From positions 1,763,549 through 1,827,548 of the forward strand of contig OZ250140.1 in assembly GCA_965237475.1 (NCBI GenBank): DNA of 64,000 bases, read 5' to 3'. The notes under the pieces were generated by a model, which was given only the letters and a program-made list of their open reading frames with translations, ran no database searches and was not told where the DNA came from. The stretch comes from Dehalococcoidia bacterium. Lineage in GTDB: Bacteria > Chloroflexota > Dehalococcoidia > Bin125. Shown here piece after piece: positions 1-64,000 of this stretch. Positions within the stretch are counted from its first letter, which is position 1; every line of letters starts with the position of its first letter. The position numbers and the translations under genes are program-made.

Positions 1-1
1 C

Positions 2-373
2 ATCTTCGCCGCCGGGATCGGCACCCCCGAAGGCGACCCGCGCGAGACCGACATCCTCGAACGCTCCTTCGGCGCGCGCATCCGCGACATGTACATCACC
101 ACCTCCACCCCGGTGACCGGCTACACGATCGGCGCGAGCGGCGCGCTCAACGCCGTCGCCGCCGCGATCTGCCTGGCCGAAGAAACGGTCCCCCCGCACG
201 CCACCTGGTCTCAACTCGACCCCGCCTGCGGGCTCGATCTCGTCACCCGTGTCCGAACCGACCACGTGATCGGCGCGGTCGTCGCCGGCTACGGTGCGCA
301 CGGCCAGAACGCCGCCATCGCCCTCACCCAGCACCGCGCCGCGTCCGGCGACGAGCTGCCGATGGCGCTCTAA
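2..373 (+). CDS. beta-ketoacyl synthase family protein, C-terminal fragment; the gene starts upstream of the window
   Basis: Open frame from nt 2, in frame with the ORF at 89. Translation ...TPVTGYTIGASGALNAVAAAICLAEETVPP...LDPACGLDLV...GQNAAIAL matches the KS C-terminal domain pattern (GHxxGAxGA...VPP...LDP...GxN). Tyr is present where the conserved catalytic His normally sits. Confidence 0.6.
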   Translation: MFAAGIGTPEGDPRETDILERSFGARIRDMYITTSTPVTGYTIGASGALNAVAAAICLAEETVPPHATWSQLDPACGLDLVTRVRTDHVIGAVVAGYGAHGQNAAIALTQHRAASGDELPMAL

Positions 374-412
374 CCAACAACGCCTACAGTCGAATCGGGA
401 GGCAGCCGACGC

Positions 413-1063
413 ATGGACATCGCCTGGTACGGGCACGCCGCCTTCCGCCTGCGCGGCCGCGAGGCCTCGGTCGTCACCGATCCTTGTCCCGCCGAGAGCG
501 GCTTTCGGCTCAATCGCCCCAACGCTGACATCGTCACCGTCTCCAACCCGCGGAGCGAGCACTCCTGGGTCGATGGCGTTCAGATCGAGCCCTCGGGCCT
601 GCATCGCCCGCTCAACGCTCCCGGCGAGTACGAGGTCAAGCGCGTGCTCGCGACCGGCGTCGAGACGCCCGGTCCCGACGGACGCCGCAACATCGCCTTC
701 GTGATCACGATCGACGACGTGATCGTGGCCCACCTCGGCGACGTTCGCGAGATGCCCTCGCCGGCCGCGCTCGAGGAGCTGCAGCGCGCCAGCGTCTGCC
801 TGCTGCCGGTCGGCGGCGGCGAACATCTCGGCCCCGAGCTGGCCGCCAAGCTGGCCACCGTCATCGCCGCCCCGCTGATCATTCCGATGCTCTACCAGCC
901 CGAGGGCGAGAGCGCCCCACGGACGGGCCTCGACGGGCTCGGTCCGTTCCTCCGCGCCATGGGCGTTGAGGTCGAGCCGGCCACCGACAACCACATCAAC
1001 GTCACCACCGGCAACCTCCCCGCCACCCCCACCGTCCAACCCCTCCTCGCCCGCGGCGCCTAG
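413..1063 (+). CDS. MBL-fold metal-dependent hydrolase (UPF0173-like)
   Basis: 216 aa. N-terminus MDIAWYGHAAFRLRG...VVTDP and a later HLGD motif are typical of the beta-lactamase-fold UPF0173 hydrolases. Confidence 0.7.
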   Translation: MDIAWYGHAAFRLRGREASVVTDPCPAESGFRLNRPNADIVTVSNPRSEHSWVDGVQIEPSGLHRPLNAPGEYEVKRVLATGVETPGPDGRRNIAFVITIDDVIVAHLGDVREMPSPAALEELQRASVCLLPVGGGEHLGPELAAKLATVIAAPLIIPMLYQPEGESAPRTGLDGLGPFLRAMGVEVEPATDNHINVTTGNLPATPTVQPLLARGA

Positions 1064-1402
1064 GCGCTCCGCGTCCCCGTGGCTCCCCGCGTCGCTAAAT
1101 GCTGTCGCGCGGCGCCTGAGCAGTCCCTCACCCCTCACTTGACAACCCACCCAGTCCCGTGTCAAATCAGAACATGAATTCGTCTCCTCCACTGCTCCGC
1201 AGCGCTCAGTCACGCCGATCACTCCGATCCAGGCTGAACAGGACCAAACAAAACCGATCGAAATTGATCGCTTTCAAGGCCCCCGACCAGATAGGAGCCA
1301 CAGCTCACGCCTCCGGATCAAGCGAATTTCCTGGCAGACTGATCACTCACGCGCGCGACCGTCCGCATCCGCTCCTACCCTTGTCGCCGTGAGGAGCCCT
1401 AC

Positions 1403-3304
1403 ATGACCGAGCACTCTCAGCCCGAATACGAAGTCGTCATCCAGCGCAACCGCGCTGTGCCCATGCGCGACGGCGTGCGCCTCGCAACCGATGTCTACCT
1501 GCCCGCGAGTGACGGCAAAGCGATCGACATCGCCTTCCCCACGATCCTGACCCGCACGCCGTACGACAAGAGCCCCAAGTCGGTCATCCTCGACGGTGAA
1601 TGGTGGGCCCGCCGCGGCTACGCCCGCGTGATCCAGGATGTGCGCGGCCGCTTCGCCTCCGAAGGCGACTTCTATCTGCTCAAGAACGAAGCCGAAGACG
1701 GCTACGACACGGTCGAGTGGCTTGCCGAGCAGCCCTGGTGCGACGGCCAGGTCGGCATGGTCGGCACCTCCTACCTCGCCTGGGTGCAGTCCGCCGCCGC
1801 CACCCAGAATCCGCCCCACCTCGCGGCGATGTGGGTCAATCAGGGCGCGTTCAACGGGCTCAGCTCATCGCTGCGGCAGGGCGGCGCGATCGAGCTGCGC
1901 TGGCTCGCCTGGGCATTCTGGAACGCCCCGGTCTCGCCCGAAGCCGAGGCCGACCCGATCCTCTACCAGGCCCTCGACCGCGCCGCCGTCGACCTGCGCG
2001 CCTGGCTCGCCCGCCTGCCCTGGCGCCCCGGCGACACACCCCTCTCGCTGACCAGGGACTACGAACGCTGGGCCATCGACCTGCTCACCCAGGCGACCGA
2101 GCAGGACTGGCTCTGGCAGCTCCCGAGCATGAACTTCGAGCGCTTCATCGACCAGACCGCCGACGTGCCGACGGTCTACAGCGGCGGCTGGTACGACTCC
2201 TACACGCGCGCCACCACCGAGTCCTTCGCCGCCTTCAGCCACGCCAAGGCGTCGCCGCAGTACCTGTTGATGGGTCCCTGGACGCACGGCGACGAACCGC
2301 TCGACCGCAGCTGGTCGGGCGATGCCGACTTCGGCCCCACCGCGCCGACCAGCGGCAACCTCGCCGAGAGCGTCCCGCACCTGCGGCTCCAGTTCTTCGA
2401 CCACGTGCTCAAGGGACTGCGTTCCGGCTGGGACCACGTCGCCCCGGCGCGCATCTTCGTGATGGGCGGCGGCAGCGGCCGGCGGATCGCCTCCGGCCGC
2501 ATCGACCACGGCGGCGCGTGGCGCGACGAGCAGGAGTGGCCGCCGGACCGCGCCGAGACGCACAGCTGGTACCTGCACGTCGACGGTTCGCTGCAGCCGG
2601 CGAAGGCCGCAGCCGGCGCCGCCGCCTCGCAGTACGACTTCGACCCGCGCCGACCGGTGCCCTCGATCTCGGCCAATGTCTCCTCGCTGCGGGAGTACGC
2701 GCCGCCCGACCCCGGCCTCAAAGACGGCATCTGGCCGCCCACGATTCGATCCCGCGAGCTGATCCAGCCCGGCGGCGCAGACCAGCGCGAGCGCCCCGAC
2801 GTGATGGGCGCAGAGCCGCCCTGGCTCCCGACCGCCGCCCGCAGCGACGTGCGCTCGTTCCGCACCGCCCCGCTCGACGCCGACCTGGAAGTCACCGGCC
2901 CGGTCACCGTCACGCTCTGGGTCTCGACCGATGCGCGCGACACCGATCTCACCGCGATCCTGCTCGACTGCTACCCGCCCAGCCCCGACTATCCCGAGGG
3001 CTACGCCCTGCGCCTCAGCGACAGCATCAAGCGGCTCCGCTTCCGCCTCGGCGCAGAGCGCGAAGACCTGGTTCGTCCCGGCGAGGTCGTCGAAGTCCCG
3101 ATCGAACTCTATCCCACCAGCAATCTGTTCGCCAGCGGACACCGCATCGGCGTCGAGATCAGCAGCTCCAACTATCCCCGCTTCGACATCAATCCCAACA
3201 CCGGCGAACCGATCGGCCAACACACCCACACCAAGGTGGCAAGAACCAAAATCTGGCACGATGCCAGCCACCCCAGCCGCATCGACCTCCCGGTCGTGGA
3301 ATAG
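1403..3304 (+). CDS. CocE/NonD family hydrolase (X-Pro dipeptidyl-peptidase S15-like)
   Basis: 633 aa. RDGVRLATDVYLP...TRTPYDK...GYARVIQDVRGRFASEG...VGMVGTSYLAW is the CocE/NonD alpha/beta hydrolase signature, with a C-terminal beta-sandwich. Confidence 0.8.
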   Translation: MTEHSQPEYEVVIQRNRAVPMRDGVRLATDVYLPASDGKAIDIAFPTILTRTPYDKSPKSVILDGEWWARRGYARVIQDVRGRFASEGDFYLLKNEAEDGYDTVEWLAEQPWCDGQVGMVGTSYLAWVQSAAATQNPPHLAAMWVNQGAFNGLSSSLRQGGAIELRWLAWAFWNAPVSPEAEADPILYQALDRAAVDLRAWLARLPWRPGDTPLSLTRDYERWAIDLLTQATEQDWLWQLPSMNFERFIDQTADVPTVYSGGWYDSYTRATTESFAAFSHAKASPQYLLMGPWTHGDEPLDRSWSGDADFGPTAPTSGNLAESVPHLRLQFFDHVLKGLRSGWDHVAPARIFVMGGGSGRRIASGRIDHGGAWRDEQEWPPDRAETHSWYLHVDGSLQPAKAAAGAAASQYDFDPRRPVPSISANVSSLREYAPPDPGLKDGIWPPTIRSRELIQPGGADQRERPDVMGAEPPWLPTAARSDVRSFRTAPLDADLEVTGPVTVTLWVSTDARDTDLTAILLDCYPPSPDYPEGYALRLSDSIKRLRFRLGAEREDLVRPGEVVEVPIELYPTSNLFASGHRIGVEISSSNYPRFDINPNTGEPIGQHTHTKVARTKIWHDASHPSRIDLPVVE

Positions 3305-3475
3305 CCGCTCGTCCCCCGTTCCAATCGCCGACCGACGCCAGCGGCGGAGGGCGGTCAGGACAGCAAGGGCGCCGCGACCCCCTGCATATTCGTCCAGATG
3401 CAATGCGTCGACGCCAGTAGGAGCCCTCTATTGCTCGCAATTGTTAGTCACTTATCGTAACTTGGCGTTGAGCGG

Positions 3476-4738
3476 ATGGTCGTGCACATGAACGAGCGGC
3501 TGATGGAGCGGCGTGAGCGAGAACTCCGGCTCGGCGAGGTCTTTACGCCGTCTGCCCCGATCGATCGGCTGCGTCTGTTCGCGGGGCGTGATCAGCAGCG
3601 CCTGGCTGTGTTGGACGCCATTCTGCAACGCGGCCGGCACGCCGTGCTATTCGGTGAGCGTGGAGTCGGAAAGACCTCGCTCGCCAGCATCTTGCGTGAG
3701 TATCTGGAAGACGCGGGAGAATCCGTCATCGCACCCCGCGTCAACTGTGACGACGGCGACGATTATTCGGCGATTTGGCGCAAGGCCTTCGACGACCTGC
3801 AGTTCACCGTGCAACGTCGCAGCATCGGATTTGCGGCGCAGATCGAGGAGGTCGTCCACACGGCGAATGACATGCTTGGCGCGAGTGACCCCATCACCCC
3901 GCACCAGGTGCGCCTCTTGCTCGAACAGCTCGGGGCTCATGCGGTGCTGGTCGTGATCATCGACGAGTTTGACCGCGTCGCCGCTCGGGTCGGCACGCAG
4001 TTCGCCGACACGATCAAAATGCTGTCCGATCAGTCCGTGCCAGCCACCCTGGTGCTGGTAGGCGTTGGGCAATCCGTTCGATCGCTCATCGTTGAGCACG
4101 AGTCAATCGAGCGGGCGCTGGCGCAGGTGCGCATGCCACGCATGTCGATCTCGGAGCTGCAACAGATCGTGGACGGTGGGCTTGCGGAAGTCGACATGAC
4201 CGCGGCGATGGATGCGCGGGACCGGATTGCAGTGCTGTCGCAGGGTTTGCCGCACTACACGCATCTGGTCTCGCTGTATGCAGCTCGTCATGCAAACGAC
4301 GCTGAATCGCTTGTGGTGCGCGCATTGGATGTCGCCGCAGGAGTCCGTGAGGCGGTGGCCAATGTTCAAGAGACCATCGCCACGACGCATCACCGCGCTG
4401 TGATGAGCGCCCGGGCCGATTCGCTGTATCGCCAGGTTGCTCTCGCCTGCGCGCTCACGAACACAGACGAGTTGGGCTACTTCACCGCGACGTCCGTTCG
4501 AATCCCGATGGCCGCCATCATGGGCAAGCCCTACGCGATTCCCGCGTTCGCGAGGCACATGACTGAGTTTTGCGGCGATCAGCGCGGCGCCATCCTTGAG
4601 AAGATTGGAACACGCCGCAACTATCGCTATCGGTTCCGCAACCCGCTGCTGCCGCCCTACATCGTGATGAGCGGCATCGCGAACGGGCTGATCGCCGATG
4701 GAGACGCGGCCCGGATCCAGAACGCGTCGAGCGACTGA
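3476..4738 (+). CDS. AAA ATPase of the Arch_ATPase (PF01637-like) family, function unknown
   Basis: 420 aa. FAGRDQQRLAVLDAILQRGRHAVLFGERGVGKTSLA (Walker A) and VLVVIIDEFDRV (Walker B). AT-rich leader with palindromes upstream. Alternative ATG at 3488. Confidence 0.6.
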   Translation: MVVHMNERLMERRERELRLGEVFTPSAPIDRLRLFAGRDQQRLAVLDAILQRGRHAVLFGERGVGKTSLASILREYLEDAGESVIAPRVNCDDGDDYSAIWRKAFDDLQFTVQRRSIGFAAQIEEVVHTANDMLGASDPITPHQVRLLLEQLGAHAVLVVIIDEFDRVAARVGTQFADTIKMLSDQSVPATLVLVGVGQSVRSLIVEHESIERALAQVRMPRMSISELQQIVDGGLAEVDMTAAMDARDRIAVLSQGLPHYTHLVSLYAARHANDAESLVVRALDVAAGVREAVANVQETIATTHHRAVMSARADSLYRQVALACALTNTDELGYFTATSVRIPMAAIMGKPYAIPAFARHMTEFCGDQRGAILEKIGTRRNYRYRFRNPLLPPYIVMSGIANGLIADGDAARIQNASSD

Positions 4739-4757
4739 TGCCGGCGCATCGCCGTGC

Positions 4758-5129
4758 CTAGCCGAGCAACCCCCACGCTCGTTGCATGCGCTTCGGCAGG
4801 CCTGCCGCCACCAGGCGCCAGGAGTCCTCGATCAGCTCTTCCAGCTCGTCGTCGGGCATCTCGCCGTTGAGCTGAACGGCGATCCAGTGCTGCTTGCTCA
4901 GATAGGCCGGGCTGCTGACCGACTCGTACTTGCCATGCAGCAGCGGCACGAGCGCCGGGTCGACCTTGATGCTGATCCCGCTCTGCTCCGTCGTCCCGCC
5001 GCCGAGGAAGCAGAAGATCTTGCCCTTCCCGGCCGGCCCGAGCTTGTAGACGAGGTCGTCTTCCCAGGGCGTGTCAGGCCACGCGCCGGGCAGCGATTCG
5101 CACAGCGCCTCGACCTGCTCACGGTCCAT
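4758..5129 (-). CDS. MmcQ/YjbR family DNA-binding protein
   Basis: 123 aa. Sequence pattern of the YjbR/MmcQ family (…KGKIFCFL…HWIAVQLNG…). Confidence 0.75.
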   Translation of the reverse strand: MDREQVEALCESLPGAWPDTPWEDDLVYKLGPAGKGKIFCFLGGGTTEQSGISIKVDPALVPLLHGKYESVSSPAYLSKQHWIAVQLNGEMPDDELEELIEDSWRLVAAGLPKRMQRAWGLLG

Positions 5130-6061
5130 CAGCTCGGCTCGCCCGTCAGGAAGCGGCGCGGCACGTCGCGCATCATCAAATCCACCGTCTCCGCGGGCAC
5201 GCCGTCGCCGATCATCGCCGGCAGCGCCACAGTCGCCAGGAAGAGGTAGGTCGTCGGCGACTGCTCATTGTGCACGCCCGGCGCATAGTCGTGGCCGAGC
5301 ATGATCTTCTCCGCCCAGCCGCGCCTGATCAGCTCCTCGACGGTCGCGTTGCGCGCCACCCAGTTGGGCCGCCCGCGCCCGTCGGGCGGGCCCGGATAGC
5401 GATCCATCGAGAGGTAGACGCCTGCCTTGAGCAGGTCCTCGAGGTAGTCCGCGTCGGTCGAATCGGCCGAGTGGCCAACGCAGATGCGGTCCATCGGCGC
5501 GTCTTCCTCCTGGAAGATCTCCACCTGCCGACGCCCCACCTCGAGCGGCGCCCAGTGGTGCGTGCTGATCGGGCAGCCGGTTCGCTTGAGCGCGCGCACC
5601 GCGGCGCGCAGCACCAACTCGGCCTGCGGCGTCACGCCCTCCGCGTCGTTGGCGACCTTGATCGCGCCCGGCTTGATCCCCGTCGCGCCGATCCCGACCT
5701 CGACCTCGCGGACGAACACGTCGGCGATCTCGTCGGGATGCTTGTTCCAGAACCAGCGCGGGATGTCGCGCCACAGGCCGGTCGCGCAGACGACGTTGAC
5801 GCCGCTGGCGGCCGAGACCTCCGCCATCAGCTCCACATCGCGCTGGAGGTCGGGCGTGCTCAGCTCGATCAGCGAATCGACCCCGCCGGCCTTCGCCTCC
5901 GTCAGTTCGCGGATCGATCGGGCCTTGATCGCCTCGCGGTCGACGAGCCACGGATAGTGCGTCGTGATGACAGCCGGCTGCATCGCGACATGCTCGTGGC
6001 TCAGCGTGAAGCCGAGTTCAGCGCTGTCGATTAGTCCGAGCACGGTTTCGATCGTGGCCAT
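5129..6061 (-). CDS. phosphotriesterase-family (PTE-homology) amidohydrolase
   Basis: 310 aa. GFTLSHEHV...LIELSTPDLQRD...IKVA...STHH...VGHSAD...LGHDY matches the metal-ligand pattern of the PTE/PHP family. Confidence 0.8.
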   Translation of the reverse strand: MATIETVLGLIDSAELGFTLSHEHVAMQPAVITTHYPWLVDREAIKARSIRELTEAKAGGVDSLIELSTPDLQRDVELMAEVSAASGVNVVCATGLWRDIPRWFWNKHPDEIADVFVREVEVGIGATGIKPGAIKVANDAEGVTPQAELVLRAAVRALKRTGCPISTHHWAPLEVGRRQVEIFQEEDAPMDRICVGHSADSTDADYLEDLLKAGVYLSMDRYPGPPDGRGRPNWVARNATVEELIRRGWAEKIMLGHDYAPGVHNEQSPTTYLFLATVALPAMIGDGVPAETVDLMMRDVPRRFLTGEPS

Positions 6062-6112
6062 CGTTCACCTCCATGCGCAACGCGGTTGGCGCCTGGATCG
6101 TAGTGAACGGGA

Positions 6113-7390
6113 TCAGGCTTCGGCGCTGGTCAGGTTCTCGAGGAACTCGATGTTGGTCTTGGTCCGGGCCAGCCGGTCGAGCAGCCGCTCGGTCGGCTCC
6201 GTGCTGTTGCCGCCCGAGCCGGCCAGCACCGACATCATCCGGCGCAGCAGCCACATGCGCTGCAGCTCCTCGCCCGAGAGCAGCAGCTCCTCGCGGCGCG
6301 TGCTGCTCGCGGCGATGTCGATCGACGGGTAGATGCGCCGCTCGGAGAGCTTGCGGTCGAGCCGCACCTCCCAGTTGCCGGTGCCCTTGAACTCCTCGAA
6401 AACCACGTCGTCGAGGCGGCTGCCGGTGTCGACCAGGCAGGTCGCGATGATCGTCAGGCTGCCGCCCTCTTCGGCCTTGCGCGCCGAGCCAAAGAAGCGC
6501 TTCGGCGGGTAGAGCGCGACCGGGTCGATGCCACCCGAGAGCGTGCGACCGGTCGAGGGCATTTCGAGGTTGTAGGCGCGCGTCAGCCGCGTGATCGAGT
6601 CGAGCAGGATCACCACGTCGCGGCCCATCTCCATCAGCCGCTTGGCGCGCTCCAGGCCCAGCTCGGCGCAGCGCGTGTGATCTTCGACCGGCTCGTCGAA
6701 CGTCGAGGCGACCACTTCGCCGCGCACCGTGCGCCGCATCTCGGTGACTTCCTCGGGGCGTTCGCCGATCAGCACGACCATCAGGTGTACGTCGGGGTGG
6801 TTGGTGGCGATGCCGTTGGCGATCGCCTGCAGCAGCATGGTCTTGCCGGCCTTGGGCGGCGAGACGATCAGTCCGCGCTGCCCGCGGCCCATCGGCGCGA
6901 CGAGGTCGATCACGCGGCCCGAAAGCTCGCTCGGATCTTCGCTCTCGATCGTGAACCGCTGGTGCGGGAAGACGGCGGTCAGCGTCTCGAAGTGGGGCCG
7001 CTGCCTGGCCAGCTCGGGCTCGGCACCGTTGACCAGCACCGCGTCCTGCAGGCCGTAGTACTTCTCGCCGCTCTTGGGCGGGCGGACCGGGCCGATCACG
7101 TAGTCGCCGCTGCGCAGGTCGTGGCGGCGCACGTGCGCCTGCGAGACGTAGACATCGGTCGGCGCGGGCAGCAGCGATTCGCCGCGCAGGAAGCCGTAGC
7201 TGTCGTCGACGACTTCCAGCACGCCGCCCGAGAGCACGTTGCCCTCGGCCTCGCTCTCGGCCTGCAGGATGCGCAGGATGATGTCCTGCTTCTTCAGGCC
7301 GGTGAGGCCGCGAACCTCCAGTTCGCGGGCGCGCGTGAGCAGCTCATCGCGCGTATGGGACTCGAGATCGGTGATGGTCAGGGTCGTCAC
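6113..7390 (-). CDS. rho: transcription termination factor Rho
   Basis: …[15 protein letters not shown]… at the N-terminus, P-loop [12 protein letters not shown] and [20 protein letters not shown] at the C-terminus. Likely GTG start at 7390 with AGAGGT upstream; the ORF continues to an ATG at 7447. Confidence 0.9.
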
Positions 7391-7575
7391 GGCTACCTCT
7401 GATTGCCGACGCTGCGTGCTGCGTGGAAGAGCTGCGCGCGAACGCACGGCGGGACACTGATGCGGTCATTGCTCAACGGTGAGACGGAGCGGCCCGCGGA
7501 ACGAAGTTGCGAGACTGATCGTATGCGACTCGTGCGCTTGCCTGCAAGCACCCGCGCGACACGGGTCACAGAGCA

Positions 7576-8265
7576 CTAGCTGACCGGAGTCGCGCTGAGC
7601 TGCGCCTGGGCCGACCGCCAGTCGGCCAGGAAGGCGTCGATCCCCTTGTCGGTCAGCGGGTGCTTGAGCATCTGCTCGATCACGCTGAAGGGCAGCGTCG
7701 CGATGTGCGCGCCCGCCAGCGCGCAGCGCGCCACATGCTGCGGACCACGCAGCGAGGCGGCGATCACCTGGGTCGGCAGGTGGTACTGGTCGAGCACGGC
7801 AACCACATCCTGGACCAGCTCGACGCCGTCCTGGCCGATGTCGTCGAGCCGTCCCACGAACGGGCTGACAAAGGCCGCGCCGGCGCGGGCCGCCAGCAGC
7901 GCCTGATTGAGCGAGAAGATCAGCGTCGTGTTGACCTGGATCCCGCGCTCGCTGACGCGGTGAATCGCGCCCAGCCCGGCGGCGTCGATCGGGATCTTCA
8001 CCACCACCTGCTCATGCCAGGAGGCCAGCTCGATCGCTTCGGCGACCAGCTCCTCCTCGCTGCGCGAGACGCACTCGGCGGAGATCGGCCCATCGACCAG
8101 CTCCGCGATCCGCACCACGCGTTCGCGGTATTGCAGCGCTCCGTCGCCTTCGCGGGCGACCGCCCGGGCGTGCAGCGAGGGGTTGGTCGTCACGCCGTCG
8201 CAGACGCCCCAGGCGACCGCTCGCTCGATCTCGTCGAGGTGGCCAGTGTCGAGAAAGATACGCAT
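7576..8265 (-). CDS. tal: transaldolase / fructose-6-phosphate aldolase family protein
   Basis: 229 aa. MRIFLDTGHLDEIERAVAWGVCDGVTTNPSL...KIPI...; short Fsa/TalC-type class I aldolase. Confidence 0.85.
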   Translation of the reverse strand: MRIFLDTGHLDEIERAVAWGVCDGVTTNPSLHARAVAREGDGALQYRERVVRIAELVDGPISAECVSRSEEELVAEAIELASWHEQVVVKIPIDAAGLGAIHRVSERGIQVNTTLIFSLNQALLAARAGAAFVSPFVGRLDDIGQDGVELVQDVVAVLDQYHLPTQVIAASLRGPQHVARCALAGAHIATLPFSVIEQMLKHPLTDKGIDAFLADWRSAQAQLSATPVS

Positions 8266-8292
8266 CGGTCGGGGTCCTCTCAGGCGTCGGGA

Positions 8293-8769
8293 TCAGGGTT
8301 GCAGGGTGACGAGCGCGACCTGGACGGGTAACAGGATCAGCATCAACACTGAGAAGACTAGCGGGCCGCGATCGGCCAGCGCATCCTGCAGTTCGTCGGA
8401 CACCACGCCGGTCTTGCGCGCCTGCAGCGAAAGCAGTCGCACGCGCCGCAGGCCGGCGAACATGCCGGGCACCAGCACGAACAGCGCAATCAGGTAGAGA
8501 ATCTCGACCGCCAACAGCCAGCCCGTGGTGATCGGGTCCGCGGCATCGGAGCGGATGCCCCAGATGGCGCCGAGCACCCCTGTCGCGATGATCCCGGGCA
8601 GCAGCATCCGGGTGTGCGCGCGGTCGCCGCTGTTGAACAGCACATCGCGCTCGACCGGGTCCTCGGTCTGCCAGGCGCGGGTCAGCGCGAGCGTCAATGC
8701 GCTGACGCCGCCGCCGTAGACCAGCGCGGCGATGGCGAGCAGAAAGCGAAAGACATCGTCGGCGGACAC
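8293..8769 (-). CDS. DUF2269-like integral membrane protein
   Basis: 158 aa with four predicted TM helices. Classic small-membrane-protein pattern. Confidence 0.55.
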   Translation of the reverse strand: MSADDVFRFLLAIAALVYGGGVSALTLALTRAWQTEDPVERDVLFNSGDRAHTRMLLPGIIATGVLGAIWGIRSDAADPITTGWLLAVEILYLIALFVLVPGMFAGLRRVRLLSLQARKTGVVSDELQDALADRGPLVFSVLMLILLPVQVALVTLQP

Positions 8770-8786
8770 CGCGCGGCTGCCTGGCG

Positions 8787-10463
8787 CTACTCAGCTGCGG
8801 GCGCGGGCAACACGCCGGCAGAGGACGTGGCTGCGGCGCCGCGCAGCGGCGCCTCGGCGGCCTGCAGCACGCGCTCGATAAAGCCCACGAAGAGCGGGTG
8901 CGGGCGACCCGGCCGCGAGCGCAGCTCGGGGTGGAACTGGGTGCCCAACATGAACGGGTGGTCGCGCACCTCTGCGATCTCAACCAGCGTGCCCTCCGGC
9001 GAGTCGCCCGACGCGATCAATCCTGCGCTCTCCAGTTGCCCGCGATAGAGCGGATTGAACTCCCAACGGTGGCGGTGCCGCTCAAGCACGACCGCGTCGT
9101 CGTAGAGCGACCAGGCCAGCGTGCCGGGCTGGAGGTGGCAGGGGTAGCCACCCAGGCGCATCGTGCCACCCATATGGGTGACCGCGAGCTGCTCGTCGAG
9201 CATCGCGATCACCGGATAGTCGGTGTCCTCGTCGGCCTCGGTGGTACCCGCGGTCTCCCAGCCGAGGCGGGAACGCGCGAAGCCGATCACCATGTTCTGC
9301 ATCCCTCGGCAGAGGCCCAGATAGGGCAAGCGCTGTTCGAGCGCGAACCGCGCCACGCTGACCTCGCCCTCGACGCCGCGCTTGCCGAAGCCGCCGGGCA
9401 CGATCACGCCCTCGACATCGGCCAGCCGCGCCGCGATCTCGGCCTGGCTCGCGTGATCCAGCTCGTCCGACTGCACCCAGGCGATCTCCACCTCGGTCGA
9501 ACGCTCGACGCCGGCGTGGATCAACGCCTCGCGCACCGAGAGGTACGAATCGCGCAGCTCGACGTACTTGCCGACGATCGCCACGCGGCAGCGCCGTTGG
9601 GGCCGGCCGAGCCGGGTGACCCACGCGCGCCAATGCTCCAGTCCGGTGTCCTCGCGCGGCGTCAACGCGAGGCGCTCGAGCGTCAGCGTGGTCAGGCCTG
9701 CGTCCTCGAGGATCTCGGGCACGTGATAGATGCTGTCCACTGTCAGGACGGGAATCACCGCGTCGAACGGCACGTCGCAGAAGAGCGCCACCTTGCGACG
9801 GATGCCGTCGTCGACGGGCACGTCGGTGCGCGCGAGAATGACATCGGGCTGGATACCCATTGAACGCAGCGTGCGCACTGAGTGCTGGGTCGGCTTGGTT
9901 TTGACCTCGTCGGTGGCCCGTAGATAGAACAGCGGCGTGACGTGAATCGCGAGCGTCCCGTGCGGCGGTTCCTCGTAGCGCATCTGGCGAATCGCCTCGA
10001 GGAAGGCCTGGCCTTCGATGTCGCCCACGGTGCCGCCGACCTCCACGATCAGCACGTCGGCGTTCGATCGCCGAGCCAGCCCGCGGACTCGTTCCTTGAT
10101 CGCGTCGGTCACGTGCGGCACGGTCTGAATCGTGCCGCCGAGATAGTCGCCCTTGCGCTCGCGCTCGATCACGAGGGCTGAGATCTGTCCCATCGTGACC
10201 GACGAAGCGCCGGTCAGGTCCTGATCGAGGAAGCGCTCGTAGTGGCCGAGGTCGAGGTCGGTCTCCGAGCCGTCCTCGGTCACGAACACTTCGCCGTGCT
10301 GGTACGGGGACATCGTGCCGGGGTCGACGTTGAGGTAGGGGTCGAGCTTCTGGACCGAGACGCGTAGGCCGCGGCTATCGAGCAGCTTGGCCAGCGACGC
10401 GCTGGCGATCCCTTTGCCGACTGAGCTGATCACGCCGCCGGTGATGAAGATGTAGCGGGTCAT
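8787..10463 (-). CDS. pyrG: CTP synthase
   Basis: MTRYIFITGGVISSVGKGIASASLAKLL..., synthetase domain, and a C-terminal glutamine amidotransferase domain (GLCRGMQ, HRHRWEFN). The ORF track extends 36 codons further upstream, to 10571; the conserved start is MTRYIF. Confidence 0.92.
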   Translation of the reverse strand: MTRYIFITGGVISSVGKGIASASLAKLLDSRGLRVSVQKLDPYLNVDPGTMSPYQHGEVFVTEDGSETDLDLGHYERFLDQDLTGASSVTMGQISALVIERERKGDYLGGTIQTVPHVTDAIKERVRGLARRSNADVLIVEVGGTVGDIEGQAFLEAIRQMRYEEPPHGTLAIHVTPLFYLRATDEVKTKPTQHSVRTLRSMGIQPDVILARTDVPVDDGIRRKVALFCDVPFDAVIPVLTVDSIYHVPEILEDAGLTTLTLERLALTPREDTGLEHWRAWVTRLGRPQRRCRVAIVGKYVELRDSYLSVREALIHAGVERSTEVEIAWVQSDELDHASQAEIAARLADVEGVIVPGGFGKRGVEGEVSVARFALEQRLPYLGLCRGMQNMVIGFARSRLGWETAGTTEADEDTDYPVIAMLDEQLAVTHMGGTMRLGGYPCHLQPGTLAWSLYDDAVVLERHRHRWEFNPLYRGQLESAGLIASGDSPEGTLVEIAEVRDHPFMLGTQFHPELRSRPGRPHPLFVGFIERVLQAAEAPLRGAAATSSAGVLPAPAAE

Positions 10464-10509
10464 GCCGGTCGCCCGCCGCCGCTCGATCCCGCGTCCGCGC
10501 GGCTCCTGC

Positions 10510-10755
10510 TCAACGGCGTCCTCCCTGCAGGTTGACGAGCAGGTCGACGCGGTCGCCGTCGTTGAGCACATCGTCGTGCTGGGCCTGCTCGTTGTTGATC
10601 ACCGCGGCGATCGCCTCCTGGTCCTGCTCGGAGAAGCCCTCGGCGTTGAGCAGGTCCTTGATCGTCAGGCCGTCGGACCAGTCAATCTCGAACGTGGGGC
10701 GCTTGGTCTTGGAGAGCGGGATCAGGGTCATGAAGAGCTTGACCTGGACTGCCAC
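10510..10755 (-). CDS. ThiS/MoaD-family ubiquitin-like small protein whose C-terminal GG is followed by RR
   Basis: 81 aa. C-terminus ...LNDGDRVDLLVNLQGGRR matches ThiS/MoaD sulfur carriers, with two extra residues after the Gly-Gly. Confidence 0.5.
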   Translation of the reverse strand: MAVQVKLFMTLIPLSKTKRPTFEIDWSDGLTIKDLLNAEGFSEQDQEAIAAVINNEQAQHDDVLNDGDRVDLLVNLQGGRR

Positions 10756-10798
10756 GGCGCGCTGTCCCCTCGTCCGAATCTACCTCTGCACGAGTCTA

Positions 10799-11686
10799 TC
10801 AACGCCCGATCCGGGCGAGCGCGTCGCGCAGAATCGCGGCCCCGGCCGATCGAACACCGCGTGAGTTGGGCGCCCCGCCCATCGGGTAGGGAAAGAGCGT
10901 GGCGAAGCGTGAGAGGCTGATGGCGAGGGCCTGCGCGCGGGCGGCTTCGGGCCCATCGGGATCGCAGCCACGCCAGAAGGTCGCGGCCTCGCCGCGCGCC
11001 GCAGCGAAGGCCTGCGCCGCGCGCGCGTGGCCCTGCGGTTCGATCGGGTCGTCGCCGGCAAGGATCGAGATCCAGCGCGCGGTGTTGACGGCCGAGGCGG
11101 AAGCGGTCGCTGCAGCCGCCGCAGCCGCCGTGTCCCGCAGCGAGGCGGCGTCCTCCGGCTCATCGGCGCCGAGGCGGATGATCACGAGCGGCACGGAGCT
11201 CTGCAGTTCGTCGTAGGGCAGCCACGGACCAACCTGGTCCGTCATCTGTCCGTCGCGACGCCAGGCGCGCCGATCGTCATCGAACCCGACGATCAACCCG
11301 AAGGTCGGCCCGAACGGATCGAGGCCCGCACGGGCTGCCACGATCGGTCGGCCGGCCGCGAGCTCGCCGCGCAGGCGGCGGCGGAGCAATCGCCAGCTCA
11401 GGCCGGCCGGCGGCTCGTCGCGGCGCGTCACATCGATCCCGACACCGAGCGCGCCGAGGCCCTCCGCCAGCCTGCCGGGCAGCTCCAGCGGGTCCGGCTG
11501 CGGCTCGAACCAGACGCCCTCCACGGGTTCCGTCGGCACCGGCGGCGGCGCGCCGGCGACGCCGCTGAGCGCGCAGACCACGGCGCTGTCGACCTCGCGT
11601 CCGATCGCCCGCAACGCGCCGACGAGGCTGCCGACGAGCGGGTTCCAGTTATATTCGTATTGGGCCTCCACCAGCCGCCGAGCCAC
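10799..11686 (-). CDS. hypothetical protein
   Basis: 295-aa ORF with consistent GC3 bias, packed between the ThiS-like gene and the divergently transcribed M16 peptidase. No family recognised. Confidence 0.4.
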   Translation of the reverse strand: MARRLVEAQYEYNWNPLVGSLVGALRAIGREVDSAVVCALSGVAGAPPPVPTEPVEGVWFEPQPDPLELPGRLAEGLGALGVGIDVTRRDEPPAGLSWRLLRRRLRGELAAGRPIVAARAGLDPFGPTFGLIVGFDDDRRAWRRDGQMTDQVGPWLPYDELQSSVPLVIIRLGADEPEDAASLRDTAAAAAAATASASAVNTARWISILAGDDPIEPQGHARAAQAFAAARGEAATFWRGCDPDGPEAARAQALAISLSRFATLFPYPMGGAPNSRGVRSAGAAILRDALARIGR

Positions 11687-11740
11687 TGCGGGCCGTCCTT
11701 CCCCAGCTTCGGCGCGCCGCCATCGAACAGGCGAAGCCGA

Positions 11741-13051
<1,311 letters not shown>

Positions 13052-13053
13052 CG

Positions 13054-13755
13054 ATGGAAACCGTGCGAGCCGTCCTGCTGGTCGCCGCCGGATCGTCGGT
13101 CTCGTCAGATCAAGCAGACGCGATTCTGCTCGAACACCCCGCGATCGTGGACGGGGCGTTCGCAGATGGCGCCCTCGACGCGGCCGCGGCGCAGGTCGCG
13201 CGGCTCGCCGACGGGGAGACGCCGCTGTACCTCGCACTGCCGCCGATCGCGAGCGGACTGGCCCGCGATTACCTGCTCGCCACGCTGCGCGAGGGCGTCT
13301 ACGGAGTCTCCGTCGCCGACCCCACCAGCCTTGAGCAGGTGCGCTACGCGGAGAGTCTGATCGAGGAAGCCGAGCGCCGCGCTGAGCTGCGACTCGGGCT
13401 GACCGCGATGGCCGTCTGGTTCAGCACGGCGCGCGCGATCTCGATCGCGCCGGAGACGCTGGCGAAGCTGCGCTCCGGTGCGGGCAGGGTCACCTGGGCC
13501 GGATTCGACGCCGAAGTGCTGGCCGCGGCGCTCGGCATCGAGCGCGGATCGGCCACGCTCGACACGGCGCGTGCGCTGCTTGTGCTCGCGACGGCGGCCG
13601 AGGGACTGCCGCTCGTCGAGCGAATCGCCGCCGGAGATCGGGGCGCGGCAGACGCGGCGCGCGCCGCCGGCGTTCGGGGCGTCGCCACGACCGAGCACGA
13701 CGCTCTGGCGGGTCTGCGGTCGGAGTTCCCCGGGGGCGACGCCGACTCCGACTGA
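13054..13755 (+). CDS. divergent HpcH/HpaI aldolase / citrate-lyase beta-like protein
   Basis: 233 aa. Weak colinearity with the downstream CitE-like gene (RAVLLVAAGSS ~ RSMLSVPG; GAGRVTWAGFDAEVLAAALGIERGS ~ LVGICVGGEDYAVSIGVRRSKGGE). Tightly packed, 3 bp after the M16 gene. Confidence 0.4.
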   Translation: METVRAVLLVAAGSSVSSDQADAILLEHPAIVDGAFADGALDAAAAQVARLADGETPLYLALPPIASGLARDYLLATLREGVYGVSVADPTSLEQVRYAESLIEEAERRAELRLGLTAMAVWFSTARAISIAPETLAKLRSGAGRVTWAGFDAEVLAAALGIERGSATLDTARALLVLATAAEGLPLVERIAAGDRGAADAARAAGVRGVATTEHDALAGLRSEFPGGDADSD

Positions 13756-13832
13756 GAGCGCGCTGGCAGGCTGTTGGGGGGCGAGCGATATGCTCGCGTC
13801 CGACCGAGCAGTCCGAATCGAGGAGTCGGGTT

Positions 13833-14723
13833 GTGGCCACCACCGTCATCCGCAGCATGCTTTCCGTGCCGGGGATTCGTGAACGATTCATCGAGAAGGC
13901 GCGCGACGCGGCGGCCGATGTGCTCTGCTTCGACCTCGAAGACTCGGTCGCCTGGGACGACAAACCGACGGCGCGCGCGTTGCTCGGTCGGGTGCTGCCG
14001 GACTTCCCGAAGCGTGGTCGCAAGGTGTTCGTGCGGACGAACGGGTATGACACGGGCTTGATCGAGCAGGAGCTCGATGCACTGGTGCATCCCTGGCTCG
14101 ACGGGGTCAGCGTGTCCAAGGTCGAGACGCCGCGCGATGTCGAACGGATTGATGACTATCTGACGCTGCTGGAGCGGGCGCGGGGCTTGGCGGATGGTCA
14201 GGTCGCGATCGTGGCGTGGATTGAGAACGCGCACGCCGTGGCGAACGCGTATGAGATCTGCCAGGCGTCGGAGCGGTTGGTGGGGATTTGCGTCGGCGGC
14301 GAGGACTATGCGGTGAGCATTGGCGTGCGTCGCAGCAAGGGTGGCGAGGAGCTCGCGCACGCGCGCCGCACCGCGGTCAACGCGGCTCACGCCGCCGGGG
14401 TTCTGCCGCTGGATACGCCATGGACCGACATTCGCGATCCCGAGGGCTTCGAGGACGAGCTGCGCCGGATGCGTGAGATCGGTTTCCGCGGCAAGTTCTG
14501 CATCCACCCCGACCAGCTCGCTCCGGCCAACCGCGTCTTCGCGCCCGCCGAGGGGGACACCGAGTGGGCCCGGCGGGTGGTCGAGGCCTACGAGGACGGC
14601 GTGGCGAAGAACCTCGGCGCGGTCGCGCTGGACGGCCAGATGATCGACAAGCCGGTGCTCGAGCAGGCCGAGAACATGCTGGAGTGGTCGAGCCAGATCG
14701 CTGAAATGGAAGCGGCCCGCTAG
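13833..14723 (+). CDS. CitE-like CoA-ester lyase (HpcH/HpaI aldolase family)
   Basis: RSMLSVPG...CFDLEDSV...AIVAWIENAHAV...VGICVGGEDYA...FRGKFCIHPDQL. Confidence 0.75.
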   Translation: MATTVIRSMLSVPGIRERFIEKARDAAADVLCFDLEDSVAWDDKPTARALLGRVLPDFPKRGRKVFVRTNGYDTGLIEQELDALVHPWLDGVSVSKVETPRDVERIDDYLTLLERARGLADGQVAIVAWIENAHAVANAYEICQASERLVGICVGGEDYAVSIGVRRSKGGEELAHARRTAVNAAHAAGVLPLDTPWTDIRDPEGFEDELRRMREIGFRGKFCIHPDQLAPANRVFAPAEGDTEWARRVVEAYEDGVAKNLGAVALDGQMIDKPVLEQAENMLEWSSQIAEMEAAR

Positions 14724-14730
14724 GTCCGTC

Positions 14731-15003
14731 TCATGCGCCTGCGCGAACGGCGACGATCGACACGACGAGCGCGTTCACTTGATCGAAGTACACGGCAACG
14801 TTGTGGAACGTGAGCACGAAATCGGACGGCGCGCTGGGCTGGTCGCGCAAGTCAGTGACCCGCGGATGGCTTGGTGTCGGGTCGAGGAACAGCTGCGCCA
14901 ACGCCCGCTCGTAACGAACGCCGTCTAACCACGAGAGCCCGGCCACGTCGGCCTCAGCCTCCCGCGTGAGGGCAACGTCGTATCCCCGCGGCCACATGCT
15001 CAA
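14731..15003 (-). CDS. RelE/ParE-fold type II toxin
   Basis: 90 aa. YDVALTREAEADVAGL...FVLTFHNVAVYFDQVNALVVSIVAV resembles the RelE/ParE layout. Overlaps the upstream antitoxin gene by 4 nt. Confidence 0.55.
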   Translation of the reverse strand: MSMWPRGYDVALTREAEADVAGLSWLDGVRYERALAQLFLDPTPSHPRVTDLRDQPSAPSDFVLTFHNVAVYFDQVNALVVSIVAVRAGA

Positions 15004-15581
15004 CGACGGACAGCCCGACGGACACGACCAGCCGCGATATCAGCTCTCCCGCGCCGTAGCTGTGCGCGGAGTTCGTCGTCCGTCGCAAGCTGCCTGAGTA
15101 CCCAGTCGATATCCGCCTCGGGCACATCTGCTTCCCGGTCGGCTGCTTCGAGTTCGGAACGCAGGAACTCATGCATCGTGGACCAGCTAAATGGGCTGTT
15201 GTCAACGCGGCAGTTGGCCAATGCCCAGGGCGGCTCCTGCGGCGATAGCGCGGCCAGCTCCGCGGCGGAGCGGTCGCCAAACCGCTCGTAGACGAACCGG
15301 ACGGCGCCAGCAATTCCCTGCGTGGGCACGGCCAGGGGCACGGGCGACAACACCGACGGCACGGAGTCGCAGCCCCCGTAGCAGTCCCAGACTTCGCGCA
15401 CGATAGGTCCATCATGGGCAACTTCGATTGGATTCCCAAACAGCGCGTCGCCGTAGAGCGCCAGCGCGAAGCCCTGCGCGTAGCAGCACAGGCGCTGCAG
15501 TTGCATGTGCTCGAGCTGTTTCTCCTCCGCGTCCGCAAGCGTGAGGAACCAATCAGCGACATCCAACACAGAAAGGACCAT
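15000..15581 (-). CDS. Panacea-domain (DUF4065 / SocA-like) antitoxin
   Basis: MVLSVLDVADWFL...LQRLCCYAQGFALALYGDALFGNPIEVAHDGPIVREVW matches the DUF4065/Panacea signature. Charged C-terminal tail. Confidence 0.65.
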   Translation of the reverse strand: MVLSVLDVADWFLTLADAEEKQLEHMQLQRLCCYAQGFALALYGDALFGNPIEVAHDGPIVREVWDCYGGCDSVPSVLSPVPLAVPTQGIAGAVRFVYERFGDRSAAELAALSPQEPPWALANCRVDNSPFSWSTMHEFLRSELEAADREADVPEADIDWVLRQLATDDELRAQLRRGRADIAAGRVRRAVRR

Positions 15582-15608
15582 GAGGGCCTCCGCTGTCAGT
15601 GTACGAGC

Positions 15609-16793
15609 CTAGAGCGCGCCCGGGGGCGGCTGGTTGAGGCGGAACGCGCCCGTACGGTCGTAGGCGCTGTCGGCCACGTAGATGTGTTGCGACGCTGCGG
15701 TGAGGTCGCGCAGGACCTTCTGCAGCGGGTGCGTCTCGAACGCCGCCGCGCCGCCGCCCGCGTGCTGCGCGAAGCGCGCGATTTCGAGGCACGCGTCGGT
15801 CACCCAGGTCACCATGCCGCGAATCCGCGCGTCGTCGGCCGGGGAGATCTGCTCACCGCGCTCGCGCTGCGCCATCGCGCCGTCGAGCACATCCAGCGCG
15901 TAGGCGCGGGCTGCTTCCTAGCGACAGGACGCCTCGCCGAAGGCGTGCTGGAACGAGCCGCGCGCCGCGATCGGCGCGCTTGAGCCGAAGCGCACGCGCG
16001 AGGCGTCAGCGCCGATCAGCTCCAGCGCCCGCCTCGCCGAGCCGAGCGCGATGCCGGTGTGTCCGGGGCTGAGAAATGTGATCGTGGGCAGCTCGAACCA
16101 CGGCCCGCCGCGCGCGATGTGGCGACCACCGAACGGCAGCGCGAAGGCGTTCGGTACAAACACATCGTCGAATCGGTAGTGGTTGCTGCCCGTGCCCTCC
16201 AGCCCCATCACGCGCCACGAGTCTTCGATCTCCACGCTGCCGATCGGGACGACCGAACCGACCGCGCGCGGAACCCCACCCGCCGCAGCGGACGGCGGCG
16301 CAGGGTTCTCCACGATCGCGTTCGCCAGCACCCACTCGCAGTGGCGGATGCCGCTGGCGAAGGACCAGCGTCCGTCCAGGTGGTGGCCCTCGTCGACGAG
16401 GCGCGCGCGGCCTTCCGGATTAGCTGTCCCGGCGACGCGCGGGAATCCGTCGCCGAAGACGGCGTCAAGACCCTCGCCAGCCGCCATGTGCGCGCCGACC
16501 ACGCCCGCCGTCTCGGACTGGATCATCGCCACCCAGCCGCTCGAGCCATCGGCCACCGCCAGGCGCTCGAACACCTCCACCTGCGTGGCCGGATGCACGT
16601 CGTGGCCGCCGACCTCGAGCGGCGAGGCCATCGCGAAGATGTCGGCCGCCTCGAGCGCCAGGACGGATGATTCGCTGAGCGTGCGGAGCTGGGTCGATTC
16701 GTCGGCGTGCTCCCTCAGGACGTCGTGCAGCGATTCGGCGCGTTCCAGCCAGGCGCTGCGCGCACATCGCCGTTCGGGGGTGGTTCGACTCAT
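15609..16793 (-). pseudogene. acyl-CoA dehydrogenase-like (HsaA/flavin monooxygenase type) paralog interrupted by an in-frame TAG
   Basis: ORFs 15918-16793 and 15609-15890 are in the same frame, separated by one TAG at 15918-15920. The joined product (~394 aa) is colinear with the intact paralog at 16853-18025. Confidence 0.6.
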
Positions 16794-16852
16794 GGGGCGC
16801 CTCCGATTCGCAGATCAAGCGTGGTGACTCACTGGCTGTTTCACAAGCTGCC

Positions 16853-18019
16853 TCAGAGCCCCGGCCGGACGGGGAGGCCGAGCGCGTGGCGGCCGACGCG
16901 CTGGAAGGAGCCATCGGCGACGATCACGTGCTGCGAGACGGTCTGAACCTCGCGCAGCAGCCGCTGCAGCGGGTGGTCGAGGAAGACCGCATCGCCGCCC
17001 GCGGCGCGGTGGGCGGTGCGGATCACCGACTCCGCGGTGCGCGTCGCCCAGGCCGCCGCGCTGCGCGCCGTGTCGTCCAGCTTCACGGCGTCCGCGACAT
17101 CGCGAACCGGCGCGTCGGCCAGGTCGCGGAAGAGCTGGACGCCGTGACCGCGAATCGCGCGCGTCGCCACGACGATCTCGCCGAGTTCGAGTTGGAAGGT
17201 CTCGCGCTCGGCCAGCGGCGCGCGCGAACCGAGCCGGACCCGCGTCGAGGCGATCTCCGTGACCTCCTGAATCGCCCGCTCGGCGAGCCCCAGCGCGATC
17301 CCGTAGGCGGCGGGACAGAGGAAGGTCACGGTCGGCCGGGCGACCCAGCCCGATCCGCGCAAGACCGGCTGCTCGAGCGGCTGAAGACGGAAGTCCTCGC
17401 TGACGAACTCGTCATCCAGCCGGTAGTGGTTGCTGCCCGTGCCCTGCAGCCCGGCCACATGCCAGGTGTCCTCGATCTGAACCCGCTCACGTGGGACCGC
17501 GGCGGTGACCAGTTCGGGCGGCCCCGGCTCACGTTCCACACCGTCGTTGAGGATGCCCTGCGCGATCACCCAGTCGGCGTGATGGATGCCCGAGCCCCAA
17601 CCCCAGCGCCCGCTGATGCGCCAGCCGCCCTCAACCGGCCGGGCCTCGCCGCCGGGGAACGGTTGGCCGGCGGCGACCGGCCAGCGCTCCGCGCCGAAGG
17701 CGCGCTCGATGCCCGCGTCGGGCAGTCGCGACCCGAGCCAGGCTGACTCATGTGCGCCGATCATCACGCACCATCCGGCCGAGGCGTCGTGCGCCGCCAG
17801 CGCAGCAGTGACTTCGACATGTCCATCGGGGGCGATGTTCGCGCCGCCGACCTCGGCTGGTGCGAAGATCGAAAAGAGCTGGTGTTCGTGCAGCGCGTCG
17901 ACGACTGGCGCGGCCAGTTGGCGCAGCCGTTCGTTCTCCACGGCATGTGCGCGCAGGGTCGGGCCGACCGCCTCCGCCGCCTCCAACCACTGGCCGTACG
18001 ACGCGTCGTGAGCGCTCAT
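16853..18019 (-). CDS. acyl-CoA dehydrogenase family protein (HsaA-like, type 2)
   Basis: Likely ATG at 18019, preceded by a GAGGAGG RBS. The ORF track begins at a TTG at 18025. Paralog of the interrupted gene above. Confidence 0.75.
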   Translation of the reverse strand: MSAHDASYGQWLEAAEAVGPTLRAHAVENERLRQLAAPVVDALHEHQLFSIFAPAEVGGANIAPDGHVEVTAALAAHDASAGWCVMIGAHESAWLGSRLPDAGIERAFGAERWPVAAGQPFPGGEARPVEGGWRISGRWGWGSGIHHADWVIAQGILNDGVEREPGPPELVTAAVPRERVQIEDTWHVAGLQGTGSNHYRLDDEFVSEDFRLQPLEQPVLRGSGWVARPTVTFLCPAAYGIALGLAERAIQEVTEIASTRVRLGSRAPLAERETFQLELGEIVVATRAIRGHGVQLFRDLADAPVRDVADAVKLDDTARSAAAWATRTAESVIRTAHRAAGGDAVFLDHPLQRLLREVQTVSQHVIVADGSFQRVGRHALGLPVRPGL

Positions 18020-18062
18020 GATCAAGCCTCCTCAGCCGGGGCGCTCAGGCTACTCGCGCCTA

Positions 18063-18103
18063 GACTGAAGCGGACTGAAGCGGACTGAGGCGGACTGAGT
18101 GCG
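18063..18103. repeat. four tandem copies of a 10-bp unit GACTGA(A/G)GCG in a divergent promoter region
   Basis: gactgaagcg gactgaagcg gactgaggcg gactgagtgcg, read directly from the sequence. Confidence 0.8.
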
Positions 18104-18128
18104 GTGAACGAAGGCGCGAGGGGCGTGT

Positions 18129-19316
18129 ATGGCTGCGGTGAGCGATGTACGGGAGATCATCAGCGGCGACGGGGAGACCGGGGTGGACATCGTCCGCAAC
18201 GTGCGGCGCTGGGTCGACGAGCAGGTCATTCCGTTCGCTGACGCGCTGGAGCACGCGGGCGAGTTTCCGACCGCGATTCATCGTGACATGTGCGAGATGG
18301 GCATCTTCGGTATCACGGTCCCGGAGGCCCACGGCGGGCTCGGCCTGTCGTTCGAGACGTATTCGGCGGTGATCGAGGAGATCGCGCGGGGCTGGATGGG
18401 GCTCGCGGGGATCATCAACACCAACGTGATCGATGGCTGGATCATCGAGCAGCACGGGACCGACGATCAGAAGCAGCGCTTCCTGCCCGGCCTCGCCACC
18501 GGCGAGCTGCAGGGCTGCTTCACGATCACCGAGCCCAACGCGGGCTCCGATGCGCAGGCGATCCGCACCACCGCGACGCGCGACGGCGACGACTACCTGC
18601 TAAACGGCAACAAGCTGTTCGTGACCAACGGCGACCGCGGCGACGTGTATCTGGCGATGACCAAGACCGACCCGAGCGCCAATCCGCGGCACCGCGGAAT
18701 CTCGGCCTTTCTGGTCGAGCGCGACACGCCCGGATTCTCGATCGCGCGGACGATCGACAAGCTCGGTTACAAGGGCCCGGAGACGGCTGAGCTGTTCATG
18801 GAGGACGCACGGGTACCCGCGGGCAACCTGCTGGGCGGCGCTGAGGGGCGCGGCTTTCAGCAGATGATCAGTGGGTTGGAGATTGGGCGGATCAACGTCG
18901 CCGCGCGCGCGACCGGCGTCGCGCAGGCGGCCTTCGACCACGCGATCGTCTACGCGCAGCAGCGCGAGACGATGGGCAAGCCGATCGCGCAGCATCAGGC
19001 GATCCAGCTGAAGCTGGCCGATATGGCGACCAAGATTCGAGCGGCGCGGCTGCTGACCCGCGACGCGGCGCGCAAGAAGGACAGCGGCGAACGCGCGGAC
19101 CTCGATGTTGGCATGGCCAAGCTGTTCGCGACCGAGGTCGCGCTGGAGTGCACGCTCGAATCGATGCGCGTGCACGGCGGCGTCGGCTACACCACGGAAC
19201 TGCCGATTGAGCGCTTCTACCGCGACGCCCCGCTGATGGTGGTGGCCGAAGGCACGAACGAAATTCAGCGCCTCGTGATCGCGCGCCGGCTGCTGGAGCT
19301 GTACCGCGTCGACTGA
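18129..19316 (+). CDS. acyl-CoA dehydrogenase
   Basis: 395 aa. Canonical ACAD motifs: ITEPNAGSD, YLLNGNKLFVTNG, RVHGGVGYTTELPIERFYRDA. Confidence 0.88.
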   Translation: MAAVSDVREIISGDGETGVDIVRNVRRWVDEQVIPFADALEHAGEFPTAIHRDMCEMGIFGITVPEAHGGLGLSFETYSAVIEEIARGWMGLAGIINTNVIDGWIIEQHGTDDQKQRFLPGLATGELQGCFTITEPNAGSDAQAIRTTATRDGDDYLLNGNKLFVTNGDRGDVYLAMTKTDPSANPRHRGISAFLVERDTPGFSIARTIDKLGYKGPETAELFMEDARVPAGNLLGGAEGRGFQQMISGLEIGRINVAARATGVAQAAFDHAIVYAQQRETMGKPIAQHQAIQLKLADMATKIRAARLLTRDAARKKDSGERADLDVGMAKLFATEVALECTLESMRVHGGVGYTTELPIERFYRDAPLMVVAEGTNEIQRLVIARRLLELYRVD

Positions 19317-19337
19317 GCCCAGTGACGGAGGCTGACG

Positions 19338-19808
19338 ATGCCCACGAAGGAACTGTTTGGCCGCTACCTCGAGCAGTTTGAGGTCGGCGAGGTGATCGAG
19401 CACTGGCCCGGCCGCACGGTCACCGAGGCCGATGACCTGATGTTCTGCATGCTGACGATGAACCATCACCCACTGCATACGAACCTCGAATACGCCGAGG
19501 GCACGCAGTTCGGCCAGCGCGTGGTTTCGGGTCCGTTCGTCTACTCGCTGGTCTTTGGGATGACCGTGCCGATGATCAGCGGCAAGGCGATCGCAAATCT
19601 CGCGACGAACGACCTGCGGCACACGGCGCCGGTCTTCCACGGCGACACGCTGACGGCCCGCACGGAGGTCACCGGCATCCGCGAGTCACGATCGCAGCCC
19701 GACCGCGGGATCGTGACGGTCAACACGACCGCCCAGAATCAGCACGGCGAAACCGTGTTAGAGTTCACTCGTGCCGTCATGATCCCGAAGCGGCCGGATG
19801 GTGAGTGA
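19338..19808 (+). CDS. MaoC-family (R)-specific enoyl-CoA hydratase/dehydratase
   Basis: 156 aa. Hot-dog fold pattern ...NHHPLHTNLEYAEGTQFGQRVVSG... Confidence 0.8.
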   Translation: MPTKELFGRYLEQFEVGEVIEHWPGRTVTEADDLMFCMLTMNHHPLHTNLEYAEGTQFGQRVVSGPFVYSLVFGMTVPMISGKAIANLATNDLRHTAPVFHGDTLTARTEVTGIRESRSQPDRGIVTVNTTAQNQHGETVLEFTRAVMIPKRPDGE

Positions 19809-20233
19809 TGATCGAAATCAACTCGGGCTCGGACCTGGAACGCTCAGTTGTGCGTGTCGGCAAGGCGCTCGGCCTGGACGTGGAGACGCAAGTCGTCATG
19901 GGCGACCGCATCTGGGGCCCGCGCCGCCACGTTGATGTGGTGCTGAGCAAGACTGACTCCGATCGAATCATCGGCATCGAGTGCAAGTACCAGCGCCAGT
20001 CGGGCTCGGTCGAAGAGAAGATTCCCCTGACGGTCGAGGACATCGAAGACTGGCCGATTCGGGGCATTGTCGTCGTCCACGGCGAGGGCTTCTCGCGCGA
20101 CTTCGTGCCCTTCCTGCGGGGCCGAGGTCGGATCGTGGAGTTCAAGCGCCTCGCCGAGTGGTTGCGCTTCTATTTCCGCCTGTCACGCGAGCGCGCGCTC
20201 CAGGCCGAGATGCTGCTCAACGGCGACTCCTAG
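19805..20233 (+). CDS. small PD-(D/E)xK nuclease, putative type II restriction endonuclease
   Basis: 142 aa. RRHVDVVLSK...RIIGIECKYQ gives a D...(E)xK motif. The start overlaps the MaoC stop (ATGA). The 3' end overlaps the convergent Dam-like methyltransferase by 4 nt. GC is lower than in the neighbours. Confidence 0.5.
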   Translation: MMIEINSGSDLERSVVRVGKALGLDVETQVVMGDRIWGPRRHVDVVLSKTDSDRIIGIECKYQRQSGSVEEKIPLTVEDIEDWPIRGIVVVHGEGFSRDFVPFLRGRGRIVEFKRLAEWLRFYFRLSRERALQAEMLLNGDS

Positions 20234-21066
20234 CCAGCTCGAATCAGGTACTCGGGCACGGGCTGGCGACCGTTGCTGTTGGAGTTGATCGCGCGCCGCG
20301 CTGCGACCTCCGCCAGCACGAACGCTTCTGACCGATAGAGCGCCGCCACATCGGGATGCCCGGAGTTGGACAGCGCCACCGCCGCTCCCTGGCGCGCCAG
20401 CGACTCGGCCGTCGTCGCGAGGCGTTGCTGATCCGCCAGACGGAACGCTGCGGAGGTGTACGACGTAAAGTTCGCCGTCGTGCTGAGCGGCACGTAGGGC
20501 GGATCGAAGTAGACGAAGTCGCCTGTGCCGGCCTCAGCGGCCGCCTCCGTGAAGTCCCCGACGCGTAGCTCCACCCTGGACAGCGCCTCCGAGGCAGCGC
20601 GCAGATTCGGCTCATCGCAGATCATCGGCTTGGCATAGCGGCCGTGGGGCACGTTGAAGCCGCCGCTGCTGTTGACACGGTAGAGACCGTTGAAGCATGT
20701 CTTGTTGAGGAAGATCAGGTTCGTCGCGCCGCCCAGGTCGCAGGTCAGCCGCTTGGCGCGGATGGTGTAGTAGTACTCCGCCCGCGCCTCGCCCTCGCGC
20801 GACCGGTACTTCCCCTCATGGACCCGCAGCGCGTGGACTAACTCCTCCACGTGATCGCGGACCTGGATGTAGGCGTTGATCAGCTCAGCGTTGCTGTCGG
20901 ACAGCACCGCACGCTTGAAGCGCCCCTGCGCCTGCAGCGCGAAGAACAGCGCTCCACCGCCCACGAACGGCTCGTAGTAGGTCTCGATCTGCGCGGGCGC
21001 GGCCTGCAGCAGCTCCGCGAGCAGTTGCGTCTTGCCGCCGGCCCATTTGACGAATGGTCGAGCCAC
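20230..21066 (-). CDS. Dam-like N6-adenine DNA methyltransferase (alpha class)
   Basis: FVKWAGGKTQLL...YYEPFVGGGALFF...NGLYRVN..GFNVPHGRY...DFVYFDPPYVPLSTTANFTSYT is colinear with E. coli Dam and DpnM. Confidence 0.85.
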   Translation of the reverse strand: MARPFVKWAGGKTQLLAELLQAAPAQIETYYEPFVGGGALFFALQAQGRFKRAVLSDSNAELINAYIQVRDHVEELVHALRVHEGKYRSREGEARAEYYYTIRAKRLTCDLGGATNLIFLNKTCFNGLYRVNSSGGFNVPHGRYAKPMICDEPNLRAASEALSRVELRVGDFTEAAAEAGTGDFVYFDPPYVPLSTTANFTSYTSAAFRLADQQRLATTAESLARQGAAVALSNSGHPDVAALYRSEAFVLAEVAARRAINSNSNGRQPVPEYLIRAG

Positions 21067-21148
21067 CAGTCGAGTTTAGGTCGGCGAATCCGGCCTGGCG
21101 GTGGTCGCGCTATGTGCGGCGGCGCGCATGGGGCGATCGCGGGCCCGG

Positions 21149-21823
21149 CTAGCGGAAGATGTCGAGCGGGGCGGCGTGGATGAAGATGCCCGGGGCGACG
21201 CCGGTGGTGCTGGCCAGGATCGAGAGGAACAGCGCCCAGACGGTGACGCCGAGGCCCACGACGATCAGCGCTGACCGGTCATCGATGCCCGGGGAAGCCG
21301 CGCGTACCGCCAGGATCGAGAGCAGAAACCAGGCGATCACCGTGACGAGGCCGACGGCGAACGAGATCGGCACGACCAAAAGCGCGAGCTGAGCGACTCC
21401 CACGAGCCCGGCCAGCGCGAGCGGGCGGGCGAGCCGCAGGATGTCGACCCGCACCTCGCAGATTCGGTAGAGCGCCCACCAGCTGACGGCGACCGAGAGC
21501 GCCCAGGCGACGACACCGGCAACGCCGCCGAGCACCACGAGCCGAATCGCGCCCGCCCCGATCTGGGCGCCGTCGACCGCGAGCGCGAGCCAGAACCAGG
21601 CGCCGAGCCCCGCGGCCAACGCAGCGACCGGGACCAAGAGCAGCGCCGCTGTGGTATCGGCGGCGTTGCGGGCGAGGTCAGGGAGCACTTCAAGTTCGCC
21701 GCGCAGCAGGTAGCCGAATAGTTCGAAGCTGCGGCGCACATGAGCGGCGGCGCGGCTTGTCGCACCGCCGGCCGCCGGTCGGGTCGACGAAAACGAAAAC
21801 GGGTGGGGAGTGGTGCGGGACAT
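21149..21823 (-). CDS. integral membrane protein
   Basis: Start MSRTTPHPF at 21823. Five or six TM helices. The upstream ~210 codons of the 437-aa track ORF are an antisense shadow of the UDG gene and were dropped. Confidence 0.5.
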   Translation of the reverse strand: MSRTTPHPFSFSSTRPAAGGATSRAAAHVRRSFELFGYLLRGELEVLPDLARNAADTTAALLLVPVAALAAGLGAWFWLALAVDGAQIGAGAIRLVVLGGVAGVVAWALSVAVSWWALYRICEVRVDILRLARPLALAGLVGVAQLALLVVPISFAVGLVTVIAWFLLSILAVRAASPGIDDRSALIVVGLGVTVWALFLSILASTTGVAPGIFIHAAPLDIFR

Positions 21824-21871
21824 GGCTTGGACACGACCCCAGCCGCCGCCTTCCACAGTACGGTGGGATGT

Positions 21872-22552
21872 ATGCCGCCACAAGCAACAAACATCATCGC
21901 GACGATCGACGCGGAGGTCTCGGCCTGCCGCGCCTGCGAGCGACTCGTGGCCTGGCGCGAAGGCGTAGCGGCTGAGAAACGCGCGGCGTTCCGCGACGCC
22001 GAGTACTGGGGCCGTGGAGTGCCAGGCTTCGGGCCGGCCGACGCGCGGGTCTGGGTCGTGGGGCTCGCGCCCGCGGCGCACGGAGCGAACCGCACGGGGC
22101 GGATGTTCACCGGCGATCGCTCGGGCGACTGGCTCTACCGCGCGATGCATCGGGCGGGGCTGGCGAACCAGGCTGAGAGCACGGGGCGCGACGACGGGCT
22201 GGAGCTGGTCGGAGCGCGCGTGACATCGGTCGTGCGCTGTGCGCCGCCCGACAACAAGCCGACGATCGCCGAGCGTGACCGCTGTCTGCCGTTCCTGGCG
22301 CGCGAGCTGGCTGCACTCCCGGAGCTGCGTGTGATCGTGACGCTCGGCGCCTACGCGTGGGAGAACGTGGCGCGCCAGTTGGGCATCCGCCCGCGGCCCA
22401 AATTCGGGCACGCTCGGGAGACGCTGACCGAGCGTGGGCCGATTGTGCTCTGCTCCTACCACCCGAGCCAGCGCAACACCTTCACGGGCAAGCTGACGGC
22501 GCCGATGCTGGGCGCGATCTTCGCCCGTGCCGCGGAGCTCGCCGGGCTCTGA
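21872..22552 (+). CDS. uracil-DNA glycosylase superfamily protein (family 4/5, Fe-S type; GLAPAAHG motif)
   Basis: CRACERL..., VVGLAPAAHGANRTGRMFTGDRSGDWL, CAPP...TLGAYA. Start chosen at MPPQ (21872) to avoid overlap with the divergent membrane-protein gene. Confidence 0.75.
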   Translation: MPPQATNIIATIDAEVSACRACERLVAWREGVAAEKRAAFRDAEYWGRGVPGFGPADARVWVVGLAPAAHGANRTGRMFTGDRSGDWLYRAMHRAGLANQAESTGRDDGLELVGARVTSVVRCAPPDNKPTIAERDRCLPFLARELAALPELRVIVTLGAYAWENVARQLGIRPRPKFGHARETLTERGPIVLCSYHPSQRNTFTGKLTAPMLGAIFARAAELAGL

Positions 22553-22644
22553 CTGAGCGCTCTGACTGGGCGCTCCGCCGCCCCGCCGGTTGGTTAGCCT
22601 TCGGCTACGGCGGCGATGCCCGCGCAGGTCGAGAGGAGCTGGCG

Positions 22645-25074
22645 ATGCTGAGCGACTACCGGATTCTGGACCTGACCGATGAGGACGGGCTGATCGGCGG
22701 GATGATCCTCGCCGATCTGGGCGCCGATGTGATCGCGGTCGAACCGCCCGAAGGCAACAGCGCGAGGCGGCGCGGGCCGTTCGCGGGCGACCCCTCCGAC
22801 GTCGAGGGCTCGCTGGTCTGGCAAGCGTGGGCGCGCAACAAGCGATCGGTGGTGATCGACCTCGAGAGCGATGACGGGCACGAACAGCTGCGCCGGCTCG
22901 CGGCGACGGCCGATGCGCTGATCGAGTCGGACGCGGTCGGTGCGATGGCCGCGCGCGGGCTGGGCTACGACGACCTCGCCGCGATCAACCCCGGCCTGGT
23001 CTACGCGGCGATCACACCGTTCGGCACGAGCGGTCCGAAGGCGAGCTGGCGGGCGAGCGACGTGACCGTGGCGGCTTCGGCCGGGCCGATGTCGCAAAGC
23101 GGCGACTCGGACCGCGCGCCGCTGCGCGTCAGCCTGCCGCAGACCGGCCTGCACGCGGGCGCTGAGGCCGCGGTCGCTGTGCAGATCGCGCTGTGGGAGC
23201 GCAAGCGCTCGGGACGCGGGCAGTTCATCGATGTCGCGGCGCAGGCCGCACACGCGCAGGCTACGCAGTCGGGCATTCTGGCAGCTCCGCTGAAGGCTGC
23301 TTCGTTCCTGCGCTCAGCCAAGGGGCTGAGGCTCGGCCCGCTCGAAATTCAGCTGTTCTGGCCGTGTAAGGACGGGCATGTGGCGATCACGTACCTGTTC
23401 GGCGCGGCGATCGGGCCGTTCACCGCACGGCTGATGCAATGGGCCTATGAGGAGGGCCATTGCGACGAAGCGACGCGCGACAAGGACTGGCTCAACTACA
23501 CGCTGTTGCTGCTGACCGGACAGGAGCCGATCTCGGAGTACCTCAGGCTGCTGCAGGTGGTCGAGTCGCTGTCGATAACCAAGACCAAGGCGGAGTTGTT
23601 CGAGGCGGCGCTCGAACGCCGGCTGCTGATCGTGCCCGTCTCGACGATGGCAGACGTGGCCGAGAACGAACAGCTGGCGACGCGCGAGTACTGGCGCGAC
23701 GTCGAACGCCAGGGCCGCAGTCTGCGCTTCCCCGGCCCGTTCGCGCGGTTCTCGGGCTCGGCGATCGAGTACCGCCGTCCCGCGCCGTTGTTGGGCGAAC
23801 ACAGCGGCGAAGTGCTCGCCGAGGTCCGCTCGGCCGCCAGCCTGAATGGGTCGGGCGACGATGCTGGGTTGCCGCTGGATGGCCTGAAGATGCTCGACCT
23901 GATGTGGGTGATGGCGGGGCCGGCCGGGACCCGACCGCTGGCCGACTTCGGGGTGCAGACCGTGCGCGTCGAGTCGAGCACGAGAATCGATACGGCCCGC
24001 ACGCTGCAGCCGTTCATCGATGACAACTCCACGCAGGCGGACGGCTCGGGCATGTTCCACAACATGAACGCGAACAAACTGATGACGACGGTCGACCCGG
24101 CGAATCCGGTCGGCCGCGAGCTGCTGCTCGACCTGGTGCGCTGGGCGGACGTGCTGACCGAGTCGTTCACGCCGCGTGCGATGCGGGGCTGGGGGCTGAC
24201 CTGGGAGGAGCTGCACGCGGTCAACCCGCGGCTGATCATGCAGTCGTCGTGCCTGATGGGGCAGACGGGCCCGCTCTCGGATTTCGCGGGCTACGGCACG
24301 CTGGCGGCATCGATCGCCGGCTTCACGCCGCTCTGCAGCTGGGCCGACCGCGCGCCCGCCGGACCGTTCGGGGCCTACACCGACTACGTCGCTCCGCGGT
24401 TCGCCACCGCGGCGCTGCTGGCGGCGTTGAAGCAGCGCGAGCGCACGGGTGTGGGCCAGTACATCGATATGTCTCAGCTCGAGGCGGGCATCCACTTCCT
24501 CACCCCGGCGTTCCTGCAGTACGGCGTCTCGGGACGTATCTGGGAGTCCGACGGCAACCGCGACCCGCATATGGCCCCACACGGCGTCTATGCCTCGAGC
24601 GGCGACGATCAATGGGTCGCGATCGCGGCGGCCAATGATGCCCAGTGGTCGGCGCTCGCCGCCGCGATCGGCGGCGGCCTGGCGGAGGAGGCGCGCTTCG
24701 CCTCGCTCGATGGCCGGCTCGCCGCGCAGGACCAGCTCGACGCGGCGATCTCGGCCTGGACCAGCGAGCGAACGCCCAACGAAGCGATGGAGGCGCTACA
24801 GGCGGCGGGCGTCGCGGCGCACGCGGTGCAGAGCAGGCCCGAGCTGATGATCGACCCACAGCTGGCGCAGCGCGGGCACCTCGTGCAGCTCACGCACGCG
24901 ACGCAGGGCGCGAGCACCGTCGAGGGCGCGCGCGTGGTGTTCTCGCGGACGCCCGCGCGACGCCCAACCGTGGCCCCGGTGATGGGCGCCGACAACGAAA
25001 TGGTGCTGCGCGATTTGCTCGGCTACGACGACGAGCGAATCGTCGAAGTCGTGGCCTCGGGCGCGCTGCAGTAG
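22645..25074 (+). CDS. tandem-duplicated family III CoA-transferase (two CaiB/BaiF domains fused, 809 aa)
   Basis: The first domain starts MLSDYRILDLTDEDGLIGGMILADLGADVIAVEPP. A second copy of the signature (LKMLDLMWVMAGPAGTRPLADFGVQTVRVES) begins about residue 410. A GAGGAG RBS precedes the ATG at 22645. Confidence 0.75.
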   Translation: MLSDYRILDLTDEDGLIGGMILADLGADVIAVEPPEGNSARRRGPFAGDPSDVEGSLVWQAWARNKRSVVIDLESDDGHEQLRRLAATADALIESDAVGAMAARGLGYDDLAAINPGLVYAAITPFGTSGPKASWRASDVTVAASAGPMSQSGDSDRAPLRVSLPQTGLHAGAEAAVAVQIALWERKRSGRGQFIDVAAQAAHAQATQSGILAAPLKAASFLRSAKGLRLGPLEIQLFWPCKDGHVAITYLFGAAIGPFTARLMQWAYEEGHCDEATRDKDWLNYTLLLLTGQEPISEYLRLLQVVESLSITKTKAELFEAALERRLLIVPVSTMADVAENEQLATREYWRDVERQGRSLRFPGPFARFSGSAIEYRRPAPLLGEHSGEVLAEVRSAASLNGSGDDAGLPLDGLKMLDLMWVMAGPAGTRPLADFGVQTVRVESSTRIDTARTLQPFIDDNSTQADGSGMFHNMNANKLMTTVDPANPVGRELLLDLVRWADVLTESFTPRAMRGWGLTWEELHAVNPRLIMQSSCLMGQTGPLSDFAGYGTLAASIAGFTPLCSWADRAPAGPFGAYTDYVAPRFATAALLAALKQRERTGVGQYIDMSQLEAGIHFLTPAFLQYGVSGRIWESDGNRDPHMAPHGVYASSGDDQWVAIAAANDAQWSALAAAIGGGLAEEARFASLDGRLAAQDQLDAAISAWTSERTPNEAMEALQAAGVAAHAVQSRPELMIDPQLAQRGHLVQLTHATQGASTVEGARVVFSRTPARRPTVAPVMGADNEMVLRDLLGYDDERIVEVVASGALQ

Positions 25075-25281
25075 TCGCGGTCCGACAACGGCGAAGGCCT
25101 GGCGGGCCGGGCGCACGCGTCTCGCGCGCGGGCTGAGCCACCGACAACCGTGCAGCTGCAACTGCGCGATTGACGACCCGATCTGCGATCACTAGCGTCG
25201 GGGTCGCTCGCACGGGCCGACGCTCGCCGACCCGCGGGTACATTTCGCATTTGGGGCGCATTCGGCGCAAGGAGAGCTGCC

Positions 25282-26259
25282 ATGGCGGGACAGTATTCGA
25301 TTCACATCGGAACCGTGGGTCAGGGCCTGTGGGTTTGCCACGACGGCGGAGAGACGTGGTACCGCGGACGCGCTGACGACATCGGCGAGGGCACGGTGCG
25401 CTCACTCGCGGCCTACCCCGACGCGGCCGAACGGCTGCTGGCGGGCACCGACGCGGGGCTCTACCGCAGCGACGACAACGGCTACCACTGGGAGAAGCTC
25501 GATTCGCCGATCGAGCCGCGTCAGATCTGGTCGGTCGCGATCGACCCGAGCGACACCGAGACGATTTTCGCCGGAACGCGCCCCGGCGCATTCCGCTCGC
25601 GCGACGGCGGGGCCAGCTGGGACGAGCTGCCGATCGATGTCGCCGACCCCTGCCCGATCGGGATCGCCCGCACCACCGTGATGGTGATTGACCCCAACGA
25701 CAGCCAGCGCGTGTACGCGGGGATCGAAGTCGACGGCGTCTACAAGAGCCTCGACGGCGGCGACTCCTGGGTACACATGCCCGACCTCGGCGAAGACACC
25801 TTCCAGGGCGACGTGCACTGCATGGCCCGGGTGTCGGGCCGCGCGACGTACGCCACCAGCCCCTACGGGATCGCGACCAGCACCGACGAGGGCGAGAGCT
25901 GGGACTACCACTACTTCCCCACGCACCATGAGGGCGACCGCTTCTCCTACTGTCGCGGCGTGCTGGTCAAGGCCGACGACCCGGACACGATGTTCGTGGG
26001 CAACGGCGACGGGATTCCCGGCAGCGCGGGGGCGATCCAGCGCACCACCGACGGCGGGCAGAACTGGGCGGCCGTGGCGCTGCCCGAGCCGCCCAACTCG
26101 GTCGTCTACTGGCTGGCCACGCACCGCGCGGCGCCCGACGTGATCGTCGGCGTGAGCCTGTTCGGCTACGTCTATCTCAGCGAAGATGGCGGCCAGAACT
26201 GGCGCAAGCTGGACCGCGAATTCGGCGAGGTCCGCTCCGTGGCTGTGACCGCAAACTGA
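25282..26259 (+). CDS. BNR/Asp-box repeat beta-propeller protein (Ycf48/sialidase-like)
   Basis: Repeated S-x-D-x-G-x-(S/T)-W motifs: DDNGYHW, RDGGASW, LDGGDSW, TDEGESW, TDGGQNW, EDGGQNW. Confidence 0.6.
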   Translation: MAGQYSIHIGTVGQGLWVCHDGGETWYRGRADDIGEGTVRSLAAYPDAAERLLAGTDAGLYRSDDNGYHWEKLDSPIEPRQIWSVAIDPSDTETIFAGTRPGAFRSRDGGASWDELPIDVADPCPIGIARTTVMVIDPNDSQRVYAGIEVDGVYKSLDGGDSWVHMPDLGEDTFQGDVHCMARVSGRATYATSPYGIATSTDEGESWDYHYFPTHHEGDRFSYCRGVLVKADDPDTMFVGNGDGIPGSAGAIQRTTDGGQNWAAVALPEPPNSVVYWLATHRAAPDVIVGVSLFGYVYLSEDGGQNWRKLDREFGEVRSVAVTAN

Positions 26260-26272
26260 GAGAGGTGAACCG

Positions 26273-26701
26273 ATGGCGCTTTCCGCAGCAGACCGAGCAG
26301 AAATTCAGAACCTGGCCGGGCGCTACAGCCAGGCCCTGGACGACGGCGACGCGGATGCCTGGGCCGCCGTCTGGACCGACGACGGCGTGATGGAGATGGT
26401 CGGGCAGGAGCGCTGGATCACCGGCGACGCGCTGCGCTCGCTGGGCGCCCCGCGCGAGCGCGACTCACAGTCCCGCCACATGCCCTCGACGTTCGTGATC
26501 GACGGCGACGGCGACGAGGCCTCGATGAGCTCCTACGTGACCGTGGTGCGCTGCGACGACCCCGCCAGCATCGTCTTTCAGGGCCGCTATGTGGACAAGA
26601 TCCGCCGCGTCGGCGGCGCCTGGAAGCTAGCCCACCGCACGATCCTGACCGACTGGATCGAGCCCGCGACGGCCGAACAGTTCAAGACGCCCGCCGAGTA
26701 A
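26273..26701 (+). CDS. NTF2-like (SnoaL/DUF4440) protein
   Basis: 142 aa with the typical small NTF2-fold sequence profile. Confidence 0.6.
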   Translation: MALSAADRAEIQNLAGRYSQALDDGDADAWAAVWTDDGVMEMVGQERWITGDALRSLGAPRERDSQSRHMPSTFVIDGDGDEASMSSYVTVVRCDDPASIVFQGRYVDKIRRVGGAWKLAHRTILTDWIEPATAEQFKTPAE

Positions 26702-26732
26702 CTCCTCACCCGCACAGCAGCGGAAGACCGCG

Positions 26733-27617
26733 ATGGCCGCGCGTTCCCCGGAGCGGATGATTGAGGGGAACGGGATCGAGATCTGCGCCGACTCGTTCGG
26801 CGACCCGGGCGACCCCGCAATCCTGCTGGTGATGGGCGCCGGCGCTTCGATGCTGTCCTGGGCTGAGGAGTTCTGCCAGCGGCTCGCCGACGGCGGCCGC
26901 TTCGTGATCCGCTACGACAACCGCGACACCGGCAAGACCAGCCCGTTTTGTCCGCCCGGCGAACCGAACTACACGCTCAACGACATGGCCGATGACGCTG
27001 TCGCCGTGCTAGACGCGTACGGCGTCGACCAGGCGCACATCATCGGCGCCTCGATGGGCGGGATGATCACCCAGCTGATCGGTCTCAACCACCCCGACCG
27101 CGTGCTCAGCCTCACGCCAATCATGTCCACCCCGCAGGCCGGCGTAGTGATGGACGCGTTTGCGGGCAAGGCCGTCGCCGAGCTCTCCCCGCCGCACCCG
27201 AGAGTGCTTGAGCTCGTCACCCGCAGGGCCCAGTTCGACTGGACCGACCGCGATGCCGTGATCAGCAACCAGATCGAATCCTTCGCCTTGATCAAGGGTT
27301 CGCGCTATCCCGAGGACCCCTCAATGGCCGAGTTCATCGCGAGGGACTTCGACCGCGCCAACAACTACGCCAGCTCCGTCAATCACACGCCCGCGATGGC
27401 CCAGTCCGAGCCCTGGCACGAACGGCTGGACGAGATCAGCGTTCCCACGCTGGTCATCCACGGAGACGAGGACCCAATCCTCCCCTACGACCACGGGCAG
27501 GCCCTCCACGCGGCCATCATCGGCTCGGAGATGCTCACGCTCGAAGGCGTCGGCCACGAACTTCCCGAAGGCACGTGGGACGTGGTTGTTCCAGCCATCC
27601 TGGAGCACACCAGCTGA
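26733..27617 (+). CDS. alpha/beta hydrolase
   Basis: LLVMGAGASMLSW..., nucleophile elbow GASMGG, and a C-terminal HGDEDP...GHELP. Confidence 0.8.
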   Translation: MAARSPERMIEGNGIEICADSFGDPGDPAILLVMGAGASMLSWAEEFCQRLADGGRFVIRYDNRDTGKTSPFCPPGEPNYTLNDMADDAVAVLDAYGVDQAHIIGASMGGMITQLIGLNHPDRVLSLTPIMSTPQAGVVMDAFAGKAVAELSPPHPRVLELVTRRAQFDWTDRDAVISNQIESFALIKGSRYPEDPSMAEFIARDFDRANNYASSVNHTPAMAQSEPWHERLDEISVPTLVIHGDEDPILPYDHGQALHAAIIGSEMLTLEGVGHELPEGTWDVVVPAILEHTS

Positions 27618-27675
27618 ACAAATGCTGACCGAGGCTGACCAATAGCTGACCGAGGCTGACCGGGCGGCTCTGCGG

Positions 27676-28263
27676 TCAGGCGCGACGCCGGTAGATCCCC
27701 ATGACGACGCCGTTCGCCGTGGCGCCCGTCTTCACGAGCGTCAGATCCGCCGGGCGTGTACCCCGGCCGAACAGTCGTTTGCCATGGCCGAGCGTCACGG
27801 GGAACGTCCAGAGGCGGAACTCGTCGATCAGGTCATGTTCAAGCAGCGTCTGGATCAGCTGCCAGCTGCCGTGCACCTGCAGCAGCGGCCCGTCCTGAGC
27901 CTTGAGTTGGGCGATCCCGGCGGCGACATCGCCGCTGATCCGCGTTGTGTTCCGCCAGTTGAGCGGATGGGTCGCTGAGCTCGTGGCGACATATTTGCGC
28001 GCGGCGTTGAAGCGAGCCGCCATCGGATCGTCCGCGTGAACCGTGGGCCAGTGCGCGGCGAACACGTCGTAGGTCTTGCGACCGAAGAGCAGGTCATACG
28101 GCTGCGCCATCGCCTCGACGGCGACCTGCTGCATCACTGCTTCCCAATACGGGCCGGCCCAGCCGCCCTGCGTGAAGCCGTCCGACGGGTCTTCGTCGGG
28201 GCTGGTCGGGCCCTGCATGACGCCGTCCAGCGTGAGGAAGGTCAGGACGGCCAGTTCGCGCAC
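27676..28263 (-). CDS. dihydrofolate reductase family protein (RibD C-terminal / YwjB-like)
   Basis: 195 aa. LTLDGVMQGP...LLFGRKTYDVFAAHWP... Confidence 0.75.
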   Translation of the reverse strand: MRELAVLTFLTLDGVMQGPTSPDEDPSDGFTQGGWAGPYWEAVMQQVAVEAMAQPYDLLFGRKTYDVFAAHWPTVHADDPMAARFNAARKYVATSSATHPLNWRNTTRISGDVAAGIAQLKAQDGPLLQVHGSWQLIQTLLEHDLIDEFRLWTFPVTLGHGKRLFGRGTRPADLTLVKTGATANGVVMGIYRRRA

Positions 28264-28306
28264 TCGAGTCGCTCCCCGGTTGCGTCCGCCAGTGCTCGCG
28301 CTCGGC

Positions 28307-29407
28307 TCAGAGCTGACTGAGCTCGATCGGCGTGCTGGAGCGCGCCGACTCGTAGATGCCGAAGACGATCTTCATCGTCTCGATGTTGTCGCGGCCGCTG
28401 CTGATCGGCTCGCCGCCGTCCTCGCAGCAGCGCGCGAAGTGCTGAATCTCGTTGATGTAAGGGTTGGCGGTCGGGAGGTTGAGGTCGTCGGTGTCGATCG
28501 GCTGGAAACTCTCGGAGGGTCGGAAGCCGTCCTCGCCGTCCTGCGCGGCGCTGGCGATCACGGCCGGGGCGCGGTGCCACATCAGCGGTGAGTTGCTGTC
28601 GGGCGGCGGCGTCCAAGCCGTGCCCTGCTCGCCGATCAGCAGCAGCTGGAAGGCCCAGGGAGCGCGGCTGCTGAAGCTGGCGGTCAGCATCCCGACCGCG
28701 CCATTTTCAAACTCCAGCGTCGCCACCGCGCGATCCTCGGCGTTGTTGGTGAAGCTCGGGTTACCGGTCCAGATCCGCGCGTCGACCCGCGCGACCTCGC
28801 CGACGAAGTAGCGCATCAGGTCGAGGTGGTGCACGGAGAGCATGGTGATGACGCCGCCGCCGCCGCGCTTGCCGTCGAAGCCCCACCAGCCCGAGCGGGG
28901 CGCGATCGGCTGAGCGCCGTCGTCGAGCGCGGCGGTCAGGAAGGTGTCACAGCGCGCCGACCAGATTTGGCCCAACTCGCCGGCGTTGATGCGTCGGCGC
29001 AGGGCGACGTAGCTCGGCACATGGCGTAGGTGCTGGGCGACCATGAAGGTGACGCCGGCCTCCTCTGTCGCTTCGATGATCGCTCGGCACTCATCGAGCG
29101 AGATGGCCATCGGCTTTTCGAGCAGCACGTGCTTGCCGGCGCGGGCGGCGGCGATCGCCAGCGGCGCGTGCTGGTCGTGGATCGTGCAGATGTCCACGGC
29201 GTCGATATCGGACTGTTCGAGCATCTCGTCGGCGCTGGTGAAGACGGCATCGACGCCGGCCTCGTCGGCGAATTTGAGCGCCGCGTCCTCGCGGATATCG
29301 CAGACCGCCGTGAGCCGGAGATCGTCCGGCGCCAGCTGGTAGCCGGGCAGATGCTGCCGCGAAATCCCGCCTGTGCCGATCAGTCCGACCTTCAGTGGCT
29401 CAGCCAT
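28307..29407 (-). CDS. Gfo/Idh/MocA family oxidoreductase
   Basis: N-terminal Rossmann VGLIGTGGISRQH, ...HVLLEKPMA... and a C-terminal GFO_IDH_MocA domain. Confidence 0.8.
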   Translation of the reverse strand: MAEPLKVGLIGTGGISRQHLPGYQLAPDDLRLTAVCDIREDAALKFADEAGVDAVFTSADEMLEQSDIDAVDICTIHDQHAPLAIAAARAGKHVLLEKPMAISLDECRAIIEATEEAGVTFMVAQHLRHVPSYVALRRRINAGELGQIWSARCDTFLTAALDDGAQPIAPRSGWWGFDGKRGGGGVITMLSVHHLDLMRYFVGEVARVDARIWTGNPSFTNNAEDRAVATLEFENGAVGMLTASFSSRAPWAFQLLLIGEQGTAWTPPPDSNSPLMWHRAPAVIASAAQDGEDGFRPSESFQPIDTDDLNLPTANPYINEIQHFARCCEDGGEPISSGRDNIETMKIVFGIYESARSSTPIELSQL

Positions 29408-29507
29408 CGTCCCCGCCTTTCGCGCAGCGTCGCCCAGGATGCTCGCTGTGGGCGCGAGGATACCGATTGCGGCGTGGGATCGGGTGGCGCCGCCGTAGAC
29501 TGGCTCT

Positions 29508-29584
29508 GGGCCCTTAGCTCAGTTTGGCAGAGCAGCGGACTTTTAATCCGAAGGTCCTGGGTTCGAGCCCCAGAGGGCCCACCA
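29508..29584 (+). tRNA. tRNA-Lys (anticodon UUU)
   Basis: Cloverleaf by eye: acceptor GGGCCCT/AGGGCCC, D-arm GCTC...GAGC, anticodon loop cTTTTaa, T-arm CTGGG-TTCGAGC-CCCAG, discriminator A and an encoded CCA. Confidence 0.85.
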
Positions 29585-29657
29585 CTTCCGGCTTCTGGGG
29601 CGGAATTGCGAAGTGCTCCACAGGCCGCCACGGCAGACGGAGCTGGTTTCACCCTTG

Positions 29658-30956
29658 CTAGGCCCTGCCGCCCGGTAGCGTGGGAGTCCAAAGGCCTGGG
29701 TTCGAGCCAATCAAGTCTTGGACGACGTCGTCCGCATTGAGGCTGCCGGCTTGAACAAGAGCCCATTGCCTGTACAGGTCTGTGGTTTGAATAAAGACAG
29801 CTTCGACTGTCTCAGCTGCCTGTGCGACGTTGGAATCAGGCGATTGCCGAGACGACGGGTCCGTTCGCCGAAATGGGTTCCAAATCCACAGGGTCAGATC
29901 GGGCGGGTTGCCCTTCTCGGCGCTGTAGCGCACTCGGTATTCCCCAATTTGGCGGTTGTCGCTTGTTCTCGTTCCGTTGGTGTAGCCCTTTATCTCGGCG
30001 ATGGCTTCCCAGCCGGAGAGTCCTGCGATGGTAAGACGCAGGTCTTCGCGTTTCCGCTCATTCGGCTTGAGCCCAGCATCCATGTTCTCCACAATAAAAT
30101 CCAGGTCCTGAAGGATCTCGCACACGACGGCAACCAATTCGTCACCGTCTTCCCAGATCGCACGTCTGATCCCTCGATCGGCTCTATCACTCGCAGCCGC
30201 TAGGTCAGTCTCGAGTCGCTGCCGCTCGTCGTCCAGCTGCTCGATTTCACCCTCGATCCCGGCAATTCTCTCTGCCAGTGCGTTCTCCTCCGGTGCGTAC
30301 CAGTCGGATGGTTTGCTGAGGCGAGGCGGTGCCTGCGGGACTCTGACAGGGTCGCTCTCATGGACATCGGTCAGGAATGCCCTGAACCACTCTCCTAGGT
30401 TGCGCACTGCTGGGAGAATTAGGGCAATGTCATTGTCTTCTGGGATGGGCACCCTTCTCGACGCTCGTGGAACGCGAAGGAGCAGTGCCACTGGGCGGCG
30501 TGACGTCGTTTCCACTAGAGCAATCGAGTCGCCTTTGCGCCCTCCCCGAGCGGTGATGACCGGAGGTGCCGTTGGTGCGCTGCTGAGAATTCGATTCAAC
30601 TCCGCAGCAAGAGTCATATACGCGTCCGGGCAGTTGGCGGCGACGGTCATCTCCCTCTCAGTATTGCGGGTATGCATGTGTGCGAGCTCGCGATATTGAG
30701 GAGGGGCGGCGTTCAGGCTTAGAACATCCCTGCCAAAACTCATGGGCCCGATCGTCAAGAGATGAACTCCCGCATCGATTCGATTGTGATCGAACGCTGT
30801 AGCAACAGCCACATCTGTTTCAGACCAGCTGTGGGTCTGGAGGTAATCCCCTAGCGAGGCCGCTGTCCTCAGATCCCCGCACAGCGGACGTATTGCGTCG
30901 ACTTGGGAGTCATTCAGCCCGATGGCCGCGACCCTGGGCCGCCTGATCTTCGTCAT
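29658..30956 (-). CDS. hypothetical protein of the tRNA-Lys islet (N-domain, coiled coil, C-terminal PD-(D/E)xK-like motif)
   Basis: 432 aa from the ATG at 30956 (GGAG RBS); the ORF track begins at a TTG at 31013. Low GC (~55%) against a ~68% background. Central heptad-rich segment EENALAERIAGIEGEIEQLDDERQRLETDL. C-terminal LQDLDF...GWEAIAEIKGY is D...ExK-like. Confidence 0.5.
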   Translation of the reverse strand: MTKIRRPRVAAIGLNDSQVDAIRPLCGDLRTAASLGDYLQTHSWSETDVAVATAFDHNRIDAGVHLLTIGPMSFGRDVLSLNAAPPQYRELAHMHTRNTEREMTVAANCPDAYMTLAAELNRILSSAPTAPPVITARGGRKGDSIALVETTSRRPVALLLRVPRASRRVPIPEDNDIALILPAVRNLGEWFRAFLTDVHESDPVRVPQAPPRLSKPSDWYAPEENALAERIAGIEGEIEQLDDERQRLETDLAAASDRADRGIRRAIWEDGDELVAVVCEILQDLDFIVENMDAGLKPNERKREDLRLTIAGLSGWEAIAEIKGYTNGTRTSDNRQIGEYRVRYSAEKGNPPDLTLWIWNPFRRTDPSSRQSPDSNVAQAAETVEAVFIQTTDLYRQWALVQAGSLNADDVVQDLIGSNPGLWTPTLPGGRA

Positions 30957-31217
30957 GCGCTTACTCCGGGCGTTTCGCGCGCCAAGTTGCTCTACGGCGT
31001 GGATTGCCCACAAGGAATTCTACGCGAAGTATCGGTCTGTCCTCGCTCGTTCGCGAGATTATCTCCAGTTCCAACGCCTGGTCGGCAGTCAGCTCCGCGG
31101 AGTCGCGCGCTCGGCCGTTCTCGATGCTCACGAGGCATCGGCGGTGCGGACGGTAAGTGTGTGCGGTGGGGCGGCGGTCGTCGGGCGGGAACGCGCGATC
31201 GGGGGTGGTGGCTAGGC

Positions 31218-31227
31218 GGGGGGGGGG
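31218..31227. repeat. G10 homopolymer inside a G-rich tract, 7 nt past the crp/fnr stop
   Basis: ggcgGGGGGGGGGGttggg, with gggggtggtgg just upstream (31201-31211). Confidence 0.7.
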
Positions 31228-31233
31228 TTGGGA

Positions 31234-32019
31234 TTAGCACTGGAAGCCGCCGGGGTGTAGGAGCTGGGCCGTTTCATCCCACTCGGCGGTGATCTCGTCG
31301 GGCGTTTGCAGGCACTCGCAGGCGAGGTGGGCGATCGAATCGGGTTGCAGAATCCGAATCGATCCGCGGCCCACGGAGGCGATCAGGCCCTCTCGGGCCA
31401 GCGGCGCCAGCGCGCTGCTGACGGCGGGCCGGGTCGCCCCGACCACCTCGGCGAGCTCCTCGTGGGTGATCGGGATGATGTCGCCGTCGGCCTCACCGTG
31501 GACGATTTCGAGCCAGGCACAGCAGCGCATGCCGAGCGGATGGAAGCGGGCGCAGAGCGCGTTGCTTGCCGCGAGCCGGAACTTGCGGGCGTGCGCCCTC
31601 GCGAGCGCCATCTGGAGCGTCGGCGAGGCCGCCGCGACGGAGCGCACGACGGCAGCCGGGACGGCGATCGCCTGACCGGCCAGGCGGACCTTGTAGAACA
31701 GGAAGAAGGGCATCCCGTGGACCGCGCGCATGCCGCCGACCGCGCCCTGCGAGCCGACGAAGACGGGCTGGATGCAGTCGCCATCGGGAGTTTCGAGGGT
31801 GCCGCCGAGGATGCCGCTGACGGGGAAGAGCACGCGATCGGTGGTGGCCCAGTAGTCGAACCGGTCGCCGCGCTTGAGCGGAACGATCTCAGCGTCGTCG
31901 AGCAGCTCTGCGAGTGCGCGCGCCGGGACCTGCGCGAGGATCGCGTTGGCGAGCGCAGCGGTTTCGTCAACGCCGCGAAGGCCGGTGGCCTGATCGTTCT
32001 GAGGAATCCGGATGGCCAT
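31234..32019 (-). CDS. Crp/Fnr family transcriptional regulator
   Basis: N-terminal cNMP-binding beta-roll and a C-terminal HTH (EELAEVVGATRPAVSSALAPLAREGLI). Confidence 0.8.
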   Translation of the reverse strand: MAIRIPQNDQATGLRGVDETAALANAILAQVPARALAELLDDAEIVPLKRGDRFDYWATTDRVLFPVSGILGGTLETPDGDCIQPVFVGSQGAVGGMRAVHGMPFFLFYKVRLAGQAIAVPAAVVRSVAAASPTLQMALARAHARKFRLAASNALCARFHPLGMRCCAWLEIVHGEADGDIIPITHEELAEVVGATRPAVSSALAPLAREGLIASVGRGSIRILQPDSIAHLACECLQTPDEITAEWDETAQLLHPGGFQC

Positions 32020-32225
32020 CGCAATCCTGCCGTTCTCCGAGTCCGCACGCCTCCACGCCAGAGCATGGTACCGCTATCCTGTGCGCGTGTGGCGCACATC
32101 TGGATCAGGACGCGACTCTCCGTGAGAGTTGAGAGTTCCCGCTCTTGAGATGTGGCGTCGCAACTCCTAGATTCTACAGTCGCGCGGGGCGGCCTTGCCC
32201 GCCCATCGATTAGAGACGAGACCGC

Positions 32226-32984
32226 ATGGCAGACGGCACGCCGATTCTGGAGATTCGCGACCTCCGCAAATTCTTCGGTGGCGTTCACGCGCTTGATGGT
32301 GTGGACATGGAGGTCTACGACGGTGAGATCCTCGGGATCATCGGGCCGAACGGCTCCGGCAAGACGACACTGTTCAACGTGATCGCCGGCGTGCATCGCC
32401 CGACCGGCGGCTCGGTCAGGTGGTTGGGCGAGGACATCACCGGCAAGGCCGCCCAATCGATGGCCGGGCGGGGGATCGTTCGGACGTTCCAGCAGGCGAT
32501 GGCGTTCGAGGATCTGACGGTCCGAGACAACATTGGAATCGCCTGCGAGCATCGCCCCAAGACGGCCCGCGACCAGGAGGCCTATCGCGACCTGAGCCAC
32601 GCCGAAGAGATCATCGAGTTCGTGGGGCTGACGCAGTTTACCGACGAGAAGGCGGTTAACCTGGGTTTCGGCAACCTCCGCCGGCTTGGCGTGGGGATCG
32701 CGATTGGCGCGCACCCGCGGCTGCTGATGGCCGACGAGCCGGCAGCCGGGCTCAACGACAATGAGACGGCCGACCTGAGCGTGTTGCTGGAATCGATCTG
32801 CGAACGCGGCATCACCCTCGCAGTGATCGATCACGACATGAACATGATGATGAACATCTGTGAGCGGCTGGTCGTGCTCGATTTCGGGCAGAAGATCGCC
32901 GAAGGCACGCCCGACGACGTGCGCAACGACCCCAAGGTGCTGGAAGTGTATTTGGGAGAAGAAGTTGACACTGCTACAGATTAG
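32226..32984 (+). CDS. livG: branched-chain amino-acid ABC transporter ATP-binding protein (LivG-like)
   Basis: Walker [15 protein letters not shown]-like signature and Walker [12 protein letters not shown]. Confidence 0.85.
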
Positions 32985-33690
32985 CGGTCTGCACACCGCC
33001 TACGGCCGCACGCGTGTCCATCGGGGCATCGAACTCCATCTCGAAGAAGGCGAGATCGTCGTGATTCTCGGCCCCAACGGGGCGGGCAAGTCGACGCTGC
33101 TGAGCGCCATCGCCGGCCTGATCAAGCCGACCGACGGAAGCATTGAGTACCAGGGGCGAGACATCGCCGGCTGGTCGGCCGACCGCGCCGCGTCAGTGGG
33201 CATCAACCTGGTGCCCGAAGGGCGACGCATCTTCAGCGGCATGACCGTGCGCGACAACCTCGATCTGGGCGCCTACGTGCAGACAGACCGCGCGACGATC
33301 GCGCAGGACTTCGACCGGGTGCTGGAGTATTTCCCAATCCTGCGCGACCGGCTCGATGCGCAGGGCAGCGACCTCAGTGGCGGCCAGCAACAGATGCTCG
33401 CGATCGCACGCGGGCTGATGGCTCGGCCCACGCTGATCCTGCTCGATGAGCCGTCGCTCGGCCTGTCGCCCGTGCTGGTCCGCGACCTCGAAGCGATCAT
33501 TCTGGGACTGCGCGAACAGTTCGGCGCGTCGGTGTTGCTCGTCGAGCAGAACGCGAGCCTCGCGCTGGCGGTGGCCAAGCGCGGCTACCTGATGCAGACA
33601 GGCACGATCGCCGCCGAGGGCCTGCTCGCGGAGATGCGTGACACGGGTGTGATGCGCGAGTTGTATCTGGGCGCCGACTCGAACAACTAG
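32965..33690 (+). CDS. livF: branched-chain amino-acid ABC transporter ATP-binding protein (LivF-like)
   Basis: GPNGAGKSTLL, LSGGQQQMLAIARGL, LILLDEPSLGLSP. Start assigned to the TTG at 32965 ([14 protein letters not shown]), overlapping the livG stop. The exact start is uncertain. Confidence 0.75.
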   Translation: MTLLQISGLHTAYGRTRVHRGIELHLEEGEIVVILGPNGAGKSTLLSAIAGLIKPTDGSIEYQGRDIAGWSADRAASVGINLVPEGRRIFSGMTVRDNLDLGAYVQTDRATIAQDFDRVLEYFPILRDRLDAQGSDLSGGQQQMLAIARGLMARPTLILLDEPSLGLSPVLVRDLEAIILGLREQFGASVLLVEQNASLALAVAKRGYLMQTGTIAAEGLLAEMRDTGVMRELYLGADSNN

Positions 33691-33808
33691 CTCCGGCCGC
33701 CAGCCCTGGCAATCAGGCCCGGCGGCCAGCTCGAACGACGACGCGAGCGGGCGCTGGCCGCGCCGACCCGTGTGCGGCGCGCGCTTCGTCTCTAGTCGTC
33801 GGGCGGGT

Positions 33809-34369
33809 CTAGGCGAGCGACTCGGCGCCGGCTTTGGCCACTGCCGTGTCTTGCTGATACGCGCCGCCGCTGACGCCGACCGCGCCGATCACCTCGCCGT
33901 CGCTGACCAGTGGGTATCCCCCGCCGATCATCATGAATCGCGGGACCGCGGTGATGCCGTGCAGCAACGGCGGATCGTCCTTGATCGCGTCGTACCAGAG
34001 GTCGGTCGGCAAGCCGAATCCAACCGCCGTATATGCCTTGTCGGTCGCGACGCCAATGCTGGCCAGCGGCGCGCCATCCATGCGCAGCAGCGCCTTTTGG
34101 TTGCCGGCGTCGTCGAGGATGGAGATCGACATCACCACGCCCAGCTCGCGGGCCTTGGCTTCGGCGGCGGCGATCACGTGTTGGGCGCCCTCCGCGCTGA
34201 TTGTCTGCTTCGATACGGTTGCGGCCACGCCACGCTCCTGTTCCGCTGCTGCTGCTGTTGCTTGAGGCCCGCGCTGGACGGTTGTCGCCAGGCGCGCCAA
34301 GCGTAGCGGACGGGTCGGCGCGCGCTTCTGATCACGGAGGCAGGCCGCGAGCGCGGAGCGCCGCGTCAC
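33809..34369 (-). CDS. GlcG/HbpS-like (DUF336) heme-binding protein
   Basis: ...ISAEGAQHVIAAAEAKARELGVVMSISILDDAGNQ...GGGYPL...GAVGVSGG. The true start is probably internal (~34231), since the N-terminal ~45 aa of the ORF are low-complexity. Confidence 0.65.
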   Translation of the reverse strand: MTRRSALAACLRDQKRAPTRPLRLARLATTVQRGPQATAAAAEQERGVAATVSKQTISAEGAQHVIAAAEAKARELGVVMSISILDDAGNQKALLRMDGAPLASIGVATDKAYTAVGFGLPTDLWYDAIKDDPPLLHGITAVPRFMMIGGGYPLVSDGEVIGAVGVSGGAYQQDTAVAKAGAESLA

Positions 34370-34414
34370 GGAGCCCGTTGAGCGTCGTGGAGGGGCGGCG
34401 AGCCGAGCTGCCCG

Positions 34415-35290
34415 CTAAGCGGGCGAGCCGCGCAGCAGGCCCTGTGGCCGAACGAGCAGGATCAGGATCATCAGGCCGAACGCGTAGGCGTTGGTCCAGG
34501 CCGGCGCGAAGTAGCCCTGGCTCATCGACTCCAGCAGGCCGAGGAAGAGCGCGGCCAGCACCGCGCCGGTGACGTTGCCGAGGCCGCCGATGATCGCCAC
34601 GGCGAAGCCCTTAATCACGAAGTGGGCCCCCACGAAGGGAGAGACGGGGAAGAACGAGATCAGGAGGGCGCCGCCAAGCCCGGCGATTGCGCTGCCAACC
34701 ACGAAGATTCCCGTGACGTAGAGCCTGACGGGGATGCCCATCAGCGCGGCTGTGTCGCGGTCGGCGGCGATCGCCCGCAGGGCGCGCCCCCAGCGAGTGC
34801 GCTGGATCACGTAGAAGGTCAACCCGAACAGCACGAGCGTGGAGCCGATTATGAACACACGGGTGGCGAGCACCCGGACATCGCCCACATCCCAGACGGT
34901 GTTGAGCGGCCGCGGGATGTCGACCGCATCGGAGTTCCAGATGCCCGCAACGACGTGTTGCAGGATGAAGATCAGCCCGATCGAGACAATGAATCCGTTG
35001 ATTGGCTCCTGCAATGTGAAGCGGAAGAGGCCGCGCTCAAGGACGAACCCCAGCCCGCCCACGAACGTGATCGCGAGCACCAGGCCGAGCAGGTACCAGT
35101 GGAAGCCGCCGCCCAGACCCAGCTCAACGATCACGAACCAGACGACATAGCCGCCGATCATCAGCATCTCGCCCTGAGCGAAGTTGACGATGCCGGTCAG
35201 GCCGAAGATCAGGGTGATACCGATCGCGATCAAGGCGATCACACTGGCGATCGATAGGCCCAGCACCACCTGCTGGAGGAAGAGCTCCAT
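34415..35290 (-). CDS. livH: branched-chain amino-acid ABC transporter permease (LivH-like)
   Basis: 291 aa, 8-9 TM helices, starting MELFLQQVVLGLSIASVIALIAIGITLIFGLTGIVNFAQGE. Confidence 0.85.
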   Translation of the reverse strand: MELFLQQVVLGLSIASVIALIAIGITLIFGLTGIVNFAQGEMLMIGGYVVWFVIVELGLGGGFHWYLLGLVLAITFVGGLGFVLERGLFRFTLQEPINGFIVSIGLIFILQHVVAGIWNSDAVDIPRPLNTVWDVGDVRVLATRVFIIGSTLVLFGLTFYVIQRTRWGRALRAIAADRDTAALMGIPVRLYVTGIFVVGSAIAGLGGALLISFFPVSPFVGAHFVIKGFAVAIIGGLGNVTGAVLAALFLGLLESMSQGYFAPAWTNAYAFGLMILILLVRPQGLLRGSPA

Positions 35291-35606
35291 CTGCTCGCCG
35301 TTCCCCGGTTCGGCCGATCACGAGTCAGCCGCGAGCTCACCGCGTCGTTGCGGCCGGCGCGCAGGGGCACGCACGGACGATGGGGCAGAACGTAGCACAA
35401 CGTGTCAAGCAGCGCGACGCGCGCTGAGCGAGCGCTGGAACCCCGCCGTCCGGCCCCGCGAGCGGTCGTGGGGGGGCGTGCACGGCGGAAACCTGCTGCT
35501 TCGTCTTGCCGCTTACTGACGCCCCGCCTCGCAGATCGGTATCACGTCGATATGCTACCCGCCCAGGGCGGCGCGCTGCTGAGTTCCGCGGGTTGGAGCT
35601 GCGGCG

Positions 35607-36998
35607 ATGAATGAGAAGGAGCGAGAGTCCAGCATGACGAATCAACGATGGAGAATGTTGCCGAATGGGCGGGCCCTGCTTGTCCTGCTGAGCCTCGCTC
35701 TGATGTCGGCGCTGGTCTTCGCCGCCTGTGGCGGCGATGACGACGAGCAACAGCAGGCGGCGCCGGCCGCAGCGGCGGCCGAGCCGCAGGAGCAGCAGGC
35801 CGAGGCTGAGGTAGAGGTCGTCTGGATCGACATCGGCGTGGTGGCGCCGAGTTCCGGCAGCTACGAGGTCTTCGGTCACACCTACGAGGCCTCCGGCAAG
35901 TTCGTGGAGCACGAGATCAACACCGGCGCCCAGTACTGCATCGACCAGGGCGTCTGTGAGCCCGGCGGTGGGTTCCTGATCGACGGCAAGCTGCACAAGC
36001 TGCGGATTCACTTCCGCGACGACCGCAGCGACATCAACGCCCACGTGGCGCTGGTTCAGGAGCTGGTCCGCGATGTCGGCATCGTGGCCTGCATGTGCGG
36101 CACGCCGCATGACTTCGCGATCGCGAGCTCGAAGGTGACGCAGCCCGCCAAGGTGCTGCACTTCTCCGGTTCGAGCACGCTGGAAGAGATTCTGACCGCT
36201 GAGGCCACCGCGCCCGGCGGCGAGAACCGCTACCTGTTCCAGACCGAGACGCGCGAATGGCAGCGCAGCGGCAGCGTCATGAAGGGCGCGATTGACCTGA
36301 TCGCTCCGGACTCTGAAGTCTCGGTGATCATGATGCTCAACGACGCCACCGGGCAGTTCCTTGGCCCGTACTTCAAGCGCGCCCTGGAGGCCAACGGTCA
36401 GACGGTTCCGGACATCATCTACTGGGACCCTGAGACGACCGACTTCTCGCCGTTGTTCTCGCGCGCCAAGGCGCAGGAGCCGGACATCATTCTGTTCCTC
36501 TACGACCCGGACCGCGCCATCCAGGCGATCCCGCAGGCGCTCGAGATCGACGCCGCCAAGGCCGGGTACTTCATGTTCGGGATCGACCCGGGCGAGTTCG
36601 CGAAGCGCGACTTCCAGTCGGACCTGCCAATCGGGATGGCCTGCGTGCCGCTCTGCTGGGGCGCGACCGACCGCCCAGAGGCACGGGACTACTGGGTCCG
36701 CTACGCGGCGTTCGGCAACGAGCTGCGCTTGTTCTCGTCGGTCAGCCTGCTGACCTATGACGACTACTACATGCTGATCAAGGCCTACCAGGCCGCCGGC
36801 ACGTTTGAGGATCCCGATGCGGTCGTGAACGCATTGCTCGATGTTGTCCACGACGGCGTGATCGCCGACGGGTTCTACTTCGACGACCGGCACATCGTGG
36901 CGCACGGGACCGAGGTCTGTGTTTCGGACCAGGGCGAGTTCCGTTGCCAGTTCACGCCGCCGCCGGACGAGGCGCCACCCGGCACGCCGGGATTCTGA
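35607..36998 (+). CDS. ABC transporter substrate-binding lipoprotein (LivK / type I PBP family)
   Basis: Signal peptide with lipobox LVFAAC|GG, followed by an acidic Q/A-rich tether and then a PBP1 fold. Alternative starts at 35634 and 35655. Confidence 0.8.
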   Translation: MNEKERESSMTNQRWRMLPNGRALLVLLSLALMSALVFAACGGDDDEQQQAAPAAAAAEPQEQQAEAEVEVVWIDIGVVAPSSGSYEVFGHTYEASGKFVEHEINTGAQYCIDQGVCEPGGGFLIDGKLHKLRIHFRDDRSDINAHVALVQELVRDVGIVACMCGTPHDFAIASSKVTQPAKVLHFSGSSTLEEILTAEATAPGGENRYLFQTETREWQRSGSVMKGAIDLIAPDSEVSVIMMLNDATGQFLGPYFKRALEANGQTVPDIIYWDPETTDFSPLFSRAKAQEPDIILFLYDPDRAIQAIPQALEIDAAKAGYFMFGIDPGEFAKRDFQSDLPIGMACVPLCWGATDRPEARDYWVRYAAFGNELRLFSSVSLLTYDDYYMLIKAYQAAGTFEDPDAVVNALLDVVHDGVIADGFYFDDRHIVAHGTEVCVSDQGEFRCQFTPPPDEAPPGTPGF

Positions 36999-37232
36999 TC
37001 GGCGTCGCGGCATAGGCCGCGTTTGAGACTCAGAACGGTCGCCGCCGCTACTCGCAGCGGCGACCGTCACCGCACTGCAGCGCTGTCGGGCGCGGCGCGC
37101 CCGACAGCGCTGCGCGCCCGTTGTCAGGCGCCCCACCGGGTTGACTGCGCGAGCTGAGCCCGGGCGAACGCGACGGGCAGAGGTCATCCGTGTATCTTCC
37201 GTGCGCGATGGAAGCTCGCATAGGACAACGCC

Positions 37233-38435
37233 GTGATCTCTGAGTTGATGCCCCCGAGCGCACGCGGCCTCACTGCTCGACTGATGAGGCAGGTGACACC
37301 GTCACAGACCGTCAGCTGGACGGGTCTCGTGATCGTGATGATCCTGTTTCCCACGATCGTCAACAACTCGCGGTTCATCGACGTGGCGATCACCTACGGC
37401 ATTTTCGCGATCGCGCTCTACGGGCTGGGGCTGCTCTACGGGCAGACCAACTACCTGTCGATCGCGCATTCCGCGCTGATGGGCATGGGCGCCTACACGG
37501 CGGCGATCCTGTTCATCGAGGTCGGCCTCGGCTTCTGGGCCGTGCTACCGCTCTCGGCGCTGGTAGCCATGGGGGCGGCGATCCTGCTCGGCTATCCGGC
37601 GCTGCGCGTGAGCGGCTACCACTTCGTGATCGTGACCTTCGCCGCCTGCGAGCTCTTTGTCCTGGCGACCAGGAATCTGGGCGGCAGCGAAGCGCGCAGC
37701 GGACTGACCGGCGGCGCGCAGGGACTCGACATCACCGAGGCGGTCGGCGGCTTCTTCGGCCAGAGCTTCGACATCAACCTCGAACTCGAGCCGTTCTACT
37801 ACCTGGTTGTGGGATTCGTCTTCGTCACGATCGTGATTACGCAGATGCTGGTCGTCTCGCCGATTGGCAGAACGTTCCGCGCGATCCGCGAAAACGAAGA
37901 TCTGGCGCGGTCGGTTGGCATCCGGACGGGCTTCTACAAGATCCTGGCCTTCGGGATCAGCGGCATCTTCGCCGGCGTAGCCGGCGCGCTGTTCGCCTAC
38001 AAGCTGCGCCACATCGCGCCCGACCTGTTCAACTCGTTCGAAGGCGTCGAGCTGGCGCTGATGGTGCTGTTGGGCGGGTCGCGGCGGCTGATGGGGCCAC
38101 TCGTCGGGGCAGTCATCGTGGGCTTCCTGCCTGGGGTGCTTGACGTGATTGGGATCGGCCTGACGCCGTTCCAGCGCCAGATCGTGTTCGGCGCGATGCT
38201 GATCGCGGTGATCATTCTGCTGCCGTATGGCCTCGTCCAAGGCATCGCGGATCTCTATGGCTACGCCAAACGGCTGCTCGCGGCACAGTTGGGCCTGGGG
38301 CCGCGCGGCCCAGCACCGCCGCCTGCTGGGCCGGATGCGCCTGCTGAGCCGGACTCGCCGGGCGCCGACGCTAACGGCGGACCGATGAACGGTGAGCCGG
38401 TCAGCAACGGGGCGGCCGCGGCAAGCGACGGATGA
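37233..38435 (+). CDS. livM: branched-chain amino-acid ABC transporter permease (LivM-like) with a Pro/Ala-rich C-terminal tail
   Basis: 400 aa with multiple TM helices. C-terminus GPRGPAPPPAGPDAPAEPDSPG. Confidence 0.8.
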   Translation: MISELMPPSARGLTARLMRQVTPSQTVSWTGLVIVMILFPTIVNNSRFIDVAITYGIFAIALYGLGLLYGQTNYLSIAHSALMGMGAYTAAILFIEVGLGFWAVLPLSALVAMGAAILLGYPALRVSGYHFVIVTFAACELFVLATRNLGGSEARSGLTGGAQGLDITEAVGGFFGQSFDINLELEPFYYLVVGFVFVTIVITQMLVVSPIGRTFRAIRENEDLARSVGIRTGFYKILAFGISGIFAGVAGALFAYKLRHIAPDLFNSFEGVELALMVLLGGSRRLMGPLVGAVIVGFLPGVLDVIGIGLTPFQRQIVFGAMLIAVIILLPYGLVQGIADLYGYAKRLLAAQLGLGPRGPAPPPAGPDAPAEPDSPGADANGGPMNGEPVSNGAAAASDG

Positions 38436-38595
38436 GCCCGCGCCGCACGCAGCGCGCAGCGACGACGTAGCGTCGGTCAGTCATCTCGCTTGGATGGGAC
38501 ACGAGGCTGCGCCGGCGCGCACTGACGCGGCCGCGCTAGCGGACTCGAATCTGTCAGCCTGGATCGGTTGATCGTCCGGCGATGTGCTGGCGACC

Positions 38596-38621
38596 GCGCG
38601 GCGGCTCGAGCGCCGCCGCGC
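38596..38621. terminator. GC-rich hairpin (10-bp stem) between convergent livM and lactonase genes
   Basis: GCGCGGCGGC-tcgagc-GCCGCCGCGC is a perfect inverted repeat. No clear U-tract follows, so its role as an intrinsic terminator is tentative. Confidence 0.35.
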
Positions 38622-38640
38622 GTCGCGTCTTGTGACTCAG

Positions 38641-39477
38641 CTACTCGTACGTGTGGCCGGGCAGGAACTCAATCGGCCTGATCGCCAGGTTGCCATTGTC
38701 GTACTTCAGACCGGTCTCGTCGTGACCGGGGAAGATAAACGCATCCAGTTCCGAGGCGATGCTCTCGACCTTCTGCATGGAACTCGCGAACGCCTCGTTG
38801 CTGGTGTTGACGAAGTTCGGCACGGCGGGGGGACCATAGGCCTCGTGGGTGCCAACCGCGTCGCCTGCCAGCAACGCCCAGCCGGTGTGTTCGAGCCGAA
38901 GCAGCACGCCCATCGAGCCGGGCGTGTGGCCGGGCAGGCTGATCGTCCAGAGGTCTTCCAGAATCTCCTGCTCGCCGTACATCAGCATCGGATTCTTCTG
39001 GGAGATGAGGTTCCAGTCGGCGCGGACGAAGAAGTTCTCGGCCCGCCAGACGTTGGACGCGTGGCGGTGCTCGTCCTCGTGCAGGACGATCTGGGCGCCG
39101 GCGTCCTCGAAGAGCCGCAAGCCGCCCGCGTGATCGGCGTGGCAGTGGCTCAGGATGACGTGGCTGAAGTCCTCGGGTCCGAGGCCCTGTCGCTTCAGCG
39201 CGGCCTCGAGCAGCACGTCGGCGTTGAGTTCGCTGAGGTCGATCAGCCCCTTCCACTCGGGCAACCACTCCGCGTCGAAGTTCGTCGAGATGCCGGTGTC
39301 GTAGAGGATGCGGCCGGCGGGGTGATTGATGATGTAGGCGAGCGACGGGCAGCGATACCAGCGCCGTGCGCCCTCACGGCGGTTGGGCAGCAGCATGTCG
39401 TTCGGGTTGGGGTAGCCCATCAATCCGTAGTCCATGCCCATGACACCAAGTTTCAGACCCTGCAGCGTGATCGCCAT
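38641..39477 (-). CDS. MBL-fold metallo-hydrolase, N-acyl-homoserine-lactonase-like
   Basis: ILSHCHADHAGG (HxHxDH zinc motif), ...GHTPGS..., ...HD... Confidence 0.75.
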   Translation of the reverse strand: MAITLQGLKLGVMGMDYGLMGYPNPNDMLLPNRREGARRWYRCPSLAYIINHPAGRILYDTGISTNFDAEWLPEWKGLIDLSELNADVLLEAALKRQGLGPEDFSHVILSHCHADHAGGLRLFEDAGAQIVLHEDEHRHASNVWRAENFFVRADWNLISQKNPMLMYGEQEILEDLWTISLPGHTPGSMGVLLRLEHTGWALLAGDAVGTHEAYGPPAVPNFVNTSNEAFASSMQKVESIASELDAFIFPGHDETGLKYDNGNLAIRPIEFLPGHTYE

Positions 39478-39600
39478 GATGGTGGCGCCTTTCCAGATCG
39501 GCCGGCTAAGCCAGTTGGGCCGGCCAGTGAAACGAGCGACGCCCCCGCCGAGCCCGGGGGCTCGAACGGGAGCGTCGCGGCGGTTCCCAGGTAATGGGAG

Positions 39601-40989
39601 CTAGGAGCCGTTCGAGGTCACGGGGGCCAGGCCCGGCGAGACCTCGGGGTTGACGATCAGACCGCCACACGCGTCGGCCAGCGCGGGCATGCACTGGTCG
39701 GCGAACATGCGCATCTGCTCTTCGGTCTCCTCGCCGCTGTAGCCACCCATCTCGAACCAGGCGGTGAAGAGGAAGTCCTCGTAGCCGACCTCTTCCTTCA
39801 GCCGCATGATCTGCTCGACGATCTGATCGGCGGTGCCGATGAAGACGAGCCCCTTGTCGATGCAGAGGTCCGCGGTGACCGGGCGGTCAGCCGGCGGCGG
39901 CGGTTCGTCGATGTCGGTGATCACGCCACCGAAGCCGAACGCGCCGAGGTACGGCCACGCAGCCTCCATGCCATTCCTGTAGCGCTCAAGGTCGGCGGCT
40001 TCGTCGCCGGGCTTGAGGATGTGGACGTAGCGCGCCGGCGCGTAGCCGCGCTTCAGATCGGAGTCCCAGCCGAACTTCCAGGGGCCCGGGCGGTCGAGGC
40101 GGTCGGGCCAGCCGTTGATCTCGAGGTGCTCGTAGTAGCGCTCGACGTTCGCCTTGAGGCGCGAGTTCGGCTCGGGAATCGTGTAGCAGTTGACGGCGTT
40201 GGCGGCGGCCCATTCGATCGAGCGGGGGCTCGTGACGGGCTGCCACATCGGCGGCGTCGGCTTCTGGATCGGCTGCGGGTAGACGCTGATCTCTTTCAGC
40301 GTCGTGGTCGTCGCGTAGACCGGCGGGCCCGACGAGTACATGTCGGGCGGGCCGATGTCGAGCACGGAGTCGAGGTCGCGGCCGACGTGCTCCTGAGAGA
40401 AGTAGGCGATCGTTGAGGGGTTGCCCCACTTCGTGTAGCTCGGCGGCAGGCTGAAGAACTCGCCCAGGTGGCTGAACGACGGCTGGGTCCAGGCCTTCGT
40501 GATGATGTCGAAGCACTCCTGGAAGAATGCGCGGTTGCGCTCCTGGTCCTGGACCGTGGAGCCCATCGCGCCGCCAAGCACTTCGGTCTCGCGCGACTGA
40601 TAGCCGCGCCCGACGCCGAACTCGACGCGGCCACCGCTGATGACGTCCAGCATGGCGCCCTGCTCGGCGAGTCGAATCGGGTGGTGCCAGGTGAGAATGT
40701 TGGCCATCTGGCCGAGGCGAATGCGGCTCGTGCGAGCGGCGATCGCCGTCTCCGCGATGAGCGGGTTGGGGCTGAACTCAACGCCCTCCGGCTGCATGTG
40801 GTGCTCGGTCATGAACCAGTAGTTGAAGCCGAGCTCGTCGGCGAGCACGCCCTGGCGGATCTGGTTGACCAGCACGCGCTGGAAGCTCTCGCTGGTCTCG
40901 GCGAGCGTTCCGGTGTTGACGCGAGTGCCGTCGATGATGTCGCTTTCGAGGTCGACAGCCCCGTTGTGGAAGATGGCAAGTTCGAGCAT
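39601..40989 (-). CDS. LLM-class (luciferase-like) flavin-dependent oxidoreductase
   Basis: 462 aa. TIM-barrel LLM pattern (...FNYWFMTEHH...GGRVEFGVGRGY...). Confidence 0.8.
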   Translation of the reverse strand: MLELAIFHNGAVDLESDIIDGTRVNTGTLAETSESFQRVLVNQIRQGVLADELGFNYWFMTEHHMQPEGVEFSPNPLIAETAIAARTSRIRLGQMANILTWHHPIRLAEQGAMLDVISGGRVEFGVGRGYQSRETEVLGGAMGSTVQDQERNRAFFQECFDIITKAWTQPSFSHLGEFFSLPPSYTKWGNPSTIAYFSQEHVGRDLDSVLDIGPPDMYSSGPPVYATTTTLKEISVYPQPIQKPTPPMWQPVTSPRSIEWAAANAVNCYTIPEPNSRLKANVERYYEHLEINGWPDRLDRPGPWKFGWDSDLKRGYAPARYVHILKPGDEAADLERYRNGMEAAWPYLGAFGFGGVITDIDEPPPPADRPVTADLCIDKGLVFIGTADQIVEQIMRLKEEVGYEDFLFTAWFEMGGYSGEETEEQMRMFADQCMPALADACGGLIVNPEVSPGLAPVTSNGS

Positions 40990-41177
40990 GCTGGTCCTTT
41001 CGAATGCGTTGCGATGGCGCGATTCGATCGCGCCCGATGTGCTGCGGGTCCCGTCTCAGCGAATCCTGATTCGCCCACGGTGCCGAGGTGGCAATGATAA
41101 TCGAAGCCTGAGCGTGGGCGCACCTCCCAGTTTGTACGCCGTTGGTGTGGCGTCGTCTGTCTGCCCGATGACAATGA

Positions 41178-42296
41178 TCATGCCTGATCGGACTCCGGAT
41201 CGGGCGGCGGACTGGTTGGAAGCTCAGCCGGAGGCTCGGGTGGAACCGGCGGCGGCCCAGGCCCCGCGGGCGCCGGAATGATCGCTTGCAGCAGGGCGCC
41301 GAGCGTGCGGGCATACAACTGCTTCAAGCCGCTCACCATGCCTTCCGGCAACAGCAGGATCAGCAGAACCAACGCCATCCCGTAGCCGATCTGCACATGG
41401 TTGGGATTCGTGGCGAAGGGCAGCTCGTGGACGAACAGGACCACGATCGAGCCAACCAGCGGGCCGAGCAGCGGCACGGCGCCGCCGAGCAACACGATCA
41501 GCGCGAGCTGAATACCGTCCTGGGCGCCGAAGAGGCTCGGAGAGATGTGCTGGAGCAAGAACGCGTAGTGCACCCCGGCGGCGCCGGCGAACGCTCCGCT
41601 CAGCGTGAAGGCGAGAATCTTCGTGCGGGCGAGGTGGATGCCGATCGATTCAGCGAGGTCTTCGTTCTCCCGCACGGCGCGCATCGTGGCGCCGAACGCG
41701 GAGCGACGAATCAGGAACACCGCCGCGATCGCGATCGCGACGAACGCCACGGTCACGTAGTAGATCGAATTGCCGGACTTGAGAGTAATCCCGAAGAAAT
41801 CCGGGAGGCCGCCCTCGACGATCAGTCCGAGCCGGCGACCGCTCTTGAAGCCCTGCCCGTTCTCGAGCACGATCCGGATCAGCTCGCCGAACGCGAATGT
41901 GGCGATCAGGAAGAAGTGGCCGCGAATCCGCAAGGCTGGATAGGCCAGCAGGGCCGCCCCGAATGAGGCGATGATCATCGCCAACGGCAACACGGCCCAG
42001 TAGGACCAACCGAACTCGCGATGGAAGATCGCGCCGGTGTAGGCGCCGATCGCCCAGAGCCCCGCGTGCGCGATCGAGAGGATGCCGGCCTGGCCGAAGA
42101 TGACCGCCAGGCCATAGGCGGCGACCGCCGTCGTCCCGGCGACCGACGCCAGGAACAGATGGCGGCTGGAGGAGAACTCGGGAATCATCACAATGAATAG
42201 GCCAACGGCCACGATCACGATGATCCGCTCGGCCGTGTTGAACCGTGTCGTGCCGCGCAGCGCCTCCCCAATTCGATTCATTGCCCCCGCCTCCAT
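41178..42296 (-). CDS. branched-chain amino-acid ABC transporter permease (LivM-like, second set)
   Basis: 372 aa multi-TM protein, homologous to the gene at 37233, with a Pro-rich C-terminal tail. Confidence 0.8.
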   Translation of the reverse strand: MEAGAMNRIGEALRGTTRFNTAERIIVIVAVGLFIVMIPEFSSSRHLFLASVAGTTAVAAYGLAVIFGQAGILSIAHAGLWAIGAYTGAIFHREFGWSYWAVLPLAMIIASFGAALLAYPALRIRGHFFLIATFAFGELIRIVLENGQGFKSGRRLGLIVEGGLPDFFGITLKSGNSIYYVTVAFVAIAIAAVFLIRRSAFGATMRAVRENEDLAESIGIHLARTKILAFTLSGAFAGAAGVHYAFLLQHISPSLFGAQDGIQLALIVLLGGAVPLLGPLVGSIVVLFVHELPFATNPNHVQIGYGMALVLLILLLPEGMVSGLKQLYARTLGALLQAIIPAPAGPGPPPVPPEPPAELPTSPPPDPESDQA

Positions 42297-42329
42297 GCGC
42301 GTTTCGATGTCTCGTCCATGGCTGCGCGC

Positions 42330-43208
42330 CTAGCGCGCCGGCGGTCCCTGCAAACCGGTGAGCAGGCCTGTCGGCTTCACCAGCAAGATGATGATCATGA
42401 GGACGAATGCGTAGGACTCCGACCATTCAGGCTTGAAGTACTGGGTGCCCATCGCTTCCGCCAGGCCGAGGAAGACCGCCGCAAGCACGGCCCCGGCCGG
42501 ATTTCCGAGTCCGCCCACGAGCGCGACGGCAAACGCCTTGATCACAAACCGACTGCCGATGAACGGATCGATCGGGAACAGGCCGATCATCAGCGCACCG
42601 CCCAGGCCGGCGAGCAGCGATCCGACCAGGAAGACGACGGTGATGTAGCGGCGCACCGGGATGCCCATCAGGGACGCCGTCTCGCGATCGATCGCGCTGG
42701 CGCGCAGCGCGCGGCCGCTGCCACTGCGGTAGATGGCGAGCAGCATCGCGATCACGACGGAGAAGGTGACGCCGACGACGAGCACGCGCGTGCCGGGAAT
42801 GTGCACGCCGCCCACGTTGAAGACCTGCTCGATCGGTCGCGGAATATCCACGATGCTCGCGCCGACTGGAGACAGCTCGACCAATAAATGTTGTAAGACG
42901 ACGATCAGTCCCAGCGACACGATGAAGCCGTTGATCGGCGAGTCGAACGTGAAGCGAAACAGACCCCGCTCCAGAGCGATCCCGATCACCCCGACGGCCG
43001 CGATTGCGAGCAGCAGACCAGCGACGAAGCCGGCCCCCAGTTCGCTGCTCACCCACCAGGTGAAGAAGCCGCCAATCGCCAACAGCTCACCGTGGGCGAA
43101 CATCACCAGACCGGTGAGGCCGAAGATGAGCGTCACGCCGAGCGCGATCAACGCGATGACCGCGGCGATCGACAGCCCGTTGACAACCTGCTGCAGGAAC
43201 GTCTCCAT
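42330..43208 (-). CDS. branched-chain amino-acid ABC transporter permease (LivH-like, second set)
   Basis: METFLQQVVNGLSIAAVIALIALGVTLIFGLTGLVMFAHGE; paralog of the gene at 34415. Confidence 0.85.
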   Translation of the reverse strand: METFLQQVVNGLSIAAVIALIALGVTLIFGLTGLVMFAHGELLAIGGFFTWWVSSELGAGFVAGLLLAIAAVGVIGIALERGLFRFTFDSPINGFIVSLGLIVVLQHLLVELSPVGASIVDIPRPIEQVFNVGGVHIPGTRVLVVGVTFSVVIAMLLAIYRSGSGRALRASAIDRETASLMGIPVRRYITVVFLVGSLLAGLGGALMIGLFPIDPFIGSRFVIKAFAVALVGGLGNPAGAVLAAVFLGLAEAMGTQYFKPEWSESYAFVLMIIILLVKPTGLLTGLQGPPAR

Positions 43209-43408
43209 CGGCGGCTCACCCTTCCCGACTCAGCGGCATTCGCCGCCGGCCGGTCCCGGCACTGCTAGCTGACACGCGGAGCGAGGCCCCCCGCACACAT
43301 ACGGCGTGCGTTGGGGCCTCCGCGATCAAGGCCCTCGCTCAGACAGGATCGGCGGCCGCGCGCTGAGGCGCCCGGCCGCTCTGATCCTGATGCTCCGAGG
43401 CGAGCGAC

Positions 43409-44863
43409 CTAACCGCCGCTGCCTTCCTGGTTCGCCAGCACGCCCTCTTCGGTCACACCGAGCGCTTCGGGGCCGTACTCCTCAAGTGAGAAGTTCGTGC
43501 ACTCGATCGAGCCAAGCTGGACGCGGCATGTGTCGTAGCCGTGGGCCACGCGGTGCCAGACCGGGTCCATCGTGAGCGTTGGACTGAGCACCGCGTCGAT
43601 CGTGATGCCCTCCATCGCATCGGCGATCGCGACGGTGTCGTCGACCGTGCCGGCGATCTTCATCGCTTCAACCAGCATGAAGACGTAGTCGTACTGCCAG
43701 AGCGAAACGTCGGTGAGCGGTGCGGGCGAGCAGCCGTCGGCGTTGCCGCACTCGAACACATTCAGAGCTCGGTAGTACTCACGCGCTCGCTCGCTTGAGT
43801 TGATCGAGCGGCAGAGGTTGATGCAGGCGAGAACGATGGGCACCTCGTTGTCGATGCCGCCGGGGAAGTTCTCTTCCCACCAGCCCGGGTCGATGCCGAA
43901 GACCATGTAGCCGCGCGCCACCTCAAGCTCGAGCGCCTGCTCGGCGATCAGAGCTGAGTCCGCAGCGATGTACCAGTTGTGCATCCAGTCGGGATCGAGG
44001 CCCTTGAGTCGGGTCAGGAACGGGGTGAAGTCCGTCGTGCCCGGCGGGTAGAAGACAACCGGCGAGGTCCGCTGGCCAAGCTCCGTGAGGACGCCGTTGT
44101 AGAAGCGGCCGAGGAACTGGCCGGAGGGGTCATCGGTGGCAAGCACGACCGAGAGCTCACCGGGCTGAGCGCCCAAGAGCTGCAGGACGCCTGCCGCCGT
44201 GATCGTGCTACGCGTCAACTCCGACGGCTCGATCTGGAACAGGGTCTTGTGGGTGGTCTGCGCGCTCTCCGGGTTCAGGACGCCGTCCTCGGAGGTGAGA
44301 ATGCTCAGCGCCATCAGGTGAAGCACCTTGGCCGGCTGGCTGATCTCGGAGGCCGCAAGGCCTGGGCCGTGCGGCAGGGGACCGAAGATGATCTTGATCC
44401 CCTCGTCACGAATCAGCTCCTGAACGGCCGCGATCGCGACCGCGTCTTCGGAGCGGCCGTCTCGTCGAACGACCTCGATGGTGTAGGTGGTGTCACCGAC
44501 CACGAAGCCGCCCGCGGCATTGATCTGCTCAACTGCGAGCAGCAGGCCGGCTTCCTCGGACTTGCCGTAGAAGGCGAGGCCGCCGCCGGAGAGCGGCTGC
44601 ACCGAACCGATGCGCACCACGCCCGTCTTGGCCTCTGCCGCCGCCGGCGCCTCTTGCTGCTGCTGTGCGGCAGCCGGCTCGTCGGCCTGCTGCTGCTCTG
44701 CCTGTGCGGCGGGCGCGGCGGCGGCCGCGGGTGCAGCCTGCTGCTCCTGCTGCTCATCGTCGCCGCCGCATGCGGCGGCCAACACGAGCACGCTCGCCAT
44801 CAGGGCGATCAGTCCCACCCAGCCCCAATGTTGAAGTCGTTTGTGAATCGGTCGTTCGTTCAT
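43409..44863 (-). CDS. ABC transporter substrate-binding lipoprotein (LivK-like, second set)
   Basis: Lipobox LAAAC|GG, a Q/A-rich tether, then a PBP1 fold. Confidence 0.8.
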   Translation of the reverse strand: MNERPIHKRLQHWGWVGLIALMASVLVLAAACGGDDEQQEQQAAPAAAAAPAAQAEQQQADEPAAAQQQQEAPAAAEAKTGVVRIGSVQPLSGGGLAFYGKSEEAGLLLAVEQINAAGGFVVGDTTYTIEVVRRDGRSEDAVAIAAVQELIRDEGIKIIFGPLPHGPGLAASEISQPAKVLHLMALSILTSEDGVLNPESAQTTHKTLFQIEPSELTRSTITAAGVLQLLGAQPGELSVVLATDDPSGQFLGRFYNGVLTELGQRTSPVVFYPPGTTDFTPFLTRLKGLDPDWMHNWYIAADSALIAEQALELEVARGYMVFGIDPGWWEENFPGGIDNEVPIVLACINLCRSINSSERAREYYRALNVFECGNADGCSPAPLTDVSLWQYDYVFMLVEAMKIAGTVDDTVAIADAMEGITIDAVLSPTLTMDPVWHRVAHGYDTCRVQLGSIECTNFSLEEYGPEALGVTEEGVLANQEGSGG

Positions 44864-45359
44864 TCCGATGCCTCCTGTGTACCGAGCGGGAATGCTAGAG
44901 ACCTGCGATCCGCTTCGCCAGCATGCGCGTGGCCAAGCAGACCAAGCAGCTTCAGGGCAGCCCCTGGCCCGAGTCGTTGATTCGCAGGTCGCCGCGGCGC
45001 ACCAAGGCTACGCGACCGAGAGGCGCCATCGCCGCCGGCTGCAGCCTCACCGCCACTGAGCGGATCAACATGCTGTTCAACCCCGACAGCGATCGGGCCT
45101 ATGGGCACAGATCGGGGCCGACTCCCCTGCGCAGCGGCACTCAGACCGTGACCGTCGGACGGTCATCGGGATTCGGCCGCAGGCGCATGGGCGCGGCGTG
45201 AGTGTGACAATCCGCCACGAGGCGGTCGGTACGCGCGAAGACGCTCGCCGTTCCCGGCGGCGGCGCGGCGGCGCTCTACGGTTTGTGGGACGTCCGCCAC
45301 CTGAGGCGCAGCGATCGATAGCATCCTCTGCAGCTCAACCAGCGTGAAGGAGCGCAGCC

Positions 45360-46271
45360 GTGAAGATTGAAGACGATGCCGGCCTGTCCGACCTGCTGAT
45401 CGGGGAGGAAGCCCGCCTCTGCGGCGGGTTCGGATTTATCGAGGGTCCGATCTGGATCGCGTCCGACAACGCGCTCGTGTTCAGCGACATCCCGGGCAAT
45501 CGGCAGCATCGCTGGCGGCCGGGCGAGAGCGAGGCCGAGGTCTACCGCGACCCGAGCGGCTGGTCGAACGGCCTGACGCTCGACGCCGATGGCAACCTGC
45601 TGGCCTGCGAGCACGGCGGTCGGCGCGTCTCGCGCGGCGCCCACAGCGAGCCCGACAGCACGACGTCCGTCGCCGATAGCTGGGACGGCCAGGCGCTCAA
45701 CAGTCCCAACGACCTCGTCGCGCACTCCTCCGGCGCGATCTTCTTCACCGACCCGTCGTACGGCGCGGACAGCGGCCGGACGCCGCGCTTCGGCGCCGAG
45801 GGGCAGCGACAGGAGCTCGACTTCCAAGGCGTCTATCGCGTCGACCCCGATGGCTCGCTCAGCCTCGTCGTTCCGACCGGCTTCTCGCAGCCCAATGGCC
45901 TCGCCTTCACGCCCGACGAATCCGGTCTCTACATCGGCGACTCTCAGGACGGACTGATCTGGCGCTACGACGTGAACGACGACCTCACGCTCGGCGAGCG
46001 CGTGCTGTTCGTGGACCAGTCGGCCGATCAGCGACTTGGGGCGCCCGACGGGATGAAGGTCGATTCGGACGGCCGTCTCTGGACCACCGGCGCCGGCGGC
46101 GTTTCGGTGCATTCCGCAGCGGGCGACTACCTGGGCGTCTTCGAGATGGATGAGCACGCCGCCAATCTGACCTTCGGCGGCGACAGCTTCTCGACGCTGT
46201 TCATGACGGCCGGCACGAGCCTGTACAGCATCGAGACCGCGGTTCGCGGGCTCGTGCCCGGCTCGCGCTAG
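45360..46271 (+). CDS. SMP-30/gluconolactonase/LRE family protein
   Basis: ...GFIEGPIW...SNGL...NSPNDLV...PNGLAFTPDE... six-bladed propeller signature. Confidence 0.8.
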   Translation: MKIEDDAGLSDLLIGEEARLCGGFGFIEGPIWIASDNALVFSDIPGNRQHRWRPGESEAEVYRDPSGWSNGLTLDADGNLLACEHGGRRVSRGAHSEPDSTTSVADSWDGQALNSPNDLVAHSSGAIFFTDPSYGADSGRTPRFGAEGQRQELDFQGVYRVDPDGSLSLVVPTGFSQPNGLAFTPDESGLYIGDSQDGLIWRYDVNDDLTLGERVLFVDQSADQRLGAPDGMKVDSDGRLWTTGAGGVSVHSAAGDYLGVFEMDEHAANLTFGGDSFSTLFMTAGTSLYSIETAVRGLVPGSR

Positions 46272-46756
46272 CCGGCCCGACGCAGGACCTCCTCGAAGGC
46301 CTCGAGCGTGCGCTTGGCGAAGATCCACATGTTCGCTTCGCGATCTTCAAGCGCCGTCTCCAGCGTTTCGGAGTGTTCGAGCGGCCCGGCGACCGCGATG
46401 CAGGTGTGTCCCGCGGCGTCGCCGTAGGGGTTGCCGGTGGGTCCGGCGGCGCCGGTTTCGCCGATGCCCCAGGTCGCGCCGAGCCGCTCGCGGATCGTGG
46501 CGGCGATCAGTCGGGCGTAGGGCTCGCTGCTTGAGCGCACGCCGGGATAGTCCTCAAGGTCAATCTCCAGAAACACTGAGCGCGCAACGCCGGTGTAGGT
46601 GACCGCGGCTCCCCGGTAGTAGACGGAGGCTCCCGGGACCGCGAGCAGGGCAGCCGAGACCAGCCCGCCGGCGGTGGTCTCGCAGATCGCGACCGTTTCA
46701 CCTCGCTCGCGCAACAGTTCGGCGATCGCGGCGGCCATCGGCTCCAGTGGTTCCAT
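46268..46756 (-). CDS. CinA-family (PncC-like) competence/damage-inducible protein domain
   Basis: ...AICETTAGGLVSAALLAVPGAS...GIGETGAAGP... is the CinA C-terminal domain pattern. Confidence 0.75.
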   Translation of the reverse strand: MEPLEPMAAAIAELLRERGETVAICETTAGGLVSAALLAVPGASVYYRGAAVTYTGVARSVFLEIDLEDYPGVRSSSEPYARLIAATIRERLGATWGIGETGAAGPTGNPYGDAAGHTCIAVAGPLEHSETLETALEDREANMWIFAKRTLEAFEEVLRRAG

Positions 46757-46855
46757 GTCTCATCCCTCCGTTCGCCTCGCCTAGCTTCTGCGACGCAGGC
46801 TACTCGCGCCGAGCGCTAGCCTGAGTAGAGACGTGCACAGCGAGGGAACGCAGCG

Positions 46856-47095
46856 ATGATCAGAACCATTCGCGCCCGCTACTCGGGCGGCGCGCTGCGT
46901 CCGCTGGAAGCGCTCGACCTCGAAGAAGACGAAGAGGTGCTGGTATCGATCGATGATCGGCACCCGTCGCCACAGGCGATCGAGTCCTGCAAGGAGGCCG
47001 CCGGGAGCTGGGCCGGATCGTTCGATGTCGAGCAGTTGAAGCGAGACATCTATGCCAGCCGCCAGGTCCACTCCCGCCCCGCGCCCAAGCTGTAG
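46856..47095 (+). CDS. DUF104-type antitoxin (VapB-like)
   Basis: 79 aa. MIRTIRARYSGGALRPLEALDLEEDEEVLVSID; lies directly upstream of the PIN toxin with a 0-nt gap. Confidence 0.6.
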   Translation: MIRTIRARYSGGALRPLEALDLEEDEEVLVSIDDRHPSPQAIESCKEAAGSWAGSFDVEQLKRDIYASRQVHSRPAPKL

Positions 47096-47488
47096 ATGAG
47101 ATATCTCATCGATACGGATTGGGTGATTGACTATCTGGTCGGGATTGAGCGTACGGTCGATCGAGTCAACGTGCTGCTGGCTCAGGGCATCGGCCTGAGC
47201 AGCGTCTCGTTGGCTGAGATCTACGAGGGCGTCTTTTACGCGACTGACCCGCTCGATAATGAGCGGGCGTTGCACCAATTCATCGGCGCGGTTGATGTCT
47301 TGACGATCGATGTCGACATCTGTCAGGTTTTCGCCCGGGAACGAGGTCGTCTGCGGGCTGCCGGCAGCATCATCGGCGACTTTGACATTCTGATCGGCGC
47401 CACGGCGGTTCATCACGGTCTTACGCTGTTGACCAACAACCACAGGCACTTCGAGCGGCTGGAGGGTCTCAAGCTCGGCGTTTCCTGA
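47096..47488 (+). CDS. vapC: PIN-domain toxin VapC
   Basis: MRYLIDTDWVIDYL...SLAEIYEG...DILIGATAVHHGLTLLTNNHRHF carries the PIN acidic residues. Confidence 0.8.
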   Translation: MRYLIDTDWVIDYLVGIERTVDRVNVLLAQGIGLSSVSLAEIYEGVFYATDPLDNERALHQFIGAVDVLTIDVDICQVFARERGRLRAAGSIIGDFDILIGATAVHHGLTLLTNNHRHFERLEGLKLGVS

Positions 47489-47572
47489 GCCGGTCACATG
47501 GCGTCCAGCAAGCCAGCGAGCCTGAATGTTTTCGCGCCGGATCTGACCGCACACGCACGAAGGAGGAACCCA

Positions 47573-48391
47573 ATGAGCACGCCGATCCGAGTCCATGTCG
47601 TCGCGGGCGGATTTCCGCCGGGCAAGCACGCGGGGCATGACATCGACTACGCGCGGATGCGCATCCTGATGGCGCTGCAGTCCAACGAAGACGTGCATGC
47701 GACCATCAGCAGCGACTTCACCGACTGCCACAAGTGGATCGCCGATTGCCAGCTGCTGGTCTGCTACGTGGCGGGCCCATTCGCGGACGACCACGAGACC
47801 GGTGTGATCCGCGACTGGCTCGGCGATGGCGGCCGCTGGCTGGCGCTGCACGGCAGCACCGGCGGCAAGGCAGAGCGGATCGGCCGCGCGGACGGCCGCC
47901 GGCGGATGGCCAAGATGGACTACCACGAGGCGCTCGGCGGCTTCTTCATGACTCACCCGCCGATCCGCGAGATGGACGTCAAGGTCGCCGACCACAACCA
48001 CCCACTCACGCACAACCTGCCCGCTTCGTTCAAGGTGAAGGATGAGCCGTACATGGTCGAGGTGATCCACCCCGACACGCAGATACTGCTGACGACCGAA
48101 GACATCGAGAAGCCGCCCCTGATTGACGAGCTCTACGGCGGCGATCTCTCGCTGCTGCCCGACGGCAAGTCGCACGCGCTCGGCTTCGCGCGCAAGGTTG
48201 GCGAGGGCGAGGTCGCATACATCGCGCCGGGCCACTGCCACACCCCGCTGACCAACGGGCAGCCCGGGGTCCACGAGAGCGTTTCACCCGACGGGATCAC
48301 GCCGCTGCGCTTCCGCGGGCCGTGGGAGACCGAGCCCTACGAGCAGCTGCTCAGGAACGCGATCAATTGGGGCACGGGCGTCGATGGTTAG
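47573..48391 (+). CDS. ThuA domain-containing protein (class I glutamine amidotransferase-like)
   Basis: Start MSTPIRVHVVAGGFPPGKHAGHD, with an AAGGAGGA RBS. The ORF track begins earlier, at 47498. Confidence 0.7.
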   Translation: MSTPIRVHVVAGGFPPGKHAGHDIDYARMRILMALQSNEDVHATISSDFTDCHKWIADCQLLVCYVAGPFADDHETGVIRDWLGDGGRWLALHGSTGGKAERIGRADGRRRMAKMDYHEALGGFFMTHPPIREMDVKVADHNHPLTHNLPASFKVKDEPYMVEVIHPDTQILLTTEDIEKPPLIDELYGGDLSLLPDGKSHALGFARKVGEGEVAYIAPGHCHTPLTNGQPGVHESVSPDGITPLRFRGPWETEPYEQLLRNAINWGTGVDG

Positions 48392-48562
48392 CGATGTTCG
48401 CGCGGCAGCCGCTCGATACGAACGATTTTGACTGCGAGGAGCGGCAGCGTCCTTCTTCTGCTCGCCCCTTGAGGGGGAGCAGAGAGAACGGAAGAGCGTT
48501 CGGCGGCGGCAGATGCGGCGCCTTGAACTCCCTCCGACGGCCGTAGTGCATACTGCGCAGCG

Positions 48563-50047
48563 ATGACCACCGACGCCAACCTCGAGCATCTGGCAGAGCT
48601 GCACCGGCGGCGCGAACAGTTCTTCGCGCCCAATCCGGCCGCCGAGGAGCGCGCGCACGGCCGCGACCTGTTGACCGCCAACGAACGGATCGAGCTGCTG
48701 CTCGACCCCGGCAGCGAGTGGGCCTACGGCTACGGCCCGGGACCCTCACCGCTGCGGCTCGGCTTCGGCGAAATTCAGGGCCGTCCGGTTTCCTACAAAG
48801 CCCACGACGCCTCCGGCGGCGTGGGCGCCTACAACCTGCGCTCGCGCGTCAACATGCGCGCCATCGGCCACATCGTCGACAAGGCCTGCCTGCCGATGTT
48901 CTACCTGTTCCAGGGGGCCGGCGGTCAGATCGAGGACCACGTCATGTCCTCGGGCTTCTCGGCGGTCGGCGGCCACCAGGTGGCGTCGCGTTCCAGCGTG
49001 CCGCGACGCGGCGTGGTCTACACCGCGATTCTGGGCAACTCGTTCGCGCCCTGGGCGGCCTCGGTGGCCGACTTCTCGGTGATGACACCGCGCGCCACTG
49101 CGACGTTCGTCAGCCCCTTCATCATGGAGTTCGCGACGGGGCATCGGCCCGACCTGTACGAGATGGGCGGCGTCGACGTCCACACCAAGCTGACGGGCCA
49201 GATCTGCCGCCGCGCGGAGGACGAGGCGGAAGCGATGGAGACGCTGCGCACTTGCTTCTCCTACCTGCCCGGCCACGCCTTTGAGTCCGCGCCGCGGGTG
49301 ATGAGCGGCGACCCGCGCGAGCGCTGCGACGCCGAGTTGGGCTCGTTGGTGCCGAAGTATCCCAACCGCCCCTACGAGGTGCGCAAGATCATCGAGCGCG
49401 TCGTCGACCGCGGCAGCTTCTTCGAATGGCAGCCGGAGTTCGGCATGAACATGATCACCGGCTTCGCGCGGATGGACGGCCACACCGTCGCGATCATCGC
49501 CAATCAGCCGCGCGTGCGCGGTGGCGCGATCGATATGAACGCGCTGATCAAGGCCAAGCGGATGGTCAAAGTGGCGCGCACCTTCACGCTGCCGCTGCTC
49601 TCGTTCTGCGATACGCCGGGGATCATGACCACGCAGGAGGAAGAGCACAAAGGCCTGCTGACCGAGACCACCGTCTACGTCTCCGAACTGATGCAGACGC
49701 AGACCCCGACGGTCTGCGTGACGCTCGGGAAGGGCATCGGGATGGGCTACTTCATCATGGGATCGAGCGACCCGGAGGCGATCACGTTCGCCTGGCCGAC
49801 GACGCAGATCGCCTACCTCGGGCCCGAAGGCGGCGCAGCGGTGGTGCATCGCAGGGCGCTCGCACAGGCGGACGATCACCGCCGCATGCTCGACGAGCTG
49901 GCCGAGCCCTTCCGCCGCAACATGAACCCCTGGCGCGGCTCGCAGATGGGCGCGATCGACGACATCATCGACCCCGCAGAGACGCGGCCGCGCGTGATCG
50001 CGGCGTTCGAAGCACTGCGACGGCGCGGACGCGGAGGCAGAGCATGA
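48563..50047 (+). CDS. carboxyltransferase-domain protein (acyl-CoA carboxylase beta / decarboxylase alpha family, divergent)
   Basis: 494 aa with both N- and C-terminal ClpP/crotonase-fold carboxyltransferase halves. Confidence 0.7.
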   Translation: MTTDANLEHLAELHRRREQFFAPNPAAEERAHGRDLLTANERIELLLDPGSEWAYGYGPGPSPLRLGFGEIQGRPVSYKAHDASGGVGAYNLRSRVNMRAIGHIVDKACLPMFYLFQGAGGQIEDHVMSSGFSAVGGHQVASRSSVPRRGVVYTAILGNSFAPWAASVADFSVMTPRATATFVSPFIMEFATGHRPDLYEMGGVDVHTKLTGQICRRAEDEAEAMETLRTCFSYLPGHAFESAPRVMSGDPRERCDAELGSLVPKYPNRPYEVRKIIERVVDRGSFFEWQPEFGMNMITGFARMDGHTVAIIANQPRVRGGAIDMNALIKAKRMVKVARTFTLPLLSFCDTPGIMTTQEEEHKGLLTETTVYVSELMQTQTPTVCVTLGKGIGMGYFIMGSSDPEAITFAWPTTQIAYLGPEGGAAVVHRRALAQADDHRRMLDELAEPFRRNMNPWRGSQMGAIDDIIDPAETRPRVIAAFEALRRRGRGGRA

Positions 50048-51483
50048 CCACACGGCAATCCGTTCCGAGGCACGTCAGCCCCGAGAAGAATCTCACGATG
50101 GAGCAACGGCTCCAACGCGTCGAAGACGAGCGGGCGCATATCGCTGCGTTCGACAGCGACCGCGAGCTCAGTCGCGGCCAGCTGACGCCGCGCCAACGCA
50201 TCGCTGCACTGGTCGACGATGGCTCGTTCCTTGAGATCGGCGGCTTCGCCAAGAGCCAGCACCACGAGGTCGCGGCGGAGACGCCGGCCGACGGCGTGAT
50301 CACGGGCTATGCGGAGATCGGTGGGCGGCGGGTGATCGTGCTCGCCGAGGACCCCGTCGCGCTGGCTCGGACCGACGCGCAGGTGGGCAAGGTCAAGCGC
50401 AACCGGATGATCTCCAGCGCGATCTACCGTCGGCTGTCGCTCGTCTACATCGCCGACGGCACACCGCACGAGTCGCCGGAGTTCGACATGCACAAGGGCG
50501 TACTGCTCTCGCGCGTCGCCGAGCAGCTGCCGGCGCGCGACGTGGGCGAGCGCGAGGCGCCCTTCGTGACGATCGCCTGCGGTCTCTGCGCGGGCCAGAA
50601 CGCGTCACTGGCGGTGCGCTCCGACCTGCTGATCGCGACATCCACGGCGCGCTTCGGCGCGGAACACGGCGATTCGACTGGCGTCGCCGATCTCGTCTGC
50701 GAGGACGACGCGAGCGCGATCAGCGCCGCCCAGCGCTTTCTCGGCACGCTGCCCGAGGAGCTCGACGCGCCGCTCGAACCGCTCAGCAACGAACCGGCGC
50801 CGGCCTTGCGCAGCCTCAGCGACGAAGCGATGTCGGCGACCCCGCGCGAGCAGCTTGAAGCGATCTTCGATGACGAGGGGGCGGTGCTGATCGGCCCGAC
50901 CGATGGTGGCTGCCTGACCGGAATCGGCCGGATCGAGGGCTTCCCCGTCGCGTTCGCGCTGACCGGCGGCTCAGCGCGGCCGACGCTGAGCACCAACGAT
51001 GTCAAGCGGATCGCCCGCGTGGCCGCCTGGAGCGCCGACTTCAACGTGCCGTTCATCTCGACCCAGGACACGCTCGGCTATGACCGCGCAGACGCCGGCA
51101 GCGGCGAGTTCATGTTCGCCGTCGCGCGGGCGGTTGAAGCGCTACGCGCTTCTCACGCGGCGAAGATCACGATCATCAACGGTTGGGGCTACGCGCTGGG
51201 CGACTTCGTGCTGGGCGGCATGGGCACCGGCTTCGACCTGCTCTGGTGCTGGCCCTCGGGGCGCGTCGCGATGACCGACAGCCCCGGGTACCTCGCGCGT
51301 GACCCTGAACAGCCGCCGGCCGACGAGCCGTGGGCGGCCGCTGAGCTGGGCCTGGTCGCGGAGATGATCACGCCCGCCGAGACGCGCGGCTGGCTGGCCC
51401 GCGCGCTGCGGCTGATCGGCCCCGGCCGCGCGCTGCCCGCCGCCCACTACGACCGCGGGCAGCCGATTCACGACATGACCTGA
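50044..51483 (+). CDS. carboxyltransferase-domain protein (second, tandem)
   Basis: Start MTTRQSVPRH overlaps the upstream stop (ATGA). ...VKRNRMISSAIYRRL... The ORF track frame extends upstream to 49426. Confidence 0.7.
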   Translation: MTTRQSVPRHVSPEKNLTMEQRLQRVEDERAHIAAFDSDRELSRGQLTPRQRIAALVDDGSFLEIGGFAKSQHHEVAAETPADGVITGYAEIGGRRVIVLAEDPVALARTDAQVGKVKRNRMISSAIYRRLSLVYIADGTPHESPEFDMHKGVLLSRVAEQLPARDVGEREAPFVTIACGLCAGQNASLAVRSDLLIATSTARFGAEHGDSTGVADLVCEDDASAISAAQRFLGTLPEELDAPLEPLSNEPAPALRSLSDEAMSATPREQLEAIFDDEGAVLIGPTDGGCLTGIGRIEGFPVAFALTGGSARPTLSTNDVKRIARVAAWSADFNVPFISTQDTLGYDRADAGSGEFMFAVARAVEALRASHAAKITIINGWGYALGDFVLGGMGTGFDLLWCWPSGRVAMTDSPGYLARDPEQPPADEPWAAAELGLVAEMITPAETRGWLARALRLIGPGRALPAAHYDRGQPIHDMT

Positions 51484-51505
51484 GCCGCACGCAGGAGGCG
51501 ACAGC

Positions 51506-52255
51506 GTGGACGAGATTAGCTACGACGTTGAGGGTCAGATCGCGACGATCGGGCTCAACCGGCCCGAGAAGCTCAACGCGATGACCGACGCAATGTACCA
51601 GGCGATCGGCGCGGCGGTGCGGCGGGCCGAGGCGGATCCCGCGGTGCGCTGCATGATCATCACGGGCAGTGGTCGCGCGTTCACCTCGGGGCACGATCTC
51701 GGCGAGTTCGCCGGTCGCGAGGCCTGGCGACCGTGGCGGCCCGAGCGCTTCGACAACGGCCTGGAATGCGCCAAGCCGGTGATCGCCGCGATCCAGGGCT
51801 ACTGCCTCGCGGGCGGACTTGAGCTGGCGCTGTTCTGCGATATCCGGATCGCCGACGACACGGCGCAGTTCGGCTGCCCGGAAGTGCGTTGGGGCATTCT
51901 GCACGGCTACGGAGCGCTGCGCCTGCCCGGCCTGATCGGCGGCTCCGACGCGATGCGCCTGCTGCTGACCGGTCAGTTCATCGACGCCGCCGAGGCGCAT
52001 CGGATCGGGCTGGTCAGCGATGTCGTCGAGCCCGCAGCGCTGCTCTCGAAGGCGCGTGAGATCGCGGAGGCGATCTGCGCCAACGGGCCGACCGCGATCC
52101 GCATGACCAAGGAACTCGCCCAGCGCAGCCGCGACGCGTCGCTGGCCGACGGGCTGCGGATCTATCAGGAGTTCAGCCGCATGGCCTTCTCATCGGAGGA
52201 CGCCCGCGAAGGCCTGACCGCCTTCGCCGAGCGCCGCGACCCGCAGTACGACTGA
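51506..52255 (+). CDS. enoyl-CoA hydratase/isomerase family protein
   Basis: GLNRPEKLNAM..., ITGSGRAFTSGHDL, oxyanion hole AAIQGYCLAGGLELALFCDIRIA. Confidence 0.85.
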   Translation: MDEISYDVEGQIATIGLNRPEKLNAMTDAMYQAIGAAVRRAEADPAVRCMIITGSGRAFTSGHDLGEFAGREAWRPWRPERFDNGLECAKPVIAAIQGYCLAGGLELALFCDIRIADDTAQFGCPEVRWGILHGYGALRLPGLIGGSDAMRLLLTGQFIDAAEAHRIGLVSDVVEPAALLSKAREIAEAICANGPTAIRMTKELAQRSRDASLADGLRIYQEFSRMAFSSEDAREGLTAFAERRDPQYD

Positions 52256-52363
52256 CTGCGAACCATGGCGGCCTGGCAGCCCTGCTAAGGAAGCTCTGAA
52301 CAAGTCGGATCCCCCCTGACGACCCAATGTGTTCAGGGGCATCCGATCCCTTCCCAATGTCGC

Positions 52364-52499
52364 CCCCTGAGGGGGAGATGCCGCAGGCAGAGGGGGAGTG
52401 CGTCGCGGTCAGCCGGCGTTACCGTGCGCGGCTCGGCGTCTAATCAGCCTTCCGCCCTCCCCCTCAGTCGCTGCGCGACAGCTCCCCCTCGGGGGGAGC
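52364..52499. repeat. cluster of GC-rich palindromic (REP-like) elements with core CTCCCCCT(C/G)(A/G)GGGGGAG
   Basis: ccccctgaggggg at 52364-52376, ctccccctcag at 52457-52467 and gctccccctcggggggagc at 52481-52499. A related ctgctcgccccttgagggggagcagag occurs at 48458-48484. Confidence 0.6.
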
Positions 52500-52516
52500 C
52501 ATTGAGAGCGGGATTC

Positions 52517-52957
52517 CTAGAGCTTCAGCGGCTCGCCCTGCGCGACGGCCTGAGGGTCGGTCTTCCACACGTCGGAGCCGTCGACGTACAGCTCGACGCC
52601 GTTGCCATCGGGATCGTCGAGGTACAGCGACCGGGAGACCGTGTGGTCGATCGTTGCGTAGATCTTGACCCCGGCGGCCTCAAGTTCGTCGCGCACTTCG
52701 CGCAGCTCGTCGAGCGTGTCGCCGACGCAGAAGGCGAGGTGATACAGGCCCGGGGCCTTGGGATCCGATTTAGCGGGGCCCTCTTCGCCGACCTCGATCA
52801 AGGCGAGGTCGTGATGATTGCCGAGCGTGTAGAACGTCATCGGCATCGTCTCGTGGCGGGCGGCGAGCTTCATGCCGAGCACCCCGCCGTAGAACGCCTC
52901 GGAGCGTTCGCGATTGCTCACCTTGATCACCGCATGACCGAGTTCTCGGACCTTCAT
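52517..52957 (-). CDS. VOC family protein (glyoxalase/bleomycin-resistance/dioxygenase fold)
   Basis: Start MKVRELGHAVIKVSN. ...HLAFCV...GNGVELYVD. Confidence 0.7.
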   Translation of the reverse strand: MKVRELGHAVIKVSNRERSEAFYGGVLGMKLAARHETMPMTFYTLGNHHDLALIEVGEEGPAKSDPKAPGLYHLAFCVGDTLDELREVRDELEAAGVKIYATIDHTVSRSLYLDDPDGNGVELYVDGSDVWKTDPQAVAQGEPLKL

Positions 52958-53047
52958 CGCGCGCTCCCTCAGCACTGAGCCCCAGCTCAAGTTGGGGCGG
53001 AGAGTCAGCGCAAGTATACGACCGTCCTACAGCCTGCAGCACGAACG

Positions 53048-54616
53048 TCAGGGGCGCACGCCCATGCCGCGCTGTTCGCCGGCCATACGGGACACCGCGC
53101 GGTAGGCCAGATCGAGGAAGTCCGCGACGTATCGCCGCGTGTCGCGCGGATCGATGATGTCCTCGACGCCGAACGCCTCGGCGGTGCGGAAGGGGCTCGC
53201 GATCGCGCGGAAGCGCGCCTCGATCTCGGCCCGCCGCGCCGCCGGGTCGGGCGCGTTGGCGATCTCGCGCCGGAACGCGGCGTCGACGCCGCCCTCGATC
53301 GGGATCGAGCCCCATTCGGCGCTCGGCCAGGCGATCCGGTAGTTCGATTTGCGCGGATTGCCGGTCATGTTGCCGGCCATCCCGTAGCACTTGCGGATGT
53401 GCACGCACATCGAGGGCACGCGCAGATTCTGCGAGGTCCACAGCGCGCGCATGCCCTGGCGAATCGTGCCGCGCGCCTCCGCCTGCGCGCCGACCATGAA
53501 GCCGGGCACATCGACGAAGAACACGATCGGGATCAGGAACAGATCGCAGAGTTCGAGGAAGTGCTCGACTTTGCGCGCGCCGGCCCAGTCGAGCGCGCCG
53601 CCGAGGAAGCGGGGGTTGTTCGCGACGATCCCCATCGGCATCCCGTCGATCCGCGTCAGCGTGGTGATCACGCAGCGGCCGTAGTCCGGCTGAATCTGGA
53701 AGTGCTCTCCGTTGTCCACGACCAGCTCGATCAGCCGGTGCATCGAATACGGCCGCGCGCGGTTGCGCGGCACGATCGTGAGCAGCTCCTCCTCTTTGCG
53801 GTCGGCCGGATCGTCCGTGTGCTTGACCGGCGGCACCTCGGAGGCGCGGTCGGGCAGATAGGAGAAGACCGTGCGCAGCTGGCGCATTGCGTCGGCCTCA
53901 TCCTCCGCCTCGTTGTCGACGGAACCCGACTGGTGGACGTGGACCTGCGAGTCGCCCAGCTCTTCCTTCGTGATGTCGTGCCCGAGCGCGCGCTTGACGA
54001 CCGGCGGCCCGGCGGCAAAGAGCACTGCGGTGTCCTTGGGCATGACCGTGAAGTGGCTCAGCATCGCCTGGCCGGCGACGCCGCCGGCGACACTGCCCAA
54101 CAAGGCCGTGAGGATCGGGACGCGGTTCAGCATCAGCGCCAGCCGCGTGAACGGGGAAACCCCGTTGGGCACGTAGGTGAAGCCGCCGGAGCTGATCGCC
54201 TCGACGTTCGCGCCGGCCCCATCGAGCAGCTGAAAGACGGGCAGATCGTTCTCCGCGGCCACCTCTTCGAGGAAGCCGGTCTTGCCCTTGGTCGATCCGG
54301 AAGCGCCGGGACGGCCGGAGCCGCCGCGCACCGTGAAGTCATTGCCCCAGACAGCGACGCGCCGCCCGTCGACGCGGGCCAGGCCGGCGACGGACGGATA
54401 CGGCATGAAGCTGCTTATCTCGTCGTTCTCGTACTCCGCGTAGCCGGCCAGCTGGCCGATCTCGTGAAAGCTGCCCGGATCGACCAGCTCGTCGACGCGT
54501 TCGCGGATGGTCAGCTTCCCGCCCGCGTGCTGGCGATCGATGCGTTCCTGGCCGCCCATGAGCAAGCTGAGCTCACGGCGACGGCGCAACTCTGCTACCT
54601 CAGGTTCCCAGCTCAT
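53048..54616 (-). CDS. acyl-CoA carboxylase carboxyltransferase beta subunit (propionyl/methylmalonyl-CoA type)
   Basis: 522 aa. GGKLTIRERVDELVDPGSF..., ...GGAGANVE...; strong PccB/AccD5 colinearity. Confidence 0.85.
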   Translation of the reverse strand: MSWEPEVAELRRRRELSLLMGGQERIDRQHAGGKLTIRERVDELVDPGSFHEIGQLAGYAEYENDEISSFMPYPSVAGLARVDGRRVAVWGNDFTVRGGSGRPGASGSTKGKTGFLEEVAAENDLPVFQLLDGAGANVEAISSGGFTYVPNGVSPFTRLALMLNRVPILTALLGSVAGGVAGQAMLSHFTVMPKDTAVLFAAGPPVVKRALGHDITKEELGDSQVHVHQSGSVDNEAEDEADAMRQLRTVFSYLPDRASEVPPVKHTDDPADRKEEELLTIVPRNRARPYSMHRLIELVVDNGEHFQIQPDYGRCVITTLTRIDGMPMGIVANNPRFLGGALDWAGARKVEHFLELCDLFLIPIVFFVDVPGFMVGAQAEARGTIRQGMRALWTSQNLRVPSMCVHIRKCYGMAGNMTGNPRKSNYRIAWPSAEWGSIPIEGGVDAAFRREIANAPDPAARRAEIEARFRAIASPFRTAEAFGVEDIIDPRDTRRYVADFLDLAYRAVSRMAGEQRGMGVRP

Positions 54617-54688
54617 GAGTTCCCCCTCGTCAGGCGCACAGCGACACGGTCGGTCGCTGCAACATTGCGAAGCTGGACAGCCGGCGGG

Positions 54689-56494
54689 CTAGCTGGCCCA
54701 GCCCACATCCGCCTGTCCGAAGTGCGGCTTGCCGTCGGCGAAGTGCTCGAACTCCAGGTCCGGGTTATGCGCGTAGACGGACGAGTTGAAGTTGAGGTGG
54801 ATGTGCCACGCACGCGAGACCATTACCCGGTTCAGCTCGCGGAACGCTTCCGCTCGGGGCTCCGGGTCGAAGATCTCGGTCACCTTCTTGAAAGCGGCCT
54901 GGACCTCGGCGTCCTTGTCGCCCGGCGGCAGGATGAAGTCGTACGGGCCCTCGGCCCGACCGAGGAACGCGATCTGCTGCCAGGGGTCTGCGCGGACGCT
55001 CATGCCGGCCAGGAACGCTGCGGCCCGCAGCTCGAAGAACTCGATGTAGAAGTCGGGCGCCGGCCGTACGATGATGTTCATCTCGATGCCGAACTGGGCC
55101 AGGCTGGCCTGGACAAATTCGGAGGCCGTGACGCCTCCCACGGATGTGTTCATGTCGAACGCGAAGCCGTCAAGCATACCGGCCAGAGCCAACTCCTCAC
55201 GCACCCGATCCGGGTCGTAGTGAATCAGGATCTCGTCGGGATCGTGGATGCCGGCCAGGGCGGGGCCCAGATAACCCCAGTGATTCGCCAGGTGCAGATT
55301 CTCGTAGACCACCTCGACGTACTTGTCGCGGTCGATCGCGTAGTTGAAGGCGAGTCGCAGATGCTCATTGCCCCACGGCTCGAGGTTCGGGTTGAGGTAG
55401 ATGAAGCCCAACGAGTTCGTGCTCTTGACGCTGATCGTGTTGCCCTCGTCCTCAACTCGCCCGAGATCCTCCGCCGGCACGGCCGCCAGGAAGTCAAACT
55501 CCCCGGTCAGCAGCCCGTTCACCTGCTGGGTCGCATCGACGGCCTGGGACATGGTGAGCTTCTCGACCCGCGGGGCACCCGGCTGCCAGTATTCCGGGAA
55601 GTACTGCTGGACGTAGGGGCCGTCGATGTCCTCATCGACGTAGGTGAACGCACCGGTTCCGACCGGAGCTTCGCGGCTGTTCGGGGTGTTGATCCGATCG
55701 AACGCGCTGGGCGCCAGCAGCATCCCTGCGCGGTCGCCCAGCACGCGGAGTAACGGCGAGAACGGCCCGGTCATCTCGAATACAGCAGTCGCTTCATCGA
55801 CCGGATCGACCCGATCGATCGCGGCCAGGTCGGCCTTCACGTTCGAACCGTCGACCGTCTTGCCCCGCTCGATGTGCAGCCGCGTACTGTCGGCCGTCAG
55901 GTCGGTCATGTCGTGGTATTTGACGCCGCGGCGCAGATTGAAGACGACCCGCAGTGGGTCGGGAATCTCCCAGCTCTCGGCCAGACTGCGTGCTTCGGTG
56001 GGCTCGAGCCCGGCGTTGTAGCTGACCAGGTTGTCGAAGATCGGCCAGAGGATCTGGTGGTCGCCGCCGCCAGTCCCCGTCGTGCCTTCGAGGCCGCTGA
56101 CGTTCGTGGTGGTCGGCCAGCGCACTTCGCCGGTCGGCGGCTGGGCGGTCGAGACCGTCTCCGCTGCCTGCTGCTGCACGGCCTGCTGGTCGGCGTCTTG
56201 GTCGGCCTGCTGGTCCGCATCAGCCTGCGCAGCCTGCTGATCGGCCTGCTGCTCCGTCTGTTGTGCAGCCTGTGGGGCGGCCTGCTGCTGATCCTGCTGC
56301 TGCGCCGCCGGCTGGTCCTGCTGATCGGCCTGCTGCGCCACTTGCGCGGCGGCGGGCCCGTCATCGTCGTCATCGCCGCAACCCACCAGGGCAATGCCGG
56401 CCGCGCCGACGCCCGCACGGGCGCTGACGCTCAGCAGCGTGCGCCGCGAGAGGCGCCGCCTCGATATCCGGGTCCAATAGGTCTGCTCGCTCAT
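54689..56494 (-). CDS. ABC transporter substrate-binding protein, family 5 (peptide/nickel type), Tat signal plus lipobox, copy 1
   Basis: MSEQTYWTRISRRRLSRRTLLS...LVGCGDDDDDG, then a ~100-aa Q/A/D low-complexity tether, then the SBP_bac_5 fold. Confidence 0.8.
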   Translation of the reverse strand: MSEQTYWTRISRRRLSRRTLLSVSARAGVGAAGIALVGCGDDDDDGPAAAQVAQQADQQDQPAAQQQDQQQAAPQAAQQTEQQADQQAAQADADQQADQDADQQAVQQQAAETVSTAQPPTGEVRWPTTTNVSGLEGTTGTGGGDHQILWPIFDNLVSYNAGLEPTEARSLAESWEIPDPLRVVFNLRRGVKYHDMTDLTADSTRLHIERGKTVDGSNVKADLAAIDRVDPVDEATAVFEMTGPFSPLLRVLGDRAGMLLAPSAFDRINTPNSREAPVGTGAFTYVDEDIDGPYVQQYFPEYWQPGAPRVEKLTMSQAVDATQQVNGLLTGEFDFLAAVPAEDLGRVEDEGNTISVKSTNSLGFIYLNPNLEPWGNEHLRLAFNYAIDRDKYVEVVYENLHLANHWGYLGPALAGIHDPDEILIHYDPDRVREELALAGMLDGFAFDMNTSVGGVTASEFVQASLAQFGIEMNIIVRPAPDFYIEFFELRAAAFLAGMSVRADPWQQIAFLGRAEGPYDFILPPGDKDAEVQAAFKKVTEIFDPEPRAEAFRELNRVMVSRAWHIHLNFNSSVYAHNPDLEFEHFADGKPHFGQADVGWAS

Positions 56495-56512
56495 GTCGCT
56501 CTGCTCTCACGC

Positions 56513-56719
56513 TCATCGCTCGGCGAACGGCGACAAACCGGCCGTTCGTGCGGCGACCCTAGCGAATTTTGCGAACGCCCGCCGTCCCCGCCCGCACATC
56601 AGCCGCTGTGTCAGCTCGGACGCCACACCGCCCAACTGGCCGAACCCACGGAGGCTGCCCGGGTCGACCAGCGCGTCGACGCGTTCGCGAACGGTCAGCT
56701 TCCCGCCGCTCTGCTGCAC
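56513..56719 (-). pseudogene. truncated duplicate of the 5' end of the acyl-CoA carboxylase beta gene
   Basis: Nucleotide segment ~56610-56830 duplicates ~54440-54700 (the carboxylase start region and its leader) with an internal deletion of ~50 nt. The ORF ...GGKLTVRERVDALVDPGS... matches carboxylase residues 32-52 and then diverges. Confidence 0.5.
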
Positions 56720-56817
56720 TGTGGTACCTCAGGTTCCCAGCTCATGAGTTCCCCCTCGTCAGGCGCACAGCGACACGGTCGGTCGCTGCAACATTGCGAA
56801 GCTGGACAGCCGGCAGG

Positions 56818-58623
56818 CTAGCTGGCCCAGCCCACATCCGCCTGTCCGAAGTGCGGCTTGCCGTCGGCGAAGTGCTCGAACTCCAGGTCCGGGTTATGCG
56901 CGTAGACGGACGAATTGTAGTTGAGGTGGATGTGCCACGCACGCGAGACCATCACCCGGTTCAGCTCGCGGAAGGCTTCCGCCCGCGGCTCGGGGTCGAA
57001 GATCTCGGTCACCTTCTGGAACGCGGCCTGGACCTCGGCGTCCTTGTCGCCCGGCGGCAGGATGAAGTCGTACGGGCCCTCGGCCCGACCGAGGAACGCG
57101 ATCTGCTGCCAGGGGTCGGCGCGGACGCTCATGCCGCTCAGGAACGCTGAGGCCCGCTGCTCGAAGAACTCGATGTAGAAGTCGGGCGCCGGGCGCACGA
57201 TGATGTTCAGCTCGATTCCGAACTGCGCGAAGCTGGCCTGGACGAATTCTGCCCCCGTCACGCCATTTACGGGAACGTTCATGTCGAAGGCGAAGCCGTC
57301 GGGCATGCCCGCCAGAGCCAACTCCTCGCGCACCCGATCGGGGTCGTAGCGAATCAGGATCTCGTCGGGATCGTGGATGCCGGCCAGCGCGGGACCCAGA
57401 TAACCCCAGTGATTGGCGGGGTTCAGGTTCTCGTAGACCACCTCGACATACTTGTCGCGGTCGATCGCGTGGTTGAGGGCGAGTCGCAGATGCAGATTGC
57501 CCCACGGCTCGAGGTTCGGATTGAGGTAGATGAATCCGAGTGAATTGGTGCTCTTCACGCTGAGCGCAAAGCCCGCGTCCTCAACTCGTTCGAGGTCCTC
57601 GGCCGGCACGCCCGCCAGGAAGTCGAACTCCCCGGTCAGCAGCCCATTGACCTGCTGCGTCGGCTCGATTGACTGGAACAGCGTCAGCCGCTCCACTCGC
57701 GGCGCGCCGTCCTGCCAGTAGTCCGGGAAGTACTGCTGCACGTAGGGGCCGTCGATGTCCTCATCGACGTAGGTGAACGCACCGGTTCCGACCGGAGCCT
57801 CGCGGCTGTTCGGGGTGTTGATCCGATCGAACGCGCTGGGCGCCAGCAGCATCCCCGCGCGGTCGCCGAGCACGCGCAGCAGCGGCGAGAACGGCCCGGT
57901 CATCTCAAATACGGCAGTCGCATCATCGACCGGATCCACCCGATCGATCGCCGCAAGGTCAGCCTTCACGTTCGAACCGTCGACCGTCTTGCCCCGCTCG
58001 ACGTGCAGCCGCGTGGTGTCGGCCGTCAGGTCAGTCAGGTCGTGGTATTTGACGCCGCGACGCAGATTGAAGATGACCCGCAGTGGGTCGGGAATCTCCC
58101 AGCTCTCGGCCAGACTGCGTGCTTCGGTGGGCTCGAGTCCGGCGTTGTAGCTGACCAGGTTGTCGAAGATCGGCCAGAGGATCTGGTGGTCGCCGCCGCC
58201 AGTCCCCGTCGTGCCTTCGAGGCCGCTCACGTTCGTGGTGGTCGGCCAGAGCACTTCACCGGTCGGCGGCTGGGTGGTCGAGACCGTTTCCGCAGCCTGC
58301 TGCTGCACGGCCTGCTGGTCGGCGTCTTGGTCAGCCTGCTGGTCGGCATCGGCCTGCGCGGCCTGATCGTCGGCCTGCCGCTCCGTCTGTTGCGCGGCCT
58401 GCGTGGTGGCCTGCTGTTGATCCTGTTGCTGCGCCGCCGGCTGGTCCTGCTGTTCGGCCTGCTGCGCGACTTGCGCGGCGGCGGGCCCGTCATCGTCGTC
58501 ATCGCCGCAACCGACCAGGGCGATGCCGGCCGCGCCGACGCCTGCACGGGCGCTTACGCTCAGCAGCGTGCGCCGCGAGACGCGCCGCCTCGATATTCGG
58601 GTCCAATAGGTCTGCTCAGTCAT
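56818..58623 (-). CDS. ABC transporter substrate-binding protein, family 5, copy 2 (near-identical to copy 1)
   Basis: Same length (601 aa) and near-identical nucleotide sequence, including the Q/A-rich tether. Confidence 0.8.
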   Translation of the reverse strand: MTEQTYWTRISRRRVSRRTLLSVSARAGVGAAGIALVGCGDDDDDGPAAAQVAQQAEQQDQPAAQQQDQQQATTQAAQQTERQADDQAAQADADQQADQDADQQAVQQQAAETVSTTQPPTGEVLWPTTTNVSGLEGTTGTGGGDHQILWPIFDNLVSYNAGLEPTEARSLAESWEIPDPLRVIFNLRRGVKYHDLTDLTADTTRLHVERGKTVDGSNVKADLAAIDRVDPVDDATAVFEMTGPFSPLLRVLGDRAGMLLAPSAFDRINTPNSREAPVGTGAFTYVDEDIDGPYVQQYFPDYWQDGAPRVERLTLFQSIEPTQQVNGLLTGEFDFLAGVPAEDLERVEDAGFALSVKSTNSLGFIYLNPNLEPWGNLHLRLALNHAIDRDKYVEVVYENLNPANHWGYLGPALAGIHDPDEILIRYDPDRVREELALAGMPDGFAFDMNVPVNGVTGAEFVQASFAQFGIELNIIVRPAPDFYIEFFEQRASAFLSGMSVRADPWQQIAFLGRAEGPYDFILPPGDKDAEVQAAFQKVTEIFDPEPRAEAFRELNRVMVSRAWHIHLNYNSSVYAHNPDLEFEHFADGKPHFGQADVGWAS

Positions 58624-58837
58624 CTCGCTCTGCTCTCACGCTCATCGATCGGCGCCAGTCTGGCCGTTCGTGCGGCGACCCTAGCGAATTTTGCCAATGC
58701 CCGTCGTCCGCGCCCGAGCCGCTGCGCCGACCCGACCGCGGGACCGACTGAATCGAGGGCGCCTGCTCTCCCCTGCTCAGGCCAGGGCAGGCCCCACGGT
58801 GCCGGGGGAGAGCAGATCAGATGTGTTCAGAGCTTTC

Positions 58838-60632
58838 CTAGCTGGCCCAGCCCACATCCTTCTGCCCGAAGTGCGGCTTGCCGTCGCCGAAGTGCTCGAA
58901 CTCCAACGCCGGATCGTGGGCGAAGAAGGACGACCAGAAGTGCGTGTGGATGTGCCAGGCTCGCGAGACCATCACCCGGTTGAGCTCGCGGAACGCTTCC
59001 GCGCGCGGCTCCGGGTCAAAGATTTCGGTCACCTTTTGGAACGCGGCCTGAACCTCGGCGTCCCTGTCGCCGGGCGGCAACATGAAGTCGTACGGACCAT
59101 CTGCGCGGCCGAGGAAGGCCAACTGCTGCCAGGGGTCTGCGCGCACACTCATGCCGGACATGAAGGTGTTCACGCGCTTCTCGAAGAACTCCAGGTAGTA
59201 GTCCGGCGCCGGCTTGACCACGATGTTGAGGACGATCCCGTACTCGGCCAGGCTGGCCTGGATAAACTCTGCGCCCGTGATCGAGGTGCCGGGAATATTC
59301 ATGTCGAACTCAAAGCCGTCCGGGCGGCCGGCCAGTTCCAGTTCCTCGCGCACCCGAGCGGGGTCGTGCCGAATCAGGATCTCGTCAGGGTCGTGGATGC
59401 CGCCGAGCGCCGGCCCCAGGTAGCCCCAATGGTTGGCGGTGTTCAGGTTCTCGTAGACCACCTCGACAAACTTGTCGCGGTCGATTGCGTGGTTGAGCGC
59501 CTGGCGCAGGTGGATGTTGCCCCAGGGCTCCAGGTTGGGATTGAGGTAGATGAAGCCCAGCGCGTTGGTTTCGCGGACACTGATCGACTTGCCCGCATCC
59601 TCAACCCTGGGCAGGTCCTCCGGCGGGATCGAGGCGAGGAAGTCGAACTTCCCGGTCAGCAACCCGTTCACCTGCTGCGTCGGCTCGATCGACTGGGACA
59701 TCGTCAGCCGCTCCACTCGCGGCGCGCCGTCCTGCCAGTACTCCGGGAAGTACTCCTGGGTGTAAGGACCGTCCAGGTCCTCATCCACGTAGGTGAACGC
59801 GCCCGTGCCGACCGGCGCCTCGCGGCTGTTCGGCGTGTTGATGCGATCAAACGCGCTGGGCGCCAAGAGCATGCCCGCGCGGTCGCCGAGCACGCGCAGC
59901 AGCGGCGAGAAGGGCGCCGTCATCTCGAAAATCGCGGTCGTCTCGTCAACCGGATCGACCCGCGCAATCGCGGCCAAGTCGGCCTTCACGTTCGAACCGT
60001 CGACCGTCTTGCTCCGCTCGATGTGCAGCCGCGTGGTGTCCGCCGTCAGCTCGGTCAGGTCGTGATAGAGCACGCCCGAGCGAAGGGTGAAGATCACCTT
60101 GAGCGGGTCCGGAATCTCCCAGCTCTCAGCCAGACTGCGTGACTCGGTTGGCGTCAGAGTGGCGTCGTAGCTGACGAGATTGTCGAAAATCGGCCACAAC
60201 ACCTGGTGGTCGCCGCCACCAGTGCCGGTCGTGCCTTCCAAGCCGCTGACGTTGCTGCTCATCGGCCAACGGACTTCACCGGTCGGCACGTGCGCGGCGA
60301 CCGTCGCCTCCGCCACTGCCGCCTGTTGCTGCTCTTGTTGCTGCTGGGCGGCGGCCTGATCCTGCTGCTCGGCCTGTTGGGCCTGTTGCTCCGCCGCCTG
60401 CTCGGCCTGCTGTTGTGCCTGCTGTTGCGCCTGTTGGCGTGCCGGCTGTGCGGCCTGCTGCTGCTCCTGCTCAACCCGCGCGGCGGCCGGCGCGTCGCCA
60501 TCGTCGTCGTCGCCGCAGCCCACCAGGGCCAGGCCGGCCGCGCCGACGCCTGCACGGGCGCTTAGGCTCAGCAGCGTGCGCCGCGAGAGGCGCCGCCTCG
60601 ATATTCGGGTCCAATAGGTCTGCTCAGTCATC
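58838..60632 (-). CDS. ABC transporter substrate-binding protein, family 5, copy 3 (more diverged)
   Basis: Start MTEQTYWTRISRRRLSRRTLLS. The ORF track extends to 60694. About 75-80% identical to copies 1 and 2. Confidence 0.8.
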
Positions 60633-60797
60633 TCGGTCTCCACTCGTCGCCGCCGTCGAACCGGGTGGATCGACACACGCTGCATCGCGCCCACAAGTCT
60701 ATTGCGCGTAACGAGCGGCTGCTGTGATAAATCGCCTCGCCCTCATCCGGGCCCACTATCCTCTGCCCACACCGCCGCCGACTGAACTGGAACGCCG

Positions 60798-62069
60798 ATG
60801 ACCGAGCCGCTGAGCGGGATGCGCGTCGTGGAGATGGCCACAGCGCTACAGGGCCCGGCCGCCGGCGGCTTTCTGGCCGAGATGGGCGCCGACGTGATCC
60901 GCGTCGAGCCGCCCGGCGGCGATGGCTCGCGCTACGGGCGCGGCGTGAACAACGACAATCCCCCCGGCACGGTCGGCACGCAGTTCAACTCCACCAGCCG
61001 CGGCAAGCGCTCGATCAGCCTTGATGCGAAGTCCGAGGCTGGGCTCGAGGTGATCTACCGCCTGCTCGAAACCGCCGACGCGTTCACCAGCAACTATCGC
61101 GAAGCAGCGCTCGAGCGCCTGGGGCTGGGCTACGAGAGCTGCAAGCAGCGCAACCCGCAGCTCGTCTACGCGGTCGCCAACGGCTTCGGTCCCAAGGGAC
61201 CCCTCGCGGGCAAAGCGATGACGGACATCGCCGCGCAGGCGCGCGGCGGGTTGATGAGCATGATCGGCGAGGCCGACGGCCCGGTGATGCGCGCCGGCGT
61301 GACCGTCGCGGACCTCGGCGGAGCCATGCAACTGGCCTTGGCCACGGTCACCGCGTTGCTGGCTCGGGAGCGGCACGGGGTCGGTCAGAAGGTCAACGTC
61401 TCCGCCTACGGGGCACAGATCTGGCTGCAATCGTGGGAACTCAATCATGCGGGGCTGACAGGGCAGCATCTCGAGCGCGATGGCGCCCATCATCCCAACG
61501 TGCCTGGGATGGAGGCAATCTACGCGACGAGCGACGGCGGCTGGATCGCGATCTCGTTCGCGAAGACCGAAGATGCGTGGCAGGCGCTGTGCGAGTTCGG
61601 CGGCATCCCGGCGATCGGCACCGATGAGCGCTGGAACAGCGTGCAGAAGCGGGTGGGGATGTCGACCGACCCCGAGATCGCGCGCGCGGTGCGGCCGATC
61701 CTGGCAGCCGCCTTCCGCTCGCGCACGACCGCCGAGTGGGAGGCGTTCTTCGAGACGCAACCGCAGATCATCGCCAACCGCGTCTTCAATCACGCCGATG
61801 TGCTGAACGATCCGCAGGCGCGGGCGAACGGCTACATCACCGATGTCGATCTGCCGCCGATCGGAACCGTTCCGTTCGTCGGACCGCTGATCCACTTCAG
61901 CGAGACGCCGCCCTCGGTCAAGGGGCCGCCGCCCGAGCTCGACCAGCACACCGAAGAGATCCTGCTGGAGCTTGGCTACGACTGGGACGAGATCACCACG
62001 ATCACCGAGTCGACGAGAGCGCAGATGCGGCAACGCTTCCAGGCGCTGGGGCTCGATCCGCCCTACTGA
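60798..62069 (+). CDS. family III CoA-transferase (CaiB/BaiF)
   Basis: GMRVVEMATALQGPAAGGFLAEMGADVIRVEPPGGD... Confidence 0.8.
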   Translation: MTEPLSGMRVVEMATALQGPAAGGFLAEMGADVIRVEPPGGDGSRYGRGVNNDNPPGTVGTQFNSTSRGKRSISLDAKSEAGLEVIYRLLETADAFTSNYREAALERLGLGYESCKQRNPQLVYAVANGFGPKGPLAGKAMTDIAAQARGGLMSMIGEADGPVMRAGVTVADLGGAMQLALATVTALLARERHGVGQKVNVSAYGAQIWLQSWELNHAGLTGQHLERDGAHHPNVPGMEAIYATSDGGWIAISFAKTEDAWQALCEFGGIPAIGTDERWNSVQKRVGMSTDPEIARAVRPILAAAFRSRTTAEWEAFFETQPQIIANRVFNHADVLNDPQARANGYITDVDLPPIGTVPFVGPLIHFSETPPSVKGPPPELDQHTEEILLELGYDWDEITTITESTRAQMRQRFQALGLDPPY

Positions 62070-62095
62070 CCGCGACCGGAAGGGAGGCGCTGCCG

Positions 62096-63268
62096 ATGTC
62101 GATGCCGCTCGCCGGGGTGCAGGCGCTCGATCTGACGAGCGGTGTGGCCGGTCCCTACTGCACGAAGATCCTGGCCGACTACGGCGCTGACGTGATCAAG
62201 GTCGAGCCGCCGCGGCGCGGCGATGGATCGCGGCAGCTGGACGGCGCGGCAGACGACGACGCCACGGCTACTGCGCCGCTCTTCCTTCAGCTCAACACCA
62301 ACAAGCGCTCGATCACGCTCGACATCACGACCGCCGCGGGCGCCGACGTGCTCAAGCGCCTGCTTCGACGCGTCGACCTGCTCGTTGACGACGGTGCGCT
62401 CTCGGCTGCGGCTGCTGACGACGGGTGGACCCACGAAGCTCTCTCAGCCTCCAATCAACGGCTCGTGATGACCTCGATCTCGCCGTTCGGGCCCGACGGA
62501 CCTCACGCCGACTACCGGGCGACCGAGATCGTGCTCTCGGCGCTGGGCGGCTGGAGCTTCCCGATGGGCGACCCCGGTCGCGCGCCGCTGCAGCCTGGCG
62601 GGCCGTACATCGCCTACGTCGCGGGGCTCTGGGCCGCGACGGGGACGCTGACCGCGCTCTTCTCGGCGGGCCTGACCGGCTTCGGCCAGGAGGTCCACAT
62701 CTCGATGCTTGAAGCCGCCGCCGCCACCATCGTGGAAGACACGGTGCGCCACTCGTACACGGGCGAAGCGCGGGGCCGCTACGCGAACCACTGGGGCGCC
62801 GGCCTGATGCCCTCGCTGCAGCCCTGCGCCGACGGGCATGTGGTGCTGATGGGTGGGCCCTACCGCGATCAGATCTTCACGTTGCTTGGCCAGCCCACGC
62901 CGGCCGAGGACGATCGCCCCAGCGATGCTGAACTGCAGGCGCAGTTCCGGGAGTTCGCGGCCGAGCGCACGCGCGACGAACTCTTCCACGCCGCCCAGGC
63001 GCTGCGTCTGCCGTTCGCGCCGGTCGCGACCCCGCAGGAGATACTCGACTCGCCACAGCACCGCGACCGCGACTACTTCGCCGAGGTGTCGCATCCCGAG
63101 GCCGGCCGGCTGCGCCACACCGGCCTGCCGATCCAGCTGGGCGAATCGCCCGCTGTGGCCCCTCGCCCGGCGCCGACGCTCGGCCACGACAATCAGGATG
63201 TCTATATGGAGCTGGGCGGGCTGAGCCTCGACGAGATCGCCGCTCTGCAGCAGCGCGGCGTCGTATGA
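62096..63268 (+). CDS. family III CoA-transferase (CaiB/BaiF)
   Basis: Start MSMPLAGVQALDLTSGVAGPYCTKILADYGADVIKVEPP with a GGGAGG RBS. The ORF frame extends upstream to 61736. Confidence 0.8.
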   Translation: MSMPLAGVQALDLTSGVAGPYCTKILADYGADVIKVEPPRRGDGSRQLDGAADDDATATAPLFLQLNTNKRSITLDITTAAGADVLKRLLRRVDLLVDDGALSAAAADDGWTHEALSASNQRLVMTSISPFGPDGPHADYRATEIVLSALGGWSFPMGDPGRAPLQPGGPYIAYVAGLWAATGTLTALFSAGLTGFGQEVHISMLEAAAATIVEDTVRHSYTGEARGRYANHWGAGLMPSLQPCADGHVVLMGGPYRDQIFTLLGQPTPAEDDRPSDAELQAQFREFAAERTRDELFHAAQALRLPFAPVATPQEILDSPQHRDRDYFAEVSHPEAGRLRHTGLPIQLGESPAVAPRPAPTLGHDNQDVYMELGGLSLDEIAALQQRGVV

Positions 63269-63299
63269 ACCGCCGTCCCCGAGAGCTCGGCCGCTCACG

Positions 63300-64000
63300 A
63301 TGAGCACACCAACCAACGGCCCGGCGCTTGACGGCATCCGCGTGATCGACCTGACGATGGGATTCGCGGGTCCGCTCGCGACCAAGATGCTCGGCGGCCT
63401 TGGCGCCGACGTGATCAAGGTCGAAGCCACTCAACGGATCGACTGGTGGCGCGGCGCTGCGGCGAGCACGCCCGACGACCTGCGCTTCGAGCAATCGCCC
63501 ACGTTCAACACGACCAACCTCTACAAACGCGGGATCACGTTGAACCTGCGCGACGAACGCGGCCGCGCCCTGCTGCGCGGGCTGATCGAGATCAGCGATG
63601 TCGTGATCGAGAACTACAGCGCCCGCGTGATGGCCAACTTCGGCCTCACCTACGAGACGCTGCGGAGCTGGAAGCGCGACATCATCATGGTGTCGATGCC
63701 GGGCTTCGGCGCCAGCGGACCGTGGCGCGACTACGTCGCCTTCGGGCAGACCGTCGAAGCCGTCTGCGGTCTGACCCACTTCAACGGCTACCCCGACGAG
63801 GATCCACGGCTGCTCTCGAACGGGGCCGATCCGTTCGTGGGCGTCAACGGCGTGGTCGCGACGCTGCTGGCGCTCGTGCATCGCCAGCGGACCGGCGAGG
63901 GACAGCGCGTCGAGGTCGCGCAGATGGAGGCGATCACACCGTTCATTGGGCCCGAACTGTTGCGCTTCCAGATGGACGGCAGTGTGCGACCGCGGATCGG
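63300..64000 (+). CDS. family III CoA-transferase (CaiB/BaiF), 3'-truncated by the window edge
   Basis: ATG at 63300. LDGIRVIDLTMGFAGPLATKMLGGLGADVIKVEA...; the frame stays open to the end of the window. Confidence 0.7.
   Translation, partial: MSTPTNGPALDGIRVIDLTMGFAGPLATKMLGGLGADVIKVEATQRIDWWRGAAASTPDDLRFEQSPTFNTTNLYKRGITLNLRDERGRALLRGLIEISDVVIENYSARVMANFGLTYETLRSWKRDIIMVSMPGFGASGPWRDYVAFGQTVEAVCGLTHFNGYPDEDPRLLSNGADPFVGVNGVVATLLALVHRQRTGEGQRVEVAQMEAITPFIGPELLRFQMDGSVRPRI

Follow-up and report, generated by a model that had tools for sequence, protein, structure and literature searches.

Two adjoining genes lie on the minus strand of the window, i.e. the whole 64,000-nt stretch of DNA that was analysed. 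The upstream one is a panA-like gene (15000..15581), a 193-aa ORF with an ATG start that was recognised from PF13274 and 11 homologue clusters; its product, a presumed antitoxin, consists of a Panacea core and a C-terminal tail. The downstream one is a panT-like gene (14731..15003), a 90-aa ORF with a TTG start coding for a presumed toxin of RelE/ParE fold, and was described using 29 relatives, AlphaFold and Foldseek. The panA ATG is preceded, at a distance of 5 nt, by a GGAGG Shine-Dalgarno sequence (15587..15591, minus strand; read from the DNA). The two genes share the tetranucleotide TTGA (15000..15003, minus strand; read from the sequence), which holds both the TTG start of panT and the TGA stop of panA and presumably couples their translation. 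An earlier note on this DNA had reported a 4-nt overlap between the 193-aa gene and the 90-aa ORF, as well as the peptide LDVADWFL...LQRLCCYAQGFALALYGDALFGNPIEVAHDGPIVREVW in the longer protein, and both were confirmed. The same 4-nt panA/panT overlap was found again in the L001, L007, L008, L010 and L016 homologues, with GTG or ATG starts, and this recurrence makes it probable that the overlapping TTG start of panT is real. A second candidate start of panT, an ATG at 14997, is located two codons past the TTG.

Comparison with relatives gave dN/dS values of 0.13-0.35 for panA and 0.14-0.36 for panT. Since these values are low and both reading frames are conserved in relatives, we ruled out that the pair consists of chance ORFs of GC-rich DNA: panA and panT are real genes under purifying selection. 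A 202-aa ORF on the same strand in another frame (14954..15562) was discarded as spurious.

The pair is bordered on one side by a gene for an HpcH/HpaI-type lyase (13833..14723, plus strand; PF03328 match, 3.5e-49) and on the other by two acyl-CoA-dehydrogenase-like (ACAD-like) genes (15609..16793 and 16853..18025, both minus strand), in agreement with its earlier placement between CoA-lyase and acyl-CoA dehydrogenase genes. The ACAD_B gene of the window, which adjoins the pair, carries an in-frame nonsense codon (TAC->TAG), the pair being intact; a frameshift was ruled out as the origin of the ACAD_B split. The stop codon of the upstream ACAD-like gene is set apart from panA by just 27 nt, and a search upstream of panA gave neither a sigma-70-like promoter nor a terminator or operator-like inverted repeat/palindrome. 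The short gap and the missing promoter suggest that panAT may be co-transcribed with the upstream ACAD-like gene. Classical autoregulation is not supported, since PanA has no DNA-binding domain (the Pfam search of the window PanA gave no HTH, RHH or AbrB domain) and neither an operator palindrome nor a promoter was found; a DNA-binding domain is also missing from many published PanA proteins (PMC10440598).

The Panacea (DUF4065/SocA-like) domain extends over about residues 28-122 of PanA (15216..15500, minus strand), as delimited by the Pfam match and the full-length alignment of relatives. PF13274 (SocA_Panacea) scored 30.5 bits on the window PanA for a gathering cut-off of 25.7 (E 7.5e-7), the match in this divergent protein covering residues 28-68 only, i.e. 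profile positions 1-41 of 113. All of the 13 aligned PanA relatives matched the same profile (best E 5e-22), three of them over its full length, and when relatives are aligned full length the profile positions 1-113 correspond to residues ~27-124. With a score above the gathering cut-off and 13/13 relatives matching, the Panacea assignment of the 193-aa protein proposed in the earlier note holds. LQ.LCyYAQGF and GP are the invariant motifs of this region. Phage records annotated as 'DUF4065' or 'PanA' match the N-terminal ~130-150 residues of PanA (tblastn), and the two PanA clusters looked up carried no source-given names.

The Panacea core is followed by a C-terminal extension (about residues 135-193; 15003..15179, minus strand), a presumed toxin-binding tail delineated by its co-occurrence with panT and by PDB profile matches; the Pfam search of this tail gave no match. 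It bears the motif RGRADIAAGR (residues 177-186; 15024..15053, minus strand), in which R177, D181, I182, A184, G185 and R186 are invariant among paralogues of 35-97% identity. When the tail profile was compared with the PDB, M. tuberculosis RelB1 (9g12_C, residues 62-82) ranked first and P. aeruginosa ParD (6xrw_B) third, both matches being weak (E 0.12-0.18, about 20-45 residues). RGRADIAAGR aligns with 'GLADVAAGR' of RelB1 and 'GLADANAGR' of ParD, and the toxin partners of both antitoxins appear among the Foldseek fold matches of PanT. In the RelB1-RelE1 complex, helices alpha2-alpha4 of RelB1 wrap the toxin (PMC12620021).

The tail (HMM positions ~150-196) was found in nearly all PanA followed by PanT, and about 35 PanA homologues that have no PanT were devoid of it, although these counts are not independent, the loci being phylogenetically related. 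It is missing from PanA homologues of other phyla in which PanT does not occur. Two exceptions were identified: P0012, a related PanA that has the tail and no PanT and stands alone in a phage-like lysis region, and L034, in which PanT is intact and PanA has no tail motif. At L071, a tail-only ORF of ~60 aa lies immediately upstream of a PanT gene. Judging from these sequence patterns, the RelB/ParD-like tail is probably the actual neutralising element of PanA.

The structure of PanT was predicted with AlphaFold from a 30-sequence alignment (pLDDT 87.2, pTM 0.78), which superseded a run on 6 sequences only (pLDDT 55.7). The predicted elements (E9-12, H14-21, H25-40, E49-51, E62-66, E69-75 and E80-88) follow the order E-H-H-E-E-E-E, which is that of RelE/ParE toxins. 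Most of the top 50 Foldseek matches to the model were RelE, YoeB, YafQ, HigB or ParE toxins, led by T. thermophilus RelE (TMq 0.70) and M. tuberculosis RelE1 (0.69/0.74), with RelE2, E. coli RelE, YafQ, ParE and YoeB among the further top matches (TM 0.6-0.74); the ParE structures recovered were 6x0a, 5ceg, 6xrw and 7r5a. Foldseek probability was about 1, yet E-values were just 1e-3 to 1e-1. Searches at the sequence level gave no match of the window PanT to Pfam, NCBIfam or PADLOC at E<=1. PF05016 (ParE_toxin) was weakly matched in 2 of 30 PanT relatives (best E 8e-4), and PF15781 gave weak matches among them as well. An hhalign comparison with a RelE/YoeB/ParE mini-profile was collinear end to end over 78 columns, with a probability that is not significant (19.5%). 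Helical matches of the PanT family to Protein A (profile against PDB sequences) were spurious, a short 'L..DPS/T' motif at helix ends being all that was shared. The model therefore supports a RelE/ParE fold for PanT; the earlier description of the 90-aa ORF as RelE/ParE-like is supported by this predicted fold, although no sequence profile detects the window protein.

The PanT family is small, with 29 relatives among 1.84 billion representative proteins, and is known from metagenomes and MAGs; none of the eight clusters looked up had a source-given name. The subfamily of the window is the shortest and does not have the C-terminal extension of other members. PanT is acidic (pI 4.8, net charge -4; family median pI 4.6), whereas the reference RelE, YoeB and ParE proteins are basic (7.9-11, and 9.5-11 for the RelE references). 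It is atypical that the antitoxin is acidic as well. The sole conserved polar residues in the family are D9, D41, T43, N46 and N77; no conserved polar catalytic residue was found, and the sheet has no conserved basic residue at all. The catalytic residues described for E. coli RelE are K52, R61, R81 and Y87, and those of M. tuberculosis RelE1 are R60, R65, R85 and Y89 (PMC12620021). In the hhalign alignment, the RelE catalytic positions fall on non-basic, unconserved residues of PanT, which moreover stops at residue 90, so that the C-terminal Tyr-bearing helix of RelE is absent. RNA cleavage of the RelE type is unlikely, since PanT is acidic and without the RelE catalytic residues, and is the least well supported point of the earlier proposal. 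As basic catalytic residues and the Tyr-bearing helix are missing from this acidic protein, a ParE-like action (poisoning of a protein, e.g. DNA gyrase) or some other inhibition without nucleolysis appears more likely than ribosome-dependent mRNA cleavage.

PanA homologues followed immediately by a PanT-family ORF were found at about 29 sites, which belong to 22 loci (L001, L002, L007, L008, L010, L011, L016, L017, L025, L031-L034, L037, L038, L042, L043, L046, L048, L050, L069 and L070). All taxon-labelled pair loci are Dehalococcoidia MAGs, the others being metagenome contigs. The genome nearest to that of the window is likewise a Dehalococcoidia MAG, on which ground an actinobacterial origin was rejected. 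PanA identity across the pair loci goes down to 26%, and flanking genes vary by locus. Toxin-seeded scans of JGI metagenomes returned 0 and 1 loci, scans of IMG/VR viral contigs returned no PanT relatives, and tblastn of PanT against plasmids returned no matches. In L010, L007 and L069, the ACAD_A and ACAD_B genes are interspersed with two or three pairs. ACAD-like genes adjoin the pair in distantly related genomes too (L001, L069); such a stable placement is not required of a selfish mobile module, and counts against one. No ACAD gene occurs within 4 kb of the pair in L011, L048, L038, L025, L046, L050 and L017.

The pair behaves as an accessory element. The genes on either side share 94-96% DNA identity in a set of genomes of which the window has pair 2 only, L010 has both pairs and L016 has pair 1 only; one pair was lost through an IS. 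At L069, protein identity is 76-93% for the flanks and just 36-42% for PanA and PanT, although these occupy the same site. An IS insertion truncates panT in L007 and L009, panA being intact; panT of L069 carries a Q->TAG nonsense codon, and that of L031 a TAG at the otherwise invariant Lys45 codon. Our impression is that panT has been knocked out repeatedly, by IS insertion and two nonsense codons, with its partner left intact. The earlier statement that the pair lies away from any mobile element is thus correct within the window and does not extend to close relatives, in which an IS sits exactly inside the gene pair (L009) and the pair itself may be present in one genome and absent from a near-identical one.

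We consider it reasonably probable that panA and panT together form a chromosomal toxin-antitoxin-like module of the PanAT class, in which PanT would be toxic and PanA would neutralise it. PanT, with its RelE/ParE-like fold, would be harmful when free. PanA would be made first, and the 4-nt overlap would couple PanT translation to it. PanA would then hold PanT inactive, probably mainly through residues ~135-193 with their RGRADIAAGR motif, a tail that resembles the C-terminal helices with which antitoxins of the RelB/ParD/YefM type wrap their toxins. As for the globular Panacea domain, it would serve as an accessory or sensor platform, in line with the 'linear neutralisation' already described in other PanA proteins of several domains (PMC10440598).

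Alternatively, the pair may be domesticated or degenerate, PanT keeping its fold without being a toxin any longer and having with PanA a host function, e.g. regulating or chaperoning the neighbouring ACAD-like enzymes. Several features are in line with this idea, to which we give a rather low probability: catalytic residues are not conserved in the acidic PanT family, the PanT subfamily of the window is the shortest and without the C-terminal extension of other members, the position directly after ACAD-like paralogues is kept in distant relatives, the ACAD-PanA-PanT unit looks tandemly duplicated, and the short gap upstream of panA, in which no promoter was found, suggests co-transcription with the ACAD gene. 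However, many family members have no ACAD gene nearby, the pair is dispensable between near-identical genomes, and at L069 it has diverged far faster than the neighbouring genes. In the window itself, it is ACAD_B that bears a nonsense codon and the pair that is intact. Furthermore, because knock-outs strike panT while panA persists, a harmful PanT product fits better than a useful one.

In a more speculative vein, and with a small probability, PanT could belong to an acidic lineage within the RelE/ParE fold that has not been described before and is distinct from both RNases and classical ParE proteins, with a new target or a non-toxic role. The RelB-like tail would then be a portable element, used either fused to Panacea or alone (L071), and the expansion in Dehalococcoidia into arrays of two or three pairs with ACAD-like paralogues would hint at a functional tie to those enzymes.

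The module could also be primarily an anti-phage abortive-infection system, Panacea sensing a phage cue and freeing PanT. Presence/absence polymorphism, rapid divergence and several paralogues per locus are features of defence genes, a sensor role of Panacea has been proposed (PMC10440598), and the lone P0012 protein could be an anti-defence decoy. However, PADLOC gave no match, no defence genes were seen nearby and viral contigs were without PanT relatives; we regard this proposal as improbable and, moreover, as a possible biological role of the PanAT module rather than a true alternative to it. We find it likewise improbable that PanT acts as a classical ribosome-dependent mRNA endonuclease of the RelE type. 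Although its nearest structures are RelE, not ParE (2khe, 9g12, 3g5o and 4fxe), and the tail is best matched by RelB1, which partners a RelE RNase, the charge of PanT and its missing RelE residues and helix all speak against it.

If functional, the PanAT module of the window would extend the PanAT network into the Dehalococcoidia (Chloroflexota), which are poorly studied and mostly uncultured, and would provide a natural case of Panacea fused to a neutralising tail of the RelB/ParD type. Such a fusion would favour the idea of a portable linear element as the neutraliser, with Panacea in many cases providing an accessory or sensor platform. In addition, an acidic PanT of RelE/ParE fold without catalytic residues offers a cheap test of the functional diversification of this fold.

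SocAB of Caulobacter is a type VI toxin-antitoxin system, and SocA is the founding Panacea protein. The pair studied here shares the Panacea domain with SocAB and differs from it in other respects: PanA reached 17 bits for a cut-off of 190 with the NCBIfam SocA equivalog, PanT is not SocB-like, and no sign of a ClpXP-adaptor role was seen. With the type II systems RelBE, YefM-YoeB and ParDE (e.g. M. tuberculosis RelBE1, 9G12, PMC12620021; P. aeruginosa ParDE, 6XRW), it has in common the predicted toxin fold, the antitoxin-first order and, by a weak match, the 'GLAD-AAGR'-type motif at the PanA C-terminus, which RelB1 and ParD have in their toxin-wrapping region. In contrast to these systems, the N-terminus of PanA is Panacea and not a Phd/YefM or ribbon-helix-helix DNA-binding dimerisation domain, and PanT is acidic, without RelE catalytic residues, and missed by the Pfam and NCBIfam RelE/ParE profiles.

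The closest resemblance is with PanAT systems, i.e. chromosomal two-gene loci conserved across genomes, with a PF13274 domain, the antitoxin gene first and the genes <100 nt apart. The partners on record for Panacea antitoxins include ParE, and the antitoxin gene more commonly comes first (Kurata et al. 2022, PMC8832971); the pairing of Panacea with a ParE-like protein is not new as such, having already been published (PMC8832971). Multidomain PanA proteins in which an additional element (Phd-C, PAD1, ZBD), and not Panacea itself, neutralises the toxin have also been described (PMC8832971; Ernits et al. 2023, PMC10440598). Here, the partner family differs in being known from metagenomes and MAGs only, its taxon-labelled members being all Dehalococcoidia, and the element added to Panacea, which bears the motif GxADIAAGR, is a RelB/ParD-like tail at the C-terminus that as far as we checked is not among the named Panacea-associated domains. 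We regard the pair as a new, Dehalococcoidia-restricted addition to the known PanAT class and no new class of system; what appears to be new is the C-terminal tail of PanA, with its RelB1/ParD-like PDB matches, almost confined to PanA proteins encoded next to panT.

The presumed antitoxin gene panA (15000..15581; 193 aa, ATG start) is followed directly by the presumed toxin gene panT (14731..15003; 90 aa, TTG start), both on the minus strand. A GGAGG motif was read on this strand 5 nt upstream of the panA ATG, and only 27 nt lie between panA and the stop of the acyl-CoA-dehydrogenase (ACAD)-like gene upstream. The sequence shared by both genes reads TTGA, combining the panT start codon with the panA stop codon; a second possible panT start (ATG) lies two codons in, from which the 88-aa database homologue P0001 was called. 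As the homologous pairs of loci L001, L007, L008, L010 and L016 also overlap by 4 nt, with GTG, ATG or TTG as start codon, the overlapping start was taken as real, which would imply translational coupling of panT to panA.

Spurious ORFs are plentiful in GC-rich DNA, one example here being a 202-aa ORF in another frame (14954-15562, minus strand). Both panA and panT are genuine protein-coding genes, since their frames are kept in relatives with dN/dS of 0.14-0.36 where synonymous sites are unsaturated. Some database PanA 'homologues' (P0008, P0010, P0011) are chimeras, from low-coverage long-read contigs, that cross into the alternative frame 14954-15562; the frame switch probably reflects indel errors, not real variants.

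The CoA-lyase and acyl-CoA dehydrogenase neighbours described in the earlier note were recovered as an HpcH/HpaI-type lyase gene (13833..14723, plus strand, convergent with the pair) and two minus-strand ACAD-like genes (15609..16793 and 16853..18025). The former of these two carries an in-frame TAG (15918-15920, minus strand) dividing it into 291-aa and 93-aa ORFs; L010, L016 and L009 have TAC (Tyr) there, with no indel between the window and L010, and the gene is either a nonsense pseudogene or the site of a base error.

PanA scored 30.5 bits against Pfam SocA_Panacea (PF13274; gathering cut-off 25.7), the match in this divergent copy spanning residues 28-68 only. The same profile was matched by all 13 relatives in the full-length alignment (best E 5e-22), three of them covering profile positions 1-113 at residues ~27-124, and tblastn with PanA aligned its N-terminal ~130-150 residues to phage genes that carry a 'DUF4065' or 'PanA' annotation. 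On these three grounds PanA is a Panacea (DUF4065) protein, as the earlier note had proposed; against the NCBIfam SocA equivalog it scored 17 bits (cut-off 190). At the 'YAQGFAL...PL..E.IE...P' stretch (PanA residues ~28-68, window 15380-15500), the PanA family profile also matched DnaA in its N-terminal domain (PDB 10wy_A, E 6e-4), a similarity that may be fortuitous or may reflect a remote relationship of the Panacea core to domain I of DnaA.

The RelE/ParE assignment that the same note gave the 90-aa product was supported at the level of the fold (AlphaFold, Foldseek) and not by sequence profiles, PanT having no match in Pfam, NCBIfam or PADLOC. PF05016 (ParE_toxin) was weakly matched by only two of 30 PanT relatives (best E 8e-4). 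AlphaFold reached a pLDDT of 55.7 on six sequences and of 87.2 (pTM 0.78) on a 30-sequence alignment, and the model comprises a strand (9-12), two helices (14-21, 25-40) and four further strands (49-51, 62-66, 69-75, 80-88). Its Foldseek matches in the PDB were almost only RelE/ParE-superfamily toxins, i.e. RelE of T. thermophilus (TMq 0.70), RelE1 (0.69/0.74) and RelE2 of M. tuberculosis, RelE, YafQ and YoeB of E. coli, HigB-type toxins and several ParE structures, with modest E-values (1e-3 to 1e-1) and probabilities of about 1. A mini-profile of RelE, YoeB and ParE sequences, validated against the PDB, was collinear with the PanT family over 78 columns (hhalign) at a probability of only 19.5 %, so it is the predicted structure and not the sequence statistics that carries the fold assignment.

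The PanT family has a median pI of 4.6 (window PanT 4.8, net charge -4) versus 7.9-11 in the references, and among its polar residues only D9, D41, T43, N46 and N77 are well conserved. The sites matching RelE K52/R61/R81, whose roles and that of the C-terminal Tyr helix are documented (PMC12620021), are non-basic and unconserved in the hhalign alignment, and the chain stops without a Tyr-bearing C-terminal helix. Given this acidity, the non-basic catalytic positions and the missing helix, RelE-type mRNA cleavage is unlikely; a ParE-like or otherwise protein-targeting action is our preferred, weakly held guess.

PanA continues for ~60 residues beyond the Panacea domain, and this C-terminal tail ends in RGRADIAAGR, a motif invariant even among paralogues at only 35 % identity. 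When the tail profile was searched against all PDB sequences (n=177,635), M. tuberculosis antitoxin RelB1 (9g12_C, 'EAIREGLADVAAGRFVSNDEI') ranked first and P. aeruginosa ParD (6xrw_B, '...EGLADANAGRL') third, with E-values of only 0.12-0.18; we consider it unlikely that two antitoxins of RelE/ParE toxins fell among the top three by chance. In RelB1, C-terminal helices alpha2-alpha4 wrap RelE1 (PMC12620021). Across 71 fetched loci, the tail (HMM positions ~150-196) was present in essentially every PanA with PanT downstream, and absent from ~35 PanA homologues belonging to other phyla; these end at HMM ~147 and have no PanT neighbour. Two exceptions were found, L034 (PanT present, tail degenerate) and P0012 (tail present, no PanT). 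In L071, a ~60-aa tail-only ORF ('...LMTRDRLFRELTERGLADLEAKRF...', 2811-2993) lies directly 5' of a PanT homologue (3001-3294), which suggests that the tail is a portable partner-binding element; this ORF may be a minimal antitoxin or the leftover of a deleted PanA. Immediately before this ORF is a gene for a ClpP-like SDH-type serine protease (PF01972, L071:1648-2694). In L003:4001-5265 (also in L004-L006), P0012, a 35 % identical PanA, overlaps an Amidase_2 endolysin-like gene by one base in a phage-like region (HNH, SLT). A divergent Gp49 (HigB/RelE-like) and HTH pair lies upstream, and P0012 might be an orphan antitoxin or a phage-borne anti-toxin decoy.

A word-indexed search of 5.8 billion clusters returned only 11 for PanA and five for PanT, and when the PanT profile was run exhaustively with HMMER against 1.84 billion representatives, 29 matches reached E<=1e-3. 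Of the clusters looked up, eight of the PanT family and two of PanA, none bore a source-given name. PanT relatives were found neither in plasmids nor in IMG/VR viral contigs, and JGI metagenomes gave a single one. All taxon-labelled genome loci with panT are Dehalococcoidia. At ~29 sites, spread over 22 loci (those taxon-labelled all Dehalococcoidia MAGs), PanA homologues have a PanT homologue directly 3', with PanA identity down to 26 % and unrelated neighbours in several loci. The nearest genome is the Dehalococcoidia MAG OZ253504.1 (PanA 96 % identical).

Two sites were compared among relatives, one between the ACAD-like genes and one between the pair-proximal ACAD-like gene and the lyase gene. 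The window has an empty first site (48-bp spacer, 16805-16852) and its pair at the second. In L010, L016, L007 and L009, whose flanks are 92-96 % identical to the window in DNA, the first site holds a paralogous pair in L010 (1881-2740), L016 (3950-4809) and L007 (1882-2741) and is empty in L009; the second holds the pair in L010, an IS remnant in L016, and an intact PanA gene with a cut panT in L007 and L009, the same IS end cutting panT after ~22 codons in L007 and likewise in L009. The more distant L069 has two pairs at the first site (4600-6297) and one at the second; its flanking proteins are 76-93 % identical to those of the window, versus only 36-42 % for same-site PanA and PanT. The one or two extra pairs at the first site in close relatives are 30-37 % identical to the window pair, and the ACAD-PanA-PanT unit looks tandemly duplicated. 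The IS end or remnant ('GGAATCCTC.GCACAAGTCGG...CCCCTCTCC...'), which is G/C-rich and hairpin-forming, takes the place of the second-site pair, wholly or in part (L016:6044-6255, L007:4620-4733, L009:2700-5300), and L009 carries two transposase genes there (DDE_Tnp_1 and IS110); within the population, this mobile element is active at the second site.

Besides the IS-disrupted copies, PanA is intact beside a panT interrupted by a Q->TAG change in the third L069 copy, in L031 by a TAG in place of the Lys45 codon, which is invariant otherwise, and in L002 by a stop; the L002 contig has only 3x coverage, so this stop may be a sequencing error. These cases are suggestive of panT being lost before PanA, with L034 perhaps a counter-example; since most loci came from PanA searches, the asymmetry is no statistic. 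Rapid divergence, dispensability and earlier loss of panT all fit a toxin-antitoxin module. The main rival, that the pair is domesticated, non-toxic and tied to the ACAD-like genes, we regard as improbable.

In a toxin-antitoxin module, PanA would be translated first and PanT then by coupling. PanA would bind PanT chiefly via the RelB/ParD-like tail, with the Panacea domain as accessory or sensor platform, a role shown experimentally in other multidomain PanAs (Phd-C, PAD1, ZBD; PMC10440598), and free PanT would inhibit growth by a non-RNase mechanism; toxicity, binding and target are what we infer here. Since no DNA-binding domain was found in PanA and no promoter or operator for panA-panT, expression may ride on the upstream ACAD-like transcript.

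The pair belongs to the already known PanAT kind, because it agrees with the locus criteria of Kurata et al., who list ParE among partner domains (PMC8832971), and because neutralisation through appended elements was published by Ernits et al. (PMC10440598), who also place RelE/ParE among the commonest folds of the wider toxin-antitoxin network, not of Panacea partners specifically. The points modestly new with respect to these systems are that the pair is confined to Dehalococcoidia, that a Panacea protein carries a RelB/ParD-like C-terminal tail, that its partner is acidic and lacks catalytic residues, and that paralogous pairs form arrays in which ACAD-like paralogues are interleaved.

Follow-up and report, generated by a model that had tools for sequence, protein, structure and literature searches.

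A small PD-(D/E)xK nuclease gene kept beside a Dam-family methyltransferase gene in a fatty-acid operon of Dehalococcoidia: a likely type II restriction-modification pair

Within the 64,000-nucleotide stretch of a Dehalococcoidia bacterium genome analysed here (the window), the gene of a putative nuclease of 141 aa follows directly on a fatty-acid catabolic operon and meets, tail to tail, the gene of a 278-aa Dam-family methyltransferase. We consider the pair likely to be a type II restriction-modification system with a probable specificity for GATC and an unusually small, uncharacterised nuclease, stably inherited within a clade of Dehalococcoidia. Judging from the sequences, this two-gene nuclease-Dam module is conserved in many uncultured bacteria.

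The nuclease gene is joined to the stop codon of a MaoC gene, the final metabolic gene of an ACAD-MaoC operon, whose product also matches the NCBIfam RipB/Ich model (E 9e-41), albeit under the curated cut-off (Table 1). The junction reads GGTGAGTGATGATC, with the MaoC stop TGA at 19806-19808. A first-pass annotation had described an ATGA overlap of the nuclease start with this stop; the overlap holds but the tetranucleotide does not, as the nuclease starts either with GTG at 19805 (142 aa, a 4-nt GTGA overlap) or with ATG at 19808 (141 aa, a 1-nt TGATG overlap). Homologues start MIEI..., making the ATG the likelier start; residue numbers are counted from the GTG throughout. Among the orthologues, L002 and L013 share the identical overlap with MaoC, and the others have a spacer of 10-15 nt containing GGAG or GAGG. 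At the far end of the gene, a single CTAG supplies the TAG stop of the plus strand and, read as CTA, the TAG stop of the minus strand, which confirms the convergent arrangement and 4-nt 3' overlap noticed on first reading; the same CTAG overlap is present at L001. The two genes thus leave no space between them for a terminator, and a promoter and terminator scan found no terminator-like site there, nor anything in the locus exceeding shuffled background. The lower GC content first ascribed to the nuclease ORF proved marginal: its value of 0.636 lies below those of the Dam gene (0.667), the ACAD gene (0.669) and the whole window (0.676), but not below that of MaoC (0.633). As nuclease and MaoC have the same GC content, we reject the argument for a foreign origin on this basis.

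Table 1. Features of the nuclease-methylase locus, in window coordinates
Feature	Position	Strand	Basis or remark
MaoC-like (R)-specific enoyl-CoA hydratase gene	19338..19808	+	PF01575, E 3.5e-24
MaoC/nuclease junction	19796..19810	+	purine-rich Shine-Dalgarno-like GGATGGTGAG, MaoC stop, nuclease start
Putative restriction endonuclease gene (R)	19808 (or 19805)..20233	+	PD-(D/E)xK family PF20472 (PDDEXK_11)
Predicted active-site codons of the nuclease	19934..19987	+	D44 GAT 19934-19936; E59 GAG 19979-19981; K61 AAG 19985-19987
CTAG common to both convergent stop codons	20230..20233	.	4-nt 3' overlap
Dam-family methyltransferase gene (M), 278 aa	20230..21066	-	PF02086, TIGR00571
Catalytic DPPY of the methylase, aa 188-191	20494..20505	-	sequence
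DNA-recognition hairpin of the methylase, aa 125-144 (FNGLYRVN...FNVPHGRY)	20635..20694	-	corresponds to E. coli Dam Y119-Y138; alignment to 2g1p
AdoMet-binding motif of the methylase, EPFVGGGALFF	20941-20973	-	sequence

Residues 10-107 of the nuclease match Pfam PF20472 with 73.5 bits (gathering cut-off 23.7; E 1.9e-20). Core members of this family score higher (E 1e-32 to 1e-36), which places our protein in a divergent, Dam-linked subfamily; most nucleases of this subfamily are 125-135 aa long. Apart from PF20472, the Pfam scan at E <= 1 gave one weak match to DUF234 only, searches of all PDB chains with the nuclease alone and with a 52-sequence profile returned chance matches only (BamB, ribosomal protein S17), and no model of NCBIfam or PADLOC matched. 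Indeed, PF20472 is a family without any characterised member: its proteins are named in the sources only as 'hypothetical' or 'PD-(D/E)XK nuclease superfamily protein', cluster look-ups were likewise uninformative, and a full-text search found no literature naming PF20472 or PDDEXK_11.

The AlphaFold model of the nuclease (pLDDT 87, pTM 0.83) has the minimal alpha-beta-beta-beta-alpha-beta core of a PD-(D/E)xK enzyme, and its top Foldseek matches are all nucleases of this type, namely AF1548, NucS/EndoMS, Hjc, MspJI and the Can2 nuclease domains; the model therefore supports a PD-(D/E)xK fold. The best of these matches are repair, resolution and modification-dependent nucleases rather than classical type IIP enzymes, with TM-scores of 0.35-0.5. 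In the model, the predicted catalytic residues D44, E59 and K61 sit on strands beta2 and beta3, and conservation across relatives is nearly complete (D44 in 66/66, E59 and K61 in 65/66 each), as it is for Q63, E71 and D79 (each 66/66). We dismissed E12, in helix 1, as a candidate for a fourth catalytic residue, since only 33 of the 66 relatives retain it. The motifs HVDVVLSK and IGIECKYQ, from which the nuclease assignment was originally made, are present, and the family match, the confident model and the conserved D...ExK residues bear that assignment out. Against six orthologues, with dS saturated, the estimated dN/dS of 0.04-0.15 is similar to that of the ACAD and MaoC genes and shows purifying selection over the whole protein; judged by this ratio and by its Pfam score, the ORF is a real gene.

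The partner is easier to place. The methylase matches PF02086 over the full length of the model (1-253 of 253; E 3.5e-57) and TIGR00571 with 258.6 bits against a cut-off of 114.85, and the KWAGGK and DPPY motifs quoted on first reading are both in place. Its closest match is DpnM (2dpm, E 8e-62), compared with E 2e-36 for E. coli Dam (2g1p), and the equivalog model for E. coli-type Dam, NF008152, gives 172 bits, below its cut-off of 441; the protein is thus a member of the Dam family and not an orthologue of E. coli Dam. GATC is read in E. coli Dam by K9, N120, L122, R124 and P134 (PMC4417163). Equivalents of all of these are found in the methylase, as are those of R137 and Y138, whilst the Y119 equivalent is F, as in DpnM. 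This GATC-reading set is retained in 65-66 of the 66 nuclease-linked Dam homologues (N120, R124 and P134 equivalents in 66/66, L122 in 65/66), and the same holds for the catalytic DPPY (D, P and P in 66/66, Y in 65/66). By these sequence criteria, the enzyme is a Dam-family (D12, alpha-class) N6-adenine DNA methyltransferase, probably specific for GATC. The site itself occurs in the window at an observed/expected ratio of 0.99, neither avoided nor enriched, so that composition is uninformative on GATC restriction, and our search of the literature on GATC methylomes in Dehalococcoidia or Chloroflexi found nothing on the clade of this locus.

The argument for a functional pair turns on conserved linkage. 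A Dam-family gene adjoins the nuclease gene at 16/16 related genome loci and at 62/80 metagenome loci, the latter in every arrangement: 34 nuclease-then-methylase, 25 methylase-then-nuclease and 3 convergent. At least three of the pair's neighbourhoods are mutually unrelated, one of them from Hydrogenedentes. Four of the 18 Dam-less metagenome loci (L048, L053, L055 and L060) have a PF01555 methylase (CcrM-like, beta-class) immediately upstream of the nuclease gene; L053, L055 and L060 are the only Dam-less loci whose flanks both reach 900 bp or more, and each of the remaining 14 has too little sequence on one side to judge whether a methylase is present. The core PF20472 proteins (~159 aa, >1300 proteins) are likewise encoded directly 3' of a PF01555 methylase in 3/3 contexts examined, and a methylase adjoins the nuclease in all six unrelated contexts examined. 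A change of methylase class and of gene order, with adjacency kept, is what one typically sees in restriction-modification modules. At all loci where both can be judged, the nuclease and methylase genes are intact, with a single exception (L016). In a Mantel test, nuclease similarity and methylase similarity correlated at r = 0.70 overall and at r = 0.15 among distant pairs; the overall value is driven by close relatives, and we do not argue for co-evolution from it. Two alternatives had been offered for this locus in the first-pass annotation: a GATC-family restriction system, and a solitary nuclease next to an orphan Dam. The conserved linkage makes the former the best-supported, and contradicts the latter, since the Dam has a nuclease homologue beside it at the genome and metagenome loci counted above.

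How did such a pair come to lie in a fatty-acid operon? The embedding, noted from the outset as odd, is real and clade-wide; it is of long standing, having been passed down in a clade of Dehalococcoidia, and is not a recent insertion. The flanks have been less constant, and the nuclease of L006 is 83% identical to the window copy with different upstream genes. The nuclease family as a whole is rare and patchy, with 434 clusters at 50% identity among 1.84 billion. A tblastn search with the nuclease found no match in a phage collection, and in plasmids no more than two, both weak and partial and both within 'toprim domain' genes; viral contigs held no relative, and a core PF20472 member had no match in the phage or plasmid collections. 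These near-empty searches give no sign that the nuclease is carried on known mobile elements.

Some loci depart from the common pattern. Compared with L015, to which it is 94% identical overall, L016 has ~22 indels in its Dam gene, whilst the nuclease gene is intact and conserved above the level of its flanks; with a live GATC enzyme this should be lethal, unless the genome holds a second GATC methylase. At L013, the nuclease has a K61R substitution and an Endonuclease VII gene lies between the nuclease and methylase genes. In addition, some relatives carry a second nuclease paralog that has no E-x-K motif, and yet is under purifying selection (dN/dS 0.15).

We posit that the locus encodes a minimal type II (IIP-like) system made of two genes. 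The Dam-family enzyme would methylate adenine N6 on the host chromosome, most probably in GATC, and the PD-(D/E)xK protein, most probably a homodimer, would cut both strands of the same site if unmethylated, with D44, E59, K61 and a divalent metal ion effecting cleavage; methylation would protect the host's own sites, and the pair may serve in defence. The nuclease gene would have no promoter of its own; it would be read as the final cistron of the ACAD-MaoC operon, with its translation coupled to that of MaoC, and the methylase would be transcribed from the opposite strand towards it. The pair would be an old resident, inherited as a unit at one spot in the Dehalococcoidia clade as its flanking genes were rearranged. 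Several observations count against the restriction reading: the low TM-scores and the distance of the best structural matches from classical type IIP enzymes; the stable vertical inheritance in a metabolic operon, with saturated dS, which one would sooner expect of a housekeeping gene than of a selfish restriction-modification element; the want of a characterised member in the family; and the intact nuclease beside a wrecked Dam at L016. The absence from phage and viral sequences and the weak correlation between distant nuclease and methylase pairs were counted on the same side.

Could the nuclease instead serve in genome maintenance, as a nicking or repair enzyme partnered with the methylase? 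Precedents exist in MutH, which with Dam nicks the unmethylated strand of hemimethylated GATC, and in Vsr, a small repair nuclease that travels with the methylase gene of Dcm. The size and fold of our protein are like those of small repair nucleases, with NucS/EndoMS and Hjc among the best Foldseek matches, and long vertical inheritance under strong purifying selection, in one place on the chromosome as part of a metabolic operon, would suit such a role. A repair enzyme could also be tolerated beside the wrecked Dam of L016, where a restriction enzyme could not, and a heterodimer with the E-x-K-less paralog would have a single active site, and so nick rather than cut both strands. We nevertheless hold this explanation to be unlikely, if deserving of serious thought, since in the Pfam scan (E <= 1) the protein was unrelated in sequence to both MutH/Sau3AI and Vsr, the family is infrequent and unevenly spread among phyla, which would not be expected of a core repair function, and there are no mismatch-repair genes at the loci examined. 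Moreover, association with two unrelated methylase classes, Dam and CcrM-like, probably of different specificities, fits restriction-modification and not a Dam-tied repair process, and we know of no m6A-specific lesion that needs a Vsr-like enzyme. A bolder proposal extends to the whole family: PF20472 proteins might be methylase-guided, strand-discriminating nickases ('mini-MutH', in some genomes an active/inactive heterodimer), whose partner could be whichever adenine methylase is linked, or, in a milder version, the smallest PD-(D/E)xK restriction enzymes known, a single scaffold that could act on GATC with Dam and on a GANTC-like site with a CcrM-like methylase. We regard this proposal as speculative and rather improbable.

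Perhaps, on the other hand, the pair is what remains of a restriction-modification system that is decaying or has been domesticated, in which Dam acts as an orphan epigenetic methylase and the small protein, restricting little or not at all, has been retained to do something else, for example to bind DNA, to regulate or to act as a stress-induced toxin. Dependence of the nuclease on the catabolic operon for expression, with neither its own promoter nor a control protein, would be understandable in this case, and both L013, with its K61R change and inserted Endonuclease VII gene, and L016, with its lost Dam, suggest erosion. The catalytic triad, however, is kept in 65-66 of the 66 relatives and all three residues are found in the window copy, the dN/dS values reflect selection on the whole protein, and both genes are intact at all loci but one, so that we think decay quite improbable. 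As for mere coincidence, with an orphan Dam lying next to an unrelated solitary nuclease, the adjacency recurs at all the genome loci, most of the metagenome loci and six of six unrelated contexts, and has outlasted changes of gene order, orientation and flanks; such an explanation is barely credible.

If the 141-aa protein is indeed a GATC restriction enzyme, as we favour, then PF20472 would be a new type II endonuclease family, many of whose members, at 125-135 aa, would be among the smallest type II endonucleases known. They would offer a minimal model for how sequence specificity is built on a PD-(D/E)xK core, and possibly a reagent, and a function would be gained for more than 1000 'hypothetical' proteins from uncultured Chloroflexota, Myxococcota, Hydrogenedentes and other bacteria. 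The locus would also illustrate that a restriction-modification pair can persist for long as a passenger of a catabolic operon. Nonetheless, the kind of system is already well known, and our understanding of restriction-modification would be unchanged.

Amongst known systems, the closest in predicted logic is DpnII/MboI, in which GATC is methylated and cut when unmethylated: this too is a chromosomal type II module, and the methylase here is closest to DpnM and keeps the GATC-reading residues. The nuclease, however, has no match to the DpnII family PF04556 (Pfam, E <= 1), at 141 aa it is about half the size of R.DpnII and R.MboI (~280-290 aa), and a second, DpnA-type methylase is missing from the window. 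MutH and Sau3AI also belong to the PD-(D/E)xK nucleases, and their action at GATC is governed by Dam methylation, but their family (PF02976) gave no Pfam match at E <= 1 and is absent from the top 50 Foldseek PDB matches; furthermore, mutH of E. coli is unlinked to dam and MutH is part of a core repair pathway, whereas the nuclease described here is defined by its linkage to a methylase gene. Vsr-Dcm stands as a warning example, as a ~150-aa nuclease whose gene overlaps or abuts that of a C5 methylase and which is not a restriction enzyme. Vsr (PF03852) is similarly without a Pfam match at E <= 1 and absent from the top 50 Foldseek PDB matches, and the nuclease here is partnered by N6-adenine methylases, which, to our knowledge, create no need of deamination repair.

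The best structural matches, AF1548 (1y88), NucS/EndoMS (2vld, 5gke), Hjc (2wcw) and the catalytic domain of MspJI (4f0p), at Foldseek E 7e-5 to 1e-2 and probability 0.9-1.0, share the alpha-beta-beta-beta-alpha-beta core with D...(E/Q)xK; the identity is 10-17% at the TM-scores given above, none is encoded beside a cognate methylase, and the likeness seen in the model is one of fold and not of family membership. In terms of size, the nearest analogues are the smallest characterised type II enzymes, PvuII (157 aa, PD-(D/E)xK) and PacI (142 aa). PvuII is absent from the top 50 Foldseek matches of the model, the nuclease has no sequence match to any PDB chain, and PacI differs in having the HNH fold. 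Together they nevertheless demonstrate that 140-160 aa can suffice for a homodimeric restriction enzyme, and most members of the Dam-linked subfamily lie at or under the size of any characterised PD-(D/E)xK restriction enzyme.

The small open reading frame preceding the Dam gene, read as a PD-(D/E)xK nuclease in the first-pass annotation, matches Pfam PF20472 (PDDEXK_11) with 73.5 bits against a cut-off of 23.7, and gave no match in NCBIfam or PADLOC. With 52 homologues as input, AlphaFold2 gave a confident model (pLDDT 87.1, pTM 0.83), whose elements (helix 8-21; strands 25-31, 42-48 and 55-62; helix 68-80; strand 86-92) make up the canonical PD-(D/E)xK core. The top Foldseek matches in the PDB are all PD-(D/E)xK nucleases, namely AF1548, NucS/EndoMS, MspJI, Hjc, Can2/Card1 and the restriction-like endonuclease domain of the R2 retrotransposon, at modest levels of support (E 7e-5 to 1e-2, TM-scores 0.35-0.5). 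Among 66 relatives, D44 in strand β2 is kept in all, E59 and K61 in strand β3 are each kept in 65, and Q63, E71 and D79 are invariant (residues counted from the GTG start); E12 is not conserved in this set. Compared with six orthologues, the gene has a dN/dS of 0.04-0.15, which matches the low level of the acyl-CoA dehydrogenase (ACAD) and MaoC genes. Considering the Pfam match, the model, the kept residues and the low dN/dS together, this is a real gene under selection, and its product is very probably a catalytically competent enzyme.

The ORF listing bears out a convergent pair with a 4-nt overlap of 3' ends, both stop codons being held in the palindrome CTAG (20230-20233), and a scan of the window found no terminator between the two genes. 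At its other end, the nuclease gene is tightly coupled to the MaoC gene as had been claimed, but the ATGA overlap quoted for it was slightly wrong: the junction reads GGTGAGTGATGATC, with the MaoC stop TGA at 19806-19808, and allows either a GTG start at 19805 (GTGA overlap) or an ATG start at 19808 (TGATG overlap). The ATG is more probably the start, since homologues begin MIEI... The nuclease start overlaps the MaoC stop codon in two related genome loci as well (L002 and L013), and most other orthologues have a 10-15 nt spacer with a GGAG/GAGG ribosome-binding site. The nuclease gene would be the final cistron of a catabolic operon, and its expression would be unusual in this respect. The lower GC content once held to set it apart is a weak argument, with 0.636 for the nuclease gene against 0.633 for MaoC, 0.667 for Dam and 0.676 for the window.

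The pair is surrounded by catabolic genes, several further ACAD paralogs lie upstream in related loci, and a scan of eight neighbouring ORFs within ~10 kb gave no match to a mobile-element family. Beyond Dam, a 437-aa ORF overlaps the uracil-DNA glycosylase gene on the other strand; of it, only the C-terminal ~220 aa, a transmembrane-rich part that matches no Pfam family, probably represents a real gene. Dam follows this gene after 82 nt on the same strand, so the two may be co-transcribed.

Coordinates of the pair, its neighbours and related loci (L002-L016, genome loci; L048-L060, metagenome loci; L103-L105, core PF20472 contexts)
Feature	Sequence	Position	Strand	Remarks
Second, divergent acyl-CoA dehydrogenase	window	16853-18025	-	
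Acyl-CoA dehydrogenase gene, 5' of MaoC gene	window	18129-19316	+	
MaoC-like hydratase gene, upstream of nuclease	window	19338-19808	+	PF01575, E 3.5e-24
Small ORF (nuclease)	window	19805-20233	+	142 aa from GTG at 19805
Dam-family methylase ORF	window	20230-21066	-	278 aa
437-aa ORF	window	21149-22462	-	
Uracil-DNA glycosylase gene	window	21740-22552	+	PF03167, E 1e-28
Protein of ~800 aa	window	22357-25074	+	two matched stretches of CoA-transferase family III
tRNA-Lys(UUU)	window	29508-29584	+	single copy in window
Second PF20472 paralog	L002	6571-7002		
Second PF20472 paralog	L007	5905-6330		
Second PF20472 paralog	L009	6423-6824		
Second PF20472 paralog	L011	1838-2248		
Inserted ORF	L013	6499-7365	-	288 aa; two Endonuclease VII domains (PF02945, E 3e-33)
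Dam gene	L016	6443-7500		
PF01555 methylase gene	L048	3-434		
PF01555 methylase gene	L053	325-1305		
PF01555 methylase gene	L055	2038-2967		
PF01555 methylase gene	L060	716-1654		
PF01555 methylase + PF20472 nuclease	L103	2982-4480		
PF01555 methylase + PF20472 nuclease	L104	3252-4516		
PF01555 methylase + PF20472 nuclease	L105	3041-4492		

The methylase matches the D12 class over its full length (PF02086, E 3.5e-57) and passes the Dam-family model TIGR00571 (258.6 bits, cut-off 114.85); it does not pass the E. coli Dam equivalog model (172 against a cut-off of 441). Its closest solved relative is DpnM, which methylates GATC in the DpnII system (E 8e-62), followed by E. coli Dam (E 2e-36), which in cognate complexes recognises GATC through K9, Y119, N120, L122, R124, P134 and Y138 (PMC4417163). 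Alignment to E. coli Dam gives the window methylase equivalents of all seven, Y119 being replaced by F, as in DpnM. Across 66 nuclease-linked Dam homologues, the positions equivalent to K9, N120, L122, R124 and P134 are each conserved in 65-66, whereas the Y138 position is conserved in 58. From the closeness to DpnM and these kept residues we infer a well-supported specificity for GATC, which, should the pair be a restriction-modification system, would be its likely target.

Searching one genome per species gave 16 loci, which all come from MAGs of Dehalococcoidia or Chloroflexota (the closest 96% identical), and in every one tblastn places a Dam-family gene beside the nuclease gene. The ACAD-MaoC genes upstream are common to twelve; L011 has MaoC alone, further upstream, and the upstream genes are not those of the window in L006, L014, L015 and L016. 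The nuclease gene is followed by a methylase gene on its own strand in L015 and L016, whilst L006, with a nuclease 83% identical to the window copy, has a hydrolase and another gene upstream and a downstream neighbour common to L013, not to the window. Both flanks change and the adjacency is kept, so the pair stays together. Proteins of 40-52% identity, in a Hydrogenedentes MAG and two other long contigs, also adjoin a D12 methylase, and distant members occur in either order, nuclease or methylase first, among unrelated housekeeping genes. A metagenome scan found 532 relatives, and in 62 of the 80 loci kept a Dam-family gene adjoins the nuclease gene: it shares the strand in 59 of them, downstream in 34 and upstream in 25, and is convergent in 3.

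Of the 18 metagenome loci without a Dam match, 15 have at least one flank shorter than 900 bp; the three whose flanks are both longer (L053, L055, L060), as well as L048, carry a beta-class PF01555 methylase immediately upstream of a nuclease ~48% identical to the query. The two methylases scanned, those of L055 and L060, are similar to the catalytic domain of CcrM (6pbd, E 3e-50) and to CcrM/HinfI-type enzymes, at a score well below the cut-off of the NCBIfam CcrM model. With a CcrM-like partner for such close relatives, one nuclease scaffold may serve both GATC and a GANTC-like site. Core PF20472 proteins (~159 aa, >1300 matches), many from Polyangiaceae and others from uncultured bacteria, lie directly downstream of a PF01555 methylase in all three contexts examined, and this suggests that the Pfam family as a whole supplies the nuclease in compact modules of methylase and nuclease. 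It is a small family, with 434 clusters at 50% identity among 1.84 billion; neither the viral contigs nor the phage collection contained a nuclease relative, plasmids gave two weak partial matches only, and PDB, literature and source annotations yielded no characterised member. One protein (P0132) has the N-terminal half of the domain fused to an IstB_IS21 ATPase, which probably reflects disruption of the gene by an IS21 insertion; another (P0099, 338 aa) carries a complete PDDEXK_11 domain and DUF7226.

In comparative analyses, type II restriction-modification modules are typically recognised by a nuclease-methylase adjacency that outlasts changes of gene order, orientation, methylase class and host phylum, and on this ground the pair is probably such a system, as the first-pass annotation had proposed. 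Dam would methylate GATC on the host chromosome, and the small nuclease, presumably as a homodimer, would cut unmethylated GATC. A role in nicking or repair, in the manner of MutH or Vsr, is unlikely given the patchy distribution of the family, the exchange of methylase classes between nuclease relatives and a Pfam scan in which the nuclease showed no sequence relation to either, even if the structural neighbours of the modelled nuclease are repair and resolution nucleases and not type IIP enzymes. The same role would also sit well with the vertical inheritance of the pair at one site, which has lasted until synonymous sites became saturated; restriction-modification systems seldom show this, although it is not unprecedented.

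One locus bears directly on this choice. Compared with L015 (94% identical overall), the Dam gene of L016 has ~22 gap openings and internal stop codons, whereas ~2 kb of flanks show no indels and the nuclease gene is intact, its changes mostly synonymous. In a set of about 80 loci, this is the sole wrecked Dam beside an intact nuclease gene among those that could be judged. Either a true methylase pseudogene adjoins a live nuclease gene here, or the gaps are a local consensus or assembly artefact, their ratio to substitutions being oddly high. The genome might also encode another GATC methylase, or the nuclease might not kill the cell when Dam is missing, which would favour nicking or repair over restriction.

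Four related Dehalococcoidia loci carry a second, tandem PF20472 paralog, whilst the window has a single copy. In L002 it sits between the nuclease and Dam genes with its motif intact; in L007, L009 and L011 the E-x-K motif is lost (E59 to V, S or A; K61 to R or M), and D44, Q63, E71 and D79 are kept. It is under purifying selection (dN/dS 0.15, L009 against L011), and its residue pattern suggests an active/inactive heterodimer or a regulatory subunit. In L013, the ORF that separates the nuclease gene from Dam resembles an element of the homing-endonuclease type; the nuclease there carries K61R and has the highest dN/dS measured (0.15).

Functionally, the DpnII/MboI GATC systems are closest to the pair. 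By Pfam, however, the nuclease shows no relation to the DpnII or the Sau3AI/MutH family, whose members are roughly double its size. Most proteins of its subfamily have 125-135 aa. To our knowledge, the smallest well-studied PD-(D/E)xK restriction enzyme is PvuII, at 157 aa. PacI, of 142 aa and with an HNH fold, is cited among the smallest restriction enzymes (PMC11529989). Within what is probably an ordinary kind of system, type II restriction-modification, the new element is the uncharacterised nuclease family PF20472, whose very small and widespread proteins are worth a specialist's attention.

Follow-up and report, generated by a model that had tools for sequence, protein, structure and literature searches.

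The window, i.e., the whole 64-kb stretch of DNA that was analysed, includes a slot bounded by a tRNA-Lys(UUU) gene on one side and a gene for a Crp/Fnr-like regulator on the other, with a Gfo/Idh/MocA oxidoreductase gene beyond the tRNA (Table 1). The tRNA gene lies where the initial annotation had placed it and is read from the plus strand. The slot is filled by one cargo gene together with its 5' region. The same annotation had described a single gene that no known family explains, and this description holds: the cargo gene is one intact ORF of 432 aa on the minus strand, and searches of Pfam, PADLOC, and NCBIfam gave no match, only coiled-coil noise. A small ORF on the minus strand (30961-31131) was considered as a second gene and was rejected because it is frameshifted in the sister allele L060 and poorly conserved in L061. 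Promoter and terminator scans and Rfam revealed no regulatory or RNA signal except the tRNA.

Table 1. Features of the slot between tRNA-Lys and the Crp/Fnr-like gene and of its flanks (positions in the window).
Feature	Position	Strand	Basis or remark
Gfo/Idh/MocA oxidoreductase gene, conserved core of the left flank	28307..29407	-	Pfam GFO_IDH_MocA, 4.8e-31
tRNA-Lys(UUU)	29508..29584	+	ARAGORN; Rfam RF00005, 68.2 bits
Short post-tRNA flank CTTCCGGCTTCTGGGGCGG..TTGCG	29585..29611	+	Common to window, L054, and L055 (alignment)
Variable cassette, allele of the window (one gene and its 5' region)	29612..31155		GC 0.595
Cargo gene, 432 aa, intact ORF, unannotated family	29658..30956	-	
tRNA T-arm-like repeat	29685..29708	+	Inside cargo gene; 14 nt exact at 29695-29708
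Predicted catalytic codons	29988..30080	-	D293 30080-30078; E304-D305 30047-30042; E321-x-K323 29996-29988
5' region and first ~136 codons of cargo gene	30548..31155	-	Common to L060/L061 alleles
G10 tract, variant seen only in the window of the G/C-rich spacer directly following the crp stop codon	31218..31228	+	
Crp/Fnr-like regulator gene, conserved core of the right flank	31234..32019	-	Pfam HTH_Crp_2, 3.3e-13

The base composition of the slot differs from that of its surroundings. A low-GC islet of about 55% GC had been reported at this place; the drop is real, and the figure is slightly too low. The variable segment (29612-31160) has a GC content of 59.5%, as compared with 67.6% for the whole window, and windowed values of 0.57-0.61 over ~29600-31100 stand against 0.65-0.73 in the flanks. 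Codon usage, proposed as a further check, is atypical as well, with a GC3 of 0.637 in the cargo gene versus 0.82-0.90 in six neighbouring genes. This atypical composition, together with the presence of four other cargoes in the slot of conspecific contigs, supports a foreign and strain-variable cassette.

The sister alleles were located by means of the Gfo/Idh gene as an anchor, for which orthologues of 74-96% identity were found; the protein is 96% identical in L054 and L055, and its cluster at 90% identity has ~51 members. According to BLASTN, the flanks of the window are 87-94% identical in DNA to those of L054, L055, L060, and L061, and the flank on the Gfo/Idh side is 87-93% identical in L054, L055, L061, and L065. 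In the alignment the tRNA-Lys(UUU) gene is identical across all slot alleles and marks the left edge of the slot, and the Crp/Fnr-like gene adjoins the slot in L054, L055, L060, and L061 too. The break is sharp and falls at a single point 16-28 nt past the tRNA in every allele, with left BLAST end points at 29603 and 29610 (L054, L055) and at ~29600 (L061). Homology among the window, L054, and L055 ends beyond the short post-tRNA flank. The right breakpoint lies at ~31150-31166, or at 31159-31166 when L054 and L055 are compared. The limits of 29585 and 31233 first assigned to the segment have to be replaced by ~29603-29612 on the left and 31150-31166 on the right, as given by the sister contigs.

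Between these common breakpoints, the cassettes of L054, L055, L060, and L061 are either unrelated to that of the window or mosaic. The L055 allele encodes IetA (4.2e-73) and IetS (1.6e-35). The L054 allele comprises a Gp49/HigB-like gene and an HTH_37 gene, which resemble the HigB/HigA toxin-antitoxin pair, and a 276-aa gene of unknown function. In L061, a 67%-identical copy of the cargo family and an AbiJ_NTD3 gene (4.9e-38) are followed by tRNA-Lys, and L060 bears a divergent copy of the family together with another ORF. The five alleles measure 1.5-3.8 kb and hold one to three genes. In L065, synteny with the window ends precisely at the 3' terminus of the tRNA, and a transposase-like remnant was observed beside the tRNA. 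Conspecific contigs keep both flanks, and the cassettes between their two common breakpoints are unrelated, the alternative occupants including known defence systems (IetAS, AbiJ_NTD3, and the toxin-antitoxin-like pair). Judged from these matches, each of the related genomes examined has a defence cassette, known or candidate, in the slot; the occupancy statistics are weak because only five alleles were seen. An anti-phage role for the cargo, proposed at the outset from its position beside a tRNA, is plausible in the light of the alternative alleles.

An empty site, in which tRNA-Lys directly abuts crp, had been named as something to look for in related genomes and was not found among the contigs reached. 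Orthologues of Gfo/Idh at 84-96% (L054, L055, L057, L059, L061, and L065) keep tRNA-Lys, with other occupants or with a different synteny. The tRNA is also kept in L058 (82%), where the neighbours differ; L056 has no tRNA at that place, and in L062 and L063 different genes adjoin the Gfo/Idh orthologue. Scanning the JGI metagenomes for an exact copy of the 3' terminus of the tRNA plus flank gave no match. None of the five alleles contains an integrase and no recombinase family of Pfam occurs within 10 kb on either side of the cargo gene, in agreement with what was first reported for the segment.

The cargo protein comprises an N-terminal GATase1/flavodoxin-like domain (aa ~8-200), a coiled coil of ~45 residues (aa 222-268), and a C-terminal domain (aa ~272-420) assigned to the FokI-type PD-(D/E)xK cleavage domains. 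Its structure model has a pLDDT of 81 and a pTM of only 0.51, which leaves the relative arrangement of the domains uncertain. The C-terminal domain shows the alpha/beta core of the restriction-endonuclease-like fold, and the closest fold is the cleavage domain of a restriction enzyme. The hhalign match extends over the full length of the cleavage domain of FokI at E 5e-4; its probability is modest (30.6%, on a single-sequence template), and sequence identity to FokI is ~10-13%. The alignment places E304-D305 on the 'PD' of FokI and E321-V-K323 on its 'D-T-K'. D305, E321, and K323 align with D450, D467, and K469 of FokI in the numbering of the literature; the FokI sequence was checked against 1FOK and 2FOK. 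In a broad sample of the family, 27 sequences extending down to 24% identity, D293, E304, D305, and E321 do not vary, and K323 occurs in 24. The catalytic D...(D/E)-x-K is both conserved and in register, and the D...E-x-K site of the cargo protein is intact. The N-terminal domain does not possess the conserved nucleophile Cys of amidotransferases and does not qualify as a class I glutamine amidotransferase. The product of the cargo gene is predicted, from sequence and model, to be a FokI-type DNA-cutting enzyme, and the coiled coil (aa 222-268) is suggestive of dimerisation. Profile sequence searches of the PDB retrieved only coiled-coil noise.

The cargo gene appears to have recombined internally. 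Sliding identity revealed that its promoter region and N-terminal third (30548-31155) are 83-100% identical in DNA to the L060/L061 alleles, and that identity drops to 54-74% below ~30548, which places a mosaic junction within the gene. Per-domain BLASTP gave a similar picture, with 80% for the N-terminal part and 62-64% for the middle and C-terminal parts; the latter are no closer than unrelated members of the family. The comparison points to a mosaic allele, and such genes can diversify via intragenic recombination.

The family to which the cargo belongs is large. It comprises 1,328 clusters at 50% identity and is found in several phyla at 45-55% identity, and three MAGs hold two divergent copies each. 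Dehalococcoidia/Chloroflexota and other MAGs with names pointing to sponge symbionts account for most of the relatives, and these names suggest a sponge-symbiont habitat. In PADLOC-DB 2.0.0, the protein of the window had no match at E<=1, and ten distant members, which have no family-database match either, had none at E<=0.01. Searches of 72,556 plasmids and 50,697 phages by tBLASTN and a scan of IMG/VR yielded no relatives. All-against-all clustering of the ORFs from 53 loci did not reveal a conserved partner gene, and none is present across 48 loci; the best neighbour cluster is common to 6 loci only and has no Pfam match. A cognate methyltransferase, as expected beside the endonuclease of a Type II/IIS restriction-modification system, is absent from the cassette, the nearest one (MethyltransfD12) being ~9 kb off. 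Large family size, distribution over several phyla, lack of a fixed partner, and MAGs with two copies are typical of defence genes, as are the defence-linked neighbours and the tRNA-adjacent contexts given below. No published account of a FokI-like system against phages was retrieved from the literature.

Members of the family occur in diverse neighbourhoods. The 3' end of the gene abuts a tRNA 3' end in four independent contexts (Lys, Lys, Tyr, and Pro), represented by the group of the window, L007/L010/L039, L002, and L012. In L012 the tRNA-Pro is duplicated, the two copies lying 8.2 kb apart around the family gene. The spacers between gene and tRNA in L007, L010, and L039 share no sequence with the window, and neither L012 nor L007/L010 contains an integrase or integrase remnant. 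Most members are located in ~40 other unrelated contexts without a tRNA or a common target sequence. Among the immediate neighbours linked to defence are Type IIG restriction-modification genes (3 of 97 neighbours), DndB, SoFic, CHAT, Uma2, and PDC-S01/S03.

Five cassettes that are unrelated or mosaic, share both breakpoints, and have no recombinase form the pattern of a replacement-type hotspot. The segment 29612-31155 is probably one allele of a strain-variable defence hotspot of this type, carrying a candidate solitary restriction-like nuclease. According to this explanation, closely related high-GC bacteria of one population would keep a slot between tRNA-Lys(UUU) and the Crp-like regulator gene, whose cassettes may be swapped through recombination between conserved, homologous flanks, with no resident integrase; for the cargo gene, exchange might also take place within the gene itself. 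The lack of an integrase in five alleles and the mosaic junction would be compatible with recombinase-free exchange. Flank recombination alone leaves unexplained how unrelated cassettes were first placed at identical breakpoints. By analogy with FokI, the cleavage domain would probably lack specificity and need pairing for its activity; the coiled coil may supply the dimer, and the N-terminal domain might act as a sensor or gate. The protein could attack invading DNA as a solitary nuclease, either restriction-like (Type IV-like) or of the abortive-infection kind, a putative defence function suggested by guilt by association and by fold.

Most of the mapping of replacement defence hotspots concerns E. 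coli, Pseudomonas, and Vibrio. Replacement islands composed of short unrelated defence cassettes have been described, as has transfer without scars via conserved flanks (Johnson et al. 2023, PMC10250203), and 18 defence hotspots have been located at tRNA loci in E. coli (Hochhauser et al. 2023, PMC10121019). As in cDHS1/2 of P. aeruginosa (PMC10250203) and the E. coli hotspots (PMC10121019), the slot is fixed and has conserved bounding genes, including a tRNA gene; mutually unrelated defence cassettes fill it in every strain examined, and some occupants have no identifiable mobility genes, a situation for which transfer through flank homology has been proposed. Unlike these hotspots, the present slot is tiny, belongs to an uncultured high-GC lineage, and harbours one family that recurs as divergent, mosaic alleles. 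If the interpretation is correct, the lineage, which is uncultured, high in GC, and probably host-associated, possesses a small and cleanly delimited replacement defence hotspot, and the large unannotated family is a candidate for a new single-gene anti-phage nuclease.

Several known nucleases offer points of comparison. The cargo protein resembles FokI in its whole-domain profile alignment, with PD/(D/E)-x-K in register, and in the C-terminal position of the cleavage module behind a separate N-terminal module. It differs from FokI in its low identity, in having no cognate methyltransferase beside its gene, and in carrying a flavodoxin/GATase1-like fold and a coiled coil instead of FokI-type recognition domains. 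MspJI-type enzymes and Mrr, which are solitary Type IV-like or abortive-infection nucleases, are likewise encoded by single genes without an adjoining methyltransferase, combine a PD-(D/E)xK module with a separate sensor module, and are located in defence islands. Unlike in these enzymes, the sensor module of the cargo is not an SRA, Mrr-N, or winged-helix domain. A wider proposal, which we hold tentatively and with somewhat less than even confidence, is that the family represents an undescribed, widespread class of single-gene immune nucleases in at least five phyla. In such proteins a FokI-type domain would be gated by a flavodoxin/GATase1-like sensor via a coiled coil, an architecture without counterpart in PDB, Pfam, NCBIfam, and PADLOC, and the genes would diversify by swapping the nuclease-bearing two-thirds at tRNA-flank hotspots. 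If so, the coupling of a FokI-type domain to a sensor that does not look DNA-binding would constitute a new control of a non-specific nuclease, of possible interest for phage-defence research and nuclease engineering.

Other explanations have to be weighed against the defence hotspot. The cargo might be an ordinary accessory nuclease for DNA repair or recombination, or a toxin-like gene, which has no role in immunity and resides in a recombination-prone tRNA flank. Many family members do lie among housekeeping genes, such as EF-G/LepA, short-chain dehydrogenases, and Rieske oxygenases, the defence-related share of the immediate neighbours is only about one in ten, and defence databases give no match. 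However, this share is an enrichment over a genome background that we estimate at 1-3%. The gene is also present or absent among conspecific strains, in which bona fide defence cassettes replace it, its GC3 is far from that of the host, several divergent copies occur in some genomes, and the fold is closest to that of a restriction enzyme. An accessory nuclease of this kind is rather unlikely.

In the initial annotation, a copy of part of the tRNA was regarded as compatible with an attL/attR-type scar left by site-specific integration. The repeat exists. The 14-mer CCTGGGTTCGAGCC is present exactly twice in the window (29556-29569 and 29695-29708), where ~0.01 matches would be expected by chance even with one mismatch permitted, and the match can be extended to 19 nt at 89%, or to 22/23 nt if a mismatch and an indel are allowed. 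It flanks nothing. A repeat sited 27-50 nt within the 3' end of the cargo gene, at a distance of only 115 nt from the tRNA, is unable to bracket the cassette. The repeat spans the variable loop, the 5' strand of the T-stem, and the T-loop, and has neither the 3' strand of the T-stem nor the acceptor and 3' ends of the tRNA. Duplications at att sites include the tRNA 3' end. The minus strand of the repeat codes for G-S-N-P-G-L-W-T of the cargo protein, a C-terminal motif (GSNPGLW; PGLW) that is conserved family-wide, and the L060 allele, which reads GGCGCGAACCCCGGCCTCTGG, matches 12 of the 14 positions from its own coding sequence. The 14-mer is absent from all 33 other homologues with a locatable motif, among them L007, adjacent to tRNA-Lys, and the loci adjacent to tRNA-Tyr and tRNA-Pro (the motif could not be located in L010 and L039, the other two loci adjacent to tRNA-Lys). 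Repeat searches and alignments detected no tRNA fragment at the true right breakpoint near 31155. With its position inside a gene and off both breakpoints, its coding for a conserved motif, and its lack of the tRNA 3' end, the repeat was rejected as an integration scar. Most probably the 14-mer arose by coincidence, with some help from coding constraint. Its copy remains statistically unusual, and chance combined with coding constraint is the sole account offered. The case calls for caution, as a statistically unusual tRNA-like repeat beside a tRNA turned out not to be an att site.

These data bear on the possibility that the islet is a decayed or minimal integrative element, which entered site-specifically at the 3' end of tRNA-Lys, used the 22-mer as its att repeat, and lost its integrase. 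The segment is foreign and strain-variable and, as was first stated, lies directly 3' of tRNA-Lys, and tRNA genes are the classic targets of integrases (Williams 2002, cited in PMC10250203 and PMC10121019). The single sharp break past the tRNA in all alleles, the improbability of an exact T-arm copy, the family genes abutting tRNA 3' ends elsewhere with the duplicated tRNA-Pro of L012, and the transposase-like remnant in L065 point in the same direction. Against this stand the features of the repeat given above and the lack of an integrase or its remnant in the five alleles, L012, and L007/L010. P4-like islands and satellites with tyrosine integrases share with the slot the location directly 3' of a tRNA, a foreign composition, and defence-related cargo; the slot differs from them in having no integrase in any allele, no tRNA 3'-end repeat at the distal boundary, and a sole tRNA-like repeat that is internal to the cargo gene. 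An integrative element is not needed to account for a pattern that fits a replacement-type hotspot, and appears quite improbable. It is very improbable that the cargo is a selfish homing-type nuclease gene, spreading to tRNA flanks by cutting empty alleles as a free-standing mobile unit rather than as host defence: a solitary nuclease gene without recombinase, ~4 independent one-gene inserts at tRNA 3' ends in unrelated lineages versus ~0.2 that we estimate from the tRNA density in the flanks, atypical codon usage, and a mosaic gene consistent with recombinational repair would agree with it, but most members are in the ~40 contexts without tRNA or common target, the slot also takes IetAS and the toxin-antitoxin pair, so the site is generic and not gene-specific, the gene-to-tRNA spacers have no common sequence between lineages, and known homing endonucleases do not resemble this 430-aa protein with its sensor-like domain and coiled coil.

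The right edge of the slot lies near 31155, at lower coordinates than the G-tract that had been taken as a boundary. This tract is not a boundary because it is inside the flank common to all alleles, and alignments showed that the other alleles read a GGCGGTGGCGG-like sequence at its position.

Only one tRNA gene, a tRNA-Lys(UUU), is detected in the window by ARAGORN, and the DNA beside it stands out in composition. Over ~29600-31100 the GC content is 0.57-0.61, versus 0.65-0.73 on either flank. The cargo gene within this dip, whose ATG start at 30956 is confirmed by alignments of its homologues (the family), has a GC3 of 0.637, whereas six adjacent genes range from 0.82 to 0.90; the foreign composition of the segment is therefore real and strong. 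The tRNA-Lys with an adjoining low-GC segment, described in the initial annotation, is thus confirmed by the tRNA predictions, the GC profile and GC3, and the windowed GC and codon-usage check proposed there revealed both the dip and the deviant GC3.

Contigs of close relatives were retrieved with the flanking Gfo/Idh gene as anchor. In the sister contigs L054 and L055, the Gfo/Idh protein is 96% identical to that of the window, and the DNA matches the window on both flanks at 87-94% identity, with an interruption between. The left homology stops at 29603-29610, corresponding to the tRNA plus ~25 nt, and the right homology restarts at 31159-31166, ~70-80 nt past the stop codon of the Crp-like gene (crp). 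A five-way alignment places the right breakpoint at ~31150-31155. Since the crp-to-tRNA-Lys interval holds differing contents in the window, L054, L055, L060, and L061, these are five alleles of one slot. Between fixed breakpoints the contents of the slot vary, and its alternative occupants include known defence systems. The earlier observation is correct for the most part, and its intuition of a tRNA-adjacent defence islet a sound one.

Features of the window and contents of the crp-to-tRNA-Lys slot in five alleles
Feature	Position	Strand	Description
tRNA-Lys(UUU)	29508-29584	+	ARAGORN; Rfam agrees
Cargo ORF	29658-30956	minus	432 aa; sole credible gene inside the GC dip
G10 tract	31218-31228		directly after the crp stop codon; within the flank common to the alleles
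Window allele			family gene only
L055 allele			AAA ATPase and S8 peptidase; PADLOC IetA 4.2e-73, IetS 1.6e-35
L054 allele			Gp49/HigB-like and HTH_37 pair, plus an unknown 276-aa gene
L061 allele			family copy (67% protein identity) and AbiJ_NTD3 gene (4.9e-38)
L060 allele			other 67% family copy and, at the contig end, a different ORF

Comparison of the flanks, also proposed initially, yielded alternative cassettes at the slot but, among the contigs compared, no empty site with tRNA-Lys directly against crp. In more distant relatives, synteny is again broken at the tRNA-Lys flank. The tRNA adjoins an SGL gene in L057 and L059, and in L065, from a 3.24-Mb circular genome with a Gfo/Idh >90% identical, homology to the window extends precisely to the 3' end of tRNA-Lys and no further. 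The ~2 kb that follow in L065 (3917-5823) are without called genes and include an ORF (5344-5640), a putative remnant resembling the C-terminus of an IS-type transposase; beyond lie fn3/LRR and arylsulfotransferase/Calx-beta genes. An inverted repeat over the tRNA 3' end of the window (29567-29600) joins the T-stem 3' and acceptor strand (CCCCAGA) to TCTGGGG in the flank. It is kept in alleles retaining the post-tRNA flank, and may be a processing/terminator hairpin or part of the left-breakpoint determinant.

Two other proposed marks of insertion were rejected. The G tract had been taken as the element boundary; in the alignments of alleles it falls inside the conserved flank, beyond the right breakpoint. 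G10 is the window-specific form of a G/C-rich spacer that is interrupted (GGCGGTGGCGG-like) in the sister alleles; it may be prone to slippage, or else an artefact of homopolymer sequencing. The second mark, a tRNA-derived repeat, does exist. Within 64 kb there are two occurrences of CCTGGGTTCGAGCC, one at 29556-29569 in the tRNA T-arm and the other at 29695-29708; chance would give ~0.01 matches, and the tRNA/cargo match reaches 19-23 nt when mismatches are allowed. Its reading as an attL/attR-type scar is wrong. The repeat lies within the cargo gene, where the minus strand translates to G-S-N-P-G-L-W-T; conservation of the PGLW(T)P motif is family-wide, with G421 and W423 invariant in 35 members. 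It spans the variable loop, the T-stem 5' strand, and the T-loop, without the T-stem 3' strand and acceptor end that a displaced tRNA 3' end would contain, and its position matches neither cassette breakpoint. At this point L060 reads GGCGCGAACCCCGGCCTCTGG, whose 12/14 match already comes from its own codons; relative to it, the window has one Ala-to-Ser and two synonymous changes. The TCGAACC core is found in none of 33 other homologues with a locatable motif, including L007 (tRNA-Lys-adjacent) and loci adjacent to tRNA-Tyr and tRNA-Pro; in L010 and L039, the other two tRNA-Lys-adjacent loci, the motif was not locatable. The exact 14-mer is attributed to chance on a constrained background, a low-probability event, to which short-patch conversion from the tRNA, 139 nt distant, may have contributed.

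The cargo gene is not only foreign in composition but also mosaic. Between the window and L060, DNA identity is 99-100% in the promoter region and 83-94% in the first ~136 codons, and only 54-74% in the remainder of the gene (linker, coiled coil, and nuclease). Protein identity is 80% in the N-part and 62-64% in the middle and C-parts, no nearer than to unrelated family members. This drop indicates that the window allele is recombinant, its nuclease-bearing two-thirds differing in ancestry from the N-terminal third. An extra gene, which in L060 and L061 intervenes between the tRNA and the family gene, is also absent from the window allele.

As stated initially, the cargo gene has no recognisable family: its protein has no match in Pfam, NCBIfam, or PADLOC, nor in PDB by sequence. 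An AlphaFold model built with 35 homologues (mean pLDDT 81) shows three parts. Residues 222-268 form a long helix, read as a coiled coil. FokI is independently the top Foldseek match (6.9e-5), and an alignment of 134 columns (E 5e-4) between a broad-family profile and the FokI cleavage domain places ED305 on the FokI 'PD' and E321-V-K323 on 'D-T-K'; the FokI sequence was checked against 1FOK and 2FOK. In a sample down to 24% identity, no variation is seen at D293, E304, D305, and E321, and 24/27 sequences have K323. At the C-terminus, the predicted domain is a nuclease of FokI type whose active-site residues are intact. No amidotransferase cysteine is conserved in the N-domain, where E46 and D48 are the invariant residues. 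The protein is probably a solitary dimeric restriction-like or abortive-infection nuclease, in which the N-domain would gate a non-specific cleavage domain.

An exhaustive profile search put the number of 50%-identity cluster representatives at 1,328 for E<=1e-3, 807 of them reaching 1e-10; nearly all of the 1,328 measure ~420-460 aa. Species-representative genomes with the family belong to Dehalococcoidia, Tepidiformaceae, Acidimicrobiia, Bryobacterales, Latescibacterota, and Gammaproteobacteria MAGs, and MAG names such as Poriferisodalis and Spongiisociaceae suggest sponge symbionts. Remoter members occur in cultured Actinomycetota and Cystobacter. The 45-55% identity between members of different phyla speaks for horizontal spread. 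No relatives were found in the plasmids, phages, and IMG/VR searched. The family has no conserved partner gene, and its immediate neighbours are mixed, with housekeeping genes frequent. Defence-type neighbours include Type IIG R-M (3/97 neighbours), DndB, SoFic, CHAT, Uma2, and PDC-S01/S03. An accessory nuclease without an immune role is a rather unlikely reading of the cargo gene.

Family genes have their 3' end facing a tRNA 3' end at 35-220 nt in four independent contexts, namely the window group, L007/L010/L039 (tRNA-Lys), L002/L003 (tRNA-Tyr), and L012 (tRNA-Pro), where ~0.2 cases would be expected, as estimated from flank tRNA density. Hotspots in tRNA flanks are evidently often occupied by members of this family. 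No integrase was found in the tRNA-facing cases, nor a recombinase in any of the five slot alleles, and a decayed integrase-borne island seems improbable. The slot shows the same pattern as replacement-type defence hotspots, in which short unrelated cassettes lie between core genes, often beside a tRNA, and conserved-flank transfer, free of any mobile-element scar, has been proposed (PMC10250203, PMC10121019). Cassettes here may likewise be exchanged via homologous recombination in the flanks. Hotspots of this kind are an established phenomenon; for the cargo family and its domain architecture, the resources searched contain no description. Two divergent family copies reside at separate loci in each of three MAGs (L018/L019, L017/L027, and L030/L033). 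A selfish homing-type gene is a very improbable reading.

Two of the family loci show further tRNA arrangements. In L012, two full tRNA-Pro(GGG) copies (3277-3352 and 11501-11576), 8.2 kb apart, enclose the family gene together with DndB-like, NYN-domain, PhyH, and Cache-domain genes, without an integrase. In L023, three tRNA-Gln(CTG) genes lie in 2.6 kb (7144-9700) just upstream of the family member.

Other variable sites were observed. At 19808-21066 of the window (L001 19891-21149), PDDEXK_11 and Dam-like MethyltransfD12 genes lie beside UDG and 224-aa genes; in L057, L059, and L063 the matching site is taken by an N6_N4_Mtase-Mrr_cat-NA-iREase1 fusion gene. This site, ~9 kb from the tRNA-Lys slot, seems to be a second one with variable R-M/defence content. 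L057 (627-3848) and L059 (1858-3647), two contigs of one sample, have both flanks in common (ECH_1 and a 243-aa gene), between which L057 holds a Type ISP R-M enzyme and L059 GmrSD_N and HEPN_RiboL-PSP genes; this site is another replacement-type hotspot of the lineage. A small presence/absence difference concerns an NYN-domain gene, which lies between CoA-transferase and UDG in L059 and beside CoA-transferase in L054 and L055, and is missing from the CoA-transferase/UDG interval of the window (~22550-23000).
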